The notes under the pieces are model-generated. The model made no database searches. It was not told the origin of the DNA and saw only the letters and a list, made by a program, of their open reading frames with translations. Positions 1 to 64,000 of a stretch of DNA of 64,000 nucleotides are shown here, one piece after another. The DNA comes from Cenococcum geophilum. Its lineage: Eukaryota. The stretch spans positions 5,890,001 to 5,954,000 of the forward strand of contig CP158635.1 of NCBI GenBank assembly GCA_050273025.1, given 5' to 3'. The position numbers were made by a program, and so were the translations under genes. Positions within the stretch are counted from its first letter, which is position 1. Each line of letters starts with the position of its first letter.

Positions 1-653
1 GCTCTAGTTTTAGCAAACTATCCTATATATATATTAGCTGATGGAATAGTAGTATACTATTAGTATATACCTTTTTATATAACTTACTACTTAAGCAACA
101 TCTTAAGTACATACCTCTAAAATATAGCCTAGCGTTTTACTTATAAATACGATATTTATAGTCCTGCTTAACATATAGAGCGTATAACGGATTACACAGT
201 ATATTAAAGCTACCCTTAATATTTTAGATATAGGTATATATCCACTAGCGAGCTTCCTTTATATTTTTCTAAGTATTAGCTTTTAGGGTATACTATTTAT
301 TTACTAACGGCACTTAAATAGAAAGGCGCTCTTTTATATTAATATCTAACGTTATAGCTTAGGCCGTCTACGTACTACGGAGCTTATAAGGGCTATAGAG
401 ATTATAAAAGGATAGAGGAGGGCTTTTAGGATAGTCGGCGTTATTAAGATTACTCTCTTTATTATTATCTAAAATCTTTAATATTTCTATTAGGTTACTA
501 TAAGAGGTAAATTAGTAGATAAGATATTAAAAGAGTATAGCTAATATATACGATTTAAAGGCTATCTTATACTAAATATTTTGCGTAGTAATTTTATTAG
601 CCTACCTCTTAAGAGAAGTAGAAGCATGATAAGGATTAAACTTTTTAAAAATA

Positions 654-750
654 GTAGGCGATAAAGAAATAGGTGGCTTAAAGGTAGGCGGTAAAGAGGT
701 AAGTGGTAAAGAAGTAGGCGGTAAAGAGGTAAGTAGTAAAGAAGTAAGCA
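654..750. repeat. 15-bp tandem repeat (ggtaaagaggtaagt/ggtaaagaagtaggc), about 6 units; probably a low-complexity coding stretch of a RIPed ORF
   Basis: Direct periodicity. The minus strand reads TSLPP/TSLPL repeats. Confidence 0.7.
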
Positions 751-1740
751 GATTTCTAGCAGATTTTATAATAGTATTATTACGGTGCTTTACTATATCT
801 AATAAAGAGTGCTTTAGTATATATTTTCTAAAATTATATTAGCTATAGGCATAATTTAGTATTAGAAAGCTTACTCTTTAGGTAGAGATTCTAAAGAATT
901 AATAAAAGAAAGAGCGTCCTTAAAAGCGTCCTTAATTATTTTATCATTAATATTATATATATTAAGTTTCTTAACTAAATAGCTGTTAGATATATTTAGA
1001 GGTATAAATAAAGGTATTATAGATAGTAATATGCTAATAGATAATAGATAAAATAATAACGGTAAAGTTTATAGTGCGGTGTTATAAGGTAGAAGGTTAG
1101 TAAAAAAAGAAATGCGGAGGTTAATTAAAGGTAAATATCTACACTACCGATTTTATTAAAATAGCTCACTAATAAATAATCGCCGCTATAATTTACTTTA
1201 GTAAAAATTAACTACCTTATATATACTTATTTATAACGCGCAAATTCTTTATAGTTAAGTTACTACTAATTAAAGTAAGTGGGCGCCGTTTAGTTAACTT
1301 ACGAAGTAATATTAATATAAAATTACTGCTTAGCTAAGGTGCTAAAGAAGGGTTATAAGCGGATTTCTTACTTTTAAAGTGCATAGATATATTCTTTTAT
1401 TTATTTTTTACTATAAGGCGGACCTAATATTAGCTAAAAGGCTTAAGGTATAGTAGCCTAAGGAGAATAGATAATATCTAGTTAAGAGGATTATAAGACA
1501 CTTAAACTAAATGGCTAATATAATATAGGTTTTATAGGTTATAGAAGATTTAGATATAAACCTTAGTATCCCCTTAAATAAGAATTTAATAGACTATTTA
1601 AATACGTATATAAAGATTAATACTTAACACCCAGATATTAATTAGAGCTCTACCCTAGTCTTAGTTAAGTTAATAAATAAGTAAAATGTTAAGAAATATT
1701 AAGTACTAACCTACTAAAACTACGTTATATCTAAAACTAA

Positions 1741-2250
1741 GGGCGGAGATTAAGCACTAGGCTATAGGTTCTAAGCTACACTTAATTTAAAGAGTAAAGA
1801 TTAAATATTAGACTATAAATTTTAAGCCATACCTAATTTAGAAGGTAGGGATTAAATATTAGTACGCAAATTTTAAACTGCGCCTAGTTTAGAGGGCGGA
1901 GATTAAGTATTAGCCTATAAACCCTAAGCCTTAGAGTTTCCTTAAAGCGGAGATTTAGTATTATAACTTAAATCCTAAGCCTTAATATTTAAGAGGAGCG
2001 GAGATCTAATACTATATTACAAATTCTAAATTTCCAGATTTCCTACTACCTAGGAACTAGTACTACGCTATAAATTTTAAACTTTATAATTTTTTATAAT
2101 TAGAGATTTAGTGCTATATTACGAATATTAAACCTTAGGCTTATCTAAAAGTTAAGACTTAGTATTATACTATAAGCTCTAATACTTAAACTGCCCTAAG
2201 GATTTAGATTTAATACTATACTATAGACTTTAATATCCGGATTACTCTAA
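1741..2250 (+). pseudogene. RIPed ORF segment with ~10 x 51-bp (17-aa) tandem repeats, de-RIP consensus about AEIQHHxMNFEPQxxxR; product unknown
   Basis: The motif gcggagatt and its variants recur every 51 bp (about 1742, 1793, 1844, 1895, 1946, 1997...). In-frame stops are TAA/TAG, compatible with CAA/CAG before RIP. Confidence 0.6.
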
Positions 2251-2899
2251 GGGCTAAATATCTAGCTGTTAAGATAACTGTAATAGAGTAGTATACGTAG
2301 TTTGTGACTAGTTTGCCTATAAGTCTTAGGTTAATATAAGCTAAGATATTTAAGACTTAATTATATCCGTTTATAAGCTAGATACTAATAATAGCTATAA
2401 GGGCGGTAATACTTCGGTTTATAACGGTTAATTAAGACTAGTACTCTTTATAGTTAATATACTAATAGGTCCCCTTTAACCTACTAATAGTAGAGGTATC
2501 TATAATAAGCTTTTAAATACGGTAATATATCTACTAGATTATAACACAGCCTATAAGACACTAGTACTAAAGTATTATATTTCTTTCTTATAAATAAAGC
2601 GGATAAGTATATCTACTTTATCTCCTAGAAAGCTATAATCCTATTTAGGTAATATCCGCTTAAGGCCCTTATAAGTTAGTAAAGGTTAGATATAAAGTAT
2701 ACAGATTTAATTATCAGATATAATATAACTAGAAATTAAACTCTAAACTATATCCTAGTATATTATATTAAGCTATCCTTTAATCTACTTCTTAACACTT
2801 ATAAATAGACCCTTTAAGTACTTACTCTTTATAATATTCTTAGTATATAATATAATAATATTATACTCCTTATAAGTCTACAATAAATTATTATAATTA

Positions 2900-4373
2900 A
2901 AGTAATAGCGTAGACCTCTAAATAACGGACTTGTCTCCTTATATAGCTTAAGTAAAATATTACGTAAATATCTAGTAGCTTTATTTACGAGCTTATATAA
3001 TATATTTAAAAGTACCGCCCGTTTCTCTATATTAGCCTTTACCCTCTTTTATTTTTTTATATACTTAATTAGTAGGGCTAATAATATTATATTTTTATTA
3101 AGTATTTAACCCTCCTCCTCTTAAGTAAATACCTGCGAGATAATATTACTATTAATTATAATAAATAAAGCCAGATTGCTGGCGAAATCTACTACCCTAT
3201 CCTTTTATATCGCTATCCTAGTAGTAATAAAGTTACGGCCGAGTTAGGTAGATAAAGGAACTATAGGGTTTTAAGACTTTTGCTTTAGCAGTATAATATC
3301 TATAAGAGCGCCCTTATACCGGTCTTTAATAAGGATAATTATATATCCAGTAATACTATTATATTAGGCGGCCCGTCTAAATCACTATAGTATTATATTT
3401 AGGCTTTTATTAGGATAATAACTATATATAATAGAACAGATAATATCTAGAATATCCGCATTATAGGCTAGGGCGTCTAATATAATAAGAATGCGGGTAG
3501 GTAAGTCTTCTATATAGAAAATTTAATACTCCTTACTCTTATTACATTTGGTTAATATTATATAATAACTCCGTACTACTATTTTAGCCTACTTTATAGT
3601 ATAGCCCTTAGTTATAAGCTATAAATAGATTATATTTATACACCTATAGGTATAATTTTTAGTATAAAGAAAGATAATTATTTTAGGAATCAATTCAGGA
3701 CTTAAAACCTTTTGTCCCTTTAGCTATATAATACCTTTTACTAGATTTTAGATTCGCCTAACTAGTTAATAAATAGAGTTAGCGAATATTTAACTAGAAG
3801 ATGCGGATATCCTACTAGACGCTATAGGTATTTAGCTAGATAATACGGATATTTTACTAAACCCTATAGATATCTAGCTAAGGGTCGCGGGTATATAATC
3901 CTCCTCTACTACTACCTCCTTAAATGCCTCTTTAATAATAAAGAATAGTGCCTTATAATTATTCTTATCCCTCCTCTTAATATAGCCCCTAATAATAGAT
4001 AGGTTAGGCCAATTAATATTTATTTATTTAAGATCTGTTATACTTTAATAAAACCCTACTAGCTTTATTACCTTTATATATATCTCCTTATTAAATATTG
4101 CAGTATATATAAACTATAATACTATTAAACTAAGTAGTAATTGGACCTTAAAGAGTTATATATAATAGGGCCGGAAGCTCTTACCCTAGTTAGCAACTAA
4201 ATAATATTTATTAATTATAACTAAGAAAATATATAAGCAAAAAGTAGGCTAAGTAAGGATATAGTAGAACTGTTTACTTAATAGTAACTCTAGTAATACT
4301 AAAATATATATAAACTAACCCACCTTAATATATTTTAGAATATCTATATACACTTTTATTACCTCCGTATATA
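2900..4373 (-). pseudogene. RecQ-like SF2 DExH helicase relic, motifs II-VI (C-terminal part)
   Basis: The minus strand reads LVIINKYYLVAN*GKSFRPYY (de-RIP VVIDECHLVANWGKSFRPHY), FIYTAI (ACTAT), NINWPNLSI (DRPNL), RILIILDAL and ILQ*FRRAA (QRFGRAAR). The left limit is approximate. Confidence 0.8.
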
Positions 4374-7300
4374 ATAATAATAATAATTCATTGCTTAACG
4401 TCCAATTTAGATCCCTATTAGGCCCACACGGACTACTCCTTATTTACATATAAGGAGAAAACTCTATTTAAGAAAAATAAGAAAACCCCGTAATCTATCT
4501 CCCCGCCTTTTAGGACTCGCCTACTTAGCGCCTATAAGTCGCCTATAGTGCTCTACTACCTTACTATTTAACCTTCTTAGGAACCACTGCTGCCGTAATA
4601 AGCCTACGGATGCGCTAGTATTATAAACTATTACTCTACTACTATAGAGTTACTAGGGGGCACCTGCTGCTCGCCCCCTTGCCTTTTATTACTATTTCCC
4701 TTGCAACTTAGAACTGGTTTAGCACATTTTAACTAATAAGCCACTAGGTGACCGCCTTGAGGCCTTTTTATATTAAGAGTAGTATATTATAGTTTTCTAT
4801 GCCAGCTGCTAAGAGTATTATTTCTTAATTAGTGCGTAGGGGGTATAGCAGTATTACGTATTTTGGTGTCTATTTTAGCCAGCCACATTCGTATCTTAGG
4901 CTACCTACTAGGATACCTACCTAGTAAAGCTAATCTTTTAGTCCTATTATTCCTGTTCTTAAGAGTGTTACTATTATATTTTCTGCCTTTATTAGGCCTT
5001 CTTAGAGCCCTTAGGTATTTACCCCCTATAGCGTTAACCATACTATAGCTTAGGTTTGTCTTGCTTAAGTTAGCCTCTATACCTTTAACTCCTATTTACC
5101 TCTCTAGCATTAGTCTAACCAGTATTACATTATAGTAGATGGTTTCCCAGCGTTCTTATATATTCTACTTTAGCTCCTTTCTCTATCTTACTATTATCTT
5201 TACTAACCTCTTATACGTCTCCCTTCCTCCTCTATATAGGCCTAGGCCCTAAAGTGGTACTATTCTTCTTCTACTTTCTTTACCTGTTTCTCTAATATCT
5301 CTTCCCTACTTTAGGGTTATTGGTTTATTCTCCTACGGGGCACCCTAGGGTCCCTCCATAGTTTACTTAGGCGTGTCTTAATATACTTTATAATATTAGA
5401 GTTGCGTTTATTTTGCGTCTTTTATATTATAGCGGCTTTAATATATAACTATAGGGGGGGAATATTGGATTCCTTCTTAAGCAGTGCTGTGGCCGTTCGC
5501 TTGTACCCGCCTATAATACTCTAAAGGTAGGCTATTTAGACCTTTTAAAGTGGTTTAAGGAGTAATTTAGGGGGGCCCTTTTTAGTTTCTCTAATAGCCT
5601 AAATACTAGATCTATATGTTATGGTTAGCTGGATAACTACTATATATAGTAGGCGTAACCTCTAGAAGTATAGACCCTATATAGAATTAACAATCCTGGA
5701 TAAAGTAATAAACTATACTTAGCCTTTACGGGCCGCTTATACCGCATATACGCTCTACCGGAGCTTACTGTCTACTTATACTCCTAATACCCTTAGGCCC
5801 TAAACTAGTTAACCCCTAAAGCCTTAGATGCAAATTATATGCTAAAGATCTATAGATTAGTTGCGTTTTCTTATAAAATAGATTAGCTGGTATTTCTTTA
5901 GTAAGAATTGGACTTTATAACGTTTTACCTATTCTATATAAGTATTATAGGCTTTCTCTAATATTCTATAATTCTCTATAGCTGTTAGCCCGTATATAAT
6001 TAGGTTTATATTATTAACGAAGCCTATCCCTTAGGTCGCCCCTTTCTTAAAGGAGTTAAGTAGGTTGCTTATAAAGAAAAGGAAGAGTATAGGTAAGAGG
6101 GGTAATTTTTATGGTATTCCTGTTATAACTATAATAGGGGGGCTCTAGTATCCGCTAAAGACCAGTAATATTTCTTTCTAGCCTATAAACCCTTAGATAA
6201 ATTATATAATCCATTTTAGGAAGCCCTTTGCCCTAAGGATATATAGGAGATACTTATAGGGTATATTGTTGTAGGCACTACTAATATCTAGGCTAAGCAT
6301 TAATACTATAAAGTCCTTTCGCATCGCCTATGCAGATTTAATAGTAGTAGTAAGTAGCGTAAGTGCTAATAGTGTTAAGCGGTTCTTTCTTGCCCCTATT
6401 TAGCTTTATAGTAGTAGGGCGTATTCCTCTACCGTATCTACTATATATTCCGCTATTACCCTTTCTAAGATCTTACTAAGGGTGTTTTCTAAGGCAATAG
6501 GGCGGTAGCTTCCTGGGATTAAGTAATCTACTTTACCTTCTTTTTATAGAACAACCGTCGTTATAGATCTTCCGAGTTATAGGTAGTAGCCTATAGCAAA
6601 GTATACTCTAGCTATATCTATAAGCTAAGGTGCTATAAATAGCCCACAGGTTTTTAGGGCCTTATTTAGAATCCCATCTAGTCCTAGTGCTATATTATTT
6701 AAAAGGCGGCTAATAGTTCTAGCCATTTCCTCTATTATTATGTCGCTGTTAACCCGCAGGTAAGTTACCGGTGTTTTACCCGTGATATTACTAAGGTCTA
6801 CTAGAGCCAGTTAGGGGAAGAACCTTTTTATAAGAATTTTTACCTTCTTATTATTATTATTTATGGCCTATAATTCTCCTACTCTTTATAGGGGTAGTAG
6901 GTATAGGTCTTCTACTAAGCACCCTACCTTTTTCTTTACCTATTTTGCTATAGCCCAAAGGCCCTTATTATAGGGGAGGCTTAGGTTAAAAGTATACTTA
7001 TTTATAAACCGTCTCCAATTATTCCTTACTTCTTTTTTTAGGGTATTCTTTAGCTGGTTTCTTATATCTTTATATTATCTCTTATCTTTAGGGTCGTAGC
7101 TACTTATATATTTCCTTCTTGCTTATTATTAGCTAGTAACCAAAACTGCGTATTATATAGACTATATATATCGCGTATAGGGGCCCGGTTTTAAGATCGG
7201 GTAGTACTCTTTTAGCCTATTTTTAATTGCTGCCTAGATCCTTTCTAGTCTTTGGTTAATTTCCTTAGGGGTGGCCAATAAGCCTTATATATTTGGTATT

Positions 7301-8942
7301 AGGTAGATTTCTTCTAGGTCTTAAAGTTGTTATTTAACTATATTAAGGAAACTGTTTATTTTAAGCTTCCTTATTACATATCTTTTTCTATTTAGTTGCG
7401 CTTTAGTATCTAGGTCTAGCTATATTTAGATAGGGATATAGTCTAGAATAAGTGCCCATTCTTCTTTAGGGTTACACCTTTTAAGTCTCTAGTATAGGCC
7501 TTCGTCTATAAATATAAGGTCAATTATACTTCTAGCGGTGCCTTATTGCCATATAATTACTCCTAAGGGGGTAGCTAGCTTAAGGCCCTAGATATCTATA
7601 GCTCTTAATAGGCACTTTAACTATTAATCTACAGCAATATAGATACCCTCCCACTATAGGTAGTAGAGGTTTATATCTCCTAGTAAAATAAACTCTATAC
7701 CTTTAGTTTCTAGTAAGCTTATTACTAATATAATATTCTCTATTTATGGGACCCCTTTAACCCTAGGGTTATATACATTAATAATTTATACCGGTCCCCT
7801 ATATATTTAGATTATTATAACTATAATATCTAGGTTAACTGCCTGCTATAACTATAAGGATAGGCTAATAGCCTTGCTAATTATAAAGCACATATATATA
7901 GCTGCTTTTGGTTTATATAGGAGCTGGAATCCTTAGGGGCAGTATATTAATTATATAAAGGTATTATAATACGGTTCTTATATAGTAAGGATATAGTATT
8001 TCTTTAGGTCTAGACTGTCTAGTAGGGGCCTTATAAGGCAGTGGTTTGTATTACCGTAGTTATACTATATAATAGATAGGTAGCGGACCCCTAGCAAGGG
8101 TCCTTTAACTCTCCTTTATTCCTTACTTCTTCTATTTTTACTTTCTCTAGGATATTTAGAGCTTCTATCTCTTATGTCTATACCCTAGTTACTACTTATT
8201 TTATATAAAGCTTTCCATTCCTATATCTTATGTTCCTATTAGCGCTTCTATATCTAAATCTATTATTATTACCAATTCTTCCCCTATTCTTACTAGTCGG
8301 CTATATACCCTTTATAGGTTAACTATAAATATTATATTTACCGCATTAAGTCTAATTCTTAATTATCCTAGTCTTAAGCCTACTATTACTGTCTATAGGG
8401 GTCTTTCTACGGGGCGTCCTCTCCCTTATGTCCCCTATAACCCTTATATCCCTAATCGGTCTAGTAATATCGCGTAGCATTACTTCTAGCCCGTTAAGGC
8501 TTAGGATAGCTAGCCTAGCCCTCTAGTATTAAAGATAGGAAATGCTAGGAAGGCGCCTATGTCTCCCTAGCTTATCGCCTATTATTTCTATTTATATAAC
8601 CTAGCGTATAGTTATTCCTATAGCTATTAAGCCCTTACCTTCTATCTCCTATATTTAATATAGTCTTCTCTCTCCCACGCCTTATATATGCTTTGGTAGC
8701 AGTTCGCGCATTTTATTTAGTCTTAATTTAAGCAATGTCTTATATTATAGGGGCCTGCATAGTGGCTATAGCATACCTATACTGCGCATATAGATTAGGT
8801 ATATCCCTATTATATATAGCAATAGCATTATTCTAGGCGTAGTCTGTGGTTATAGAGCCTTATATTATATATAAGGCCATTTATAATTATTCCTTTTTAG
8901 ATAAGGAGTTTTTACATTCCTAGTATATATATACTAATAATA

Positions 8943-11900
8943 GTATTAAACTTAACCTTACGACCCTAAAAAAAGGAGCTCTTGCTACACCTGGCCCAAA
9001 AAGACCAAAACTAACTAAAAGAACCCTAAAAAACACCTAAAGAATCCCCCTAAGATACATACATCACAGGGAAGGCACACGTTAAACGATGGTGGCTCGC
9101 ACTCGCGCGTAACCGCTAGAACTACGCCTAGCAATGGCCCTCCATAATAAAGATAGGCGAATACCACACTATAAAGCGGAAATACCTCTATTAAGAAGGC
9201 ATCTAATAAAATATAAAGCCTATTAGACGCGTCTAGTATCTAAAATTATAGGGGAGTAACCGTTAGCTATAATAAACTAATATAGCTAGTAGAATGGCTC
9301 CGCTAGTTTAGCGAACCTTAGGCGCCCCTCTAGTAAACCCTTAATTAAATCCTCTAACGGCTAAGCAAAATTAAAAATAAGTATAACCCCCCTTTACCGG
9401 CGAACCGCACCTAGGCCACTGTAACGGCGCTATTGTACGTTACCTGCCAAATTCTGCCATATTCTGCCGACCTGTGATTGGCCCGCCTAAAGCTAGCGCC
9501 TTAGCGGCTCACCCTATATATTTGTTTATATCGGTCCTAGCGACCCCTTTTCCTTCTCTTTAGCTTAGTATCTTTGTAATACAGCATTCTACAAGCTTTG
9601 GTTTAGAGGCATTTATACAAGCCGTAATATTATACTAAGCTCTCCCTACCTTACCTAGGAAGGCCTCAATAATATCCTACCCTAAAGAAACTTCGTCTGC
9701 AACGACGCATTAACGCGCTATACTCAGACACTAAAACAACTCTATATTGCCTGGGAAGGCCTAGATAATATCCCACCTTATAAGCTAGACAGAACTGGAC
9801 CTGTACCCCTAGAATTGAAACTAAAGCGTACAATATTAACGAACCTTAGGAAGCTAACGATGGCACCTAAAGTAAGCTTATCTAAGAGAGCTGCCTCTAC
9901 CCGAGAGGAACCTAAGATCTAATTAGGATTAGAAATCGAAGATAATAATAATATCGTAGACATACGCGAGTAGATTCGCGCCCTTGCAGCCAGCCAGGAA
10001 GCCGATCGTCTTAAAGCGAGAAATATATAAGAGACCCTATAAGAGATCCTAGAAAGCCTTGCGGCCCTATAAAATAGCCCGGCTTCCCCTTTTTAAAGCC
10101 CTAGCCGACCTATTTACTCTACTAAATGCAATATACTAGGGAGTATGGATATAATAATAAAGCAATTAAAGTCCGTTAAGCTCCCTAACCCCCTACCACT
10201 GTCTAACGGGATAGACCCTACCTTTAAAAATTGGAGGATTTAAATATAAGGAAAGCTCCGCGTTAACTATAACTATTTCCTTTTTAAAGAAGCCAAAATG
10301 CTCTACCTCTTTAGTTGAACCACTGGGGATGCCTAATAGCACCTTTAAGCCAAGTTTAAGGACGACTCCCCTGTCCAATTTATATCTGTTAATAAGATAA
10401 TACGGTATCTAGCGGCTATTTATGTTAACCTAAATAAAGTACGGGATGCCCGTTATAACTATAATCACCTAATAATAAAACTGAACTAACCCTTTATTAA
10501 ATTCTAGACTTAATTCCTATACCTTGCAGGAGAAGGCCAGGTTCCCCTTAAGAACTACTGATTAGACCTATATAATAAGCTAACAATCCAGCTATAAGAA
10601 AAGATTGCTGTAACCTTAAATAACCTACTAACCTACGAAAGACTTATAGCTCGTTATCTATTATTAGACTTAGAACTAAAGCGGATTAACGCCCGCCCTA
10701 ATTGGCAGAAGTAACTCCGTAATGATTGGAACTCACCAGCTATACCTATAGGAGCTGGAGCAGGAAGATAAGTTACGACTGCTCTTATACTAAAGGCGGT
10801 TATAACTACGCACCGGCAAGCCTTGCCTAACCAGCTACGTACCACGCCATTAACTAGTATTCGCTGTAATACTCCGATTGACCCTGCCTTAGCTATGTAC
10901 TTTAACTACAATAAGCAAGGTTACTTTGCCTTGTCCTGCCCGGAGCTAAAGGATATAGGCAATATTAAGGAGATAGAGGAAGGAGAAACGTCTAATAAGT
11001 CGGGAAAAGAAGAACCCTAGGGAAAGACTCCCCCCTAGGGTACCCTATTGATCTTGAAGAGATTAATCTTAGTTAGTTAATAGGTGGAAAGTATTTTATA
11101 GTTCTATGTATAGTATCTTAAAATAGATATAGAGTTAATATAACTGCCCTTATTAACATTAGAGCAAATAGCTTCGCCTTTATAAATACTGCCTATACGA
11201 ATGATGTTGCTAAGTTTCTAAATGCAGAAGCCATCCAACTAGAGAAGCCTATCTAGGTAAAGGGCTATAACGGCCAAGCCGGTCAGCCCGTTACCTACGT
11301 CTTAAAGTTATATATCGCTCTTAACGGACGACGCTAATACGGTATCCCCTTTTGCATCCTAGACCTAGGGTCCTATGATATAATCCTTAGACGAAAATAG
11401 ATATCCTATTTTAATATTTGGTTAAACGTGTAAAAAAGACAGTTTGTTTGGCCGGAGGATAGACCGAGGTTGCCCTCCTTTGTTAGGGAGATCCGAACTG
11501 ACCGTAAGACACTAGCCGTAAGGGGTAACCCTACCTACTAGTAGGATGTCCGGGCTTGTGACCTAGCCTTTGCCTAAGAGGACGCCCGCCGCGAAGCTGG
11601 AAAGAACTCCGTACCGATAAAGATACTCTCCCGAAGCGCTACGTTTAAAAAGGACTCTACGTACGGAAGCGGGATAGATAATGATGTAGATGATATCCAA
11701 ATCGCATAGATCTAACCGTTATGGAAAAGAACGTATTAATAGGATATAAGGGATAACCTTCGAAAGATGCAATAGGAGCTAAAAGGAGTAACGATAACGC
11801 TAGTACCCTGGAAGTCCCTAAAGTTATATACGCCCCTATTGTTAGTTAACCCCTCTACCGTAAACATCGCCGCAATTAGCGCTGTAGTGTTCTACTTTAA

Positions 11901-14900
11901 TATATACCGGAAGGATAATAAGGTCTTTATAACGAGCCTATATAAGATTAACCGAATTATTAATGATAGAGAGGAAAGGCTAGATGAGGAAACTGACGAG
12001 GAACTAGTTAAACGCCTCCTTTCTACTATTTATATAGGCTATAAGGATGTATTCTTAAAGGCGGCCTTAGACAAGTTACCCCCCTACTGGACGTACGATT
12101 ACAAGATTTAATTAGAGGCCAATAACTCGCTAGGCTATAGCCCCCTTTACTATTAATTAACGGATAAGCTAAAAGTAATAAAGTAGTACTTAATTAATAA
12201 CCTGGATAAAGGGTTTATCGAGCCAAGTTAAGCCCCTTTTGCTTCCCCTATTCTGTTTGTAAAAAAGCCTAATAGAGGCCTTTGTTTTTGTATTGACTAT
12301 TAAAAGCTAAACGCTATTACTTAAAAGGACCGGTATTCTATTCCTTTAATTGATAAGACCCTTATACGTTTAAGCTAGGTAAAGATCTTTACCAAACTTA
12401 ATATCCGCTAAGCTTTCTACTAAATTAGGATAGACCCTATATTTAAAGATTTAACAACGTTCCGTACCCGCTATAGTTCCTATAAATACAAAGTTCTTCC
12501 TTTTAGACTAATAAACGGACTGGCTACGTACCAAAGGTATATAAATGATGTTCTTTTTAATTACCTTAACGAATTCTGCACGGTATACCTAGATGATATT
12601 TTTATATACTCGGATGACGAACTTAAGCATTAAGTTTATGTTAAGAAGGTTCTGGAGAGGCTATAGAACGCGGGCTTACAAGTTAATATTAAGAAATGCG
12701 AGTTTGGGGTAAAACGTATAAAATACCTCGGGTTTATCGTAACTATAAAAGGAATTAAGGTTGACCCTAAGAAGGTAGAGGCAATCTGTAACTAGAAGCC
12801 CCCTTATATAGTAAAAGGAATCCAGTCCTTCCTTAGTTTTTATAATTTCTACTATTGGTTTATCCGTGACTACGGAATTGTGGTAAAACCTCTTGTACGA
12901 CTAACTAGGAAGGATACGCCTTTTGTCTTTAATGATAGCTGCATAGAGGCCTTTAAAGAGGTAAAGGATCGGCTTATCTCTTCCCTAATTCTTTGTCACT
13001 ATAACCCGGACCTTAAATTAATGCTAGAAATAAACGCCTTTAATAGGGTCATAGCGGGAATCCTATTACAGTTACATCTAGACGGTAAATGGTACCCTAT
13101 AGCTTTCTTCTTAAAGATAATAGACCCGGCTGAGTATAACTACGAAGTATATGATAAAGAAATGCTAGCTATTATTTAATTACTCTTTTAATGGCGCGCA
13201 GAGCTCGAAGGTATAAACTCCTAAATTAAGATATATATAGATTACAAAGCCCTAAAGTACTTTATGATTATAAAGCAGCTTACGGGGTGATAAGCCCGGT
13301 AGGCCGAAATACTCTCCTAATTCTTTTTTACGATTATATATCGTTCTAGCAAGTAAAACTCTAAGGCTAATGCCCTAACCCGAAGAAAACAAGACGTAGG
13401 ACCCTAGGATAAGCTAAAGACCCAATATTGGACGCGCGCCCTCCTCTATTTAGAATAGCTTAACCTACGGATCCTTAAGGAGCTAGACTCCTAGTAAAAC
13501 GAGCTAGCACCAATAAAGGAGTCCTTAGATGAGTTAATAGGGCTAATTAACTGCCTTCTAACTGCAAACCGCACGGCTAACGCCCTAAGGGCCCTCTATA
13601 AATAAGCTGTAAAAGGAGACCCCGATTTTAAGACGGAGGAAGGATTGCTCCTATACTAGGAGCGGCTTGTAGTCCCTAATGTTAATAATCTACGGACCGA
13701 ACTAATCCGCGAAGCTTATTGCTAAATCTTTATGGCATACCCTGGCAAGAATAAGACCCGTAAAATTATTAACTGCCGCTATTACTAGCCGAGAATGGTT
13801 GCGGATATTGATCGATATATACGGAACTGCAAAAACTGCTAGAGAGCTATAATCCCACGGGATAAGACCCTAGGACTATTTAAGCCACTCCCGATACCAG
13901 AGCGCCCTTAGCAGCATATCTTTATAGACTTTTATGAACTACCTAGGGACCGTAACGGATACGATATAGTTATGGTTATAGTTGACCGCTTTAGTAAACG
14001 CCCGTTCTTAATTCTATATCACAAGAATATTGATGCCAAAGAGGCAGCCTGGCTATATGTCCATTACGTCTACTAAATCTATGGACTACCAGATACTATT
14101 ATATCCGATTATAGGCTATAGTTTATATCGGCCTTTTGGAATAAGTTTACTTAAATCCTAGGTATTAAGCTAAAGCTTTTTACGGCTTATTACCCCCAGA
14201 CAGATAGTTAGATAGAGATTGTAAATTAGTACCTAGACCAGAGGCTTAGGCCCTTTATTAACTATTTCTAGGATAACTGGTCTAAATTACTACCCTTAAT
14301 AGACTACGCGCAAGCAACCCTACCCCATAACTCTATAGGGTTTGCCCTAATTTAGCTGGAAATGGGATACTTACCCCATATAAGCTTTAACTGGAAAAGG
14401 CTAGAAGAACCCCAGACTGTACGAGAGAAGCTATCCTATGCTAAGGCCCAACAGTACGCCAAATAATTGGAGGAGGCCTGGACGGTAGCCCGCGAGAACC
14501 TGGAAAAAGCTTAGAGGTTAATAGAACAGTAGGCGAATAAACACCGTTGAGAGCCCGATTTTGCCCCTGGCGATATAGTCTGGGTTATAATAAGGAATTA
14601 GAGGACCGAACGACCTAGCCGTAAGCTGGACTACTAGATGGTAGGACTGTATGAGGTTCTTAAGAAGATAGGCAACTCGTATAAGATAAAGCTCCTAGAC
14701 TTAATTAGGGTTTACCCTATCTTCTTGCTAGATAAGTTACGGAAAGCTGTAAATGACCTATTACCTAGACAAAAGAACGAGCCTCCCCTACTAGTTTAAG
14801 TAAACGGTGACAATGAATAGGAGGTTAACGAAATACTAGCCTGTAAGATAGTACGGGGAGCGCTAAAATACTGTGTCTAATGGAAGGGCTATAATCCTGA

Positions 14901-17900
14901 CCTAACCTGGTACCCTGCGTAGAACTTTATAGGCTGCCCTTAGAAGCTTAAAGAATTCTATAACTAATACCCTAATGCGCCTAGACCCCTAAAGTACCTA
15001 GACGAATAGATGGAATGCTGGTATAATAAAGACGATAAGTTACCGGAAGAATATAGGGATAAAAACGCCCTAAAGCCCTAATACAGCTGTCTACCAAATT
15101 CTGCCATATTCTGCCGTTTTCTGCTAGTACCGTAAAATTTCAGATGTCTAGGAACTTCGACCGCCGGTTAAAGTTGTCTAATTGGTTAGATCCGTGCCAA
15201 GACTTTTAACGGCTACTCTTTCTGGCCTAGTGCTTCCACTTAGCCCACAATCGCCCTTTGTACTTAGTTAGGACGGACTTGTATCCCTTTTGTCTCCTTA
15301 TCTTATATTTTTATAATCCTACGTTTATAAGCCTAGTACTACCCTATTTTTTCTAACTAAGCCTAAGGGCAGGCTTTCTTTTAAAGAGGGGGGTGATGTA
15401 ACGGCGCTATCGCACGTTACCTGCCAAATTCTGCCATATTCTACCGACCTGTGATTAGCCCGCCTAAAGCTAGCGCCTTAGCGGCTCACCCTATATATTT
15501 GTTTACATTGGTCCTAGCGACCCCTTTTCCTTCTCTTTAGCTTAGTATCTTCGTAATATAGCATTCTATAAGCTTCGGTTCAGAGGCATTTGTACGAGCC
15601 GTGACAGCCACTATAGCTGCGCTTTTATAGTATAGGGAACCTACCCCCCTTAAGTTAATAACCAGGTATATAATTATAATATAACCAAATATAGAATAAG
15701 CAGAGGGGCTTAGGGGATAATTAGAAACAGAAGTCCTTATAGAGATATATAAAGAGGTTTATAACGCTGTTATAGTCTAATACCTTAAGAGCGGAGATAT
15801 TAGAGTTACCCTAAAGGACTAATAGGTAAAGAAACGAGCCGTAAGAGTAGGGGATAGGCTAGGAGAACGTATTAGCATAAAAGTACTCCGTAAGAATTAC
15901 CTAGTTAAGGTCCTAGTGGTTCCTATAAGCCTTAGGGTAGAAAAGGGACGCTAGGCGGACAATACAGCAATTATATAGGAGATAGTAAGATAAACGGAAC
16001 GCCTTATACTAGGACTCAAAATCACCCGAATTTAATAGCTTTAATAGGAAAATACAAACTAAGTATATAATAAGAACAATAAGAGGATATAAGGGTCGCT
16101 AGAGACTTACTAGGGAGACGCTAAACGAACGTATGGCTCCCTTATCGTTAGTATATATACACTAGGAATACAAAAACTCCTTATCTAAAAAGGAATAATT
16201 ATAAATGGCCTTATATATAACATAAGGCTCTATAACCATAGACTACGCCTAGAATAATACTATCGCTATATATAATAGGGACACACCTAATCTATATACG
16301 CAGCACAGGTGTGCTGCGGCCACTGTGTAGGCCTCTATGATATAAGATATTGCTTAAATTAAGACTAAATAAAATACGTAAACTGCCACCAAAGTATATA
16401 TAAGGCGTGGGAGAGAGAAGACTGCATTAAATACAGGAGACGGAAGGTAAGGGCTTAATAGCTGCGGGAATAACTGCACGCTAGATTATACGAATGGAAA
16501 CAATAGGCGATAAGCTAGGGGGACGTAGGCGCCTTTCTAGCGTTTCTTACCTTTAATACTAGAGGGCTAGGCCAGCCATCCTAAGCCTTAACGGGCTAGA
16601 AGCGACGCTATGCAACATTACCAGACCGATTAGGGATATAAGGGTCATAGGGGATATAAGGGAGAGGACGCCCCGTAGGAAGACCCCTATAGACAGCGAT
16701 AGTAGGCTTAAGACCAGGACAATTAAGAATTAGACTTAATGCAGTAAATATAATATTTGCAGCCGACCTATAAAGGGTATATAGCCGATTAGTAAGAATA
16801 AGGGAAGAACTGGTAATAATAATAGATTTAAATATAGAAGCGCTAACAGGAACATAAGATATAGGAATAAAAAGCTCTATATAAAATAAGTAGTAACTAA
16901 GGTATAGATATAAGAGATAGAAGCTCTAAATATCCTAAAGAAAGTGGAAACAGAAGAAGTGAGGAATAAAGGAAAGTTAAAGGACCCTTGCTAGGGGTCC
17001 GCTACCTATCTATTATATAGTATAACTGCGGTAACATAAACCACCGCCTTGTAAGGCCCCTACTAGACAGTCTAGACCTAGAGAAATACTATATCCTTGC
17101 TATATAAGAACCGTATTATAATACCTTTATACAATTAATATACTGCCCCTAAGGATTCCAGCTCCTATACGAACCAAAAGCAGCTATACGCGTGTGCTTT
17201 ATAATTAGTAAGGCTATTAGCCTGTCCTTATAGTTATAGCAGGTAGTTAACCTAGATATTGTAGTTATAATAATCTAAATATATAGGGGACCGGTACAAA
17301 TTATTAATATATATAACCCTAGGGTTAAAGGGGTCCTATAAATAGAGAATATTATATTAGTAATAAGCTTACTGGAAACTAAAGGTACAGAGTCTATTTT
17401 ACTAGGAGATATAAACCTCTACTACCTGCGGTAGGGGGGTATCCATATTGCTGTAGATTAATAGTTAGAGTGCCTACTAAGAGCTATAGATATTTGGGGC
17501 CTTAAGCTAGCTACCCCCCTAGGAGCAATTACATAGCAACGAGGTACTGCTAAAAGCATAATCGACCTTATATTTATGGACGAAGGCCTATACTAGAGAC
17601 TTAAAAAGTGCAACCCTAAAGAAGAATGGGCACTTACCCTAGACTATATCCCTATCTAGATATAGCTAGACTTAGATACTAAAGCGTAACTAAATAGAAA
17701 AAGATACGCAATAAGGAAGCTTAAGATAAACAGTTTCCTTAATGTAGTTAAACAATAACTCTAAAACCTAGAAGAAATCCACTTAATACCAAACGAGCGA
17801 GGCTTATTGGCTACCCCTAAGGAAATTAACTAAAGACTAGAAAGGATCTAGGCAGCAATTAAAAATAGGCTAGAAGAGCACTGCCCGATCTTAAAACTAG

Positions 17901-20697
17901 GCCCCTATACGCGATATATATGGTCTATATAATGTGTAGTTCTAGTTACCAGCCAATAATAAGCAAGAAGGAAATATATAAGTAGCTATAACCCTAAAGA
18001 TAAGAGATAATATAAAGACATAAGAAACTAGCTAAAGAATACCCTAAAAAAAGAAGTAAGGAATAACTAGAGACGGTTTATAAATAAGCATACTTCTAAC
18101 CTAAGCCTCCCCTATAATAAGGGCCTTTGGGCTATAGCAAAATGGGTAAAAAAAAAGGTAGGGCGCTTAGTAGAAGACCTATACCTACTACCCCTATAAA
18201 GAGTAGGAGAATTACAGGCTATAAACAACAACGATAAGAAGGCAAAGATCCTTATAGAAAGGTTCTTCCCCTAACTAGCTCTAGCAGACTTTAGTAATAT
18301 TACGGGCAAAACACCGGTGACTTGCCTACGGGTCAACAGCGACATAATAATAGAGGAAATGGCTAGAACTATTAGCCGCCTTTTAAATAATATAGCACTA
18401 GGACCAGATAGGATTCTAAATAAGGCCCTAAAAACCTATAGGCCACTTATAGTACCTTAGCTTGCAGATATAGCTAGAGCATACTTTACTATAGGCTACT
18501 ACCCGCGACTTGGAAGATCTATAACGACAGTTGTCCTATAAAAAAAAGGTAAAGTAGATTACTTAATCCTAGGAAGCTACCGCCCTATTGCCTTAGAAAA
18601 CACCCTTAGCAAGATCTTAGAAAGGGTAATAGCGGAACATATAGTAGACACGGTAGAGGAACACGCCTATATACTATAAAGCCAAATAGGGGCAAGAAAG
18701 AACCGCTTAACACTATCAGTACTTACGCTACTCGCTGCCACTATTAAATCTGCATGGGCGATGCGAAAGGACTTTATAGTATTAATGCTTAGCCTAGACA
18801 TTAGTGGTGCCTACAATAATATACCCCACGAGCGTCTCCTGCATATCCTTAGGGCAAAGGGCTTCCTAAAATAGATTATATAATTTATCTAAGGGTTTAT
18901 AGGCCAGAAAGAAACTTTACTAGTCTTTAGCGGATACCAAAGCCCCCCTATTGCAGTTGCAACAGGAATACTATAAGGATTACCCCTCTCGCCTATACTC
19001 TTCCTTTTCTTTATAAGTAACCTACTTAACTTCTTTAAGAAAGGGGCGACCTAGGGGATAGGCTTTGTTAACGATATAAACCTAATTATATATGGGCCAA
19101 CAGCCGTAGAGAATTGTAGAACACTAGAGAAAGCCTATAACACTTATATAGAATGGGCAAAATGTTATAAAGTCTAATTCTTATTAGAGAAATACCAGCT
19201 AATCTATTTTATAAGAAAACGTAACTAATCTGCAGATCTCTAGTATATAATTCGCATCTAAGGCTTTAGGGGTTAACCAGTTTAGGGCTTAAGGGTATTA
19301 AGAGTATAGGTAGATAGTAAGCTCTGGTAGAGCGTATATGCGGCGTAAGCGGCCCGTAAAGGCTAAGCACAGTTTATTGCTTTATCTAGGATTATTAACT
19401 TTATATAGGGTCTATACTTCTAGAGGTTACGCCTACTATATACAGTAGTCGTCCGGCCAACTATAATATATAGATCTAGTATTTGGGCCATTAGAGAAAC
19501 TAAGAAGGGCCCCCCTAAATTACTTCTTAAACTACTTTAAAAGGTCTAGACTGCCTACCTCTAAAGTATTATAGGTGGGTATAAGCGAACGGCCACAGCA
19601 CTGCTTAAGAAGGAATCTAATATTCCCCCCCTATAGTTATATATTAAAGCCGCTGTAATATAAAGGACGTAAAATAAACGCAACTCTAATATTATAAAGT
19701 ATATTAAGACACGCCTAAGTAAACTATGGAGGGACCCTAGGGTGCCCTATAGGAGAATAAACCAATAACTCTAAAGTAGGGAAGAGATATTAGAGAAACA
19801 GGTAAAGAAAGTAGAAGAAGAATGGTGCCGCTTTAGGGCCTAGGCCTATATAGAGGAGGAAGGGAGACGCGTAAGAGGTTAGTAAAGATAATAGTAAGAC
19901 AAAGAAAGGAGCTAAAGTAGAATATGTAAGAATGCTAGGAAACTATCTACTGTAATGCAATACTGGTTGGACCAACGCTAGAGAGGTAAATGGGAGTTAA
20001 AGGTATAGAGGCTGACTTAGGTAAGATAAACCTAAGCTATAGTATAGTTAACGCTATGGGGGGTAAATACCTAAGGGCTCCGAGAAGGCCTAATAAAGGT
20101 AGAAAATATAATAGCAATACTCTTAAGAACAGGAATAATAGGACTAAAAGATTAGCTTTACTGGGTGGGTGTCCTAGTAGATAGCCTGAGATGTAAATGT
20201 GGCTGGCTAAGACAGACACCAAAACACGTAATACTGCTATGCCCCCTACGCACTAATTAAGAAATAATGCTCTTAGTAGCTGGCATAGAGAACTATAATA
20301 CACTACTCTTAATATAAAAAGGCCTTAAGGCGGTTACCTAGTGGCTTATTAGTTAAAATATGCTAAATCAGTTCCGGGTTATAAGGGAAATGGTAATAGA
20401 AGGTAAGGGGGCGAGCAGTAGGTGCCCCCTAGTAACTCTACAGTAGTAGAGTAATAGTTTATAATACTAGCGCGTCCGTAGGCTTATTACGGCAGCAGTG
20501 GTTCCTAAGGAGGTTAAATAGTAAGGTAGTAGAGCATTATAGGCGACTTATAGGCGCTAAGTAGGCGAGTCCTAAAAGGCGGGGAGATGGATTATAGGGT
20601 TTTCTTATTTTTCTTAAATAGAGTTTTCTCCCTATATATAAATAAGGAGTAGTCTATATAGGCCTAATAGGGATCTAAATCGGACGTTAAGCAATGA

Positions 20698-20723
<26 letters not shown>
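8943..20723 (+). mobile_element. Tad-like LINE copy B, full length, RIPed; ORF1 with CCHC knuckles (~16255-16430), ORF2 endonuclease-RT (~17000-20470)
   Basis: TSD tatatactaa(t/c)aata at 8928-8942 and 20724-20738, and a (TTA)n tail. RT motifs GIL*GLPLSPILFLFLISNL (GIPQGSPLSP) and GFVND (FVDD). The endonuclease start resembles QYNC. Confidence 0.93.
9420..15606 (+). mobile_element. Ty3/Gypsy chromovirus 1, full length, RIPed; LTRs 9420-9629 and 15397-15606; gag ~9860-11020, pol (PR-RT-RH-IN-chromodomain) ~11020-15080
   Basis: 210-bp LTRs with TG..CA ends (5' copy RIPed), TSD gccac at 9415-9419 and 15607-15611, and a PPT before the 3' LTR. YLDDI at ~12585, RNase H motif NYEVYDKEMLAI, and a chromodomain KGYNPD.TWYPA. 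Confidence 0.95.
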
Positions 20724-20729
<6 letters not shown>

Positions 20730-21759
20730 CTAACAATAAGGGAGCTATACGTTTGTTTGGTGTCTCCCTAGCAAGTCTCTAGCAACCCTTATATCCTCTT
20801 ATTATTCTTATTATATACTTAGTTTATATTTTCCTATTAAAGCTATTAGATTTAGGTAATTTTAAGTCCTAGTATAAGGCGTTCCGTTTATCTTACTATC
20901 TTCTATATAATTGCTATATTATCCGCCTAGCGTCCCTTTTTTACCCTAAGGCTTATAGGAACCGCTAGGACTTTAACTAGGTAATCCTTACGAAGTACTT
21001 TTATGCCAATACGTTCTCCTAGCCTATCCCCTACTCTTACGGCTTATTCCTTTATCTATTAGTCCTTTAAGGTAACTCTAATATCTCCGCTCTTAAGGTA
21101 TTAGACTATAATAATGTTGTAAACCTCTTTACGTATCTTTATAAGGACTTCTATTTCTAATTATCCCCTAAGCCCCTCTACTTATTCTATATTTGGTTAT
21201 ATTATAATTATATACCCAGTTATTAACTTAAGGGGGGTAGGTTCCCTATACTATAAAAGCATAACTATAGCGGCCTAGGTGCGGTTTGCTAGTAAAGGGG
21301 AATTATACTTATTTTTAATTTTGCTTAGCCGTTAGAGGATTTAATTAAGGGTTTGCTAAAGGGGCGCCTAAGGTTTACTAGACTAGCGGAGCCATTCTAC
21401 TAGCTATATTAGTTTGTTATAGCTAACAGTTACTCCCCCGCAATTCTAAATACTAAACACGTTTAATAGGCTTTATATTTTATTAGATACCTTCTTAATA
21501 GAGGTATTTCCACTTTGTGGTGTAGTATTCGCCCGTCTTTGTTGTAAAGGGCTATTACTGGGCGTAGTTCTAGCGGTCGCGCGCGAGTGCGAGCCACCGT
21601 TGTTTGACGTGTGCCTTCCCTGCGATGCATGCATCTTAGGGGGATTCTCTAGGTGTTTTTCAGGGTTCTTTTGGTTGGTTTTGGTCTTTTTAGGCCAGGT
21701 GCAGCAAGAGCTCCTTCAAACTTAGGTGGGTAGGTTTACCTCCGTATATATAAATATAG

Positions 21760-23103
21760 CTAAGGCCACCGCAAAGAACTTATTAAGGCCCTACCTAGAG
21801 AACTCGTTAAGGCCCCTCTATAAGGGCCTATCTGGTATCCAGTACAATCAGATGACTTAGAAGAGGGTCTTAATAGGCGTGGTGCGCGCGACCTGGGGGA
21901 CGGCGACGCGACGGCGCTGCGATGGCGACGCGACGGCGACCAGACGGCCTAACGAGGTGGAAACACGGGCAAAGCTCTAGGCAGGGAAACACAGGCCAGC
22001 TTCGACGGCCCCATGGCGTTTAACTCACAGTTGACTTACAGGCAACTCACAGGAGGGTCTTAATAGGCGTGGTGCACGTAACCTAATGCGTATATGCATA
22101 AGGCGACTCACAGGAGGGTCTTAATAGGCGTGGTGTACGCAACCCAATATATATATATGGGGGAGGCTATAAGGGAAACACAGGCCAGTTAGATAAGGAC
22201 TCGATAGTTAGAGACATAGGCTAGCTTATAAAAGGGGGGGACACAAGCTTAGTTAGTAGGAGAGGGGAGAGTAGGTTGTCTGGTGTGGGACCTAGTGTCT
22301 CTATAGCCCCTCTCCTATAAGACACGATCGGCCTATTATAGGGAGACCCTTACAGGCAACGCGAAACGGGAGCTGGTAGTATATAGGGTATTACGCCCCT
22401 ATATTACTACTAGCCTCCTATAAGGCATAGTGCGTAGTAGCTACTGCTAGCTCTAGGGACCTTACCCCTTAGCTAGGCTTTGACCCCTGGTGCACCTAGT
22501 ATATAGGTAGGATTACATCCTGGCCGGAGAAGACTGCTATGTGGCTTAAGAGAACGGATGCGCGTATTGGTATATTAATAGACGGAACCGCTCGCCTCTA
22601 GGGCGGCTCGCCGGTAAGATATGCTTAAGGAGCAAACAGGAGTTACTTAGGCAGGGGAGGCTTTTTTTAGTTTGGGCCTTAACTGCAGAAGGTACCTAAG
22701 GCTTCCATATTGCAGGATGCAGCCACGATGCCCTTATAGGATTACGCCAGTAGGTACGTAAGAAGGGAGTTATAACCCCTAAAAACGGCAGCTTATGCCT
22801 ATGCTGGCGGAAATAATAAAGAAAGGCGTAAAACTAGAGGCTATAGAAGGCTCCTAAGCCGTGCAAAAGCGTATTAACTTTAGGAGGAGACTCTTATATA
22901 GACCGCTGGGGGGCGGTCTAGTACTTAGGCTAATCCCATTATAAGATACCCAAAAGAATAGTGAAATTCCCCATTAATTGGTAGTGGTAGCTAACTGCTT
23001 ATGGAAAGCCCTAGGCCCTTAGGCTTGGTAAGGGAAAGCTACTTAAAAACTAAGGTAGAGGCCTAGATAAGCAGATATGTTAAACTCTACTATATAACTA
23101 CCT
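21760..23103 (+). other. 1.34-kb non-LINE, hairpin-rich segment forming the 5' part of retro-insertion C; candidate rDNA IGS/5'ETS copy
   Basis: It lies inside TSD atatataaatatag (21746-21759 and 30760-30773). It has three copies of agggtcttaataggcgtggtg and several stem-loops, and ends in TACCT just before LINE homology starts. The identity is an inference. Confidence 0.55.
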
Positions 23104-24303
23104 ACCAATCTATAAATCTCTAGTATGCAATTTATATTTAAGGCTTTAGGGGTTAACCAGTTTAAGGCCTAAGGGTATTAGGAGTATAGGTAGACAATAA
23201 GCTTTAGTGGAGCGTATATGCGGTATAAGCGGCCCGTAAGGGCCAAGTACAGTACATCGCAATATCTAGGATCGTCAATTTTATATAGGGTCCATGCTTC
23301 TAAAGGTCACGCCTACTATACATAGCAGTTGTCCGGCCAACCATAACGTATAGATCTAGTATTTGGGCTATAGGAGAAACCAAAAAGGCTCCCCTAAATC
23401 ACTCCTTAAACTACTTTAAAAGGTCTAAATAGCTTGCTTTTAAAGTATAATAGGCGGGTATAAGCGAACGGCCACAGCACTGCTTAAGAAGGAAGCTAAT
23501 ATCCCCCCCCTATAATTATATATTAAAGCCGCTGCAATATAAAGGGTGCAAAGAGAGCGTAACTCTAATATTATAAAGTATATTAAGACACGCCTAAACA
23601 AACTATGGAGTAACCCTAGGGTGCCCTATAGGAGAGCAAACTAACAACCCTAAAGTAGGGAAGAGATATTAGAGAAATAGGTAGAGAAAGTAAAAGAAGA
23701 ATAGTGCCGCGCTAGGGCCCAGGCCTATATAGAGGAGGAAGGGAGACGCGTAAGAGACTAGTAAAGACAATAGTAAGAAAGAGAAAGGAGCTAAAGTAGA
23801 GCATAAAAGAGTACTAGGAAACTATCTACCGTAATATAATATTGGTTAGACCAATACTGGAGAGGTATATAGGAATTAAAGGTACAGAGGCTGTCGCAAA
23901 TAAGAGGAACCTAAGCCGTAGTATAGTTAACGCTATAGGGGGTAAACACCTAGGGGCTCTAAGAAGGCCTAATAAAGGTAAAAAATATAATAGCAACACT
24001 CCTAAGAACAGAAATAATAGGACTAAAATATTGGCTCTACTAGGTGGGTGTTCTAGTAGGTAGCCTAAGATGCGAATATAGTTGGCTAAGATAGACACTA
24101 AAACACGTAATACTATTATGCCCCCTACGCACTAACTAAGAAGTAATGCTCTTAGTAGCTAGTATAGAGAACTATAATATACTACTCTTAATATAAAAAG
24201 GTCTTAAGGCGGTTACCCAGTGGCTTATTAACTAAAATGTACTAGACCAGTTCCGGGTTATAAAGGAAATAGTAATAAAAGGCAAAGGGGCGAGTAGTAG
24301 GTA

Positions 24304-27300
24304 TGTTAGCGACTCAGTTAATCGAGACATAAGTACGGCAAAAGGGTCGCGCAAGCCTGTACGATTGGATTGTCTATAAACGAGAATCTAAAGCTAAAGA
24401 AAGGAAAGGAGAAGAAGGGGAGCGCCGCTCGAAGCTATATACGATCTTCACGTCACATAACCGCAATATGCGGCAATCTGTGGCAACTTGCCAGTGCGTA
24501 GTTCTGCTAAGTTCTGCCAGTGCTATAACATTACCCCCCCCTCTAAAAAAGCCTGCCCTTAGGCTTTGCCGCTAAAAGTCTTAGTAAGAGAATCTAACCA
24601 ATTAGACAACTTTAACCGCTGGTTAAAGTTCCTGGACATCTTAACACCTTACGTAACTAAAAAATTTCTAGGGTATTTTTGTTCTTATATTCTTCTAGTA
24701 GCTTATTATCTTCGTTATGCTAGCATTCTATCCACTTATCTAGGTACTTTAGCGGTTTAGGTTTATTAGGGTAACGGCTATAAAACTCCTAAAGCTTATA
24801 GGGGCTACCTATAAAGTTCTATATAGGGTACTAAGTGGGGTCTAGGTTATATCCTTTCTAACTAATATAATACTTTAACGTTCCCTTTACAAGTTTATAG
24901 GCCAGTATTTCTTTAATTTCCTATTTATTATTATCGTTAACTTAAATTAGCAGGGGAGGTTTATTCTTTTATCCGGGTAGTAGGTTATTTACAGCTTTCT
25001 ATAACTTATCCGGTAAGAAGATAGGGTAGACTTTAATTAAGTCTAAGAGCTTAACCTTATACAAGTTACCTACTTTATTAAAAATCTTATACGGTCCTGC
25101 TATCTTATAGTCCAGCTTATAGCTAGGCCGTTCTATCTTTTAGTTCTTTATTATAACCTAGACCATATCACCTATAGTAAAGTTAAGCTCGCGCCTATAC
25201 TTATTTACCTACTATTTTATTAATTTCTAGGCCTTTTTTAAGTTTATATAGGCTACTTTCTAGGCTTCTTCTAAGCGCTTAGCGTACTACTAGGCTTCCT
25301 TATAAGATAGTTTTTCACATACAGTTTAGGGCCCTTTTGGTCTTTCCCAGTCAAAGCTTATATAGGGTAGGTAACCCATTTCTAGTTAAATAGGGGCAAA
25401 TCCGGTAGAGTTATAGGGTAAGGTCGCTTAGGCATAGTCTATTAAGGGTAATAGTTTGGCCTAGTTATTTTAAAAGTAGTTAACAAAAGGCCGGAGCCTT
25501 TAGTTTAAGTATTAATTCACAATCTCCGTTTAACCGTTTATCTGGGGGTAATATACTATAAAAAGCTTTAGCTTAATACCTAGGATCTAGGTAAACTTAT
25601 TCTAAAAGGCTAATATAAACTGCGGCCTATAGTTAGATATAATAGTGTCTAGTAGTCCGTAAATTCGGTAGACGTAGTAAATATATAGTTAGGCTGCCTC
25701 TTTAGCATTAATATTTTTATAATAGGGGATTAAGAACGGGCGCTTGCTAAAGCAGTTAACTAGGATTATAACTATATTATATCCGTTATAGTCTAGAGGT
25801 AGCTTATAAAAGTCTATAGAGATATATTACTAGGGGCGGTTAGGTATTAGGAGGGGTTTTAATAGTCCTAGGGTCTTATCTCGTGGGATTATAGACCTAC
25901 AGCAGTTGTTATAGTTCCGTACATAGCGGTTGATATTTATAACTATTCCGGGCCAGTAGTAGCGGTCGCCAATAATCCTATAGGTCTTATTCTTTTTAGG
26001 GTAGGCCGTAGAGACCTAGGTATATGCTTTAGCAATAAGCTAAGTCCATAAGTTCTGTTCCTTTGCCACTACTAGCCATTTTTAATACTTAAGTAATCTA
26101 TTTTTAAGGGACCATAGGCTAGTAACGTTCTTTGCCTTTTTACGGTACTCCTATAGAGAAGGGGCCGTACGGTTTATTTGCAGTAATTCGTTAATTAAGT
26201 TAAGTCCTAAAGGGTTAATAGGATATATCTTGGCGCCTAAGGAGTCTATATTTAGTTCTGCCTATATCTAAGGGTTAAGGTGCTCTAGTTATAGTAGCGT
26301 CTAGGTCTATAATAAGATCTTCACAGCCGTATAGTTACCTAGGTCTTATTCGCGCCTAGTAAGAGTATCCGCACGGTTCGTAGCGCCTAGTCTATATATA
26401 ATTAAGAAGTTAAACTAAGATAGGATATCCGCCTAGCGTGCCTACCGGGCTATAAGGGCCTTAGTTGTTATAAAGTATTCTAAGGCCTTATAATCTAATA
26501 CTACTTTAATGGGTTTAGGGGTCCCCTCTAGCTAGGCACGCCAGTGCTAAAAGCTAGAGATAATAGCTAGCATTTCTTTATCATGGATATAGTAGTTTAG
26601 TTTAGCATCTATTATAGTATTTAAATAGTATGCTACAGGGTGCCATTCTCCGTCCAGTTACTTCTGGGAAAAAATACTAGTTATCGCGCTATTTAAGGCA
26701 TTAGTTTCTAGTATTAAGGGCCGTTCTAGGTTAAAGTGGGTAAGTAGGGGGGCTAATACTAGCCGTTTTTTAAGCTTATTAAAGGCCTGTATATATATAG
26801 CGTTAAAGTAAAAGGGCTGGTTTTTTCTAGTAAGGCGGTTAAGAGGCCAGGCGATTCTGCTATAGTTCTTAATAAAGCGTTAATAGAAGTTACAGAAACC
26901 TAAAAATAATTATACCCCTTTTACGGTCCGTAGGGGCGTCTACTAATTAATTATGGTCGTTTTCTTTAGGTCGGCCTTAATTCCGTCCATGCTGATAATA
27001 AAACCTAGGTACTTTATACGCTTAATACTGAATTCCGACTTCTTAATATTGGCCTAGAGGCCAGCTTCGCGGAGCCGTTATAGGACTTTATAGACGTGCT
27101 CCTCGTGTTTCAGTTTATTCTCTAAGTAAATTATAATATTATCTAGATAGGCCGTATAGAAGTCATTAAGGTAGTTAAAGAGTACATTGTTTATATACCG
27201 CTGGTATATAGCTAGTCCATTAGTTAGTCTAAAAGGGAGTACCTTATATTTATACGTCCCGTAACGGGTCTAGAATATAGTAAGATCCTTAGACCCGGGG

Positions 27301-30283
27301 TCTATCCTAATTCAGTAAAAGGCCTGGCGGATATTAAGCTTTATAAAAACCTTAGCTTTACTTATTTAGGTAAGAGTCTTATTAAGTAAGGGCAGCGGGT
27401 AGCGGTCCTTGCGGGTTATATTATTTAGCTTATAGTAGTTAATATAAAAGCGCAGTCCTCTATTTAGCTTTTTAATAAAGAGAATAGGTAAGTTAAAAGG
27501 GGCTTAGCTAGGCTCGATAAAGCCCTTATTTAGGTTATTAATAAGGTACTACTTTATGGCCTATAATTCGGCAATAGACTGTAGGTAGAGAGGGCTAAAG
27601 CTAAGGGTACTTCCCTTATCTTGCTTAATCTCGATCTTATAATTATATAGTTAGTAGGGTAGAAGCATATTAAACGCTGCCTTAGAGAATATGTCCTTAA
27701 ATTTCCGGTATCGATCGGGCAGTTTTTACTCCACTAGTTCTTTATCCGTAAGCCCGCTTTCCTATCTACTAAGCTTACTTTCCTTTTCCTTAATTATTTA
27801 GTTAATTTTGTATAGGCTAGTTATAAAGGCAATGGTATTAGGCTAAACTAGGTTCTAGTAGAATCCTATAGCTCTAATATAGTAGATATTAACTAGTGGG
27901 AGGTCCGTAGGTTTCTTTGGCGTCCGTTAGGCCGTGGTTTACAGTATAGGGTTTATAGTCTTCCTTAGCTTACGTTCCATTTTCCATAAGTTATCCTTCC
28001 TATCTATTAGTTTAGTGTGGCGTCTAATATCCCTAACTTTCCTTTATAGCTTTATAGGGTTCTCCATAGGGAACTTAGCTAGGTTATTACCGACTTCCTA
28101 GGTCTCTAGTGCGGGTGGCGTAATATAGGTAGTCTAAGGGCGGCGTAGTATACGGATCCGTTGCGGGTTAAGCTATATGTCCTTCTTAAAGGCCTAGTCT
28201 TTGCGCATAGCATTGGCCTAGTAAATAGTATTAATCTAGGGCCGTATAAGGTTTTCTATTATAATACTAATTTCTTTTATAAAGGAAGGGGTTAGGGGTA
28301 GAGTTTTAGGCTAGATAAGCCGTCTACTCCGTACTTTAAGCTGTAAGCCTAAATAGGCTAGCTATTTTTTTCCTAAGATTATATTATAGCTTCCTAAGTC
28401 CGTAATAAGAAAGGGGATGTTATACTACCTTTGTCCGTTAACGCGGAGGTAGATCCGCAAGATAGTTATAATAGGTAGCCCTATCCGTCCGTTATAACCG
28501 CGAATAGGGATTGGTTTAGGTAGTTTTTTAAAAGGTACATTTAAAAAATTAGCTAGTTTTACAGCACACTTTATATTAATTAAGGTAAAGGCATTTACTC
28601 CTAAGTTAGCTAAAGTAGAGGTTAAAACTTAATATCTATTGCAAAATAAAGTATAAGGGATAGTGTAGCTTCTTCTACTAACTAGCCGACCTAGATTAAT
28701 ATATAATATATTAATTCCTTTTAACCCTAAAGAGGAGTCTTCCTCTAAGGTTCCTCTTTTTCTAGCTCCATATTATTCTCCTAAATTAATAGGACCTTAT
28801 TTGTCCTTACCTTTATTAGGTAGTTCCTTATAGGGTAGCCTATTTAACCGCACGAGAAGCAAGCTCCTTAATCGCTAAGGGCCTATATATAGGGGTCGCT
28901 ATATATAGGCCGGGTGTACACTAGGCCCGCAGTAGGGGTAGCTGCGCGGCTAGCTATTAGGTTGGCTATAGGAGTTGCCAATTATACTAGGGCACTATAG
29001 GCCGTACTTACAGTACTTACGGCCTGGTTTATAAGGTTTCTAGTTTTTAGCTAATTAGCGCGTACCTTAATTTAACGGAGGCCTTAGTTAATAGCTAGGT
29101 AATAGTCCATAAGTTCCTTTAACGTTTATACCGTAGTATAAGCTAGTAATATAGCCCGCTATAGGTCTAGGGTAAGCTTGTTAAAGAGGTCTAGTAGTAG
29201 GTCTTCCTAGGGGATCTAGGCCTATCCGGCTAGGTATAGGAAGCGGGTTTAAAAGGCTAAAAAGGTCTCCGTTATTTTTATGTTTAGGCTTTTATAGCTA
29301 AGGCGGGCGTTTTATACTTTAAAAGGGTCTTTATAAATAGAAGATAAGTATTTAATTATTTCTTCTTTAGAGATAAAGGGGTCTGCTAAGTCTTTAGTGT
29401 ATTACGGGCGTAAATACATCTAAGCGTCTCCGCCAGTACGGCTAAAGATATAGGCCATTCTAGCTTAGGCGTTAGGGAAGTGGTCTATATTAACTTTAAG
29501 CTTATCCCATAATTAAAGCTTCCAATTATTAAATATAGGGTCGGTTCCGTCTATAAGTAGTAGAGGGTCCGTAACCTTTACTAACCGCTTTAGTACTATA
29601 TAGGCCTTAGTAAATCCACTAAGGCACTAAAATAGGGCCTAAAGGACTATAGTAAGTCTTTAGTTGTTTAATAATGACTTATTATTAGATATAGGGGTAT
29701 CTCTAGCTTTAAGTAGCTCTCGCAATTATTTAATTTCAGTATTAGCAGCCGTAAGCTCCGCCTAGGGGGTTAAAACGTTAATTATTTCTTCGTCTAAAGT
29801 ATTTAAGGGTCCTGCAGCTGCTTTACCCGCTACTATAGTTTATAGCATAGTAGTAGGGGTGTTAGGTAATTCTAGGTAATTTCTTTAGGGGTTTTAGTCT
29901 GTGTGTGTCTTATAGGTCCTTTCCTTAGGGTTCTATTCTTTACTTTTAGGTCCTGTCCTTATGGTCCTAGTAATATCCTTAGGGTCCTATTCTATATTCT
30001 CGTAGATATATTTAAGTTTCTTCTTAGGAAGAAAAAGTAGAGTGAGCTTTAGATAATGTTAGCGACTTAGTCAATTAAGACATAAGTACGGCAAAAGGGT
30101 CGCGCAAGCCTATACAATTGGATTGTCTATAAACGAGAATCTAAAGCTAAAGAAAGAAAAGGAGAAGAAGGGGAGCGCCGCTTAAAGCTATATACGATCT
30201 TCGCGTCACGTGACCGCAATATACGGCAATCTGTGGCAACTTGCCGGTGCGTAGTTCTGCCAAGTTCTGCCAGTGCCGTAATA
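24304..30283 (-). mobile_element. Ty3/Gypsy chromovirus 2, full length, RIPed; LTRs 24304-24530 and 30057-30283
   Basis: 227-bp LTRs, TSD aggta/aggtg (one RIP-type change), and a PPT at 24531-24545 on the minus strand. RT (AYLDNI), RNase H, integrase and chromodomain relics on the minus strand resemble element 1 pol. Confidence 0.95.
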
Positions 30284-30515
30284 AGGTGCCCCCTAATAAC
30301 TCTACAGTAGCAGAGTTAAGTTTGCGATACTAGCGCGTCCGTAGGCTTATTACGGCAGTAGTGGTTCCCAAGGAGGTTAAAAAGTAAGGTAGTAGAGCAC
30401 TATAGGTGACTCGTAGGCGCTAAGTAGGCGAGTCCTAAAAGGCGGGGAGATGGATTACGGGGTTTTCTCATTTTTCTTAAATAGAGTTTTCTCCCCATAT
30501 GTAAATAAGGAGTAG

Positions 30516-30703
30516 TGTTACGGCACTGTTACAGACCCTCGTCAGGGGCTCGTCTGGAGCCTTGGCGCCATGTATATAGACGTGTCCTTTCCTCGACCTT
30601 CTTCTAGTCCTCGTCTTGATATCCTCGTTAATAGACTACCGATCGTACAGGCTTGCGCGTCCCTCGTGTCGTGCTCATGCCTCGATTGACTGAGTCGCTA
30701 ACA
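30516..30703 (+). mobile_element. Solo LTR (188 bp) related to the LTRs of Gypsy 2 and 4
   Basis: TG..CA ends and TSD agtag at 30511-30515 and 30704-30708. The 3' ~80 bp matches the reverse complement of the 24304 and 53593 LTR starts. Confidence 0.92.
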
Positions 30704-30759
30704 AGTAGTTTGTGTGGGCCCAATAGGGATCCGAATCGGATGTTAAGCAATGAATAATA

Positions 30760-31400
30760 ATATATAAATATAGGATTTACTTTTAAGATAGCCTATATCT
30801 TTAATAGCTACTCCTTTTTAATTACGTTTAAAGGTAATATAATAATAGTAATAGAAGCTTAAATTAGTAATAGAATTGCCTATATTATTATACTCTTACC
30901 CTATAATATCTTTACTACTAGGAATAAGTCCCTTTACCTATATATTACCTATCTTAACACCTTAATTTAACTAAGTTATCCGCTGTATAGATATAAAAGC
31001 TTAATAGCTCTATTTATTACGCTTAACTATTTATCCTTACTTGCCTCCTATAAGGCTAAAAGCTTATCTTATATATCCTATAACTACCTCTTTACTAAGA
31101 ACGTAAGATCTTCCTATATATAATTATCTAGCTCCTATAAGCTTTATAAGGCCTACTAGCGTTCCTATTTAACTATAGGCTTCTAACCTTAACGTCTAGT
31201 AGTTTTCTTTAGAGCTATAGTAGGTTTTTTATACGGATATAACGCCTAGCAGTAGTAGAGGTACTCTAGGCTAAGGGAGGATATTTTTAAAAAAGGACCT
31301 AACTATAGCGCCTACTAGGTGTTGTAATAACTTTAAGTAGTAGATATCTATATATCTATATAGTTTTATTAATATTAGTAGACTATTTAATAAGATATAA
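30760..31400 (-). pseudogene. RecQ-like helicase relic, N-terminal part (motifs 0, I, Ia)
   Basis: The minus strand reads LS*IKVL...DLFLVVKIL*GKSIII*AI...IIILPLNVIKKE* (de-RIP AKTSWGKS; VLPLNAIEKEQ). It ends PIFIY, which joins IFIYTEV at 21736-21759 and continues into the 2900-4373 fragment. Confidence 0.8.
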
Positions 31401-31411
31401 TATATACTTAG

Positions 31412-31661
31412 TGTCACGGGACTTACACGTTCTCACGTCCCTGCGCGTTTTAACGTTCTTGACCCGTGCTCACGTTCGTCCCGAGACACCTACGCACGTT
31501 CCCCTACAACCCCTATTTATACCCGTACCTGGTATACGAAGATTCTTCTTCTTTATCTAAATGTCTTTGTATCAACCACGTATAGTTACGCGTACGTAGC
31601 CTTCTTCAATTACTACCCTGTTTAGTACATTGTATTCCAGCTCGTGCCCAATTCCGTAACA
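31412..31661. mobile_element. Solo LTR (250 bp)
   Basis: Termini tgtcacgg...ccgtaaca. TSD cttag at 31407-31411 and 31662-31666. Confidence 0.9.
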
Positions 31662-31882
31662 CTTAGGCTTTTAATAACGCGTTTTTTAACTTTAATAAAA
31701 TTAATATTAGGACTAAGCAATAGCCATATTATAAAATTTATACTATTTAGAAGCCCTAAGTCTTAAAAATAATATATAGACTTTTAGTAATAATATCGCG
31801 TTATATAAATAAATAAATTAGATATCCGTAATCTCCGTTTTACGGATTTTGCTTAGGATTTTAATAAAACTCGCCAAACCCT

Positions 31883-31921
31883 CTTAGACGTGATTTTGCA
31901 AGCTAAAAAATCGCGTCTGAG
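31883..31921. repeat. Inverted repeat/hairpin at the presumed end of the helicase element
   Basis: cttagacgtgatttt ... aaaatcgcgtctgag (15-bp arms, two C>T differences). Confidence 0.75.
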
Positions 31922-31946
31922 CTCGCTGAGGTAAATAGAATGCTAT

Positions 31947-32083
31947 CCATTGCAACGTCAGGGTCCTCAGAGTAAGTCCGTGCGGGAATACCACTATATT
32001 TCTGAGTATGGGCACCGAATTCAGCTAATCTAATTGGTTAGTTCTTATCGATAACCTGACGACCCATTTTGACGTTGCAAGGG
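31947..32083. mobile_element. 137-bp MITE with piggyBac-like ends CC(A/C)TTGCAACGTCA, flanked by CTAT/ATAG
   Basis: 14-bp TIR with one mismatch, plus an inner gggtc/gaccc match. Confidence 0.7.
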
Positions 32084-32442
32084 ATAGAGACAAAAAGCTC
32101 TTTTTTAATAAACTTTTCGTAAGAGAACATGCTTCCCCAGCGCCGGTATTTGCGCCCGCTGAATAGCTCCAGGGAGACTTATAAAATACATAGGAGTGAG
32201 ACATTGCGTTAATTGTACAGACACATACTCCTAAATTGTATCTGAAGCCTCAAAATTTGCCAGCGAATTAAAAGAACCGTTGGAGATAAAAGTAAGAAAA
32301 TAAAGAGTTAATTGAGCGCTCCGGAGCGCTGCTCTGCATTTCGTGTAGAGAGACTGACTGATACTCGCATAACCAACCAACGAAGGCATGGTGGAACTAG
32401 AATTACATTCATCAGACAATTGGGGAATCACAGACTCTTAAA

Positions 32443-33550
32443 CTAGAAGTGGCATGGGTCGCCAGCACTGTGTATTAGCAACGAAACACGGAGAGCGAAG
32501 ACAACGGCAGCAACTCCAGCAATACCCGCAACCCCGCTTCTAAACCCAAAGACCCTACGCCCAAATGTTTCCAAGCTCAACGGCTTCAGAGCAGTAGCAT
32601 CACTCGTGACGTGTGACGCGACAGCCGAGATCAAGCCACCAAGACCACCATGGGAAGCCGAAGCAGTCGATGTACCCGTGGTCGTCGCCGAATAAGTTGC
32701 TGATCCGGTGGTCATGGAAGCTGAGCCAGAGGCTGTTGCACCTGAAAAAGTCGCAGCTCCTAGTCCGGTGGGTGTGGGCTGTCCGAGCTATTGAGAAAGT
32801 TTTGTCAGTGCCAGTCCCAAAGAATTCTGGCAATCCGCCTACCTTGTCTGCTGAAAGAGCTGCAGCAACATTGGTGGCTGCACCAACGCAGTCCATATTC
32901 TGGGTACCAATCTGGTTCTGCTGACAGCAGAAGTAAGTGTGTTCTGGGTCATGTGAGGTAGCATTCCAGAGAACCCAGGTGCTGTCAGCGCATGTCGACC
33001 TGAATCAGGTTATCTTATCACCGACTCAGCTACCTCCCATTGACTCAGTCATTGACTCGGTCACCTACCCCTTGTTTCCATTGCCACCCCCCTACCCCCT
33101 TCTCGTTCTCATTTCCTACACCTTTCCTATGTATATATAGAGGCTCTTAGAGCCACATTCAATAGACAGAGTCACCATTCTCTTCTTACAATCGGTGCAC
33201 GGACTACCGATCGACAGCGCAGAATGGAGTTGTTTACAGCGCCGCAAGGCAGCTTCCGCCTGTTCTTTATCAACTTAATGCGAAGTAGGTCGATTGTGGA
33301 TATCCTTACCATCAACGCAGCATATGCGGGCTCCAGGGCCAGTGCCGTCTTCTTGGGTCATGCCGTTAGGACAGTGTATGTAAAGGTTGACATCGCTCAT
33401 TTGTGTTGTTCCACCAGGGCAATTACCCGAGGTCATGAGACCCCACCCTCCTCCCTCATACGCATAGCGGCGCTCAACTGGAACTACAGGAACGAATGGA
33501 ATGAATGCGCTTGCAGCAGCGGCGAGGGAAGCAACAATCAGAGGGAGCAT
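32443..33550 (-). pseudogene. Secreted Cys-rich, Ser/Thr-rich, probably GPI-anchored cell-surface protein; 3 exons (33550-33310, 33259-32843, 32787-32443); disrupted by a TAA at 33234-33236 and a solo LTR
   Basis: Signal-peptide-like MLPLIVASLAAAASA. GT-AG introns at 33260-33309 and 32788-32842 keep the frame. Removing the LTR restores PFCADSTWVLWN..YFCC. A S/T stalk and hydrophobic C-terminus follow. Confidence 0.85.
32993..33216. mobile_element. Solo LTR (224 bp) inserted in exon 2 of the cell-surface gene
   Basis: tgtcga...tcgaca termini. TSD gcgca at 32988-32992 and 33217-33221. TATA-like tatatata inside. Confidence 0.92.
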
Positions 33551-34084
33551 CTTTTGAAAACGAGAGAGAGATAGCAAAGGGAAATATAATTAGAGAGCGG
33601 ATTTGGAAGATTAAGATGAAAAATAAGTAATGGACAAGCTGAAAGCTGCTCTCCCCATTTAAAGGAGTCACTGATAATATATGTACCGCACGTTCGACAT
33701 CTCCCTCAAACCCTCAACAGGGATGGAACAGAACATATGATAATGCTAGAGGCTATGGTATAAGAGCGTTGGGGAAATACGAGAGCTGAATCGTCGAGAA
33801 TCCAATAGATTCGATCTCTTCCGAGCGCTGTCTGACTTTTCCTAGCAGTTGAAGTGGTGTGTGGAGGTTGTCGAAGTTGTGGAGATTAGGTTGGTTTCTG
33901 GCACGCAGCCGACACAGCACATCCGAAGGGTATGTGGATGCGAGGCGCAGTCTAGAGAGTCGCCTAGCTGAAAAGACCCTTTTTTTTCAAGCCAAAGCAA
34001 TCAACAGGCCCGGCCTCTGATAAGAATTGTATGGTCGAGCTTATTCAGGCTTAAGCTTCTCTTAAGAAAGCTTGTCCTGTAACA

Positions 34085-34174
34085 TACACCATCTCGTCAA
34101 TTCCGGCGGTTAGCGCAGCCACGTCTGCACGGCCCTTTTTTAGGGGAAGTTTTGGGAATTGACGAGATGGTGTA
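34085..34174. mobile_element. 90-bp MITE-like element (TA-flanked, Tc1/mariner-type ends)
   Basis: Perfect 20-bp inverted repeat tacaccatctcgtcaattcc / ggaattgacgagatggtgta, including the terminal TA. Confidence 0.75.
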
Positions 34175-35677
34175 GGTAATAAGGTTATAACGGCGTGCAG
34201 GCTTTGCACCCGAAGTTCCAAACCGTCATAACCCCATCACCCCGTCACGTCGGCTGAACCAAGACCAAAGGCGCAGCAGGGAATGGCTTGACTTATGACG
34301 ATCTTTTTAATAAAAAGAGCTTCGCTTAGAGTTGTCCAACAATTTCATTCACCGCACAGAGAGCGCCGTCTGACACTCTTACTAAACGCACCGAAATATG
34401 GTAGTCAAACAGATGTATACACGATTACTTTATTAGTAAATAAAGTAAATATCTCTAGGACTAAACTTTTCATACCCCCATTCGGATACCCCTGACCTAG
34501 ACATCCCCTGAGAACCCTCCGTCACGTACATATGCCCATCATAAACTTCCTTCTACTCAGCTTCCAGAAATCTGGAGAATTCTGAATCACTCTCCCCAGC
34601 GTAAAACTGGTATCCTCGGACAATGATTAAACTCTATCAATATTGTCCTCGAACCGCACAGTCTCCTGAAAGCACTTTCTAAGTTGGCAGACCTCCCCCC
34701 CCAAGCCGGTTTTAAGTCAACATTGAAAAGCAAAATGTTCACGAGGCCGCGGCTTTAGACAGAAGTCCGCCAACTTATAAAGATTTGACTCTATTTGCTT
34801 GAATTAATCCAAACTCTTCATTTGACTTTCCAGGTGCTTAACACTAGTCGGGAGAATATATATCGTAGCCCGTATTCGGGCTTGCTAATCAATCAATTCA
34901 ATTCAATTAAGGCCCCAAATTAATTAAATTAAAAGCTGTATAAGTAGAAGGTTTAGTTAATTAAATTAATTAACTTAATATTAAAACTATAACTAACTAT
35001 AACTAATTATAATAGAATTATAAGAGAATGTAAGGCATACTGCTAGGTGTACGGTAGGGAGCAGGCAAGCCGAGCATAAGTTACAAGGAGAGTCGATGGA
35101 AGAGGACGATATGGTAATGAGGGTAGGCAATAGCCTAAGTACAGAGAGAGACGAACCGATAAGGAGGGAAAGGGCTGTAAGCCCAAGGGAGCTTATCCCT
35201 TTGTGTGGCAACCGTTTCTTACAATATTCGTATATACACGCCTCCCAAGCTAATCTAAAGGCTCTATACTGTATATAGCTTGGTGTTAAAGCCTTAGTTA
35301 GTGCAACTGCTCGGCGGTAGGGGTATAGGCGCTACCTCCGAATTTCGGAATCTTGAATATTGCGGTAAGTAGCAGCGACATGGTTAGAAAGCCTATATAT
35401 AGAATAGTGGTGTAGTTAATTAAAGAGCTTCAATATTATTGTTACCTATTTAATTCTTAAAGTCTCAGCAAAATATTATCCTTATGCCTAGAAAACATCA
35501 GGAAATTTTTTTTGGGGCTCGTTGTTGCGGTTTGCGGCAGGTAGATATGGTCGATAGCAATTTGCGTAAAACGCACGTTTTATAACAAAATTGCAGCACC
35601 TAATAGCAAATTGCGGCAAAATGCTACCCCTATAAATAAATTAATGCAAAACGCTACCCTATAAATAAATAGCGCGC

Positions 35678-35786
35678 AAACTGTACAAATTGTAAAAACT
35701 GTACGAATTATATAAACTATACGAATTGTACAAACTATACAAATTGTACAAACCGTACGAATTGTAAAAACTGTATAAATTGTAAC
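35678..35786. repeat. 18-bp minisatellite aaactgtacgaattgtac, x6
   Basis: Direct periodicity. Confidence 0.9.
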
Positions 35787-35948
35787 TATATAAATTATAA
35801 TTATATTATATAATAACCAAATTATTATATATTCCCATAGATTTTTATAATATACTTTTAAATATATTTATATTATAACTATATAAAATGTAGAGCTATC
35901 TACTTTGGGCGTTAAGGGGGAAGCCTCTCGTAGAGGCTCTAAATTATC

Positions 35949-36135
35949 CACCTACCTACCTGCCTACCTGCCTACCTGCCTACCTGCCTGCCTGCCTGCC
36001 TGCCTACCTGCCTGCCTACCTGCCTACCTGCCTGCCTACCTACCTGCCTGCCTGCCTGCCTACCTGCCTGCCTACCTACCTACCTGCCTGCTTACCTGCC
36101 TGCCTACCTGCCTACCTGCTTGCCTACCTACCTAT
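35949..36135. repeat. (CCTG/CCTA)n tetranucleotide microsatellite
   Basis: Direct observation; the G/A variation is RIP-type. Confidence 0.95.
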
Positions 36136-36270
36136 CTATCTATCCGTCCGTCTATACCTACCCGTCTATACCTACCTGTCTATGCCTACCTGTCTATATT
36201 ACCTTGATTCGATCGATCGATTAAATTGTTTATCGTGTTCGCTGGCTGGTCGTTCGAACGGTTGTCGTGT

Positions 36271-36900
36271 GGCTCTGGCGACGGTCATGTGGCGATGACG
36301 ACGGTCGTCTAGCTCTAGCGACGGTCATCTGGCTCCGGCGACGGTCATCCAGCTCTAACGACGGTCGTCCAGCTCTGACGACGGTTGTCCAGCTCTGGCG
36401 ACGGTTATCTGGCTCCGGCGACGGTTGTCCAGCTCTAACGACGGTCGTCCAGCTCTGGCGACGGTTATCTGGCTCCGGTGACGGTCGTTTAGCTCTGACG
36501 ACGGTTGTCTAGCTCTAACAACGGTCGTCTGGCTCTAACGGTCGTCTAGCTCTAGCGACGGTTATCTGGCTCCAGCGACGGTCGTCTAGCTCTGACGACG
36601 GTCGTCTAGCTCTAGCGACGGTTATCTAGCTCCGGCGACGGTTGTCTAGCTCTAACAACGGTTGTCTAGCTCTAACGACGGTTATTTGGCTCTAACGGTC
36701 GTCTAGCTCTAGCGACGGTCATCTGGCTCCGGTGACGGTCGTCCAGCTCTAATAACGGTCGTCCAGCTCTGGCGACGGTCATCTGGCTCTGGCGACGGTC
36801 GTCTAGCTCTGACGACGGTTGTCTAGCTCTAACGGTTATCTAGCTCTAGCGACGGTTGTCTAGCTCCGGCGACGGTCGTCTAGCTCTAGCGACGGTCGTC
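36271..36900. repeat. 20-bp minisatellite acggtcgtccagctctggcg, ~32 units, some 17-bp variants
   Basis: Three units per 60-nt line at 36301-36540; no unique spacers. Confidence 0.95.
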
Positions 36901-37069
36901 TGCTAGCTGTCGTTCTGGTGTCTTCCTAGGTAGGGAGGATATAAGGAAGGGTAAAAAATAAGGTGGCTACCTAGGTGTATATAGGGGGTATACTTGGCAG
37001 AGGTACGTATAGAGGCTATCGGGAATATAGCGGGGACCTAATAGTAGTGTATCGCGCGCATACATAAAG

Positions 37070-37368
37070 GTTTTATATAAAGCTTTATATAGAGCCTTTA
37101 TATATAGAGCTTCGCGCAGAGCCTTATATAGAGCTTTGTATAGAGCTTTATATAGAGCTTTGTATAGAGCTTCGTATAGAGCCCTATATAGAGCCTTATA
37201 TAAAGCCTCTATATATAAAGCTTTATATAAAGCCTTATATAGAGCCTCGTATAAAGCTTTATATAGAGCTTCGCGTAGAGCTTTATATAGAGCTTTGTAT
37301 AGAGCTTTATATAGAGCTTTATATAAAGCCTTGTACAGAGCTTTATATAGAGCCTCGTACAAAGCCTC
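37070..37368. repeat. 12-bp minisatellite agagctttatat, ~25 units
   Basis: Direct periodicity; it generates the KALY/RALY ORF artefacts. Confidence 0.95.
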
Positions 37369-37370
37369 TG

Positions 37371-37638
37371 CATTAGGATTTTTTTTTTGGGCATGTTATT
37401 ACAAGTGAAAATTGGGGTCTGCAAAACCTGCAGGCGTAAGTCGCAATTTTAGCATTTGCGGCAATTTGTAGCAATTTGCTACGAACACATAGATAGGGCA
37501 GGCGCGTGTATAGGTAGCCTATGTGTTTGTAGCAAATTGCTACAAATCGCCGCAAATTGCCAAAATTGCGACTTACGCAGGTTTTGCAGACCCCGATTTT
37601 CGTTTGCAACAACGTGCCTAAAAAAAAATTTCCTAATA
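37371..37638. repeat. ~265-bp foldback (inverted repeat with ~120-bp arms)
   Basis: ggggtctgcaaaacctgc..cgtaagtcgcaatttt..tttgtagcaatttgctac is mirrored by gtagcaaattgctacaaa..aaaattgcgacttacgcaggttttgcagacccc. Confidence 0.9.
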
Positions 37639-37765
37639 AACGTCGTGCGTCTTTAGCTCTAAAGCCTTTAAAGGCTTAAAAAGCTTTAAAAGCTCTAAGG
37701 CCTCTAAAAGCACCTTAAGCATAAGAGTCTTATTTACAATCTTTTTAGGTAACGTAGTATATACA

Positions 37766-39896
37766 TAATAGCTTAGTAGTAGTAGCTGTACAGCCTCTAG
37801 AGGCTTTGCTAAGTAAGGATATTTAGGAAGAGGTTCGGCCGACTAGCTAGAAAGAGGGTATTAAGGAAGACGAATTAAAGGCTGTTTTTAAGGCCCGCGG
37901 TAAGACTGCTAAGGATGAGGTAGATAAGGTAGATAAGACTAAATTACTAGAGCTATTAGCTAAAGAAGTTTTAAGAATAGGCTTCCCTACCGTACCTACT
38001 ACGTGGGAGCCTATAGCTACTATTCCTAAACTAGATCTTAAAGTTATTAACCTTCTAAAGGAGTTAATATTTACTACTTAGCGTGCTAGTAAGCCTATCT
38101 ACGGCTTTAGTACGGGCGCCTAATCTAATAAATCTTCTGCTTAAGATAAGGATAATAAGCGCTCTGCTTACTGTACGGTAGCAGATTAGGTTAGTATAGT
38201 ATCCAGTAAATATAGATCTGAGTAGGACCTACTAATTCAAGTATTTCTACTGTTCTTTAGTATTAGCGTATTTAAGAAGCTCGCAATTAGCATAAACCTC
38301 TATATAGCCTCTTAAAACGCTAGCGGATATTACTAATTAAGACGGTATGCTGGTAAATAATTATAGGTATAGAAGGAGACCTCTACGGGCGAGTTAATAA
38401 TTTAGGTAGGATTTGTTATCTATATAGGCGTCTTTAAAGTTCCTTAAGTGCAAGACCTTTAGGCTATAGATCCTAAATATCCTAGACACTTAATCAGCTT
38501 ATTTATAGGCTAAAAAAGATAGAAGTAACTTAAGCGCTTCTTTTATATATCACCGCCTCCACTAAAAGGCGTTAAATATCATATATTTAAGAAGATTAAG
38601 CCGTTAATAATATCTTTAGGCAAGGCGTTTAGAAAGTACGTTATACCTAGATCTATAGTTAGCTTTAATAAAATAATAGTGAGGTTTACTAGACAATCTA
38701 TGGCTATAATTAAATTACCTAGTAAGCTAATACCTAAAGGCTATAAGATAATAAGTCTTTATTAATATGGATATTACTATAGCTTTATATTTACATTACC
38801 TGGTTACTTTTTTAGGCTTCCTTCTTAAACGGATTACTAAAATATCGTCCTCTCAAAGACCTCCGAATGCGTCCTTACCTAATAGCTTCCTCTCTAGACC
38901 TATTAATTCTGCCTATTTTTGGATAACTACTTCACTAATATTCCGTTGCTTTAGGTGCTTTAACGGCTTAGGGTTACTATAGCTAGGACGGCTCGATTAA
39001 ATTTAAAGGACTATTTAAAGGTATATAAAAGGGCTAATAAAAGAAAGGTAAAACTACCATTTAACTTTATTACGGGAATAGTTGTTAGCGTAGTTAATTT
39101 AGTGCTTTTAATTGTATAGCAGGATAAGAATTTAATACGGTTTTTAACGACAGCTCACTTATATAGCAGTGAGGATATTAATGAAGTTGACTGATGTTGG
39201 CCGCGAGTATATAATTCCTTCCTTAAAAAGCTAGTGGCTAACGTTTAGGGTAATAATCTAATTAAGAAGTTAACGCTTTCTAGACTCTCTATTAACTATA
39301 ATAACTAGATAGGCGGCGTTAATATCTATAATTAACTTCGAAGCTACTATACTACCTAGATTACTACTATACGTACCTAGATGCCCTTATTCTTTTAGGC
39401 GCTTAATATAGCTGTAATTAACGCCTATATTATCAGCAAGAATATCTTCCAGATGTTAAGCAAGCTATTTCTTTATACCCACCGCCGCTTCTATATATAA
39501 TTAGTATGGAACCTTATTATTATAAGCAGTTAGAAGATAGGGTTAACTAAATAAGATACTAAGCGTCGTCTTTATCTAGTCCTATAAAAGCCTAGGTAAT
39601 ATTAACCTGGTACTAGGTCTAGTTATAAAAATATTAAAATAAATTAAAGAAGTACCTACGTTACTGCTAAAACCCTACTACCTACGATTTAACAGTGTAC
39701 GCGAACTCACCGCTCTATTAAAGGTTTTATAAAGAAGTAAGGCTATAAGGGCTTACTAAGATACTAGATATATAGATAGAAGGAGGCTAGGAAGCTTATA
39801 ATATAAATACGGCGAATAGTATATAAATGCGAGGTTTATAGGCTTCCTCTATGCCTTTAGTGCTTTAATAGCTTTTATTTAGCAGGTAATGACTAG
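37766..39896 (+). pseudogene. piggyBac transposase (DDE_Tnp_1_7-like) relic with C-terminal Cys-rich domain
   Basis: Reads KETSTGEL..YIG, VSFNKIIVRFT (SFDEMMVRFTG), PSKLIPKGYK, DNYFTNIPL, IGGVNI*N*LRSYY (MGGVDISDQLRSYY), MPLFF*ALNIAVINAY, and CEV..LPLCL.CF. Ends are approximate. Confidence 0.9.
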
Positions 39897-42800
39897 GTAA
39901 CTATTTTTAATCCTCTACTTCCTTATACGTCCAATATTAAGACCTTAAAGCTAATTAAGCCTTTACGGTAGTAACTTTCTTAGCCTCCTTTAAGCCCTCC
40001 TCTACTGCCTTTAATTAATCCTCTATACTAAATAATCGTGTTACGGACGCTTTAAGTACGATATTACGACTACTTAGAGAAAAGTCGAAAGAAGCTAGTT
40101 AGTTAATAAGAGCACAGTCTAGGATGGAGCCGATAGAGCTATGTAACAAAGAATGGTAACCAAGGTCACGTGGGGTGATCCGTATGATCTATAGGATCTA
40201 TGTGATCCGTAACAGAGTATATAGAGCACACGTATATTACGTACAAGAAGGATTTTATAGGAGTACGGTTATGTATTTAAGGACCCTTAGTCCCTACCTA
40301 GATAGTTCCTTCCTTATAGTAATTCTTAGAATACAATTAGAGTTAATCTGTTGGGCAACTACTCTACTAGTTATTATTATTGTGTTAACTTCTATACTGC
40401 ATTTCCTATACACCTAACCCAATAACGAGCCCACCGTAGTTCTTGCTATAAGGTTCTGTTATACAATCACTACCTAGTTACGGTATTAGTATAAAGAGTT
40501 AAATAAAATGCCACCAAAAGCAGCCACCACGACGCCATTAACGGCAGCAACTACTTTAAGATTAGGTAACGATACTAGTATAGTAAACACTAACTTACAG
40601 CAACCTATAACGGTTGGACAATTATAAGAGATAGTTAACTAGTTAATAGAAAACAATATAACGCTAGAAAATAGGATTAACGGGATAGGCGCAGTAAAGG
40701 TTAAGTTACTATTAATTAAAAGATACTTAGGAGAGAAATTGAAGCTTAAAGGATTCCTTATATAAATATACTTTAAGGTAGCACAGGAAGGAGCAAAGCT
40801 AGCAATACCTATAGATTAAATAGCATATGTAGGACTGTTCTTAATAGGAAGGGCACTTAAGTAGTTTAAGCCTTACCTTATAGAGATATAAGCGAATAGT
40901 ATAACAACCACTAACTAAGAGATACGGTTTATATTCTTAAGCTAGAACAGATTTATAGAGCGACTTATATAGATGTTTGGAGACCTAAAGGTAATAACCA
41001 CGGTAGAGAGAAAGCTCCAAAACCTAATATAATAAACCTTAGTAATTAAGTATATAACGCAATTCCAGACGTTAGCGACGCAAGTAAAGTGGAATAATAG
41101 GGCGCTTATGGCATAGTATAAATAGGGACTTAAGGCTAAAGTCTAGGACGCGATTATCCTAATAGAAGATGTAGACACCCTAAGAAAACTAATAGATTAG
41201 GTAATTAAGATTAATAATTAGATCTACTAAAGGGAACAGGCTAAGAAAGGTTAAAATAGAGTTCTATAGTTATATAAGGCGTAAAGCACGTAACGATAGA
41301 AGCCAAGTTAGAAACTATAGTACGGCGCAGAGCCAATAGACCTAAGTAGTACTAAAGAAGCCTATAAAAGACGGAGTAAGAAACTATAGAAACCTAAAGG
41401 ATAAGGATTAAGTAATTAAGAGTCTAAGGAGCAGAGGCTAAATCAGGGATCTTAGCAGTAGAAGATATTTAGGCGGACTCTATAGTAAGAAAGATGGTTT
41501 AAAGAAGGAGCTTATATAAATTGCGGAAAATAGGGTTATTATACTAGAGACTATAGAAGTGGGCAGAGTCACTACGCGGTAAAGGGTATAAGACTAGCAG
41601 ACAATATATACGTATAGAGGGACGATAATATGCTGCGAAAAACAAAAGAATATTTAATTAGAAGTTTTACGTTCTGTTACAACAACACATACCGAATTCA
41701 TAAGGACGCTAAGTACAGCGTAAGCTATTGGCCATAGGAGCCACAACCTATAGGATATAGAGGAACCAACGAACTAGTTCGCAGATCGGACATTGAGGAT
41801 GATAAATTCGACATAGGCGAAACATTTCAAGACAAGATAAGGTAAGCTTAAGGACCTACAATAGACGATAACCGATGGAGCAGAGTAGCGGCTTAGTTTA
41901 GTAATATATAAATGAGCTCGGGACGGAAGTTCCCACAGATATAAGATTCTTAAGACGAGATAAGTAAGATTTAAGACTCTTAAGACGAGATAAGAACACT
42001 AAGTAAGCCTAGTTAGACTAAGGCAGGAGCTAAGCTCAAGATAGGAGTAAGCTTAGGATTAAGGATTTAAAGGGACTAAGAATTTGGAATGCGAATTAGG
42101 ATACCCATAAATAAGAGGTAAGGAGCTTCTTTATAGATTAGAGAATCTGCGGCATAAATAGTAACTAGACTAGGAGACAGATATATAGACCCAGAAGACT
42201 TACTAGTAGAATACGGCGTTTATACTAAAGATCGAAAAATTAATATAAAGATTAAGAAGTAAAAGAGCTTTAAGGATTAAAGCGTAAGGCACAAACCAAA
42301 AGAAACCATAGAAGAATTTAGACAAAGAATTATTGTATAGTAAGAACAGAAACTAGATAAGAGATCTAGTATATTAGGACGTATAAAGGACAGAGCACTA
42401 GTATAAAGAATTACTAATAGGCCTAGGGCAGGCATACTAAAAGCTAAGTAGCTTACTAAACTAGAAGATAAAGAGGATTTAGAAATCCTAACTAGGTTCG
42501 AAGAATGATATATAAAGGGCTGTTATAATATAGCAATGAGAAGATACTTCCTTATAGATAAGCCGTATACACTCTAGCAGCTATACTAAAAGTGGTATAG
42601 GCAGAGGCACAATAATAAGTGGGAAGATTTTTATATATAGCTAGATAAAAAAAGTTATCTAAGACCACCTAATTATAGAAAAGGCTATAACATATATTAA
42701 AGGAGCCTTAATTATAACGTTAAAGGATCTAGAGGAATAATTAGAGGACTAGAGAAGCAAGAGACGCATCTTAATACCTATAAATAAAGTCGCAATGTTT

Positions 42801-43602
42801 AGATTAGCGCGACAAAGGTTTAAACTTAGGGACGAGGATGAGCCAAAAGTTAACCTAAAGCACCTAGCACACCACACGCTGTTATAGATTGCGTGCATGG
42901 ATAATATATACAAGATGCATAAGAATCCAAAAGAAAAGAATCGGAAATACCTTATAAAAATATACTGGATGATAGACGAGCGACAGTACAGGAATGCTAA
43001 ATATATATATAAATAGCATCTAGCAGAGGTTTAGGAGGAAGGAAGCTTAGTACTTTAATTAGGAAGATTCCTTATAGAAGAATACTTAGACGGATAATAG
43101 TAGTGGGAATGCCTAGAAAACACATATCTATAGCATATTAAAGAAAAGAAGCGAACTAGGCATTAGCTAAAGAGTGAGCTAAGTACACAGGGATTAAGCA
43201 GCCAACAGTTAGGAAAAGTAGAGGCCTATAGGACTAAAGGGAGCCAGTAGTAGAGCCTTAGACCCTTAAAGGAATTTAAAAATAATACCTAAATTTACGA
43301 GTTAAATAGTAAGATTAATAGTTTAAAGCGCTAATAGATAGTAGAGTAACGCGGAACTATATTTTACTAGCAGCAGTTAAGAGAATAGGGCTACCTTATA
43401 GATAGAAGGAGCAACTTTACCTATTAGTTATAATTTTAGGAGATCTAATAGCCTATAGAGGAGGGATTATTAATCTTAAAATAGGACCTATTTAAATAAC
43501 TATTAAAGGGAGACAAATTAAGATGTCTTTTAATATCCTACCATTAGGACGGGATAAGGTAGTATTAGGCATACCTTAGTTATAGGAATATAATCTAAGG
43601 AT

Positions 43603-43961
43603 TGTCACGGGACACCCCCGTGACACCTTATACACGTCCACCTGTTTCCACCGACTCAGCAACTAGAGACTGACCACGAGACGGCAATTTGCGGCAATCT
43701 GACGGCAATCTGCCATATTCTGCCATATTCTGCCAAGTTCCACCGAATCCTGCCAAGTTCTGCCAGGACCACCACCTGAATCCTATTCTGCTCCGTGCAC
43801 GTGTTGACCAAGCAACCAAGCTAACGATATATACCCTTTCTTCCCGTTTCCCTGCCTTCTCTCCTTACGCAACGTCTTGACCTTATCACACAGTTCATGT
43901 ATATAGCTTAATAGTATCTACTTTGCTACATATTATCACCGCTTATACTTACTCCGTGACA
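43603..43961. mobile_element. Solo LTR (359 bp) inserted in the protease region of Gypsy 3
   Basis: tgtcacgg...ccgtgaca termini. TSD aggat at 43598-43602 and 43962-43966. Absent from the sister copy (~58260). Confidence 0.93.
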
Positions 43962-46900
43962 AGGATCAATTAGATTACAGGGCAAGTTAATATTAGGGAT
44001 ACTTAACGCTATAAGCAGCAATAATAAGCTAAGTTAGTATAGTACTAAGTAGAAGTAACCTACAAAGAAACAGAAAAAGGACTAAGTTATATACCAAAGA
44101 GATACCATAAGTATAGTAAGAAACTATGGTTACTAAAGAGTAAAAAGCTGTTAGAGTATATAGCATAGGACTATAAGATAGAGTTAGAACCAGGAATAAG
44201 TCTAAAGTTTTTTCTAATCTATAAGCTTACCAAAGAGGAAGGTAGAGCACTAAAAGAGTTTATCCAAGAAAACTTACGGAAGGGATATATTAAACCATTA
44301 TAGTCATTAGCGGGTTATCCAGTACTATTTATACTAAAGAAGAATAGTAAATTAAGACTGTATATTAACTATAAACAGTTAAATAGCATCACTAGGAAGG
44401 ATAGGTATTTTTTACCCTTAATTAGCGAAATCTAAAACAGAATAGGTAACGCGTAAATCTTTATAAAGATAGATCTAAGATAGGCGTACCATTAGATCAG
44501 AATTAAGGAAGGCGATAAGTAGAAGGCAGCCTTTAGGTTAAAGAAAGGACTATATAAGCCATTAGTTATATAATTCGGGCTTATAAACGCACTAGTAATA
44601 TTCTAGAAGCGTATTAACAATATATTAGGGGAATACTTAGATGAATTTATTATAGTATATCTTAACGATATTATTATCTACTTAATAACTAAGGAAGAAT
44701 ACGGGGAATATGTTAAATGGGTTTTAAAGAGACTATAAGAAGAACAGATGCTAGTAGTAATTAAGAAATGCGAGTTCTTTACTAGGAAGACCAATTTTAT
44801 TAGATTTATCATTAAACTAGGCTAACTTAGTATAGATCTAAAGAAATTGGCAAGAACTGGAGAACGTTATATAGTTAAGATCGTTCCTAGGGTTTTGCAA
44901 TTACTATAGAAGGTTTATAGTATAATAGTTAAAGGATATTAAGCCGTTTACGCGATTAATAAAAAAAGAAGAACTATAGGTATAGGGAGAAAAATAAAAA
45001 GAACTCTTTAAGAAAGTTAAGGAGTTGTTTACCCAGGAGCTAGTTTTTAAGATCTATTAACTAGGACTAGAGACGGTTATAGAAACAGATGCATTAGACT
45101 ATATATTAGGGGCATACTTTATATAAAGATATTAGGATAAATAGCACCCAGTAGCATATTATAATTGGAAGATAATACTACTAGAGTTAAACTATAATAT
45201 CTATAATAAGGAGTTGTTAGGTATAGTTATAGCATTAAAGGAATAAAGAGCATTCTTGCAAGGTATAGAAAAACTATTTATAGTTAAGACGGATTATAAG
45301 AACCTAATAGGATTTTTAACAACAAAGGAACTTAACTAAAGATAGGTTAGATAGGCAGAGATGCTTATAGAATACTATTTTAAGATTTAGTATACTAAGG
45401 GTATAGATAATACGCGAGTAGATGCTCTAAGTTATAAGGCTAAACTATAAAGTAATAGAAAGCTATTAGGGGCTCTACTATAAAAAGATATAGATGGATT
45501 AATTAGGTATAATTATTTAAAGATTATAGTAACTTAAGAAGAACTAGATAGAGTTTATAAGTTACTAGAAAGCTTTTAGGTATAAAGGATTTTAGAAGTA
45601 TAGCTAGAAGATCTATAGATGGATATATACGAAAATTAAGAAGTAAAGTATATCCTAAGAAGTATAGTAGAGTAGTTTATAGAGGACTTCTATAAGGGAC
45701 TAACTTAAGGACATAATAGAGCTATAGGCTTAGTATTAAGACTCTAAGAGGAGTATATTATTAATGGAATCTAAAGGATAGCTAGAAGGGTTACTAGAGA
45801 GTGTCTAGATTACTAAAGGAATAAATTAATAAGGTATAAACTATATAGAGGGTTATAACCTATTAAAACACTAGAAAGGCCATAGGAGGTTATATTATAG
45901 GACTTTATTATTAAGTTACTAAAGTTAAGAGATTCTATTACCGGACAAGATTATAATATAATCTTAGTAATAGTAGATAAGCTTATAAAGTGGGGATACT
46001 TTATAGTATGCACAGAAGAAATCTTAGCGGAAGATATTGCTAGAATCTATATTAAAGAAGTGTTCGTAAGATATAGAGCACTAAGTAAGATTATATCGGA
46101 TAGGGATCTAAGATTTATAATAGTATTCTAAGAAGTATTCTTAGCGGAGTAAAGAGTTTAAGTAGCAACTTCTATTATATATTATCCGCAGATAGACGGT
46201 TAAACGGAAAGATTAAATTAGACGTTAGAATAGTATTTAAGGTATTATATTAATTATGCATAAAATAATTAGGTATCGCTATTACTAGTTACGTAGTTTT
46301 TATACAATATAACACCTTAAGAAGGAATAGGCACGTTACTATTTAAGGCAAATTACGGATATAAGCTAAGAATATTGTTATTACTATAGTAAGCGAAGAA
46401 AATAAGTAGCATAGCTAAAGAAAGAATAAAGATATTAATAAATCTTTATATAGACCTTATAGAATTAGTAAAGAAAGTATAAGAGAGAATAAAAAGGTAT
46501 TATAACGCTAAGAGATCTAAGGGACCAGATCTTAAGGAGGGAGATAAAGTATAGCTACTATATAAAAATTTTAAGAGTTAACGACTAAGTAAGAAGTTAA
46601 ACTATGTTAGACTAGGACCTTTTAAAATTACGTAGAGAATTTCACTAGTTATATTTAAGTTAAACCTACTAGCCAGAATAAAAATCTACCCTATATAGTA
46701 TATCGTAATGCTAGAGCCAGTATATAGGAATATTAAGTTACTAGTTTACGAAGTAGACACATATAGAGGATAGGAAGAAGATAAATAGCAAGTTTTAAGA
46801 ATCGTTAGTTATAAGGACATTAACAATAAAATATAGTATAAGGTTAAGTGGATAGGCTATACTAAGACTACCTAGGAACTACTAGAGAATTTAAAGAACG

Positions 46901-46999
46901 CTATAGGAAAGGTATAAGAGTATTAGAGGAGATTAGGTTAGGCAGTATTAATAAAGAAGGATTACTAAAGAATAAGTTACCTAAGGGGGACCTAAGAAG

Positions 47000-47573
47000 A
47001 GCAGCTACTAAAGTACTTAAGTCTGTTTCCTTCTCTATTAGAGGAGAATCCGTTCTTTTATTGCTAAGTTCCTATAAACTTTATTTTATAAGTTTCTATT
47101 CCTTAGAATAAACCTTCTTACGAACCTTCTTAAAACGAATTAGCTAAGCAGACGCCGTAAGACGAGATTTAAGAGCCTATTATTAAGCATTAGCAGCTTC
47201 TTATTTAGCATTATAAGAACGGCATAGTTCCGCTAGAGTAATAGACAGTTTATTATCTAGCTATATAGCAGTAGATTAAATATAAGACCCTAAGATAAAT
47301 TAACTAGGGAACTAGACGGCTATTAAGAGTAATAGGCCGTATATATTTAGTATTAGAGATAGAGCAAACGTTATAGGATAAACGAATATTTACTTTAGTA
47401 TACTCTAAGTAAGAGGATAGTTGTTGTGAAGATAGGTTCGCCAACGTAATATAAACTAACCCCTTTTTTAAATAGTAAGAATATGGAGACAGTATAATCT
47501 CACTAAGAGATAATATTGCAGCAATAGTGCGAGCACGATGGACGGTTAAAGAAGAAGAAATTGCTTTAGGTAT
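47000..47573 (-). pseudogene. Antisense ORF of Gypsy 3: Zn(II)2Cys6-like motif plus coiled coil (RIPed)
   Basis: Six TAT/TAC codons are spaced X2-X6-X13-X2-X8. The sister copy at 54638 retains two of them as TGT/TGC. Confidence 0.6.
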
Positions 47574-48737
47574 AATAAGTAATAATATTAACCAAATTAA
47601 TTAGACGGATATTATACCTCTAGTAAACAACTTAGAGATATTTTAAATCTTTAAGAATAAAGATAAAGAGAAGGGAGATGGTATTACGGACGCTTTAAGT
47701 ACAATATTATAACTACTTAGAGAAGAGTTAGAAGAAGCTAGTTGGTTAATAAGAGCACGGTCTAAGATAGAGCCGATAGAGCTATATAACAAAGAATGGT
47801 AACTAAGGTTACGTAGAGTAATCTATATAATCTATAGAATCTATATAATCCGTAACAGAGTATATAGAGCACACGTATATTATATATAAGAAGGATTTTA
47901 TAGGAGTACGGTTATATATTTAAGGACCCTTAATCCCTACCTAGATAGTTCCTTCCTTATAGTAATTCTTAGAATACAATTAAAGTTAATCTGTTAGGCA
48001 ACTACTCCACTAGTTATTATTATTGTGTCGACTTCTATACTGCATTTCCTATATACCTAGCCTAATAACGAGCCCACCGTAGTTCTTACTACAAGGTTCC
48101 GTTACAAATCGCTAATTAAACCGTTTAACTACCTGTAGCATCTTACGCATCTTATTTAATGTATATAATACGTCCTTTATTATAACCTTAAGCTAATCCT
48201 CCACTAGTTTATTCTTATTAATGTTAGGAACGCGTATAAAGCGTATATATGGTAGAAGTTTAGGGGAAGACTCTAATGGAGGATTTTCCTATATAATTAG
48301 TAGCTAGTTAATGGAAGAATGGTAAGAACGTATAACTGTAACGTTATGTATTATAACTTTTTACTTAACTTCCTTAAATAAAATCTGTGGTCGGTGTTTT
48401 TGGGGTTGCCTTTTATAGTATTTCGTTAGCATTATGATGTTAAGGTGTTTTAGTGGGGCTTGCTAATAAAATTGCGCTAGCTGGGGTGCCTGTAGCATGC
48501 TAACCCAAGCAAAAGCGCCAAAAGCGCCCAATACGAAAAGTGACTTTTGCCACACGAAGGGATAAGGAGGTGCCAAAAGATCCCTTACAGAGAACCAGGG
48601 AGCACTCGCTGCATCAAGCCCAAACGACATAACCAACTAAAAAGACTCCAGAAAATCCCAAAAGAAACCCTGAGTTGCCCGCATCACAGGTGAGTCATAT
48701 AAGAGACGACGCGCGCCTATATAAAATTCGAACCGTT

Positions 48738-48811
48738 TACTAGACCACCATACGAAGGTTTTGCTCAAAACGGCTTAGTGCGCGGCAAAACCCCGGTATG
48801 ATGGTCTGGTA
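48738..48811. repeat. Short TA-flanked inverted repeat (MITE relic) in the NLR upstream region
   Basis: tactagaccaccatacgaaggttttgc ... gcaaaaccccggtatgatggtctggta (27-bp arms, about 5 mismatches). Confidence 0.65.
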
Positions 48812-49099
48812 CCGAGATAACGCGAAGCTCAGGCCGCCCGCTGCTGACTGTGCCCCGCCTGGCGGGCCAATGGCGGGCCGCTCGCGCCAATCCCACCTCT
48901 GGCTAGCGCTTGCGGCTGTGCCTCGCTGAGACGATCACACCTCAGTCCATGATAGCTGCCAGCAGGCAGCCGGCCACAATGCAGGCTGAGTGGCAGCAAA
49001 CGTCGTTGCCAGGGCCGTCAGAACACCGCTTCACCCTCTCCGCGAGCATTTCTCCAGGACAACCCCTCCGCCCCCTTACTTCCACCGTAACGACTCCGA

Positions 49100-52000
49100 A
49101 TGTCGCGCCGACTGCGGCGCGAGGAATACACGATAGGATGGGTATGCGCCCTGCCGGTCGAGCTGGCTGCGGCGCAGGAGATGCTCGACGAAGAGCACGA
49201 GGACCTTGAGCGCGACATCAGCGACCACGACGAGAATCTATACTCTCTGGGTTCGGTTGCAGGACACAACGTCGTGCTTGTGTGCCTGCCAGCCGGCCGG
49301 ATCGGCAACAACCCCGCGGCGGCCGTGGCGACACAGATGAGGGCGACGTTCAAGGGGATCCGGTTCGGGCTGATGGTCGGTATCGGAGGAGGCGTTCCAA
49401 GCGCAGAGGTGGACATCCGACTCGGGGACGTGGTGGTCAGCCAACCACACCAGACCTTTGGCGGCGTCGTTCAATACGACCTCGGGAAGGCCACGCCAAG
49501 CGGCTTTGAGCGGACGGGGTCGCTGAACTCTCCGCCGCAGATGCTGCTCGGAGCGGTGGCCAGAGTGCGGGCGAACGAGCTCCGAGGCAGAAGCAAGCTC
49601 TCTAAACACGTCTCCAAGCTCGACCGCATTCCCAAGTTCCAGCACGACAAGACGGGGCCTGATGTTCTCTTCGAGGCAACTTACGACCACGAGGGAGGGC
49701 AGACGTGCAACCTGTGCAACACGGACAGACAAGAGGCTCGGCAACCGCGCGAAAGCGAAGAGGAGGTGGTAGTGCACTACGGGACGATTGCATCGGGGAA
49801 CCAGGTGATAAGGGATGGTCGCACGCGCGATAGGGTGAGCAGGGAGCTTGGCGGCATTCTGTGCTTCGAGATGGAGGCAGCGGGTCTGATGAACAGCTTC
49901 CCCTGCCTCGTAATCCGCGGCATCTGCGACTACGCCGACTCGCACAAGAACAAGAGGTGGCAGGCGTACGCGGCAGGGATGGCGGCGGCATGCGCGAAGG
50001 AAGTGCTGTCGGTGATACCGCCAGCAGATGTGGCGAAGACCTGCACGGTGGAAGAAACAATCAGAGGCTCAAGCAGTTAGTGTAGCAGTCGTCTTGTATT
50101 GAATAGTATGTTAGCACTAATGCCGTGGCAGACCGTGTAACTACATCCACCTACTACATTCCGTTCCCCAGGAATCGATATTTCGTCGGAAGAAGGGCCG
50201 AGCTTAATGTGCTAAAGCGGAAGTTAATAGTGAATCAGGAGTGTCAGAGGATGTCTGTCGTCGGGCTCGGTGGAACCGGTAAGACGCAGATTGTGCTGCA
50301 GTTTGCCTACACGGTAAAAGAGACCTGGCCGGAATTCTCCATCTTCTGGGCGCCCACACTGAGCATGGAGAGCTTTGAGCAGGCATGCGCGGATATCGCA
50401 AGAGCGCTGCACATACCCCAGGCGGCAGGCGGGGAAGAGGACGCGAAAGAGCTAGTAAGGCAGCACTTGAGTGCGGCTCGGGCGGGACGGTGGCTGTTAG
50501 TAGTTGATAACGCCGACGACGCGGAGATTCTCTTCGGCACCGGGCAGTCGAAGGGCATCGTCGACTACCTGCCAGAGAGCGAGGAGGGCGTGGTCGTGTT
50601 CACCACGCGCACACTGGAGGTGGCGGTGTCGCTGACACGCGGCGACGTGATCGAGCTAGGGGCGATGAATCGACAAGACGCCGTCAGCTTCCTAGAGAAG
50701 TCGCTGATCAGGAAGGACCTTGTCCGCGACGATGCGGCCACGACCGAGCTGCTAGACGAGCTGGCATGCCTGCCTTTGGCAATTGCGCAGGCAGCCGCCT
50801 ACCTAAACATGAACAGGATGTCTATTGCGAAGTACTTGCGGCTGCTGCGGAACACGGAGCATGACATTATCGGCCTCATGAGTAGGGAGTTCCGCGACGA
50901 CACGCGATACAAGGGCTCGGCGAACGCAGTGGCAACGACATGGGTGGTGTCGTTCAGCCAGATCCGCGCACGCGATACGGTCGCGGCGGATCTTCTATCG
51001 TTCATGTCCTGCATCGAATGGAAAGCAATACCGCGCTCCATCTTGCCGGGCGTGCAGCCGGAAGAGCGGATGGAGGACGCCATCGGCACGCTCTGTGCTT
51101 ACTCTTTCCTGGTAAAACGTGACGACGAGGACAGGTACGATATCCACAGACTCGTGCACCTGGCGACTAGGGTCTGGATCAGCCAGCACGGCGATATAGC
51201 AGATGAGGTAGAGAAAGCAATCCAACATGTCGTGGAAATCTTCCCGTCTAATGACTACGCGAATCGGGCAGTGTGGAGAGCGTATCTGCCGCATGCACTA
51301 CGACTGCTCGGGGGCAAGGAGGATTGTGATGTTGAAGAGAGGTCTGAGTTGTGTTTGTTAGTGGGACAGTGCTTGCAGGTTGACGGCAGGATCCAAGAAG
51401 CAGTGAAGTGGCTTGAGGAGTGTTGCCAATGGAGGAGTAGGCTTGATGAGAAGGAATCGGGTCGGCTGCTGTCGCAGCACATGCTCGCGATGGCATACGA
51501 AGCAGACGGACAGGTGAAGAAGGCGATGGAGCTGCTAGAGCATATCGTCGCAGTGGAAGCAAAGGTGCTGGCGGAAGAGCACCCTTCTCGACTGGCGTCG
51601 CAGCACGCGCTCGCAGGAGCATACCGAGCGGACGGACAAGTAAAGAAGGCGGTGGAGCTGCTAGAGTATATCGTCGCAGTGGAAGCAAAGGTGCTGGCGG
51701 AAGAGCACCCTTCTCGACTGGCGTCGCAGCACGCGCTCGCAGGAGCATACCAAGCAGACGGACAGGTGAAGAAGGCAGTGGAGCTGCTGGAGCACGTGGT
51801 CGCAGTGCAAGAGGCGCTGGCGGAAGAGCACCCTTCTCGACTGGCGTCGCAGCACGAGCTCGCAGTGGCATACCGAGCAGACGGACAGGTGAAGAAGGCG
51901 GTGGAGCTGCTGGAGCACGTGGTCGCAGTGCAAGAGGCGCTGGCGGAAGAGCACCCTTCTCGACTGGCGTCGCAGCACGCGCTCGCAGTGGCATACCGAG

Positions 52001-52530
52001 CAGACGGACAGGTGAAGAAGGCGGTGGAGCTGCTGGAGCATATCGTCGCAGTGAGAGCGAGGGTGCTAGTGGAAGAGCACCCTGATCAACTGGCGTCGCA
52101 GCACGAGCTCGCAGGGACATACCGAGCAGACGGACAGGTGAAGAAGGCGATGGAGCTGCTGGAGCACGTGGTCGCAGTGCACGAGGCGCTGGCGGAAGAG
52201 CACCCTTCTCGACTGGCGTCGCAGCACGCGCTCGCAGTGGCATACGAAGCAGACGGACAGGTGAAGAAGGCGGTGGATCTGCTGGAGCATATCGTCGCAG
52301 TGGAAGCAAAGGTGCTGGCGGAAGAGCACCCTTCTCGACTGGCGTCGCAGCACGCGCTCGCAGGAGCATACGAAGCAGACGGACAGGTGAAGAAGGCGGT
52401 GGAGCTACTAGAGCACGTGGTCGCAGTGAAAAAGGAGGTCTTTAGAGACGATCATCCTTCGCGACTTATATCACAAGAGGTACTCGAAGATTTATATATA
52501 GAGCTAACCACTAGTCTAGACCTAATATAA
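49100..52530 (+). CDS. Fungal NLR: PNP_UDP (nucleoside phosphorylase-like) - NB-ARC - TPR; join(49100..50075,50132..52530), 1124 aa
   Basis: PNP_UDP motifs YTIGWVCAL, LMVGIGGGVP, FEMEAAG and RGICDYADSHKNKRWQ. Walker A GLGGTGKT, Walker B LLVVDNAD, FTTR, LPLAI, IHRLVH. A 56-bp phase-1 intron gttagt..ctaat..cag joins the two ORFs in frame. Eight 41-42-aa TPRs follow. Confidence 0.95.
51460..52470 (+). repeat. Eight near-identical 123/126-bp TPR-coding tandem repeats
   Basis: Unit SRLASQHxLAxAYxADGQVKKAVELLEHxVAVxxxxLAEEHP. Confidence 0.95.
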
Positions 52531-53592
52531 TTTACTATCCCTTTTTAGACTTTTAGATTTCTAGCTCTATATACTATACTTTTTAAAGGGCTTTATATAG
52601 ATAGATAATAAGCTTAATATTTTAACTATTTCCTATATAAAAGAGGTTTTAGATTAGGGAACTAAAAGGGATAACTTTTAATTAACTATAAGCGAGGGAG
52701 TGATAGGTTAAGAATTAGGTAGCTTAGTCTTAAAATTTCTTATTAGTGTTTTAGACTACTCTACTAAGAAATATAATTTAAGCGTAGTTTAAAGCTAGCA
52801 CTATTATATAACTAGTAAAGTATATAAGTATATTATAAGCGATATATAACGGTAATATATATATAAAGTAGTATATTATATTGCTACTACTAGTAGGGAG
52901 AGCGGCTGACTGGCTTTTACTATTACCTTAATATTTAGACCTTTTTTATATATAATTAAAGAAAGAATTTAGGGGGAAAAGTCTTCGCTATATAAGAGTA
53001 TAATATATAGGTTTCCGCTAGAGGTTTATAATACAGCTTTTAGCTATAACTAGATTTAGACCTATAGGGTCCTAATTTATTAATCTAGTTTATTAAAACC
53101 TAGAGTGGGAACTAAAATAGAGTCTATAGCTAGCTAGCTATAGGTAGGCCTCTTAGATATATAGAAACTTAAAGATAAAAAAAGTTATAATAATTAATAG
53201 AGGGCTTTATAAAAATTGGCCTTTATACCTTTACGCGGTGGAGCCCGGGAATCTAGTATGCAGCTATTGGCGTTCTATTAGGATCGTGCTAATAGACTAC
53301 TAAAGCAAACGTAGAGACGTATATACAGCAGCGTGCCGGCGCTGCGACGTGGTGGTAGCGTGGAGAATTTTAAAAACGACCATTACGTCCAGTCTTGGCC
53401 ATGTCTGTATATTAAAAATACTACTTAAACCACGGCATCTATATCTAGCGTCCCCCCTTCCTTTTATGCGAATACTTATATAGCCTAACGACCAAATGAG
53501 CTGCACACGGCAACTAATAAGCCGTATACGGCGACCGAATAAACCGTATACGCCCTAGGAAGCCTATAATAAGTCTCTTATTCCCTACCTTA

Positions 53593-54103
53593 TGTTAGCG
53601 ACTCAGTCAATCGAGGCACGAGCACGGCAAGAGGGACGCGCAAGCCTGTACGATTGGTAGTCTATAAACGAGGATCTAAAGCTAGAGAAAGAAAAGGAGA
53701 CGGAGGGCGGCGCCGCTCGACGTTATATACGATCCTCTAGTTACGTGACGGCAACTGTCTGGAACTATATAAAACTGTCTATAACTATCCGCCATAATCC
53801 ACTAATATCCATTAGCCACAATCCACTAGTTTCCACCAGTGCCGTAACATTACCCCCCCCTCTAAAAAAGCCTGCCCTTAGGCTTTATACGTCCGTATTA
53901 TATTTATAGGGTATTCTTATCTTTATACTTAATAGGCAGCTTATTATCTTTACTATTCTAGCACTCTATCTACTTATTAAGGTACTTTAGAAGTTTGGGT
54001 TTATTAGGGTAATAACTATAGAGTTTTTAAAGCTTATAGGGACTACCTATAAAGTTCTATATAGGGTACTAAGTAGGGTCTAGGTTATACCCTTTCTAAC
54101 TAA
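53593..54103 (-). mobile_element. Ty3/Gypsy 4 (Gypsy 2-related): 3' LTR 53593-53849, PPT and chromodomain end; interrupted by Gypsy 5
   Basis: LTR termini match Gypsy 2, followed by ttacccccccctctaaaaaagcctgcccttaggc. 53940-54103 is colinear with 24703-24865. Confidence 0.9.
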
Positions 54104-57100
54104 TATAACGGAACCTTATAGCAGGAACTACGATAGGCTCGTTAATAGGCTAGGTGTATAGGAAATGTAAAGATAGTAGTTAACAACGTAATAATAACTA
54201 GTGGAGTGGTTGCCTAATAGATTAACTCTAATTATATTCTAAGAATTACTATAAGGAAGGAACTATCTAGGTAGGGACTAAGGGTCCTTAAATATACAAC
54301 CGTACTCCTATAAAATCCTTCTTATACGTAATATACGTATACTCTATCTACTTTATCGCAGATTATACAAATCCTATAAATTATGCAGATTACCTTACGT
54401 AACCTTAGTTACTATTCCTCGTTATATAGTTCTATCGGCTCTATCCTAGACTATGCTTAAATTAACTAACTAGCTTCTTCCAACTTCTCTCTAAGTAGTT
54501 ATAATATTGTACTTAAAGCGTCCGTAATACTATCTCCCTCCTCTTTATCTTTATTCTTAAAGATTTAAAATATCTCTAAGTTATTTACTAGAGGTATAAT
54601 ATCCATCTAATTAATTTAGTTAATATTGTTACTTATTATACCTAAAGCAATTTCTTCTTCTTTAACCGTTTATCATGCTCGCACTATTACAGTAATATTG
54701 TCTCTTAGTAAGATTATACCGTCTCTATATTCTCGCTGTTTAAAAGAGGGGTTAGTTTATATTATATTAGCGAGTCCATCCTTACGGTAACCATTCTTTT
54801 ATTTAGAGTGCACTAAAGCGAATATTCGTTCGTCTTATAACGTTCGCTTTATCTTTAATGCTAAATATATATAACCTATTATTCTTAATAGTTATCTGGT
54901 TCCCTAATTAATTTATCTTAAGGTCTTATATTTAATCTACTGCTATATAGCTAGATAATAAACTATCTATTACTCTAGCAGAACTGCGCCGTTTTTATAA
55001 TGCTAAATAAGAGGCTGCTAAAGCTTAGTAAAGAGCTCTTAATTCTCGTTTTACTATATCCGCTTAGTTAATCCGTCTTAAGAAGGTTTGTAAGAAGGTT
55101 TATTTTAAGGAGTAGAAACTTATAAAATAAGGTCTATAGGAACTTAGTAATAAAAGAATGGATTCTCTTCTAGCCGAGAAGAAAATAGATCTAAGTAGTT
55201 TAGTAACTGCTCTTCTTAGGTCCCCCTTAGGTAATTCATTCTTTAGTAATTCTTCTTTATTAATACTGCCTAACCTAATCTCTTCTAATACTCCTATACC
55301 TTTCCTATAGCATTCTTTAAATTATTTAGTAGTTCCTAGGTAGTCTTATTATAGCCTATCCACTTAACCTTATACCATATTTTATTGTTAATGTCCTTAT
55401 AACTAACGATCTTTAAAACTTGCTATTTGTCTTCTTCTTATTCTCTATACGTGTCTGCTTTATAAACTAGTGGCTTAATATTCCTATATGCTGGTTTTAG
55501 CATTATAATGTGCTGTATAGGGTAAATTTTTATTTTAGCTAGTAGGTTTAACTTAAATATAACCGGTGAAATCCTTTATATAATTTTAAAAGGTTCTAGT
55601 CTAACATAGTCTAACTTCTTACTTAGTTATTAACTCTTGAAAATTTTATATAGTAGCTATACTTTATCTCCCTCCTTAAGATCTGGTCCCTTAGATCTCT
55701 TAATATTATAGTATTTTTTTATTCTTTTTTATACTCCCTTTATTAATTCTATAAGGTTTATATAAAGATTTATTAACGACTTTATTCTTTCTTTAGCTGT
55801 ACTACTTATTTTCTTTACTTATTATAGTAATAATAATATCCTTAGCTTATATCTATAATTTGCCTTAAATAGTAATATGCCTATTCCTTCTTAAGGTATT
55901 ATATTATATGTAAACTATATAACTAGTAATAGTAATACCTAATTATTCTGCGCATAATTAATATAGTGTCTTAGATATTATTCTAGTGTCTAATTTAATC
56001 TTTCTATTTAACCGTCTGTCTGCGGATAATATACAGTAGAAGTTACTACTCTAACTCCTTATTCCGCTAAGAATACCTCCTAAAATGCTGCTATAAATCT
56101 TGGATCTCTATCCAATATAATCTTGCTTAATGCTCTGTATTTTATAAATACTTCTTTAATATAGATTCTAGCAATATCTTTTACTAATATTTCTTCTATA
56201 TATGCTATAAAGTATCCCCACTTTATAAGCTTATCTACTATTACTAAGATTGCGTTATAATCTTGTCCGGTAATAGGGTCTTTTAACTTTAGTAACTTAA
56301 TAATAAAGTCCTATAATATAACCTCTTATAGTCTTTCTAGTATTTTAATAGGTTATAGCCCTCTATATAGCTTATACCTCGTTAGTTTATTCCTTTAGTA
56401 ATCTAGATATTCTTTTATAACTTTTTATACTAAGCCCTAGATTCCGTTAATGATATACTCCTCCTAGAGTCTTAATACTAAGCTTATAGCTCCGTTATAT
56501 CCTTAAGTTATTCCCTTATAGAAATCTTTTATAAAATGCTCTGCTATGCTTCTTAGGATGTACTTTATTTCTTAATTTTTATATATATCTGTTTATAGAT
56601 CTTCTAGTTATACCTTTAGAATTCTCTGTACCTAAAAGCTTTCTAGTAACTTATAAACTTTTTCTAGTTCTTCCTAGGTTATTATAATTTTTAGATAATT
56701 ATACCTAATTAATCTATTTATGTCTTTTCGCAGTAAAGCCCCTAATGGCTTTTTATTGTTTTATAGTTTAGCCTTTTAACTTAAAGCATCTGCTCGTATA
56801 TTGTCTGTACCCTTAGTATACTAAATCTTAAAATGGTATTCTATAAGTATCTCTGCCTATTTAACCTATCTTTAGTTAAGTTCCTTTATTATTAGGAATC
56901 CTATTAGGTTTTTATAGTCCGTCTTAACTATAAATAGTTTTTCTATACCTTATAAGAATGCTCTTTATTTTTTTAGTGCTGTAATTATACCTAATAACTC
57001 CTTATTATAGATATTATAGTTTAACTCTAGTGGTGTTATCTTCCGACTATAGTACGCCACTAGGTGCTATCTATCTTAATGTTTCTATATAAAGTATGCC

Positions 57101-59855
57101 CTTAGTATAAAGTCTAATATATCCGTTTCTATAACCGTCTCTAGTCCTAGTTAATAGATTTTAAGAACTAGCTCCTAGGTAAACAACCTTTTAACTTCTT
57201 TAAATAATTTCCGCTGTTTATTTCCCCATGTCTATATTTCTTCTTTCTTTATTAATCGCGTAAATAGTTTAATGTTCTTTAACTATTGTGCTATAAACCT
57301 TTTATAGTAATTATAAAATCTTAAAAACGATCTTAACTGTGTAACGTTCTTTAGTTCCTACTAATTTACTATAGCCTTAATTTTCTTTAGATCTATACTA
57401 AGTTGGCCTAGTTTAATAATAAATCCGACGAAATTGGTCTTTCTAGTAAAGAACTCGCATTTTTTAATTGCTACTAGTATCTGTTCTTCTTATAGTCTCT
57501 TTAAAACCCATTTAATATGTTCTCCGTATTCTTCCTTAGTTATTAAGTAGATAATAATAATATTAAGATATACTATAATAAATTAATTTAAGTGTTCTCT
57601 TAATATATTGTTAATACGCTTTTAGAACGTTGCTAGTGCGTTTATAAGCCTAAATTGCATAACTAATGGTTTATATAGTCCTTCCTTTAACCTAAAGGCT
57701 GCCTTTTATTTATTACCTTCCTTAATCCGGATCTAATAGTACGCCTATCTTAGATCTATCTTCGTAAAGATTTACGCATTGCCTATCCTGTCTTAGATTT
57801 CGCTAATTAAGGGTAAAGGATACCTATTCTTTCTGGTGATGCTATTTAACTATCTATAGTTAATATATAGTCTTAGTTTACTATTTTTCTTTAGTATAAA
57901 CAGTACTAGATAACCCGCTAATAATTGCGATAGTCTAATATATCCCTTTTATAGGTTTTCTTAGATAAACTCTTTTAGTGCTCTACCTTCTTCTTTAGTA
58001 AGCTTATAGATTAGAAAGAACCTTAGACTTGTTCCTAGTTCCAATTCTATTTTATAGTCCCATACTATATACTTTAACAGCTTTTTACTCTTTAGTAACT
58101 ATAGTTTCTTACTGTACTTATAATATCTTTTTGGTATATAACTTAAGCCTCGCTTAGTCTCTTTATATATTGCTCTAACTTAGTACTATACTAATTTAGT
58201 TTATTATTGTATTTTGCGGCGTTAAGTATCCCTAATATCGACCTAACCTATAATCTAATTAATCTTTAGATTATATTTCTATAACTAAGGTATTCCTAGT
58301 ACTGCCTTGTTATTTCCTAATAGTAATACATTAAAAGACATCTTAATTTATCTTCCTTTAATGGTTAACTAAATAGGTCCTATTTTAAGGTTAATAATCC
58401 CTCCTCTATAGGTTATTAGATCTCCTAAAATCGTCACTAATAGGTAAGGACACTCCTTTTGCCTATGTAGTAACCCTATTCTTTTAACTGCTACTAGTGA
58501 GATATGGTTCCTTATTGCTCTACTATTTATTAATGCTTTAAACTGTTAATCTTGCCACTTAACTCGTAAATTTAGGTGTTGTCCTTAAATTCCTTTAAGG
58601 GTTTAAGGCTTTACTACTAGTTCCCTCTAGTCCTATAGGCCTCTACTTTTCCTAACTATTAACTACTTAATCCTATTTATACTTAGTCCAACTTAAGCTA
58701 ATACTTAGTTCGCTTTTTATCTTTAATATGCTATAGATACGTGTTCTTTAGGCATTCCTACCACTATTGTCCATCTAGGCATTCTTCTATAAGGAATCTT
58801 CTAGGTTAAAGTATTAAGTCCCCTTATTCTTAAACTTCTATAGGGTGCCAACTATACATATACCTAGCGTTTTAATATTTCGCCTTATCTAATAACCAGT
58901 GTATCCTTATTAAGTACTTCCGGTTTTTATTTTTTAGTGCTCTATATATATTACACGCATTATCTACATACGCTATCTATACCAATATGTAATGTGCTTA
59001 GTGTTTTAGGTTAACTCTTGGTTTGTTTTTATCCTTAAGTTTAAACCTTTCTTGTACTAGTCTAAGCGTTACAACTTTATTCGCAGGTACTAAGATTTAT
59101 CTTTTACTTCTCTAGTCCTCTAATCGCTCCTTTAGATCCTTTAATATTATAATTAAGGCTCCTTTAATATAACTTATAGCTTTCTCTATAATTAGGTGGT
59201 TTTAGACAACTTTTTCATCCAACTATATATAGAAATCTTCCTACTTATTATTGTGTTGTTGCCTATACCACTTTTAGTATAGCTGCTGGAGTATATATAG
59301 CTTATCCGTTAGGAAGTATCTTCTTATTACTGTATTATAATAGCCCTTTATATATTGTTCTTTAAACCTAGTTAGGATCCCTAGATCCTCTTCTTATTCC
59401 AGTTTAGTAAGCTACTTAGCTCTTAGTATGCCTGCTCTAGGCCTATTAGTGATTTTTTGTACTAGTGCTCTGTCTTTTATACGACCTAGTGTGCTAGATC
59501 TTTTGTCTAGTTTCTGTTCTTGCTATAAGGTAATTCTTACTCTAAATTCCTCTATGGTTTCTTTCTTTTCGCGTCTTATAAGTGGATCCTTAAAGTTATC
59601 TTGCTTTTTAATTCTAGTATTAATTTTCCGATCTTTAGGCCGAATACTATATTCTCCTAGTAAGTCCTCTAGGTTTATATATCTGTCTCCTAATCTAACT
59701 GCTATTTATGCTGCAGATTCTCTAATCTATAAAGAAGCCTCTTGCCTCTTCTTTATAGATGTCTTTATTTAAACTCCAAATTCTTAATCCCTTGGATTCT
59801 TTAATCCTAAGCTTGCTTCCATCTTAAGCTTAGCTCCAGCCTTAGTCTAACTAGG
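54104..59855 (-). mobile_element. Ty3/Gypsy 5 (same family as Gypsy 3): 3' LTR 54104-54529, antisense ORF, pol, part of gag extension; interrupted by Gypsy 6
   Basis: Reverse complement of ~42008-48106, lacking the solo LTR. Confidence 0.93.
54638..55200 (+). pseudogene. Antisense ORF of Gypsy 5: Zn(II)2Cys6-like motif plus coiled coil (RIPed, probably with an intron)
   Basis: Reads PSLYSRCLKEGLVYIILASPSLR*PFFYLECTKANIRSSY; de-RIP gives PCSRCSKEGLVC...CSECTKANIRSSC. Confidence 0.65.
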
Positions 59856-62800
59856 TGTCACGGAACCCCACCGCAGGGGCCTCCATAGGAGAGCCCCGTG
59901 CTCTCGCGTACACCTCGCGTACAGCTTATGTCAGCTACGCGTAGGTATATCACCTCCTTACGCCCTTAACCCTTACGATCGATCGCGTAACGTCTTATAG
60001 ACTCCTTAAATACATACGTCTTGTAGCCACTGCCCCGTCCCATGACATTACGTTGCGCCTTTTTACTACCGACACCTAGCCTATAACCAATTCTACGTCT
60101 CTGCAATACTATAGGCGCTGCTAGAAGCAGCGTGCCTATAAGTTACCTTACTTTATACTTTTAAGGAACCTATAATAGTAAGATAATATTTCTTACTAGC
60201 CATTATATTAAACCTAAAGAACAATCTAATACCTATACTCAACCTACGACGCCAATTAATCCCAGGAGAATTCGATTTATTAGCCCTAGCCTTAACCCCT
60301 AAGGAGATAGACACCAATAATGTCTTATCTTTTATTAACTACACAACTACGGACAAGTAAGTGGAAGGGCTACTACCTATTAAAATTAAAATATGAGACG
60401 CTAAGATGTTCGCAAAAATGGTAGCACGAGAACCCGATAAATACTACCGCCTTCTATAGAACTACTACCTAAAGCTTATATAAGCCGAGATGCGTACTAC
60501 TTAAGATTGCGATATTATCTAAGACCTACAAGCTCGCGAGGCGCTTGCTAATAACACGCGTTAAGAAACCAAAGACGACCTCTGTGTGTCTGAACGCGAC
60601 GTCTAATAGTTAAAGAAGGCTAAGATTGCACTTATTGCTACGGTTACTAAAAGAGAAGGCATAATTAAATACCTATAATCTTAGCTTAACGAGCATATTT
60701 GTAACAACGCTAGACACCTCTTTACTGCATATAACGCCACTTAAGTCTCTATACCCTTGGTAACTTTACCTACTTAACGCTTAATAGAGGGTTAGCGCTA
60801 AGCAGCCTTACCTAATAGGAACCCCTACTAAAGTAATAACAAAAGCTATAACGACTAAACCTAAGCTGCTACTATAGGGTCTAATATATGTTACCTTAAT
60901 CCCCTAGTTTTTTAGGGAGACCGTAAAGAATATAGCTACTAAAAGATGCAAATCTACAAGAAACTAACTTAGAGCGCCTACCTTTTTCCTACGGAAGATA
61001 CTAAGATTGGCTATATTATTGGGCGAATAAAGGGTACACCGTTTAATAGACTCTTTGCCTAATAGAAAACTAATAGCCCCTAGAAGTGGCAGTCCCACTA
61101 AGAAGTCCTTAATGATCTTAACCTAATGTACCGTAACTATAACCTACTAGCTACCAACTAAGCTAAACTATATACCCTAAAGATAAGCCCTACTAAATTA
61201 TTTAACAAGTTTTATGTTAAATTCTAGGAATATACTAAAGCCCTTGCCTGAGATAATACTAAAGACTAGAAAGATCTCCTTAAAAAAGTTACTTATTGCC
61301 TTAGTTACGCAGCCGCTAGCTACAACTATAATAATGTTTATAATATGGTAGCAGCTATACGGAAGATTAAACAACGACTAAATTAGATCGCTACTATAAA
61401 CCCCTACCTAAAGACCTCCCTATAGAAGCCCTCTGGACCTACTAAACTACTAACGCCCACTACTTTAAGTAATACTACTGGTCCTAATATTAACCTTTTT
61501 ATACTAACCTTCCTGTAGAAGCTACTAGATAGAGAATGCGAGCTACTCTAGAAGCTAAAGCGTTGCTATAGATGTTGTTAAGAAGGCTATTATAGCTATA
61601 GCCTAAACTACCTAATAGCTAGGTTTAGCAGCTGCCGCCTAATACCTAACCTAGTACCTTAAATACTAAATACATTACTATATGCTACTACCATACAAGA
61701 TAAAGACGTAGTAATAGCAGTAGAGTTAGATATGGAAACGGAAAACGCCAAGTCTTAGCCCTAAGTCGTAGGTTAGGATGCCCTAATAATAAGGGGATCT
61801 ATATATCGGCCTGCTTAATAAATAACTTAGTAAAGATAAATAGACAGAAATAGATAGTTTTACCTATAATAGGAACTACTGCCAAAAAACAATATAAAAG
61901 CCGTTCTATAATTGATTATAAAACTACTAATAAATTTATAGATACCTAATTTGTGTGTACTTATAATCTACTTACCTTACCCCTTACTAAAGCCCGCGCC
62001 CTATAACTCGCCGATAGTAGTTGTACCGTATAGAAGATTACCTATATAGTATAACTCCACCTAGATATAAATAGGCACCAGGAAGAACTCTGGGCCTATA
62101 TTATACTACTTACTAACTACTCTATTATCCTTAGAATAAACTAGCTTAAATAATACAACCCCGCCATTAACTAGAAAAAGAGAGAAGTAACCTTTAACTT
62201 TAAATACTATAGAGAGACCTGCCTAGGATATGGCCTAGCCGCCTCTATTTACTCCCTAGGATACTAACCTAAGGAACCCCTTATTACCCTACCTATAACC
62301 AACTACTACTATATAAGTGCTACGGCCTTCTACCGCATAGTATATAGAAAAGGCTGGACTGTTACTATAGCCTCCTAATTACAACTATATAAGCTTAATA
62401 AAGAATAGGACTACGTCCTCTATAGTAATAGGATAGATATAGTCGACCTTTTAGAAAATAATGCCCCCGCAAAACTCTACGGACTTTTACCTTTAGACTT
62501 TAAGAAGTTTATAAAGCTTAAAAAAGGACTTACCAACGAGGAACTCCGCAAGCTCCTCCCTAAGAGGTACTATGACTTTATTAACGTATGCTTATAAAAG
62601 AGCGTAGATATACTCCCCCTATATTAACCTAATAACTATGCCATTAATATTAAATAAGGAAAAACGCTACCCTATAAGAGACCCTACCTAATATTAAAAG
62701 ACGAACTTCTAGTTGTTAAAAAGTATATTAACAAACACCTTAATAAAGGGTTTATTCGCCCTAGCATGTCCCTAGTAGCCGCCCCTATCCTCCTTACTAA

Positions 62801-64000
62801 GAAGCTAAGAGGAGGTATTTAATTCTACGTTAATTATAGAGGACTTAACGCTATTATAATTAAGAACCAATACCCCGTACTACTTATATATAAGACTTTT
62901 AAGCGGCTTAGCCAAGCCAAAATCTATACTAAGCTTAATATTATTGCCGCCTTTAACCGCCTCTAAATATAAGAAGGTAATAAATAGAAAACTATATTTG
63001 CATCGCGCTTTAGCTAATTCGAATATACCGTTATACCCTTTGGCGTATATAACGGCCTAGGCAGCTTCCAAAGCTATATTAATAACGCCTTATAGGACTA
63101 CCTTAATAACTTCTGCTCTGCGTACCTGGACAATATACTTATTTATAGTAATAACCCTTCTAAGTATACTGAGCACGTTTAAAAGGTCCTATAGCGCCTT
63201 AGGGACGCAGGACTTTATATTAATTTAAAGAAGTGCGAATTCTTAGTTATAGAAGTAAAATACCTTAAACTAATTGTTACTACTAAGGGTGTCCGTATAG
63301 ACCCTAAGAAGGTATATATAATTACTAAATAGTAAACCCCTAACTATATTAAAGACGTATAAGCTTTCCTTAGTTTTGCTAACTTCTATTAAAAATTTAT
63401 ATATAACTTCTTGGGTGTTATAGTACTACTTATAGTAATAATGCGAACGAAGGGCCTTTCCGCGAAAGGAAGAAAAATATATTTATATTTTATCTAGACG
63501 CTTAAATGCGAGAAGGCATTCTAAGACCTTAAAGATACTTTTACTAAAGCACCTATCCTAGCTTACTTTATACTAGGACGACAACTTTATTTTAAGACTA
63601 ACTCCTTAGACCATATTAACGTAGGCGTCCTTTTCTAGATAGGTGACGACGGTCTCCTCTACCTAGTCGCATTCTATTCGTCTAAGCTTATACTATAAAA
63701 ATATAACTATAAGATCTATAATAAGGAACTTCTTACGATTATATAAGCGTTTAAGGAATTCCGACCGGAACTTTCCTTAGTAAAACCTAACTAGCTAACT
63801 AAAGTCCTTACGGATTATTGCAACCTTAAGTACTTTATAACTATAAAATAGCTAAACTAACGCTAAGTACGCTAGAACGAGTTCCTCTCTGGTTTTAACT
63901 TTAAAATTATATATAGGCTAGGAGTATAAGGTACTAAGCCTAATAGCCTAATACGCCGCTTATAAGACCTTCCTTAGTCTAAAGATAACCCCTATAACTA
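59856..64000 (+). mobile_element. Ty3/Gypsy 6, RIPed: 5' LTR 59856-60047, gag ~60200-61758, pol (PR, RT, RNase H) truncated by the window end
   Basis: tgtca...tgaca LTR, CCHC knuckle relic at ~61560, RT motif CSAYLDNI at ~63115, RNase H motif YKIYNKELLTI at ~63710. Confidence 0.92.

Follow-up and report, generated by a model that had tools for sequence, protein, structure and literature searches.

Mammals provide well-known cases of chimeras produced through LINE template switching: in U6 snRNA-L1 retro-pseudogenes, the LINE reverse transcriptase has moved from its own transcript onto the 3′ end of a different RNA. U6 itself, a functional RNA made by Pol III, is ~107 nt long and its genes are of single-copy type. 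Within the literature searched, fungal chimeras of such kind are known from Magnaporthe only, namely the WEIRD-MGL chimeras of Magnaporthe grisea/oryzae, termed MINE (PMC2104539). A further partnership is that between SINEs and LINEs via 3′-end mimicry, of which Mg-SINE and MGL are an example (PMC2104539).

The insert described here lies in a 64,000-nucleotide stretch of Cenococcum geophilum DNA (the window) and joins a copy of a non-coding repeat, X, to the 3′ part of a LINE. Like U6-L1, it carries the other RNA 5′ of a truncated LINE inside one target-site duplication (TSD); unlike U6, X is 1.86 kb long, lacks an Rfam family match in the regions searched and is known only from its own retro-copies. 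As in SINE-LINE pairs, X would be a non-coding, non-autonomous sequence spread by LINE enzymes. Unlike SINEs, it shares no 3′ end with the LINE (as judged by eye), has no tail and is always the upstream member. Since it has neither a tail nor a LINE-like 3′ end, X should be unable to prime target-primed reverse transcription (TPRT) and would borrow the 3′ end of its partner.

Anatomy of the insert and its flanks

The insert and the elements around it are laid out as follows (positions in the window).

8943-20726, + strand: LINE A, full length, within LINE B; TSD ATACTAATAATA (8931-8942) / ATACTAACAATA (20727-20738)
20727-21735, - strand: 5′ ~1 kb of LINE B (remainder at 4371-8942), in antisense relative to the + strand
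21746-21759, + strand: left TSD copy, ATATATAAATATAG, sharing its first 2 nt with the right TSD copy of LINE B (21736-21747)
21760-23103, + strand: X, a 5′-truncated repeat copy, family positions ~494-1860 of ~1865, ending ...TATATAACTACCT
23104-23106, + strand: junction triplet ACC; base 1 from the X 3′ end, CC common to the LINE switch site
23107-24303, + strand: LINE 3′ part, piece 1, about LINE positions 4085-5285 of 5573
24304-30283, + strand: nested LTR retrotransposon with 227-bp LTRs (first from 24304; second 30057-30283)
30284-30515, + strand: LINE 3′ part, piece 2, equivalent to LINE A 20420-20653
30516-30703, - strand: nested solo LTR, TGTTA...TAACA, an inverted copy of the same LTR family as the element at 24304-30283
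30704-30759, + strand: LINE 3′ part, piece 3, with tail ...gttaagcaatgaataata, equivalent to LINE A 20648-20702
30760-30773, + strand: right TSD copy, 14 bp, directly after the LINE tail

The 14-bp direct repeat occurs exactly twice in the window, and two or more matches to the 14-mer were reached in 1 of 100 dinucleotide shuffles (mean 0.05). It brackets one retro-insertion in which X is fused directly to a LINE 3′ end. Two statements of the first-pass annotation are borne out: that a TSD encloses an insertion ending in the LINE tail (both copies are exact and the right one adjoins the tail), and that LINE homology starts only at 23104. Indeed, BLAST of the insert against the window aligned 23104-24302 with 19224-20423 (86.3%) and with 5861-4662 (86.0%), picking up again at 30284-30516 (20420-20653) and 30704-30758 (20648-20702), and found no other match in the window for 21760-23103 apart from its own internal repeats. 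X in the window contains three internal monomers of ~40-56 bp, at 21854, 22040 and 22101. The 3′ component is a 5′-truncated LINE of ~1.49 kb, co-oriented with X and reaching its own tail at 30759; no second duplication was found at the internal junction (23103/23107) or around X alone at this locus. The first base of the junction triplet is G in the family and A in the window, a RIP-type TpG>TpA change. Of the 9-kb insert, about 6.2 kb consists of the two later nested insertions, each with a 5-bp TSD: AGGTA (24299-24303) / AGGTG (30284-30288) for the LTR retrotransposon, which gave no Pfam match in its three + frames, and AGTAG (30511-30515 / 30704-30708) for the solo LTR.

LINE B, in whose 5′ part the left flank lies, has a 12-bp TSD of its own (TTACCTCCGTAT at 4359-4370 and 21736-21747). 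LINE A is split by an LTR retrotransposon at 9420-15602; its portion at 16148-20714 matched Pfam RVT_1 (E 4.4e-18) and, under the Pfam cut-off, Exo_endo_phos_2 (E 0.001; 19.3 vs 27.4 bits). The LINE 3′ tail is (ATT)n/(TAA)n. With RT and APE-type domains in one frame, a tail and variable TSDs, the LINE in the window is classed from its sequence as a non-LTR retrotransposon with an APE endonuclease. All copies sampled were degraded, with no intact one among them and a longest open frame of 118 aa.

The insertion had been thought to split a helicase gene, which the flanks do not bear out. A six-frame Pfam search (stops as X, E <= 0.01) found no family, helicase or other, in 20700-21760, 30760-35500 or 1-4370, with heavy RIP being able to mask a domain in the latter two intervals. 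The left flank is instead the antisense 5′ end of LINE B, and 20727-21735 aligns as a single piece with LINE 5′ ends in the loci L037, L068 and L052. Other full-length copies of the flanking element, namely LINE A and those at these three loci, contain neither the segment 21760-23103 nor the 14-mer, contrary to what prior presence of the segment or a coincidental match in intact copies would predict. The flanks had also been considered as inverted repeats of a palindrome, fold-back or hairpin element. This reading was dropped because the loci show the supposed repeat to be the LINE 5′ kb, LINE A lying inside LINE B in opposite orientation. RIP-tolerant local alignments of the flanks gave background scores only (z 1-3). 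The TAT|ATA site was also the starting point of LINE B, on the opposite strand, and this LINE family starts TPRT at TA-rich sites. The left TSD abuts that of LINE B, which would require two TPRT events at one site and counts against a single-event reading of the insert, and no empty target site was seen in the sequences examined.

The X family and its 3′ junctions

X is a non-coding repeat of ~1.86 kb whose 5′ and 3′ ends are both fixed and which lacks a tail of its own. Its 5′ start, GCCCGCGAAGCCC..., is preceded by unrelated flanks in about 50 copies, and coverage drops from about 100 to 2-8 upstream of it, with no conserved sequence there; such a fixed start fits a discrete RNA. Position 21760, where BLAST matches began, was tried as the true 5′ end of X and rejected, as almost all copies extend farther upstream. 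At the other end, all 75 listed 3′ ends reach ...AACTACCT, allowing for RIP-type variants and subfamily inserts, beyond which the sequences differ. The canonical terminus, ...TATATAACTACCT followed by G/A and CC, is found at the window junction and at 68 other distinct junctions. Across 33 copies there is almost no variation in the last ~55 nt; the pairs of the 3′ stem predicted there never vary and thus show no covariation, which is neutral on the fold.

X in the window has no Pfam match, and the least degraded copy has no open frame above 114 aa on the sense strand. Rfam returned no family in 20700-31200 or in the three loci with the least degraded X copies. A single sub-threshold miRNA match in 20700-31200 lies inside the LTR element. 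RNA-seq reads from a related organism map to 21732-22419 with the first mate mostly on the minus strand; these reads, 210 under another organism label and 201 of them only partly on the stretch, weakly suggest that the X region gives sense transcripts.

A first metagenome scan, with a 44-nt RIP-degenerate pattern beside the junction, gave no match. The census rests on 122 metagenome loci carrying the family, which were recruited by an X motif and so show the behaviour of X, not the frequency with which the LINE forms chimeras with other RNAs. Removal of identical cases from 73 junctions left 68 distinct ones. In 32 of these the X 3′ end runs into the same LINE in the same orientation, within 1-42 nt and at LINE positions from 32 to 5102, at least 28 of which are distinct; in 11 it runs into X itself, again in the same orientation. 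None of the 68 is antisense to LINE or X (43/43 classified partners co-oriented and beginning within 1-42 nt of the X terminus). The other 25 comprise two further families (9 each) and 7 singletons; of 44 pairwise matches, 42 are co-oriented. APE and RT domains mark one of these families as a second LINE; the other has an A-rich tail, and Pfam downstream of X in one of its loci (L054) found only a Ty3 gag about 3.4 kb off, probably belonging to another element.

TSDs of 12-18 bp, directly after a LINE-type tail, enclose whole chains in about 20 of 56 X starts (23 were positive in the search, about three look spurious, and 36 X starts were scored as having no TSD). They also occur at 5′-truncated X copies like that in the window (L053, X from 751; L070, X from 467); at L010 (X from 511) the flanking repeat is of 9 nt only. 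L078 holds a five-part chain, X+X+X+X+LINE, inside one 16-bp TSD, and head-to-tail arrays of 5′-truncated X units, each with the same 3′ terminus, are present at L008, L078 and L033. Among the metagenome loci, X was never seen with a TSD around X alone, and the roughly 20 chains just mentioned likewise have a single TSD around the composite and none at the internal junction.

Most X junctions are independent rather than copies of one amplified chimera. The first-pass annotation had proposed to map the junctions of segment copies and to take variable ones as a mark of repeated template switches. Variable is what they are, and its template-switch reading gains support from junctions that differ in position, are co-oriented and lie within chain-wide TSDs. 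X itself is no one-off foreign sequence. It is an established multi-copy non-coding family, 5′-truncated here, and not as a newly captured unique sequence.

The switch sites share a motif. Of 33 chimeras, 14 have GCC after ...ACCT and 8 have ACC. At the aligned site of uninterrupted LINE copies, CC stands at positions 2-3 in 18/33 (background 5.8%) and pyrimidine-pyrimidine in 28/33 (background 22.8%), with G at position 1 in 1/33. Switch sites in the LINE thus appear to lie at NCC.

Origin of the insert

Very probably, one TPRT event of the LINE, with a template switch to the separate non-coding RNA X, made the insert. Around the observed anatomy, duplication, canonical X 3′ end and family-wide pattern, we infer the following order of enzymatic steps. 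The LINE endonuclease would nick the AT-rich site ...CCGTAT|ATATATAA, and the reverse transcriptase would copy about 1.49 kb of LINE RNA from the tail. It would then leave the LINE template at an NCC site, at LINE position ~4085, and resume synthesis at the 3′ terminus of X (...ACCUGCC-3′), extending along X as far as position ~494, immediately 3′ of a further GGCC, before stopping. Joining of the cDNA to the target would yield the 14-bp duplication. Later, the LTR retrotransposon and the solo LTR would have entered the LINE part, and RIP-like C>T/G>A mutation would have degraded all components. The CC at the junction may stem from pairing between the cDNA and the X 3′ end, or mark a pause site.

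If the insert were instead a retro-copy of a MINE-like master, whose transcript already joined X to the LINE, no fresh switch would have been needed at this locus. L001 and L039 share a junction at LINE 5102 with different TSDs, L074 and L079 share one at LINE 2023, and the single fixed start nucleotide of full-length X fits a promoter of its own, so that a chimera would have both promoter and LINE 3′ end. We nonetheless consider this origin unlikely: the 32 X-LINE junctions fall at no fewer than 28 LINE positions, none of them the ~4085 of the window, common positions can be hot spots, as argued for Magnaporthe (PMC2104539, as far as described there), and the window copy lacks the X 5′ end and is therefore itself no master. 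With ~4085 recurring in none of the 32 other junctions, the window junction may just as well derive from a chimeric master outside the sample. Separate insertion of X and of a LINE truncated exactly at the X 3′ end, in either order and with the TSD belonging to one of them only, is highly improbable. The neighbourhood is a dense nest of transposable elements, with four other nested insertions within 26 kb, and LINE B used the same site, of the TA-rich kind at which this LINE family starts TPRT; but the internal junction and X alone lack a duplication, X has no tail able to prime TPRT, and TSDs enclose the whole chain. Moreover, random nesting predicts both orientations, against the uniform co-orientation of partners close to the X terminus, and this explanation can be taken as largely refuted already.

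We give next to no credence to the idea that X is a solo LTR or a DNA transposon end and the 14-bp repeat a coincidence of AT-rich DNA. A TG...CA reading (TGCCCGCG... ...CCTGCCA) does suit many X copies, and the 14-mer is indeed AT-rich and of low complexity. Yet no 5-bp TSD was seen around X, which has no LTR-type TSD of its own, duplications occurring only around whole chains of X plus partner. LTRs do not form arrays of 5′-truncated units with one 3′ terminus, X has no linked internal gag-pol region, as the drop in coverage upstream of its start shows, and the shuffles speak against a chance repeat.

Relation to MINE and wider meaning

Likened to MINE by published description, X-LINE is classed as a LINE-mediated chimeric retroelement of the MINE/WEIRD type, a second fungal case. 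As far as that description goes (PMC2104539), the two systems have in common a 5′ part copied from a non-coding RNA about 1-2 kb long, whose own 3′ end it retains, a direct, co-oriented fusion, multi-part chimeras and the lack of any solo 5′ partner among the copies seen. The 5′-truncated LINE part is very variable in both (230-5461 nt in MINE, about 470-5540 nt here), TSDs measure 10-20 bp against 12-18 bp here, and junction sites number 28 in 33 MINE elements and at least 28 in 32 here, a few of them shared between copies. According to the same account (PMC2104539), X differs from WEIRD in length (~1.86 kb vs 1.1 kb) and in being often 5′-truncated, as in the window, where WEIRD is described as full length. 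Self-concatenation of X, with as many as four X units plus LINE in one TSD (L078), contrasts with one tripartite MINE element. The partners of X comprise no fewer than two LINE families, together with a third family whose tail is A-rich, and copy number is higher in the present sample, at 68 junctions against 33 elements. For MINE no micro-homology is reported, but in the present system a LINE CC falls together with the CC of the X 3′ end. The Magnaporthe motif GCC*A/U (PMC2104539, Table 3) is related, not identical, to NCC, in which the CC could come from either template.

The X system is the richer one: its independent junctions run to dozens, it has three partner families, a single duplication can enclose as many as five chained units, and the NCC rule gives the point at which the enzyme quits its template. 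Unless the family is recognised, annotation will mis-call X-LINE composites as novel elements or 'foreign' inserts. The set also constitutes natural data on how LINE reverse transcriptases jump between RNAs, and bears on whether WEIRD-like RNAs are accidentally caught cellular RNAs or parasites specialised for capture. Tentatively, X may be a '5′-hitchhiker' retroposon: a promoter-bearing non-coding RNA without a TPRT priming end, whose ~55-nt 3′ module (a predicted stem plus a free ...ACCUGCC end) could have evolved for pickup by LINE reverse transcriptases stalled at NCC, and which would ride at least three LINE families and chain with itself. WEIRD would then be another member, and such elements would form a general class so far overlooked among RIP-bearing fungi, not an oddity confined to one species.

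Architecture of the composite insert

In the 64-kb window, the 14-mer ATATATAAATATAG is present in just two places, 21746-21759 and 30760-30773, the right-hand copy lying immediately 3′ of a LINE tail (...gttaagcaatgaataata); two or more matches were found in just 1 of 100 dinucleotide-preserving shuffles. These exact copies bear out the 14-bp target-site duplication (TSD) that the first-pass annotation had drawn around the insert. Searching the window with the insert by BLAST likewise placed the start of LINE homology at 23104, as had been proposed, with 23104-24302 aligning to 19224-20423 at 86.3% and to 5861-4662 at 86.0%. The preceding segment, 21760-23103, is a copy of a non-coding repeat referred to here as X and matched nothing else in the window save its own 40-56-bp internal repeats. 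Without two LTR insertions, the insert comprises 1.35 kb of X and a 1.49-kb LINE 3′ end.

The same annotation also had the insert splitting a helicase gene, a claim that was not supported: in six-frame translations with stops written as X, neither a helicase nor any other Pfam family was found in 20700-21760, 30760-35500 or 1-4370, and the left flank proved to be LINE sequence. Self-comparison revealed two long LINE copies in the window (LINE A and LINE B), with matches in one frame of 16148-20714 to RVT_1 (E 4.4e-18) and, weakly, to Exo_endo_phos_2 (E 0.001, under the Pfam cut-off). The ~1-kb left flank (20727-21735) is repeated in inverted orientation at 8943-9423 and 15607-16157. We dropped a reading of this repeat as a palindrome, as independent loci show the LINE 5′ kb: a query joining the reverse-complemented 20727-21735 to LINE A aligned unbroken to metagenome loci L037 (LINE positions 32-5375), L068 (50-5329) and L052 (169-5567). 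Therefore, 20727-21735 is the 5′ kb of this same LINE, whose length is ~5.57 kb.

Elements nested around and within the composite insert
4371-8942 and 20727-21735, minus strand: LINE B; TSD TTACCTCCGTAT at 4359-4370 and 21736-21747 (two matches in 0 of 100 shuffles)
8943-20726, plus strand: LINE A, inserted into LINE B; TSD ATACTAATAATA / ATACTAACAATA
9420-15602: LTR element splitting LINE A, a later insertion (self-comparison)
24304-30283: LTR retrotransposon in the LINE part of the insert; 227-bp LTRs, TSD AGGTA/AGGTG
30516-30703, inverted: solo LTR of the same family as 24304-30283; TSD AGTAG

The ancestral site reads ...cacttttattacctccgtat·atataaatatag·gatttactttt.... LINE B (minus) and the X-LINE composite (plus), two independent LINE-type insertions, used the same TAT|ATA start step on opposite strands and stand 5′ end to 5′ end, pointing apart, their duplications of 12 and 14 bp overlapping by 2 nt (21736-21759, 4359-4370, 30760-30773). 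ATA/TAT also marks the TSD start in other chains, which suggests a preferred nick site of the endonuclease.

Elsewhere in the window, a GC-rich island (48000-52600; 0.54-0.58) within the AT-rich nest includes a 329-aa open frame (49091-50080) and one of 807 aa (50107-52530), the latter containing a ~126-bp tandem repeat array (51462-52435), and looks like a non-degraded gene. A large inverted repeat pair (40035-48114, 54104-59855) aligns at 86% (43961-48104 with 58267-54106) and 81% (42008-43603 with 59855-58261); ~440-bp repeats at 40035, 47678 and 54104-54533 are probably LTRs belonging to a further retrotransposon present in two copies. Two short tandem repeat arrays, at 36257-36913 and 37060-37369, are located within a GC-richer stretch and have low-complexity translations.

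X is a repeat family with defined ends

Between 20% and 60% of the sampled words of X were present in public runs from two organisms and from root and soil metagenomes. Contigs of three runs, aligned to 20700-31000, covered X wholly at a summed depth roughly one fifth that of the LINE, and extended upstream of 21760 with a single consensus. Differences in the contigs were nearly all transitions (for run X1, A>G 151, C>T 155, G>A 140, T>C 124; each transversion class at most 9), a RIP-like signature.

A 20-nt X motif retrieved at least 122 metagenome loci from a few metagenomes that evidently harbour a near relative of the organism carrying the window; because these loci were picked by X content, the frequency with which the LINE joins other RNAs is not readable from them. 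Among the loci listed, nearly all X copies extend past the counterpart of 21760 by ~490 bp in the upstream direction, about 50 copies (two duplicate loci included) begin at the same point, GCCCGCGAAGCCC..., preceded by unrelated flanks, and all 75 ends read ...AAACTCTACTATATAACTACCT followed by G or A and CC before diverging. Thus, X is a ~1.86-kb unit with defined ends, of which the window copy lacks the part 5′ of position ~494 and retains an intact 3′ end. X is without an A-rich or (ATT)n tail; its least degraded copy (GC 0.55) has no sense-strand open frame longer than 114 aa, and Rfam returned no family within X at a permissive threshold.

In 33 copies (window 22994-23106 and 32 loci) representing several subfamilies, the 3′-terminal ~55 nt of X (AAAACTGGGGTAGAGGCCTAGATAAGCAGGCATGTTAAACTCTAC...) show hardly any variation, whereas the same copies are riddled with transitions elsewhere. 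A 7+4-bp stem is predicted in this region; since none of its pairs vary in the 33 copies, covariation was absent, which speaks neither for nor against the fold. Among the loci listed, some X 3′ ends belong to subfamilies carrying inserted ...TATTACTAGCTAATATATAACTACCT variants.

RNA-seq support is thin, amounting to 210 reads from another organism label, 201 of them only partly aligned. Reads of run X21, from a related organism, fell on 21732-22419, only the monomer region of X, with flanks consistently unlike the window (loose ends at 22099 in 28 reads and at 22185 in 35), which argues that some X-related monomer is transcribed in another context.

Partners, duplications and switch sites

Among the loci listed, 73 X 3′ ends (68 distinct) were followed by 100 nt or more of sequence. 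A LINE of the window's family followed 32 of the 68 distinct ends in the same orientation within 1-42 nt, and X itself followed 11, likewise co-oriented, giving head-to-tail arrays of 5′-truncated units; antisense partners numbered 0 of 68. The other 25 ends, without a match in our small partner library, fell into two families, each of nine, and seven singletons, with 42 of 44 pairwise matches among these partners co-oriented.

Additional partner families downstream of X
Second LINE family (n = 9), ending ...GGCGGTAAATTGAAT(TTA)n: L002, L004, L017, L018, L025, L028, L042 (with RVT_1 and Exo_endo_phos_2), L055, L064
A-rich-tailed family (n = 9): L006, L015, L020, L022, L048, L054, L057, L065, L076

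To detect TSDs, we compared the flanks of 56 X starts with the sequence downstream, looking for direct repeats. Duplications of 12-18 bp directly after a LINE-type tail were found for about 20 of the 56 among the loci listed; about three additional matches look spurious, and 33 starts gave no match, many of the chains probably extending past the retrieved DNA. The five-part chain at L078, enclosed by one TSD, points to a single event in which the template was switched four times.

Chains enclosed by a single duplication
L047: X and LINE 4273-5564; TSD 17 bp
L073: X and LINE 1861-5569; TSD 14 bp
L053: 5′-truncated X (from 751) and LINE; TSD 14 bp
L070: 5′-truncated X (from 467) and LINE; TSD 16 bp
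L078:2504-7553: full X, X(1454-), X(777-), X(1479-) and LINE 4237-5567; one 16-bp TSD, ATATTCTTCCTTATTA

Switch sites were compared at 33 junctions (32 loci and the window), each against the majority of 2-29 uninterrupted LINE copies. After ...ACCT, chimeras read GCC in 14 and ACC in 8. At positions 2-3, the uninterrupted LINE has CC in 18/33 (background over 28 upstream dinucleotide places 5.8%; binomial p ~3e-14) and two pyrimidines in 28/33 (background 22.8%), and at position 1 it has G only once. The G thus comes from X (...ACCUGCC-3′), with CC common to both templates. The window junction fits this pattern (ACCT-A-CC-AATCT versus AAC(T)AATCT in LINE copies); window X begins right after GGCC, and its start point, X 492-494, also serves to join one X unit to another in L004, L044 and L048.

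A template-switch account and its closest parallel

The simplest account of the composite, and one we hold to be likely, is one event of target-primed reverse transcription with a switch from LINE RNA to X RNA: the reverse transcriptase would quit its LINE template at an NCC site and resume at the 3′ terminus of X RNA. The shared CC may mean either that the cDNA base-pairs with the 3′ end of X or that the enzyme pauses there. Template switching had been the original proposal for this insert, and variable junctions, co-oriented partners and TSDs around whole chains support it. Mapping junctions across X copies placed the 32 X-LINE junctions of the loci listed between LINE positions 32 and 5102, at no fewer than 28 distinct positions.

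That the window insert was instead copied from a pre-existing chimeric X-LINE transcript appears unlikely. Junctions are common to L001 and L039 (LINE 5102, with different TSDs) and to L074 and L079 (LINE 2023); none of the 32 junctions in the loci listed coincides with that of the window, near 4085. Separate insertions of X and LINE are considerably less plausible still, as a second duplication is absent, X lacks a priming tail, and 43 of 43 partners among the loci listed are co-oriented and abutting. Least credible is that X is an LTR or that the 14-bp repeat arose by chance, given the long TSDs enclosing chains, the arrays of 5′-truncated X units and the shuffle test. No unoccupied target site was seen. 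The sampled LINE copies are all degraded and the LINE's activity is thus historical.

The closest described system is MINE of Magnaporthe (PMC2104539), in which the 1.1-kb non-coding RNA WEIRD is fused to a 5′-truncated MGL LINE of 230-5461 nt within TSDs of 10-20 bp, using 28 sites in 33 elements (six shared) with the switch-site consensus GCC*A/U. The same study also describes a single three-part element flanked by a 14-bp TSD, found no solo WEIRD and notes no micro-homology (PMC2104539). Full-text literature searches, with most subscription journals outside their coverage, returned no fungal example beyond Magnaporthe, which does not prove that none has been published. Apart from the switch motif and the micro-homology, the X-LINE system shares the structural features given for MINE, a likeness of structure. 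Compared with what is described there, X is longer than WEIRD, is often 5′-truncated, uses an NCC motif with CC common to both templates in place of GCC*A/U, has more than one LINE partner, and chains with itself in composites of up to five parts.

Follow-up and report, generated by a model that had tools for sequence, protein, structure and literature searches.

RESULTS

The window and its two retrotransposon copies

The window, by which we mean the whole 64,000-nucleotide stretch of Cenococcum geophilum DNA that was analysed (contig CP158635.1, from a genome of 178 Mb in 7 contigs), is mostly AT-rich, with a TpA/ApT of 1.4–2.4 and depletion of CpA/TpG, the signature of repeat-induced point mutation (RIP). 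The stretches 47000–47573 and 54638–55200 belong to two copies, B and A respectively, of one Ty3/Gypsy family, between which about 1.3 kb of sequence shows 143 transitions and 18 transversions. Element B occupies 40035–48104 (+), with gag and pol between LTRs at 40035–40461 and 47678–48104 whose 428 positions show 41 transitions and 1 transversion, and has a short insertion near 43600–43960. Element A lies on the minus strand; in order of rising coordinates, its 428 bp 3' LTR (54106–54533; 86–87% identical by blastn to both LTRs of element B) is followed by a purine-rich tract at 54534–54556, which we take to be the polypurine tract, a RIP-damaged pol core (55311–58704) with protease, reverse transcriptase, RNase H, integrase and chromodomain, and the 3' part of gag (58620–59612); its 5' gag part and 5' LTR are absent from the window. 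The whole pol of an intact metagenome relative, L092, aligns by tblastn to 58704–54415. In Pfam searches RVT_1, RNase H and SH3_Tf2-1 domains fell on the strand opposite the antisense gene in both copies, and the LTRs, gag, the order PR-RT-RH-IN and the chromodomain at the integrase end, read from intact L092 and the window copies, place the family among the Ty3/Gypsy chromoviruses. The family has multiplied strongly in this genome: a first look returned 2917 and 3005 candidates, figures that are not copy numbers.

The window holds other features besides these elements. A GC-rich and apparently intact fungal NLR-type gene, with PNP_UDP_1 and NB-ARC domains and TPR repeats of about 126 bp, lies between the two copies at 49100–52530 (+); the two ORFs seen there probably belong to a single gene as its exons. 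Distant Gypsy pol remnants, with 29–38% identity to the L092 pol, are found at 12070–14958 (+), 25020–27722 (−) and 62526–63959 (+), and another repeat family forms a 4.6 kb inverted pair (4371–8937 and 16148–20714; 91% identity). A small ORF in an un-RIPped island at 33275–33577 (−), with a hydrophobic N-terminus and a few Cys residues, gave no Pfam match and may be an exon of a secreted protein; tandem and simple repeats lie at 36258–36900 and 37060–37369.

Structure of the antisense gene

The original prediction was that both copies hold an ORF antisense to pol. In copy A, exon 1 (54638–54866, +) encodes a basic N-terminal stretch (11 K+R against 6 D+E over the exon) and a six-Cys module at 54728–54838, and is separated by a 55-nt intron with damaged splice signals (54867–54921) from exon 2 (54922–55310), which encodes a long amphipathic helix and then a Ser/Pro/acidic tail ending at a stop at 55308. 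The corresponding parts of copy B are exon 1 at 47345–47573, with Tyr at all six sites, the intron at 47290–47344 and exon 2 at 46901–47289, all on the minus strand. The antisense orientation was thus borne out, but the open frame was not, since both window copies are broken: they are dead elements in which the start codon, the splice donor, the Cys codons and both frames have been damaged by RIP-type mutation. The ATG at 54638 survives in just 1 of 57 genome copies. The antisense start lies about 105–110 nt from the edge of the 3' LTR.

The gene is open in two intact metagenome elements, L092 and L093, each of which has the ATG, Cys at all six sites, a 55-nt GT-AG intron that starts a few codons past the sixth Cys, and an open exon 2; the L092 product is 197 aa long. 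The intron suspected in the original prediction is therefore present, and its length was 55 nt in all 67 measurable metagenome loci. Its ends read GT in 1/57 and TAG in 49/57 genome copies, and GT in 17, AT in 50 and TAG in 66 of the 69 metagenome loci (of 79) that passed the filter for this tally. A database protein (P0009) carries the six-Cys module and the helix, i.e. the products of both exons, in a single chain. From these sequence features we infer that the transcript is spliced across the 55-nt intron. The helix stretch LAELRR..LIRLKKV that had been predicted lies in exon 2. In damaged metagenome copies exon 1 had 35 frame-shifting and 68 in-frame gaps, and exon 2 had 23 and 162, respectively; these counts, like those of stop classes in the same copies, proved too noisy to draw on.

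The six Cys sites and their conservation

The six codons begin at 54728, 54737, 54758, 54800, 54809 and 54836 (+), giving exactly the predicted spacing C-X2-C-X6-C-X13-C-X2-C-X8-C, and the same spacing holds at 47483–47373 (−) in copy B. In copy A the sites read Tyr, Cys, Tyr, Tyr, Cys, Tyr, in agreement with the claim that two Cys remain in one copy and that the others have become Tyr; in copy B all are Tyr. When 57 distinct genome copies were compared (60 loci picked by match to this region, less 3 duplicates), all 342 codons at the six sites were Cys or Tyr, with Cys in 11, 36, 3, 18, 44 and 14 copies, so that each site is Cys in at least 3. Columns holding only Cys and Tyr also occurred elsewhere, in all three frames, in the same RIP-damaged DNA, and on their own these columns are therefore weak evidence. 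The plain majority was Tyr at four of the six sites, yet L092 and L093, sought among less damaged relatives because of this ambiguity under RIP, have Cys at 6/6, and it is these undamaged relatives that decide for the six-Cys reading. One genome copy, L061, also keeps six Cys, with one stop in exon 1, and the 2-6-13-2-8 spacing is common to L092, L093 and L061. This copy has an insertion of about 3.1 kb (its positions 5900–9020) with ORF fragments that by eye resemble a DNA transposase. A pattern search of the genome for the Cys spacing gave 56 matches, of which, by eye, 1 was in the family and the others were mostly simple repeats.

The metagenome relatives were collected with the helix exon as query; 80 of 141 were kept; they come from four assemblies, one of which supplied 71. 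Pol lay opposite and downstream of the antisense gene in 80/80 of these loci and exon 1 lay upstream of the helix exon in 76/80, so that the placement of the gene is constant; of the four misses, three loci start too near the match and in one another copy was picked. Three of the loci have escaped damage and show long open frames for both gag and pol: L092, L093 and L142, the last without exon 1. The ends of the L093 contig (1–126 and 7385–7510) overlap exactly, and it has one LTR and a pol split over its ends; it is an intact element whose assembly is collapsed or circular.

A search of a protein library with exon 1 gave 75 matches at E≤0.001, 58 of them with the six Cys/Tyr sites, and the six Cys are kept in relatives at about 35–45% identity. 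By eye, most of the 75 look like RIP-damaged repeat copies. An undamaged distant protein (P0077, residues 153–211) has the 2-6-13-2-8 spacing and a Lys at the base-reading position. Word-based homologue searches of longer proteins (134–2000 aa, and 320–2000 aa, which excludes the expected length of about 200 aa) returned none, and a sequence search of the PDB returned no solved relative. Atlas matches all scored below 0.9 and fell in Ascomycota clusters; they serve as leads only. Within the window, an exon-1 profile found only copies A and B (next best match, E 2), and the other Gypsy family there has no homologue detectable with this profile.

Nesting of the gene in an open pol tail

The original prediction had placed the ORF between integrase and the 3' LTR. 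Its position proved to be different: the gene is nested within a C-terminal tail of pol that stays open through it and into the LTR in 3/3 intact elements (in L142, as far as the sequence reaches). In L092 the chromodomain lies at residues 1092–1140 of a 1420 aa pol, and the frame continues open for a further 280 codons. The equivalent tail of element A (54412–55307, −), about 280 codons with RIP-type stops, spans the whole antisense gene and runs on across the polypurine tract, which also encodes an acidic EEEGDG stretch of the tail, to a natural end at 54409–54411 (−), about 40 codons inside the 3' LTR, where a stop is found in 56/56 copies and at the position of the intact L092 pol stop. 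At most of the pol-frame stop sites from the chromodomain to 54409, some genome copies have a sense codon instead. Three pol-tail sites are stops in 57/57 genome copies, but so is one site in antisense exon 2; under RIP, a stop fixed in all copies is therefore no proof of a true stop.

The frame under selection was examined with the three intact elements, L142 lacking exon 1 and both comparisons sharing L092. Exon 2 substitutions were concentrated at the antisense third position (29/7/5 by position for L093 and 42/9/12 for L142), and dN/dS for this exon was 0.14 (L093) and 0.09 (L142) in the antisense frame; the corresponding pol-frame values were 2.87 and 2.08. Because the two frames do not share third positions in exon 2, these values indicate that it is the antisense protein that is selected there and that the overlapping pol-tail residues are not. 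In exon 1 third positions are shared, so its dN/dS of 0.06 (antisense frame) and 0.20 (pol frame) cannot be assigned to one frame. For comparison, the pol core gave 0.09, and the last 75 codons of the pol tail, 5' of the antisense start, were moderately conserved (0.29).

Over the 525 overlapping codons the tail itself had no stop, while an equal number of phase-matched control triplets had 10; stops on the opposite strand of the pol core run at 3–6%. The numbers expected without constraint were 5.0 and 4.1, for which the probability of finding none is 0.007 and 0.017 under a rough model in which the two values are not independent. Absence of stops together with drifting residues suggests that the pol frame is kept open for its own sake. 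The tail appears to be stop-free mainly so that translation ends near the 3' end of the RNA, sparing the genomic RNA a long 3' UTR and nonsense-mediated decay; alternatively it may form a functional acidic end of pol, in keeping with the dN/dS of 0.29 in its last 75 codons.

Affinities of the predicted protein

The Cys spacing 2-6-13-2-8 falls within the extended zinc-cluster signature CX2CX6CX5-24CX2CX6-9C given in the accessible text of PMC11534201. According to the accessible text of PMC6265462, canonical factors of this kind recognise CGG through Lys18 in Gal4, or through a His, Lys or Asn in the same role, and a coiled coil further along the chain joins them into dimers. Pfam gave nothing for the window copies of the gene, where damage hides the signal. 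Outside the window copies the best match was DUF3716 (PF12511), which covered the whole module (E 6e-4 and 0.0017; 20.1 and 18.6 bits over profile positions 3–59 and 4–59 of 59; gathering score 22), whereas PF00172 (Zn_clus) reached 14.9, 17.0 and 15.6 bits against a gathering score of 21, with E values of 0.029 and 0.0063 and only half of the motif matched. The position of Gal4 Lys18 corresponds here, we presume, to the residue four after the second Cys; on this mapping it is Gly in 57/57 genome copies and 41/58 relatives, and Lys or Arg in 13/58. The Zn(II)2Cys6 reading of the original prediction thus holds for the spacing, which fits the consensus, but family membership is weakened by the PF00172 scores, the higher-scoring DUF3716 match and the Gly at the base-reading position. 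On its sequence the protein appears to be laid out like a minimal zinc-cluster factor, and we do not file it as a member of that family.

Structure prediction was of uneven help. The AlphaFold model of exon 1 was too poor to use (mean pLDDT 55.8, with much of the module under 50), but the exon-2 helix modelled as a homodimer with a score of 0.48 against 0.01 for the best control, 100% agreement of contacts and pLDDT of at least 81, and so passed a mark that was reached by 21/30 solved pairs and 0/23 single chains from microbes and by 17/29 solved pairs and 0/30 single chains from eukaryotes; resemblance to coiled coils of solved structure may account for this pass. In the model the two helices run antiparallel (pairs 25–42 and 10–52), so that the zinc modules would sit at either end of the dimer. 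The coiled coil of Gal4, by comparison, is parallel. We also considered a CGG-N12-CCG pair in the LTR of L093, intact in 23/57 copies, as a sign of the target and rejected it, because 61% of 2000 shuffled LTRs hold some such CGG pair.

DISCUSSION

We have identified, on the strand opposite pol in a family of fungal chromoviruses, a gene that is almost certainly real and under selection. It consists of two exons parted by a 55-nt intron, encodes six Cys residues in a fixed spacing, is selected at the level of its protein and is nested in an open pol tail. Extra genes of this orientation have precedents. The gene brtn was reportedly described by Zhao et al. 2011 (Virology 417:248). As cited in the accessible text of PMC8365987 and PMC7264820, brtn is the antisense gene of the Boty-like (BcGypsy1) elements of Botrytis cinerea and Sclerotinia, and it resembles our gene in being an extra gene with no known function that a fungal Ty3/Gypsy element carries at its 3' end on the strand opposite gag-pol. 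The two differ in that brtn is classed between pol and the 3' LTR, and a six-Cys module goes unmentioned in the accessible text of the citing papers; the likeness is drawn from published descriptions. Plant genes of the aORF-3R type (Grande, RIRE2, Retand and PvRetro13) are likewise conserved antisense ORFs at the 3' end of Gypsy elements, present in most copies of a family, but they belong to plant elements and, in the accessible text of PMC7264820, are described as lying between pol and LTR and without mention of zinc; here too the comparison is by description. The same source, as far as accessible, notes that such antisense extra genes have long been on record in LTR retrotransposons, with no known function. 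In our family a conserved 3' antisense ORF was present in most copies (57/57 genome copies, which were picked by match to the region, and 76/80 metagenome loci), but it does not lie between a pol stop and the 3' LTR, as the pol frame enters the LTR. The gene is thus of the brtn/aORF-3R kind by position and orientation, much as the original prediction had suggested in likening it to Boty-like elements, and on its sequence features it is best read as a gene of this kind encoding a putative zinc-binding dimeric regulator. In the literature searched, which lay mostly outside the subscription journals, we found nothing on a six-Cys antisense gene or on its nesting in pol beyond brtn and the plant aORFs, and PMC3248453 mentions neither antisense nor zinc.

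Our current working hypothesis, which we hold as a little short of an even chance, is that an antisense transcript from the side of the 3' LTR encodes a protein that dimerises, binds zinc and influences transcription of the element itself. Under this hypothesis the chromodomain-bearing family would encode a third, accessory protein of about 200 aa opposite pol; its transcript would be driven by an antisense promoter in or beside the 3' LTR, and we infer that in element A this LTR was its site. The six Cys would bind zinc within a fold resembling a binuclear cluster (DUF3716-like), the exon-2 helix would pair to form the homodimer, and the dimer would bind DNA or chromatin at the element's LTRs and tune transcription in trans, the short acidic/hydrophobic tail acting as effector. 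The target would probably be something other than the canonical Gal4 CGG pair. Like Gal4, Ppr1 and Put3 (PF00172), the protein has a Cys spacing within the extended signature and, after the module, a helix that models as a homodimer; it differs from them in falling below the Pfam cut-off, in the Gly at the Lys18 position, in its 13-residue loop, in its length of about 200 aa without a large regulatory region, in the antiparallel form of the modelled dimer and in being encoded by a retrotransposon. Of the original prediction of an element-encoded DNA-binding regulator, the element-encoded, spliced and selected antisense gene has stood, and Gal4-type membership has been weakened.

A different function for the six-Cys module has to be weighed seriously, although we think it doubtful: that it is a DUF3716-type protein-binding zinc domain, and the dimer an adaptor that works against host silencing or escapes it, or else changes host physiology, with no reading of DNA sequence. 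DUF3716 is the Pfam family that best matches the module from end to end, and an Atlas match at 0.78 (28% of members), to be taken only as a lead, also points to it. It is found, moreover, in REP9-1 and REP9-2, two accessory genes of the Zymoseptoria class II transposon REP9, one of which affects pycnidia formation (accessible text of PMC8232023). The parallel with these transposon accessory genes is drawn through the Pfam profile, where our score of 20.1 is below the cut-off of 22, and REP9 is a DNA transposon. The Gly at the base-reading position and the antiparallel dimer model would also suit an adaptor. Cys spacing followed by a dimer helix is, however, the Zn2Cys6 layout (accessible text of PMC6265462), and the basic stretch that precedes the module and the Lys or Arg kept at the key position in 13/58 relatives likewise speak against an adaptor.

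It is less probable, and on balance unlikely, that the product serves the replication cycle itself, in particle assembly, RNA export, as an integration cofactor or in copy-number control, where the pol tail might also take part. The gene is tied strictly to a single lineage of elements and to one position in them, which is consistent with such a role, as are the moderate conservation of that part of the pol tail which lies 5' to the antisense start (dN/dS 0.29) and the reading of aORF-3R conservation as a sign of a part in retrotransposition (accessible text of PMC7264820), but the domain layout is, from general knowledge, closer to that of nuclear regulators than to that of particle proteins. 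That the gene is a fragment of a host transcription factor, captured and passively carried, is very improbable: the zinc-cluster-like spacing would fit, but dN/dS values of 0.06–0.14 are as low as that of the pol core (0.09), and the repeat-like look of most of the 75 protein matches and the empty searches of longer proteins (134–2000 and 320–2000 aa) add weak evidence against it. Scarcely credible is the view of the ORF as a by-product of selection on the pol tail, which draws on the openness of pol across the gene and the third positions shared in exon 1 but is largely refuted by the exon-2 result, where selection follows the antisense frame and not pol, and is further opposed by the conserved splice signals and the persistence of six Cys at about 35–45% identity. 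These last two explanations are nearly excluded.

To return to self-regulation, a fuller version of it, which we advance only tentatively, is that with this gene one lineage of fungal chromoviruses encodes a zinc-cluster-derived transcription regulator of its own, spliced, antisense and lying wholly within a pol tail whose only reason for staying open is that a long 3' UTR is thereby avoided. If so, it would be to retrotransposons what antisense regulators are to retroviruses, and would feed back on the LTR in a closed loop, and its antiparallel dimer would represent a mode of reading DNA unlike that of Gal4. The overlap offers a clean natural case of dual coding in which a frame is held open without amino-acid constraint, since pol runs for 280 codons free of stops although its dN/dS exceeds 2 where it overlaps exon 2. 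The existence of intact natural versions with a recognisable architecture makes zinc binding, the DNA target and the effect on the LTR directly testable, and a self-encoded regulator would bear on how expansions like that of this family come about.
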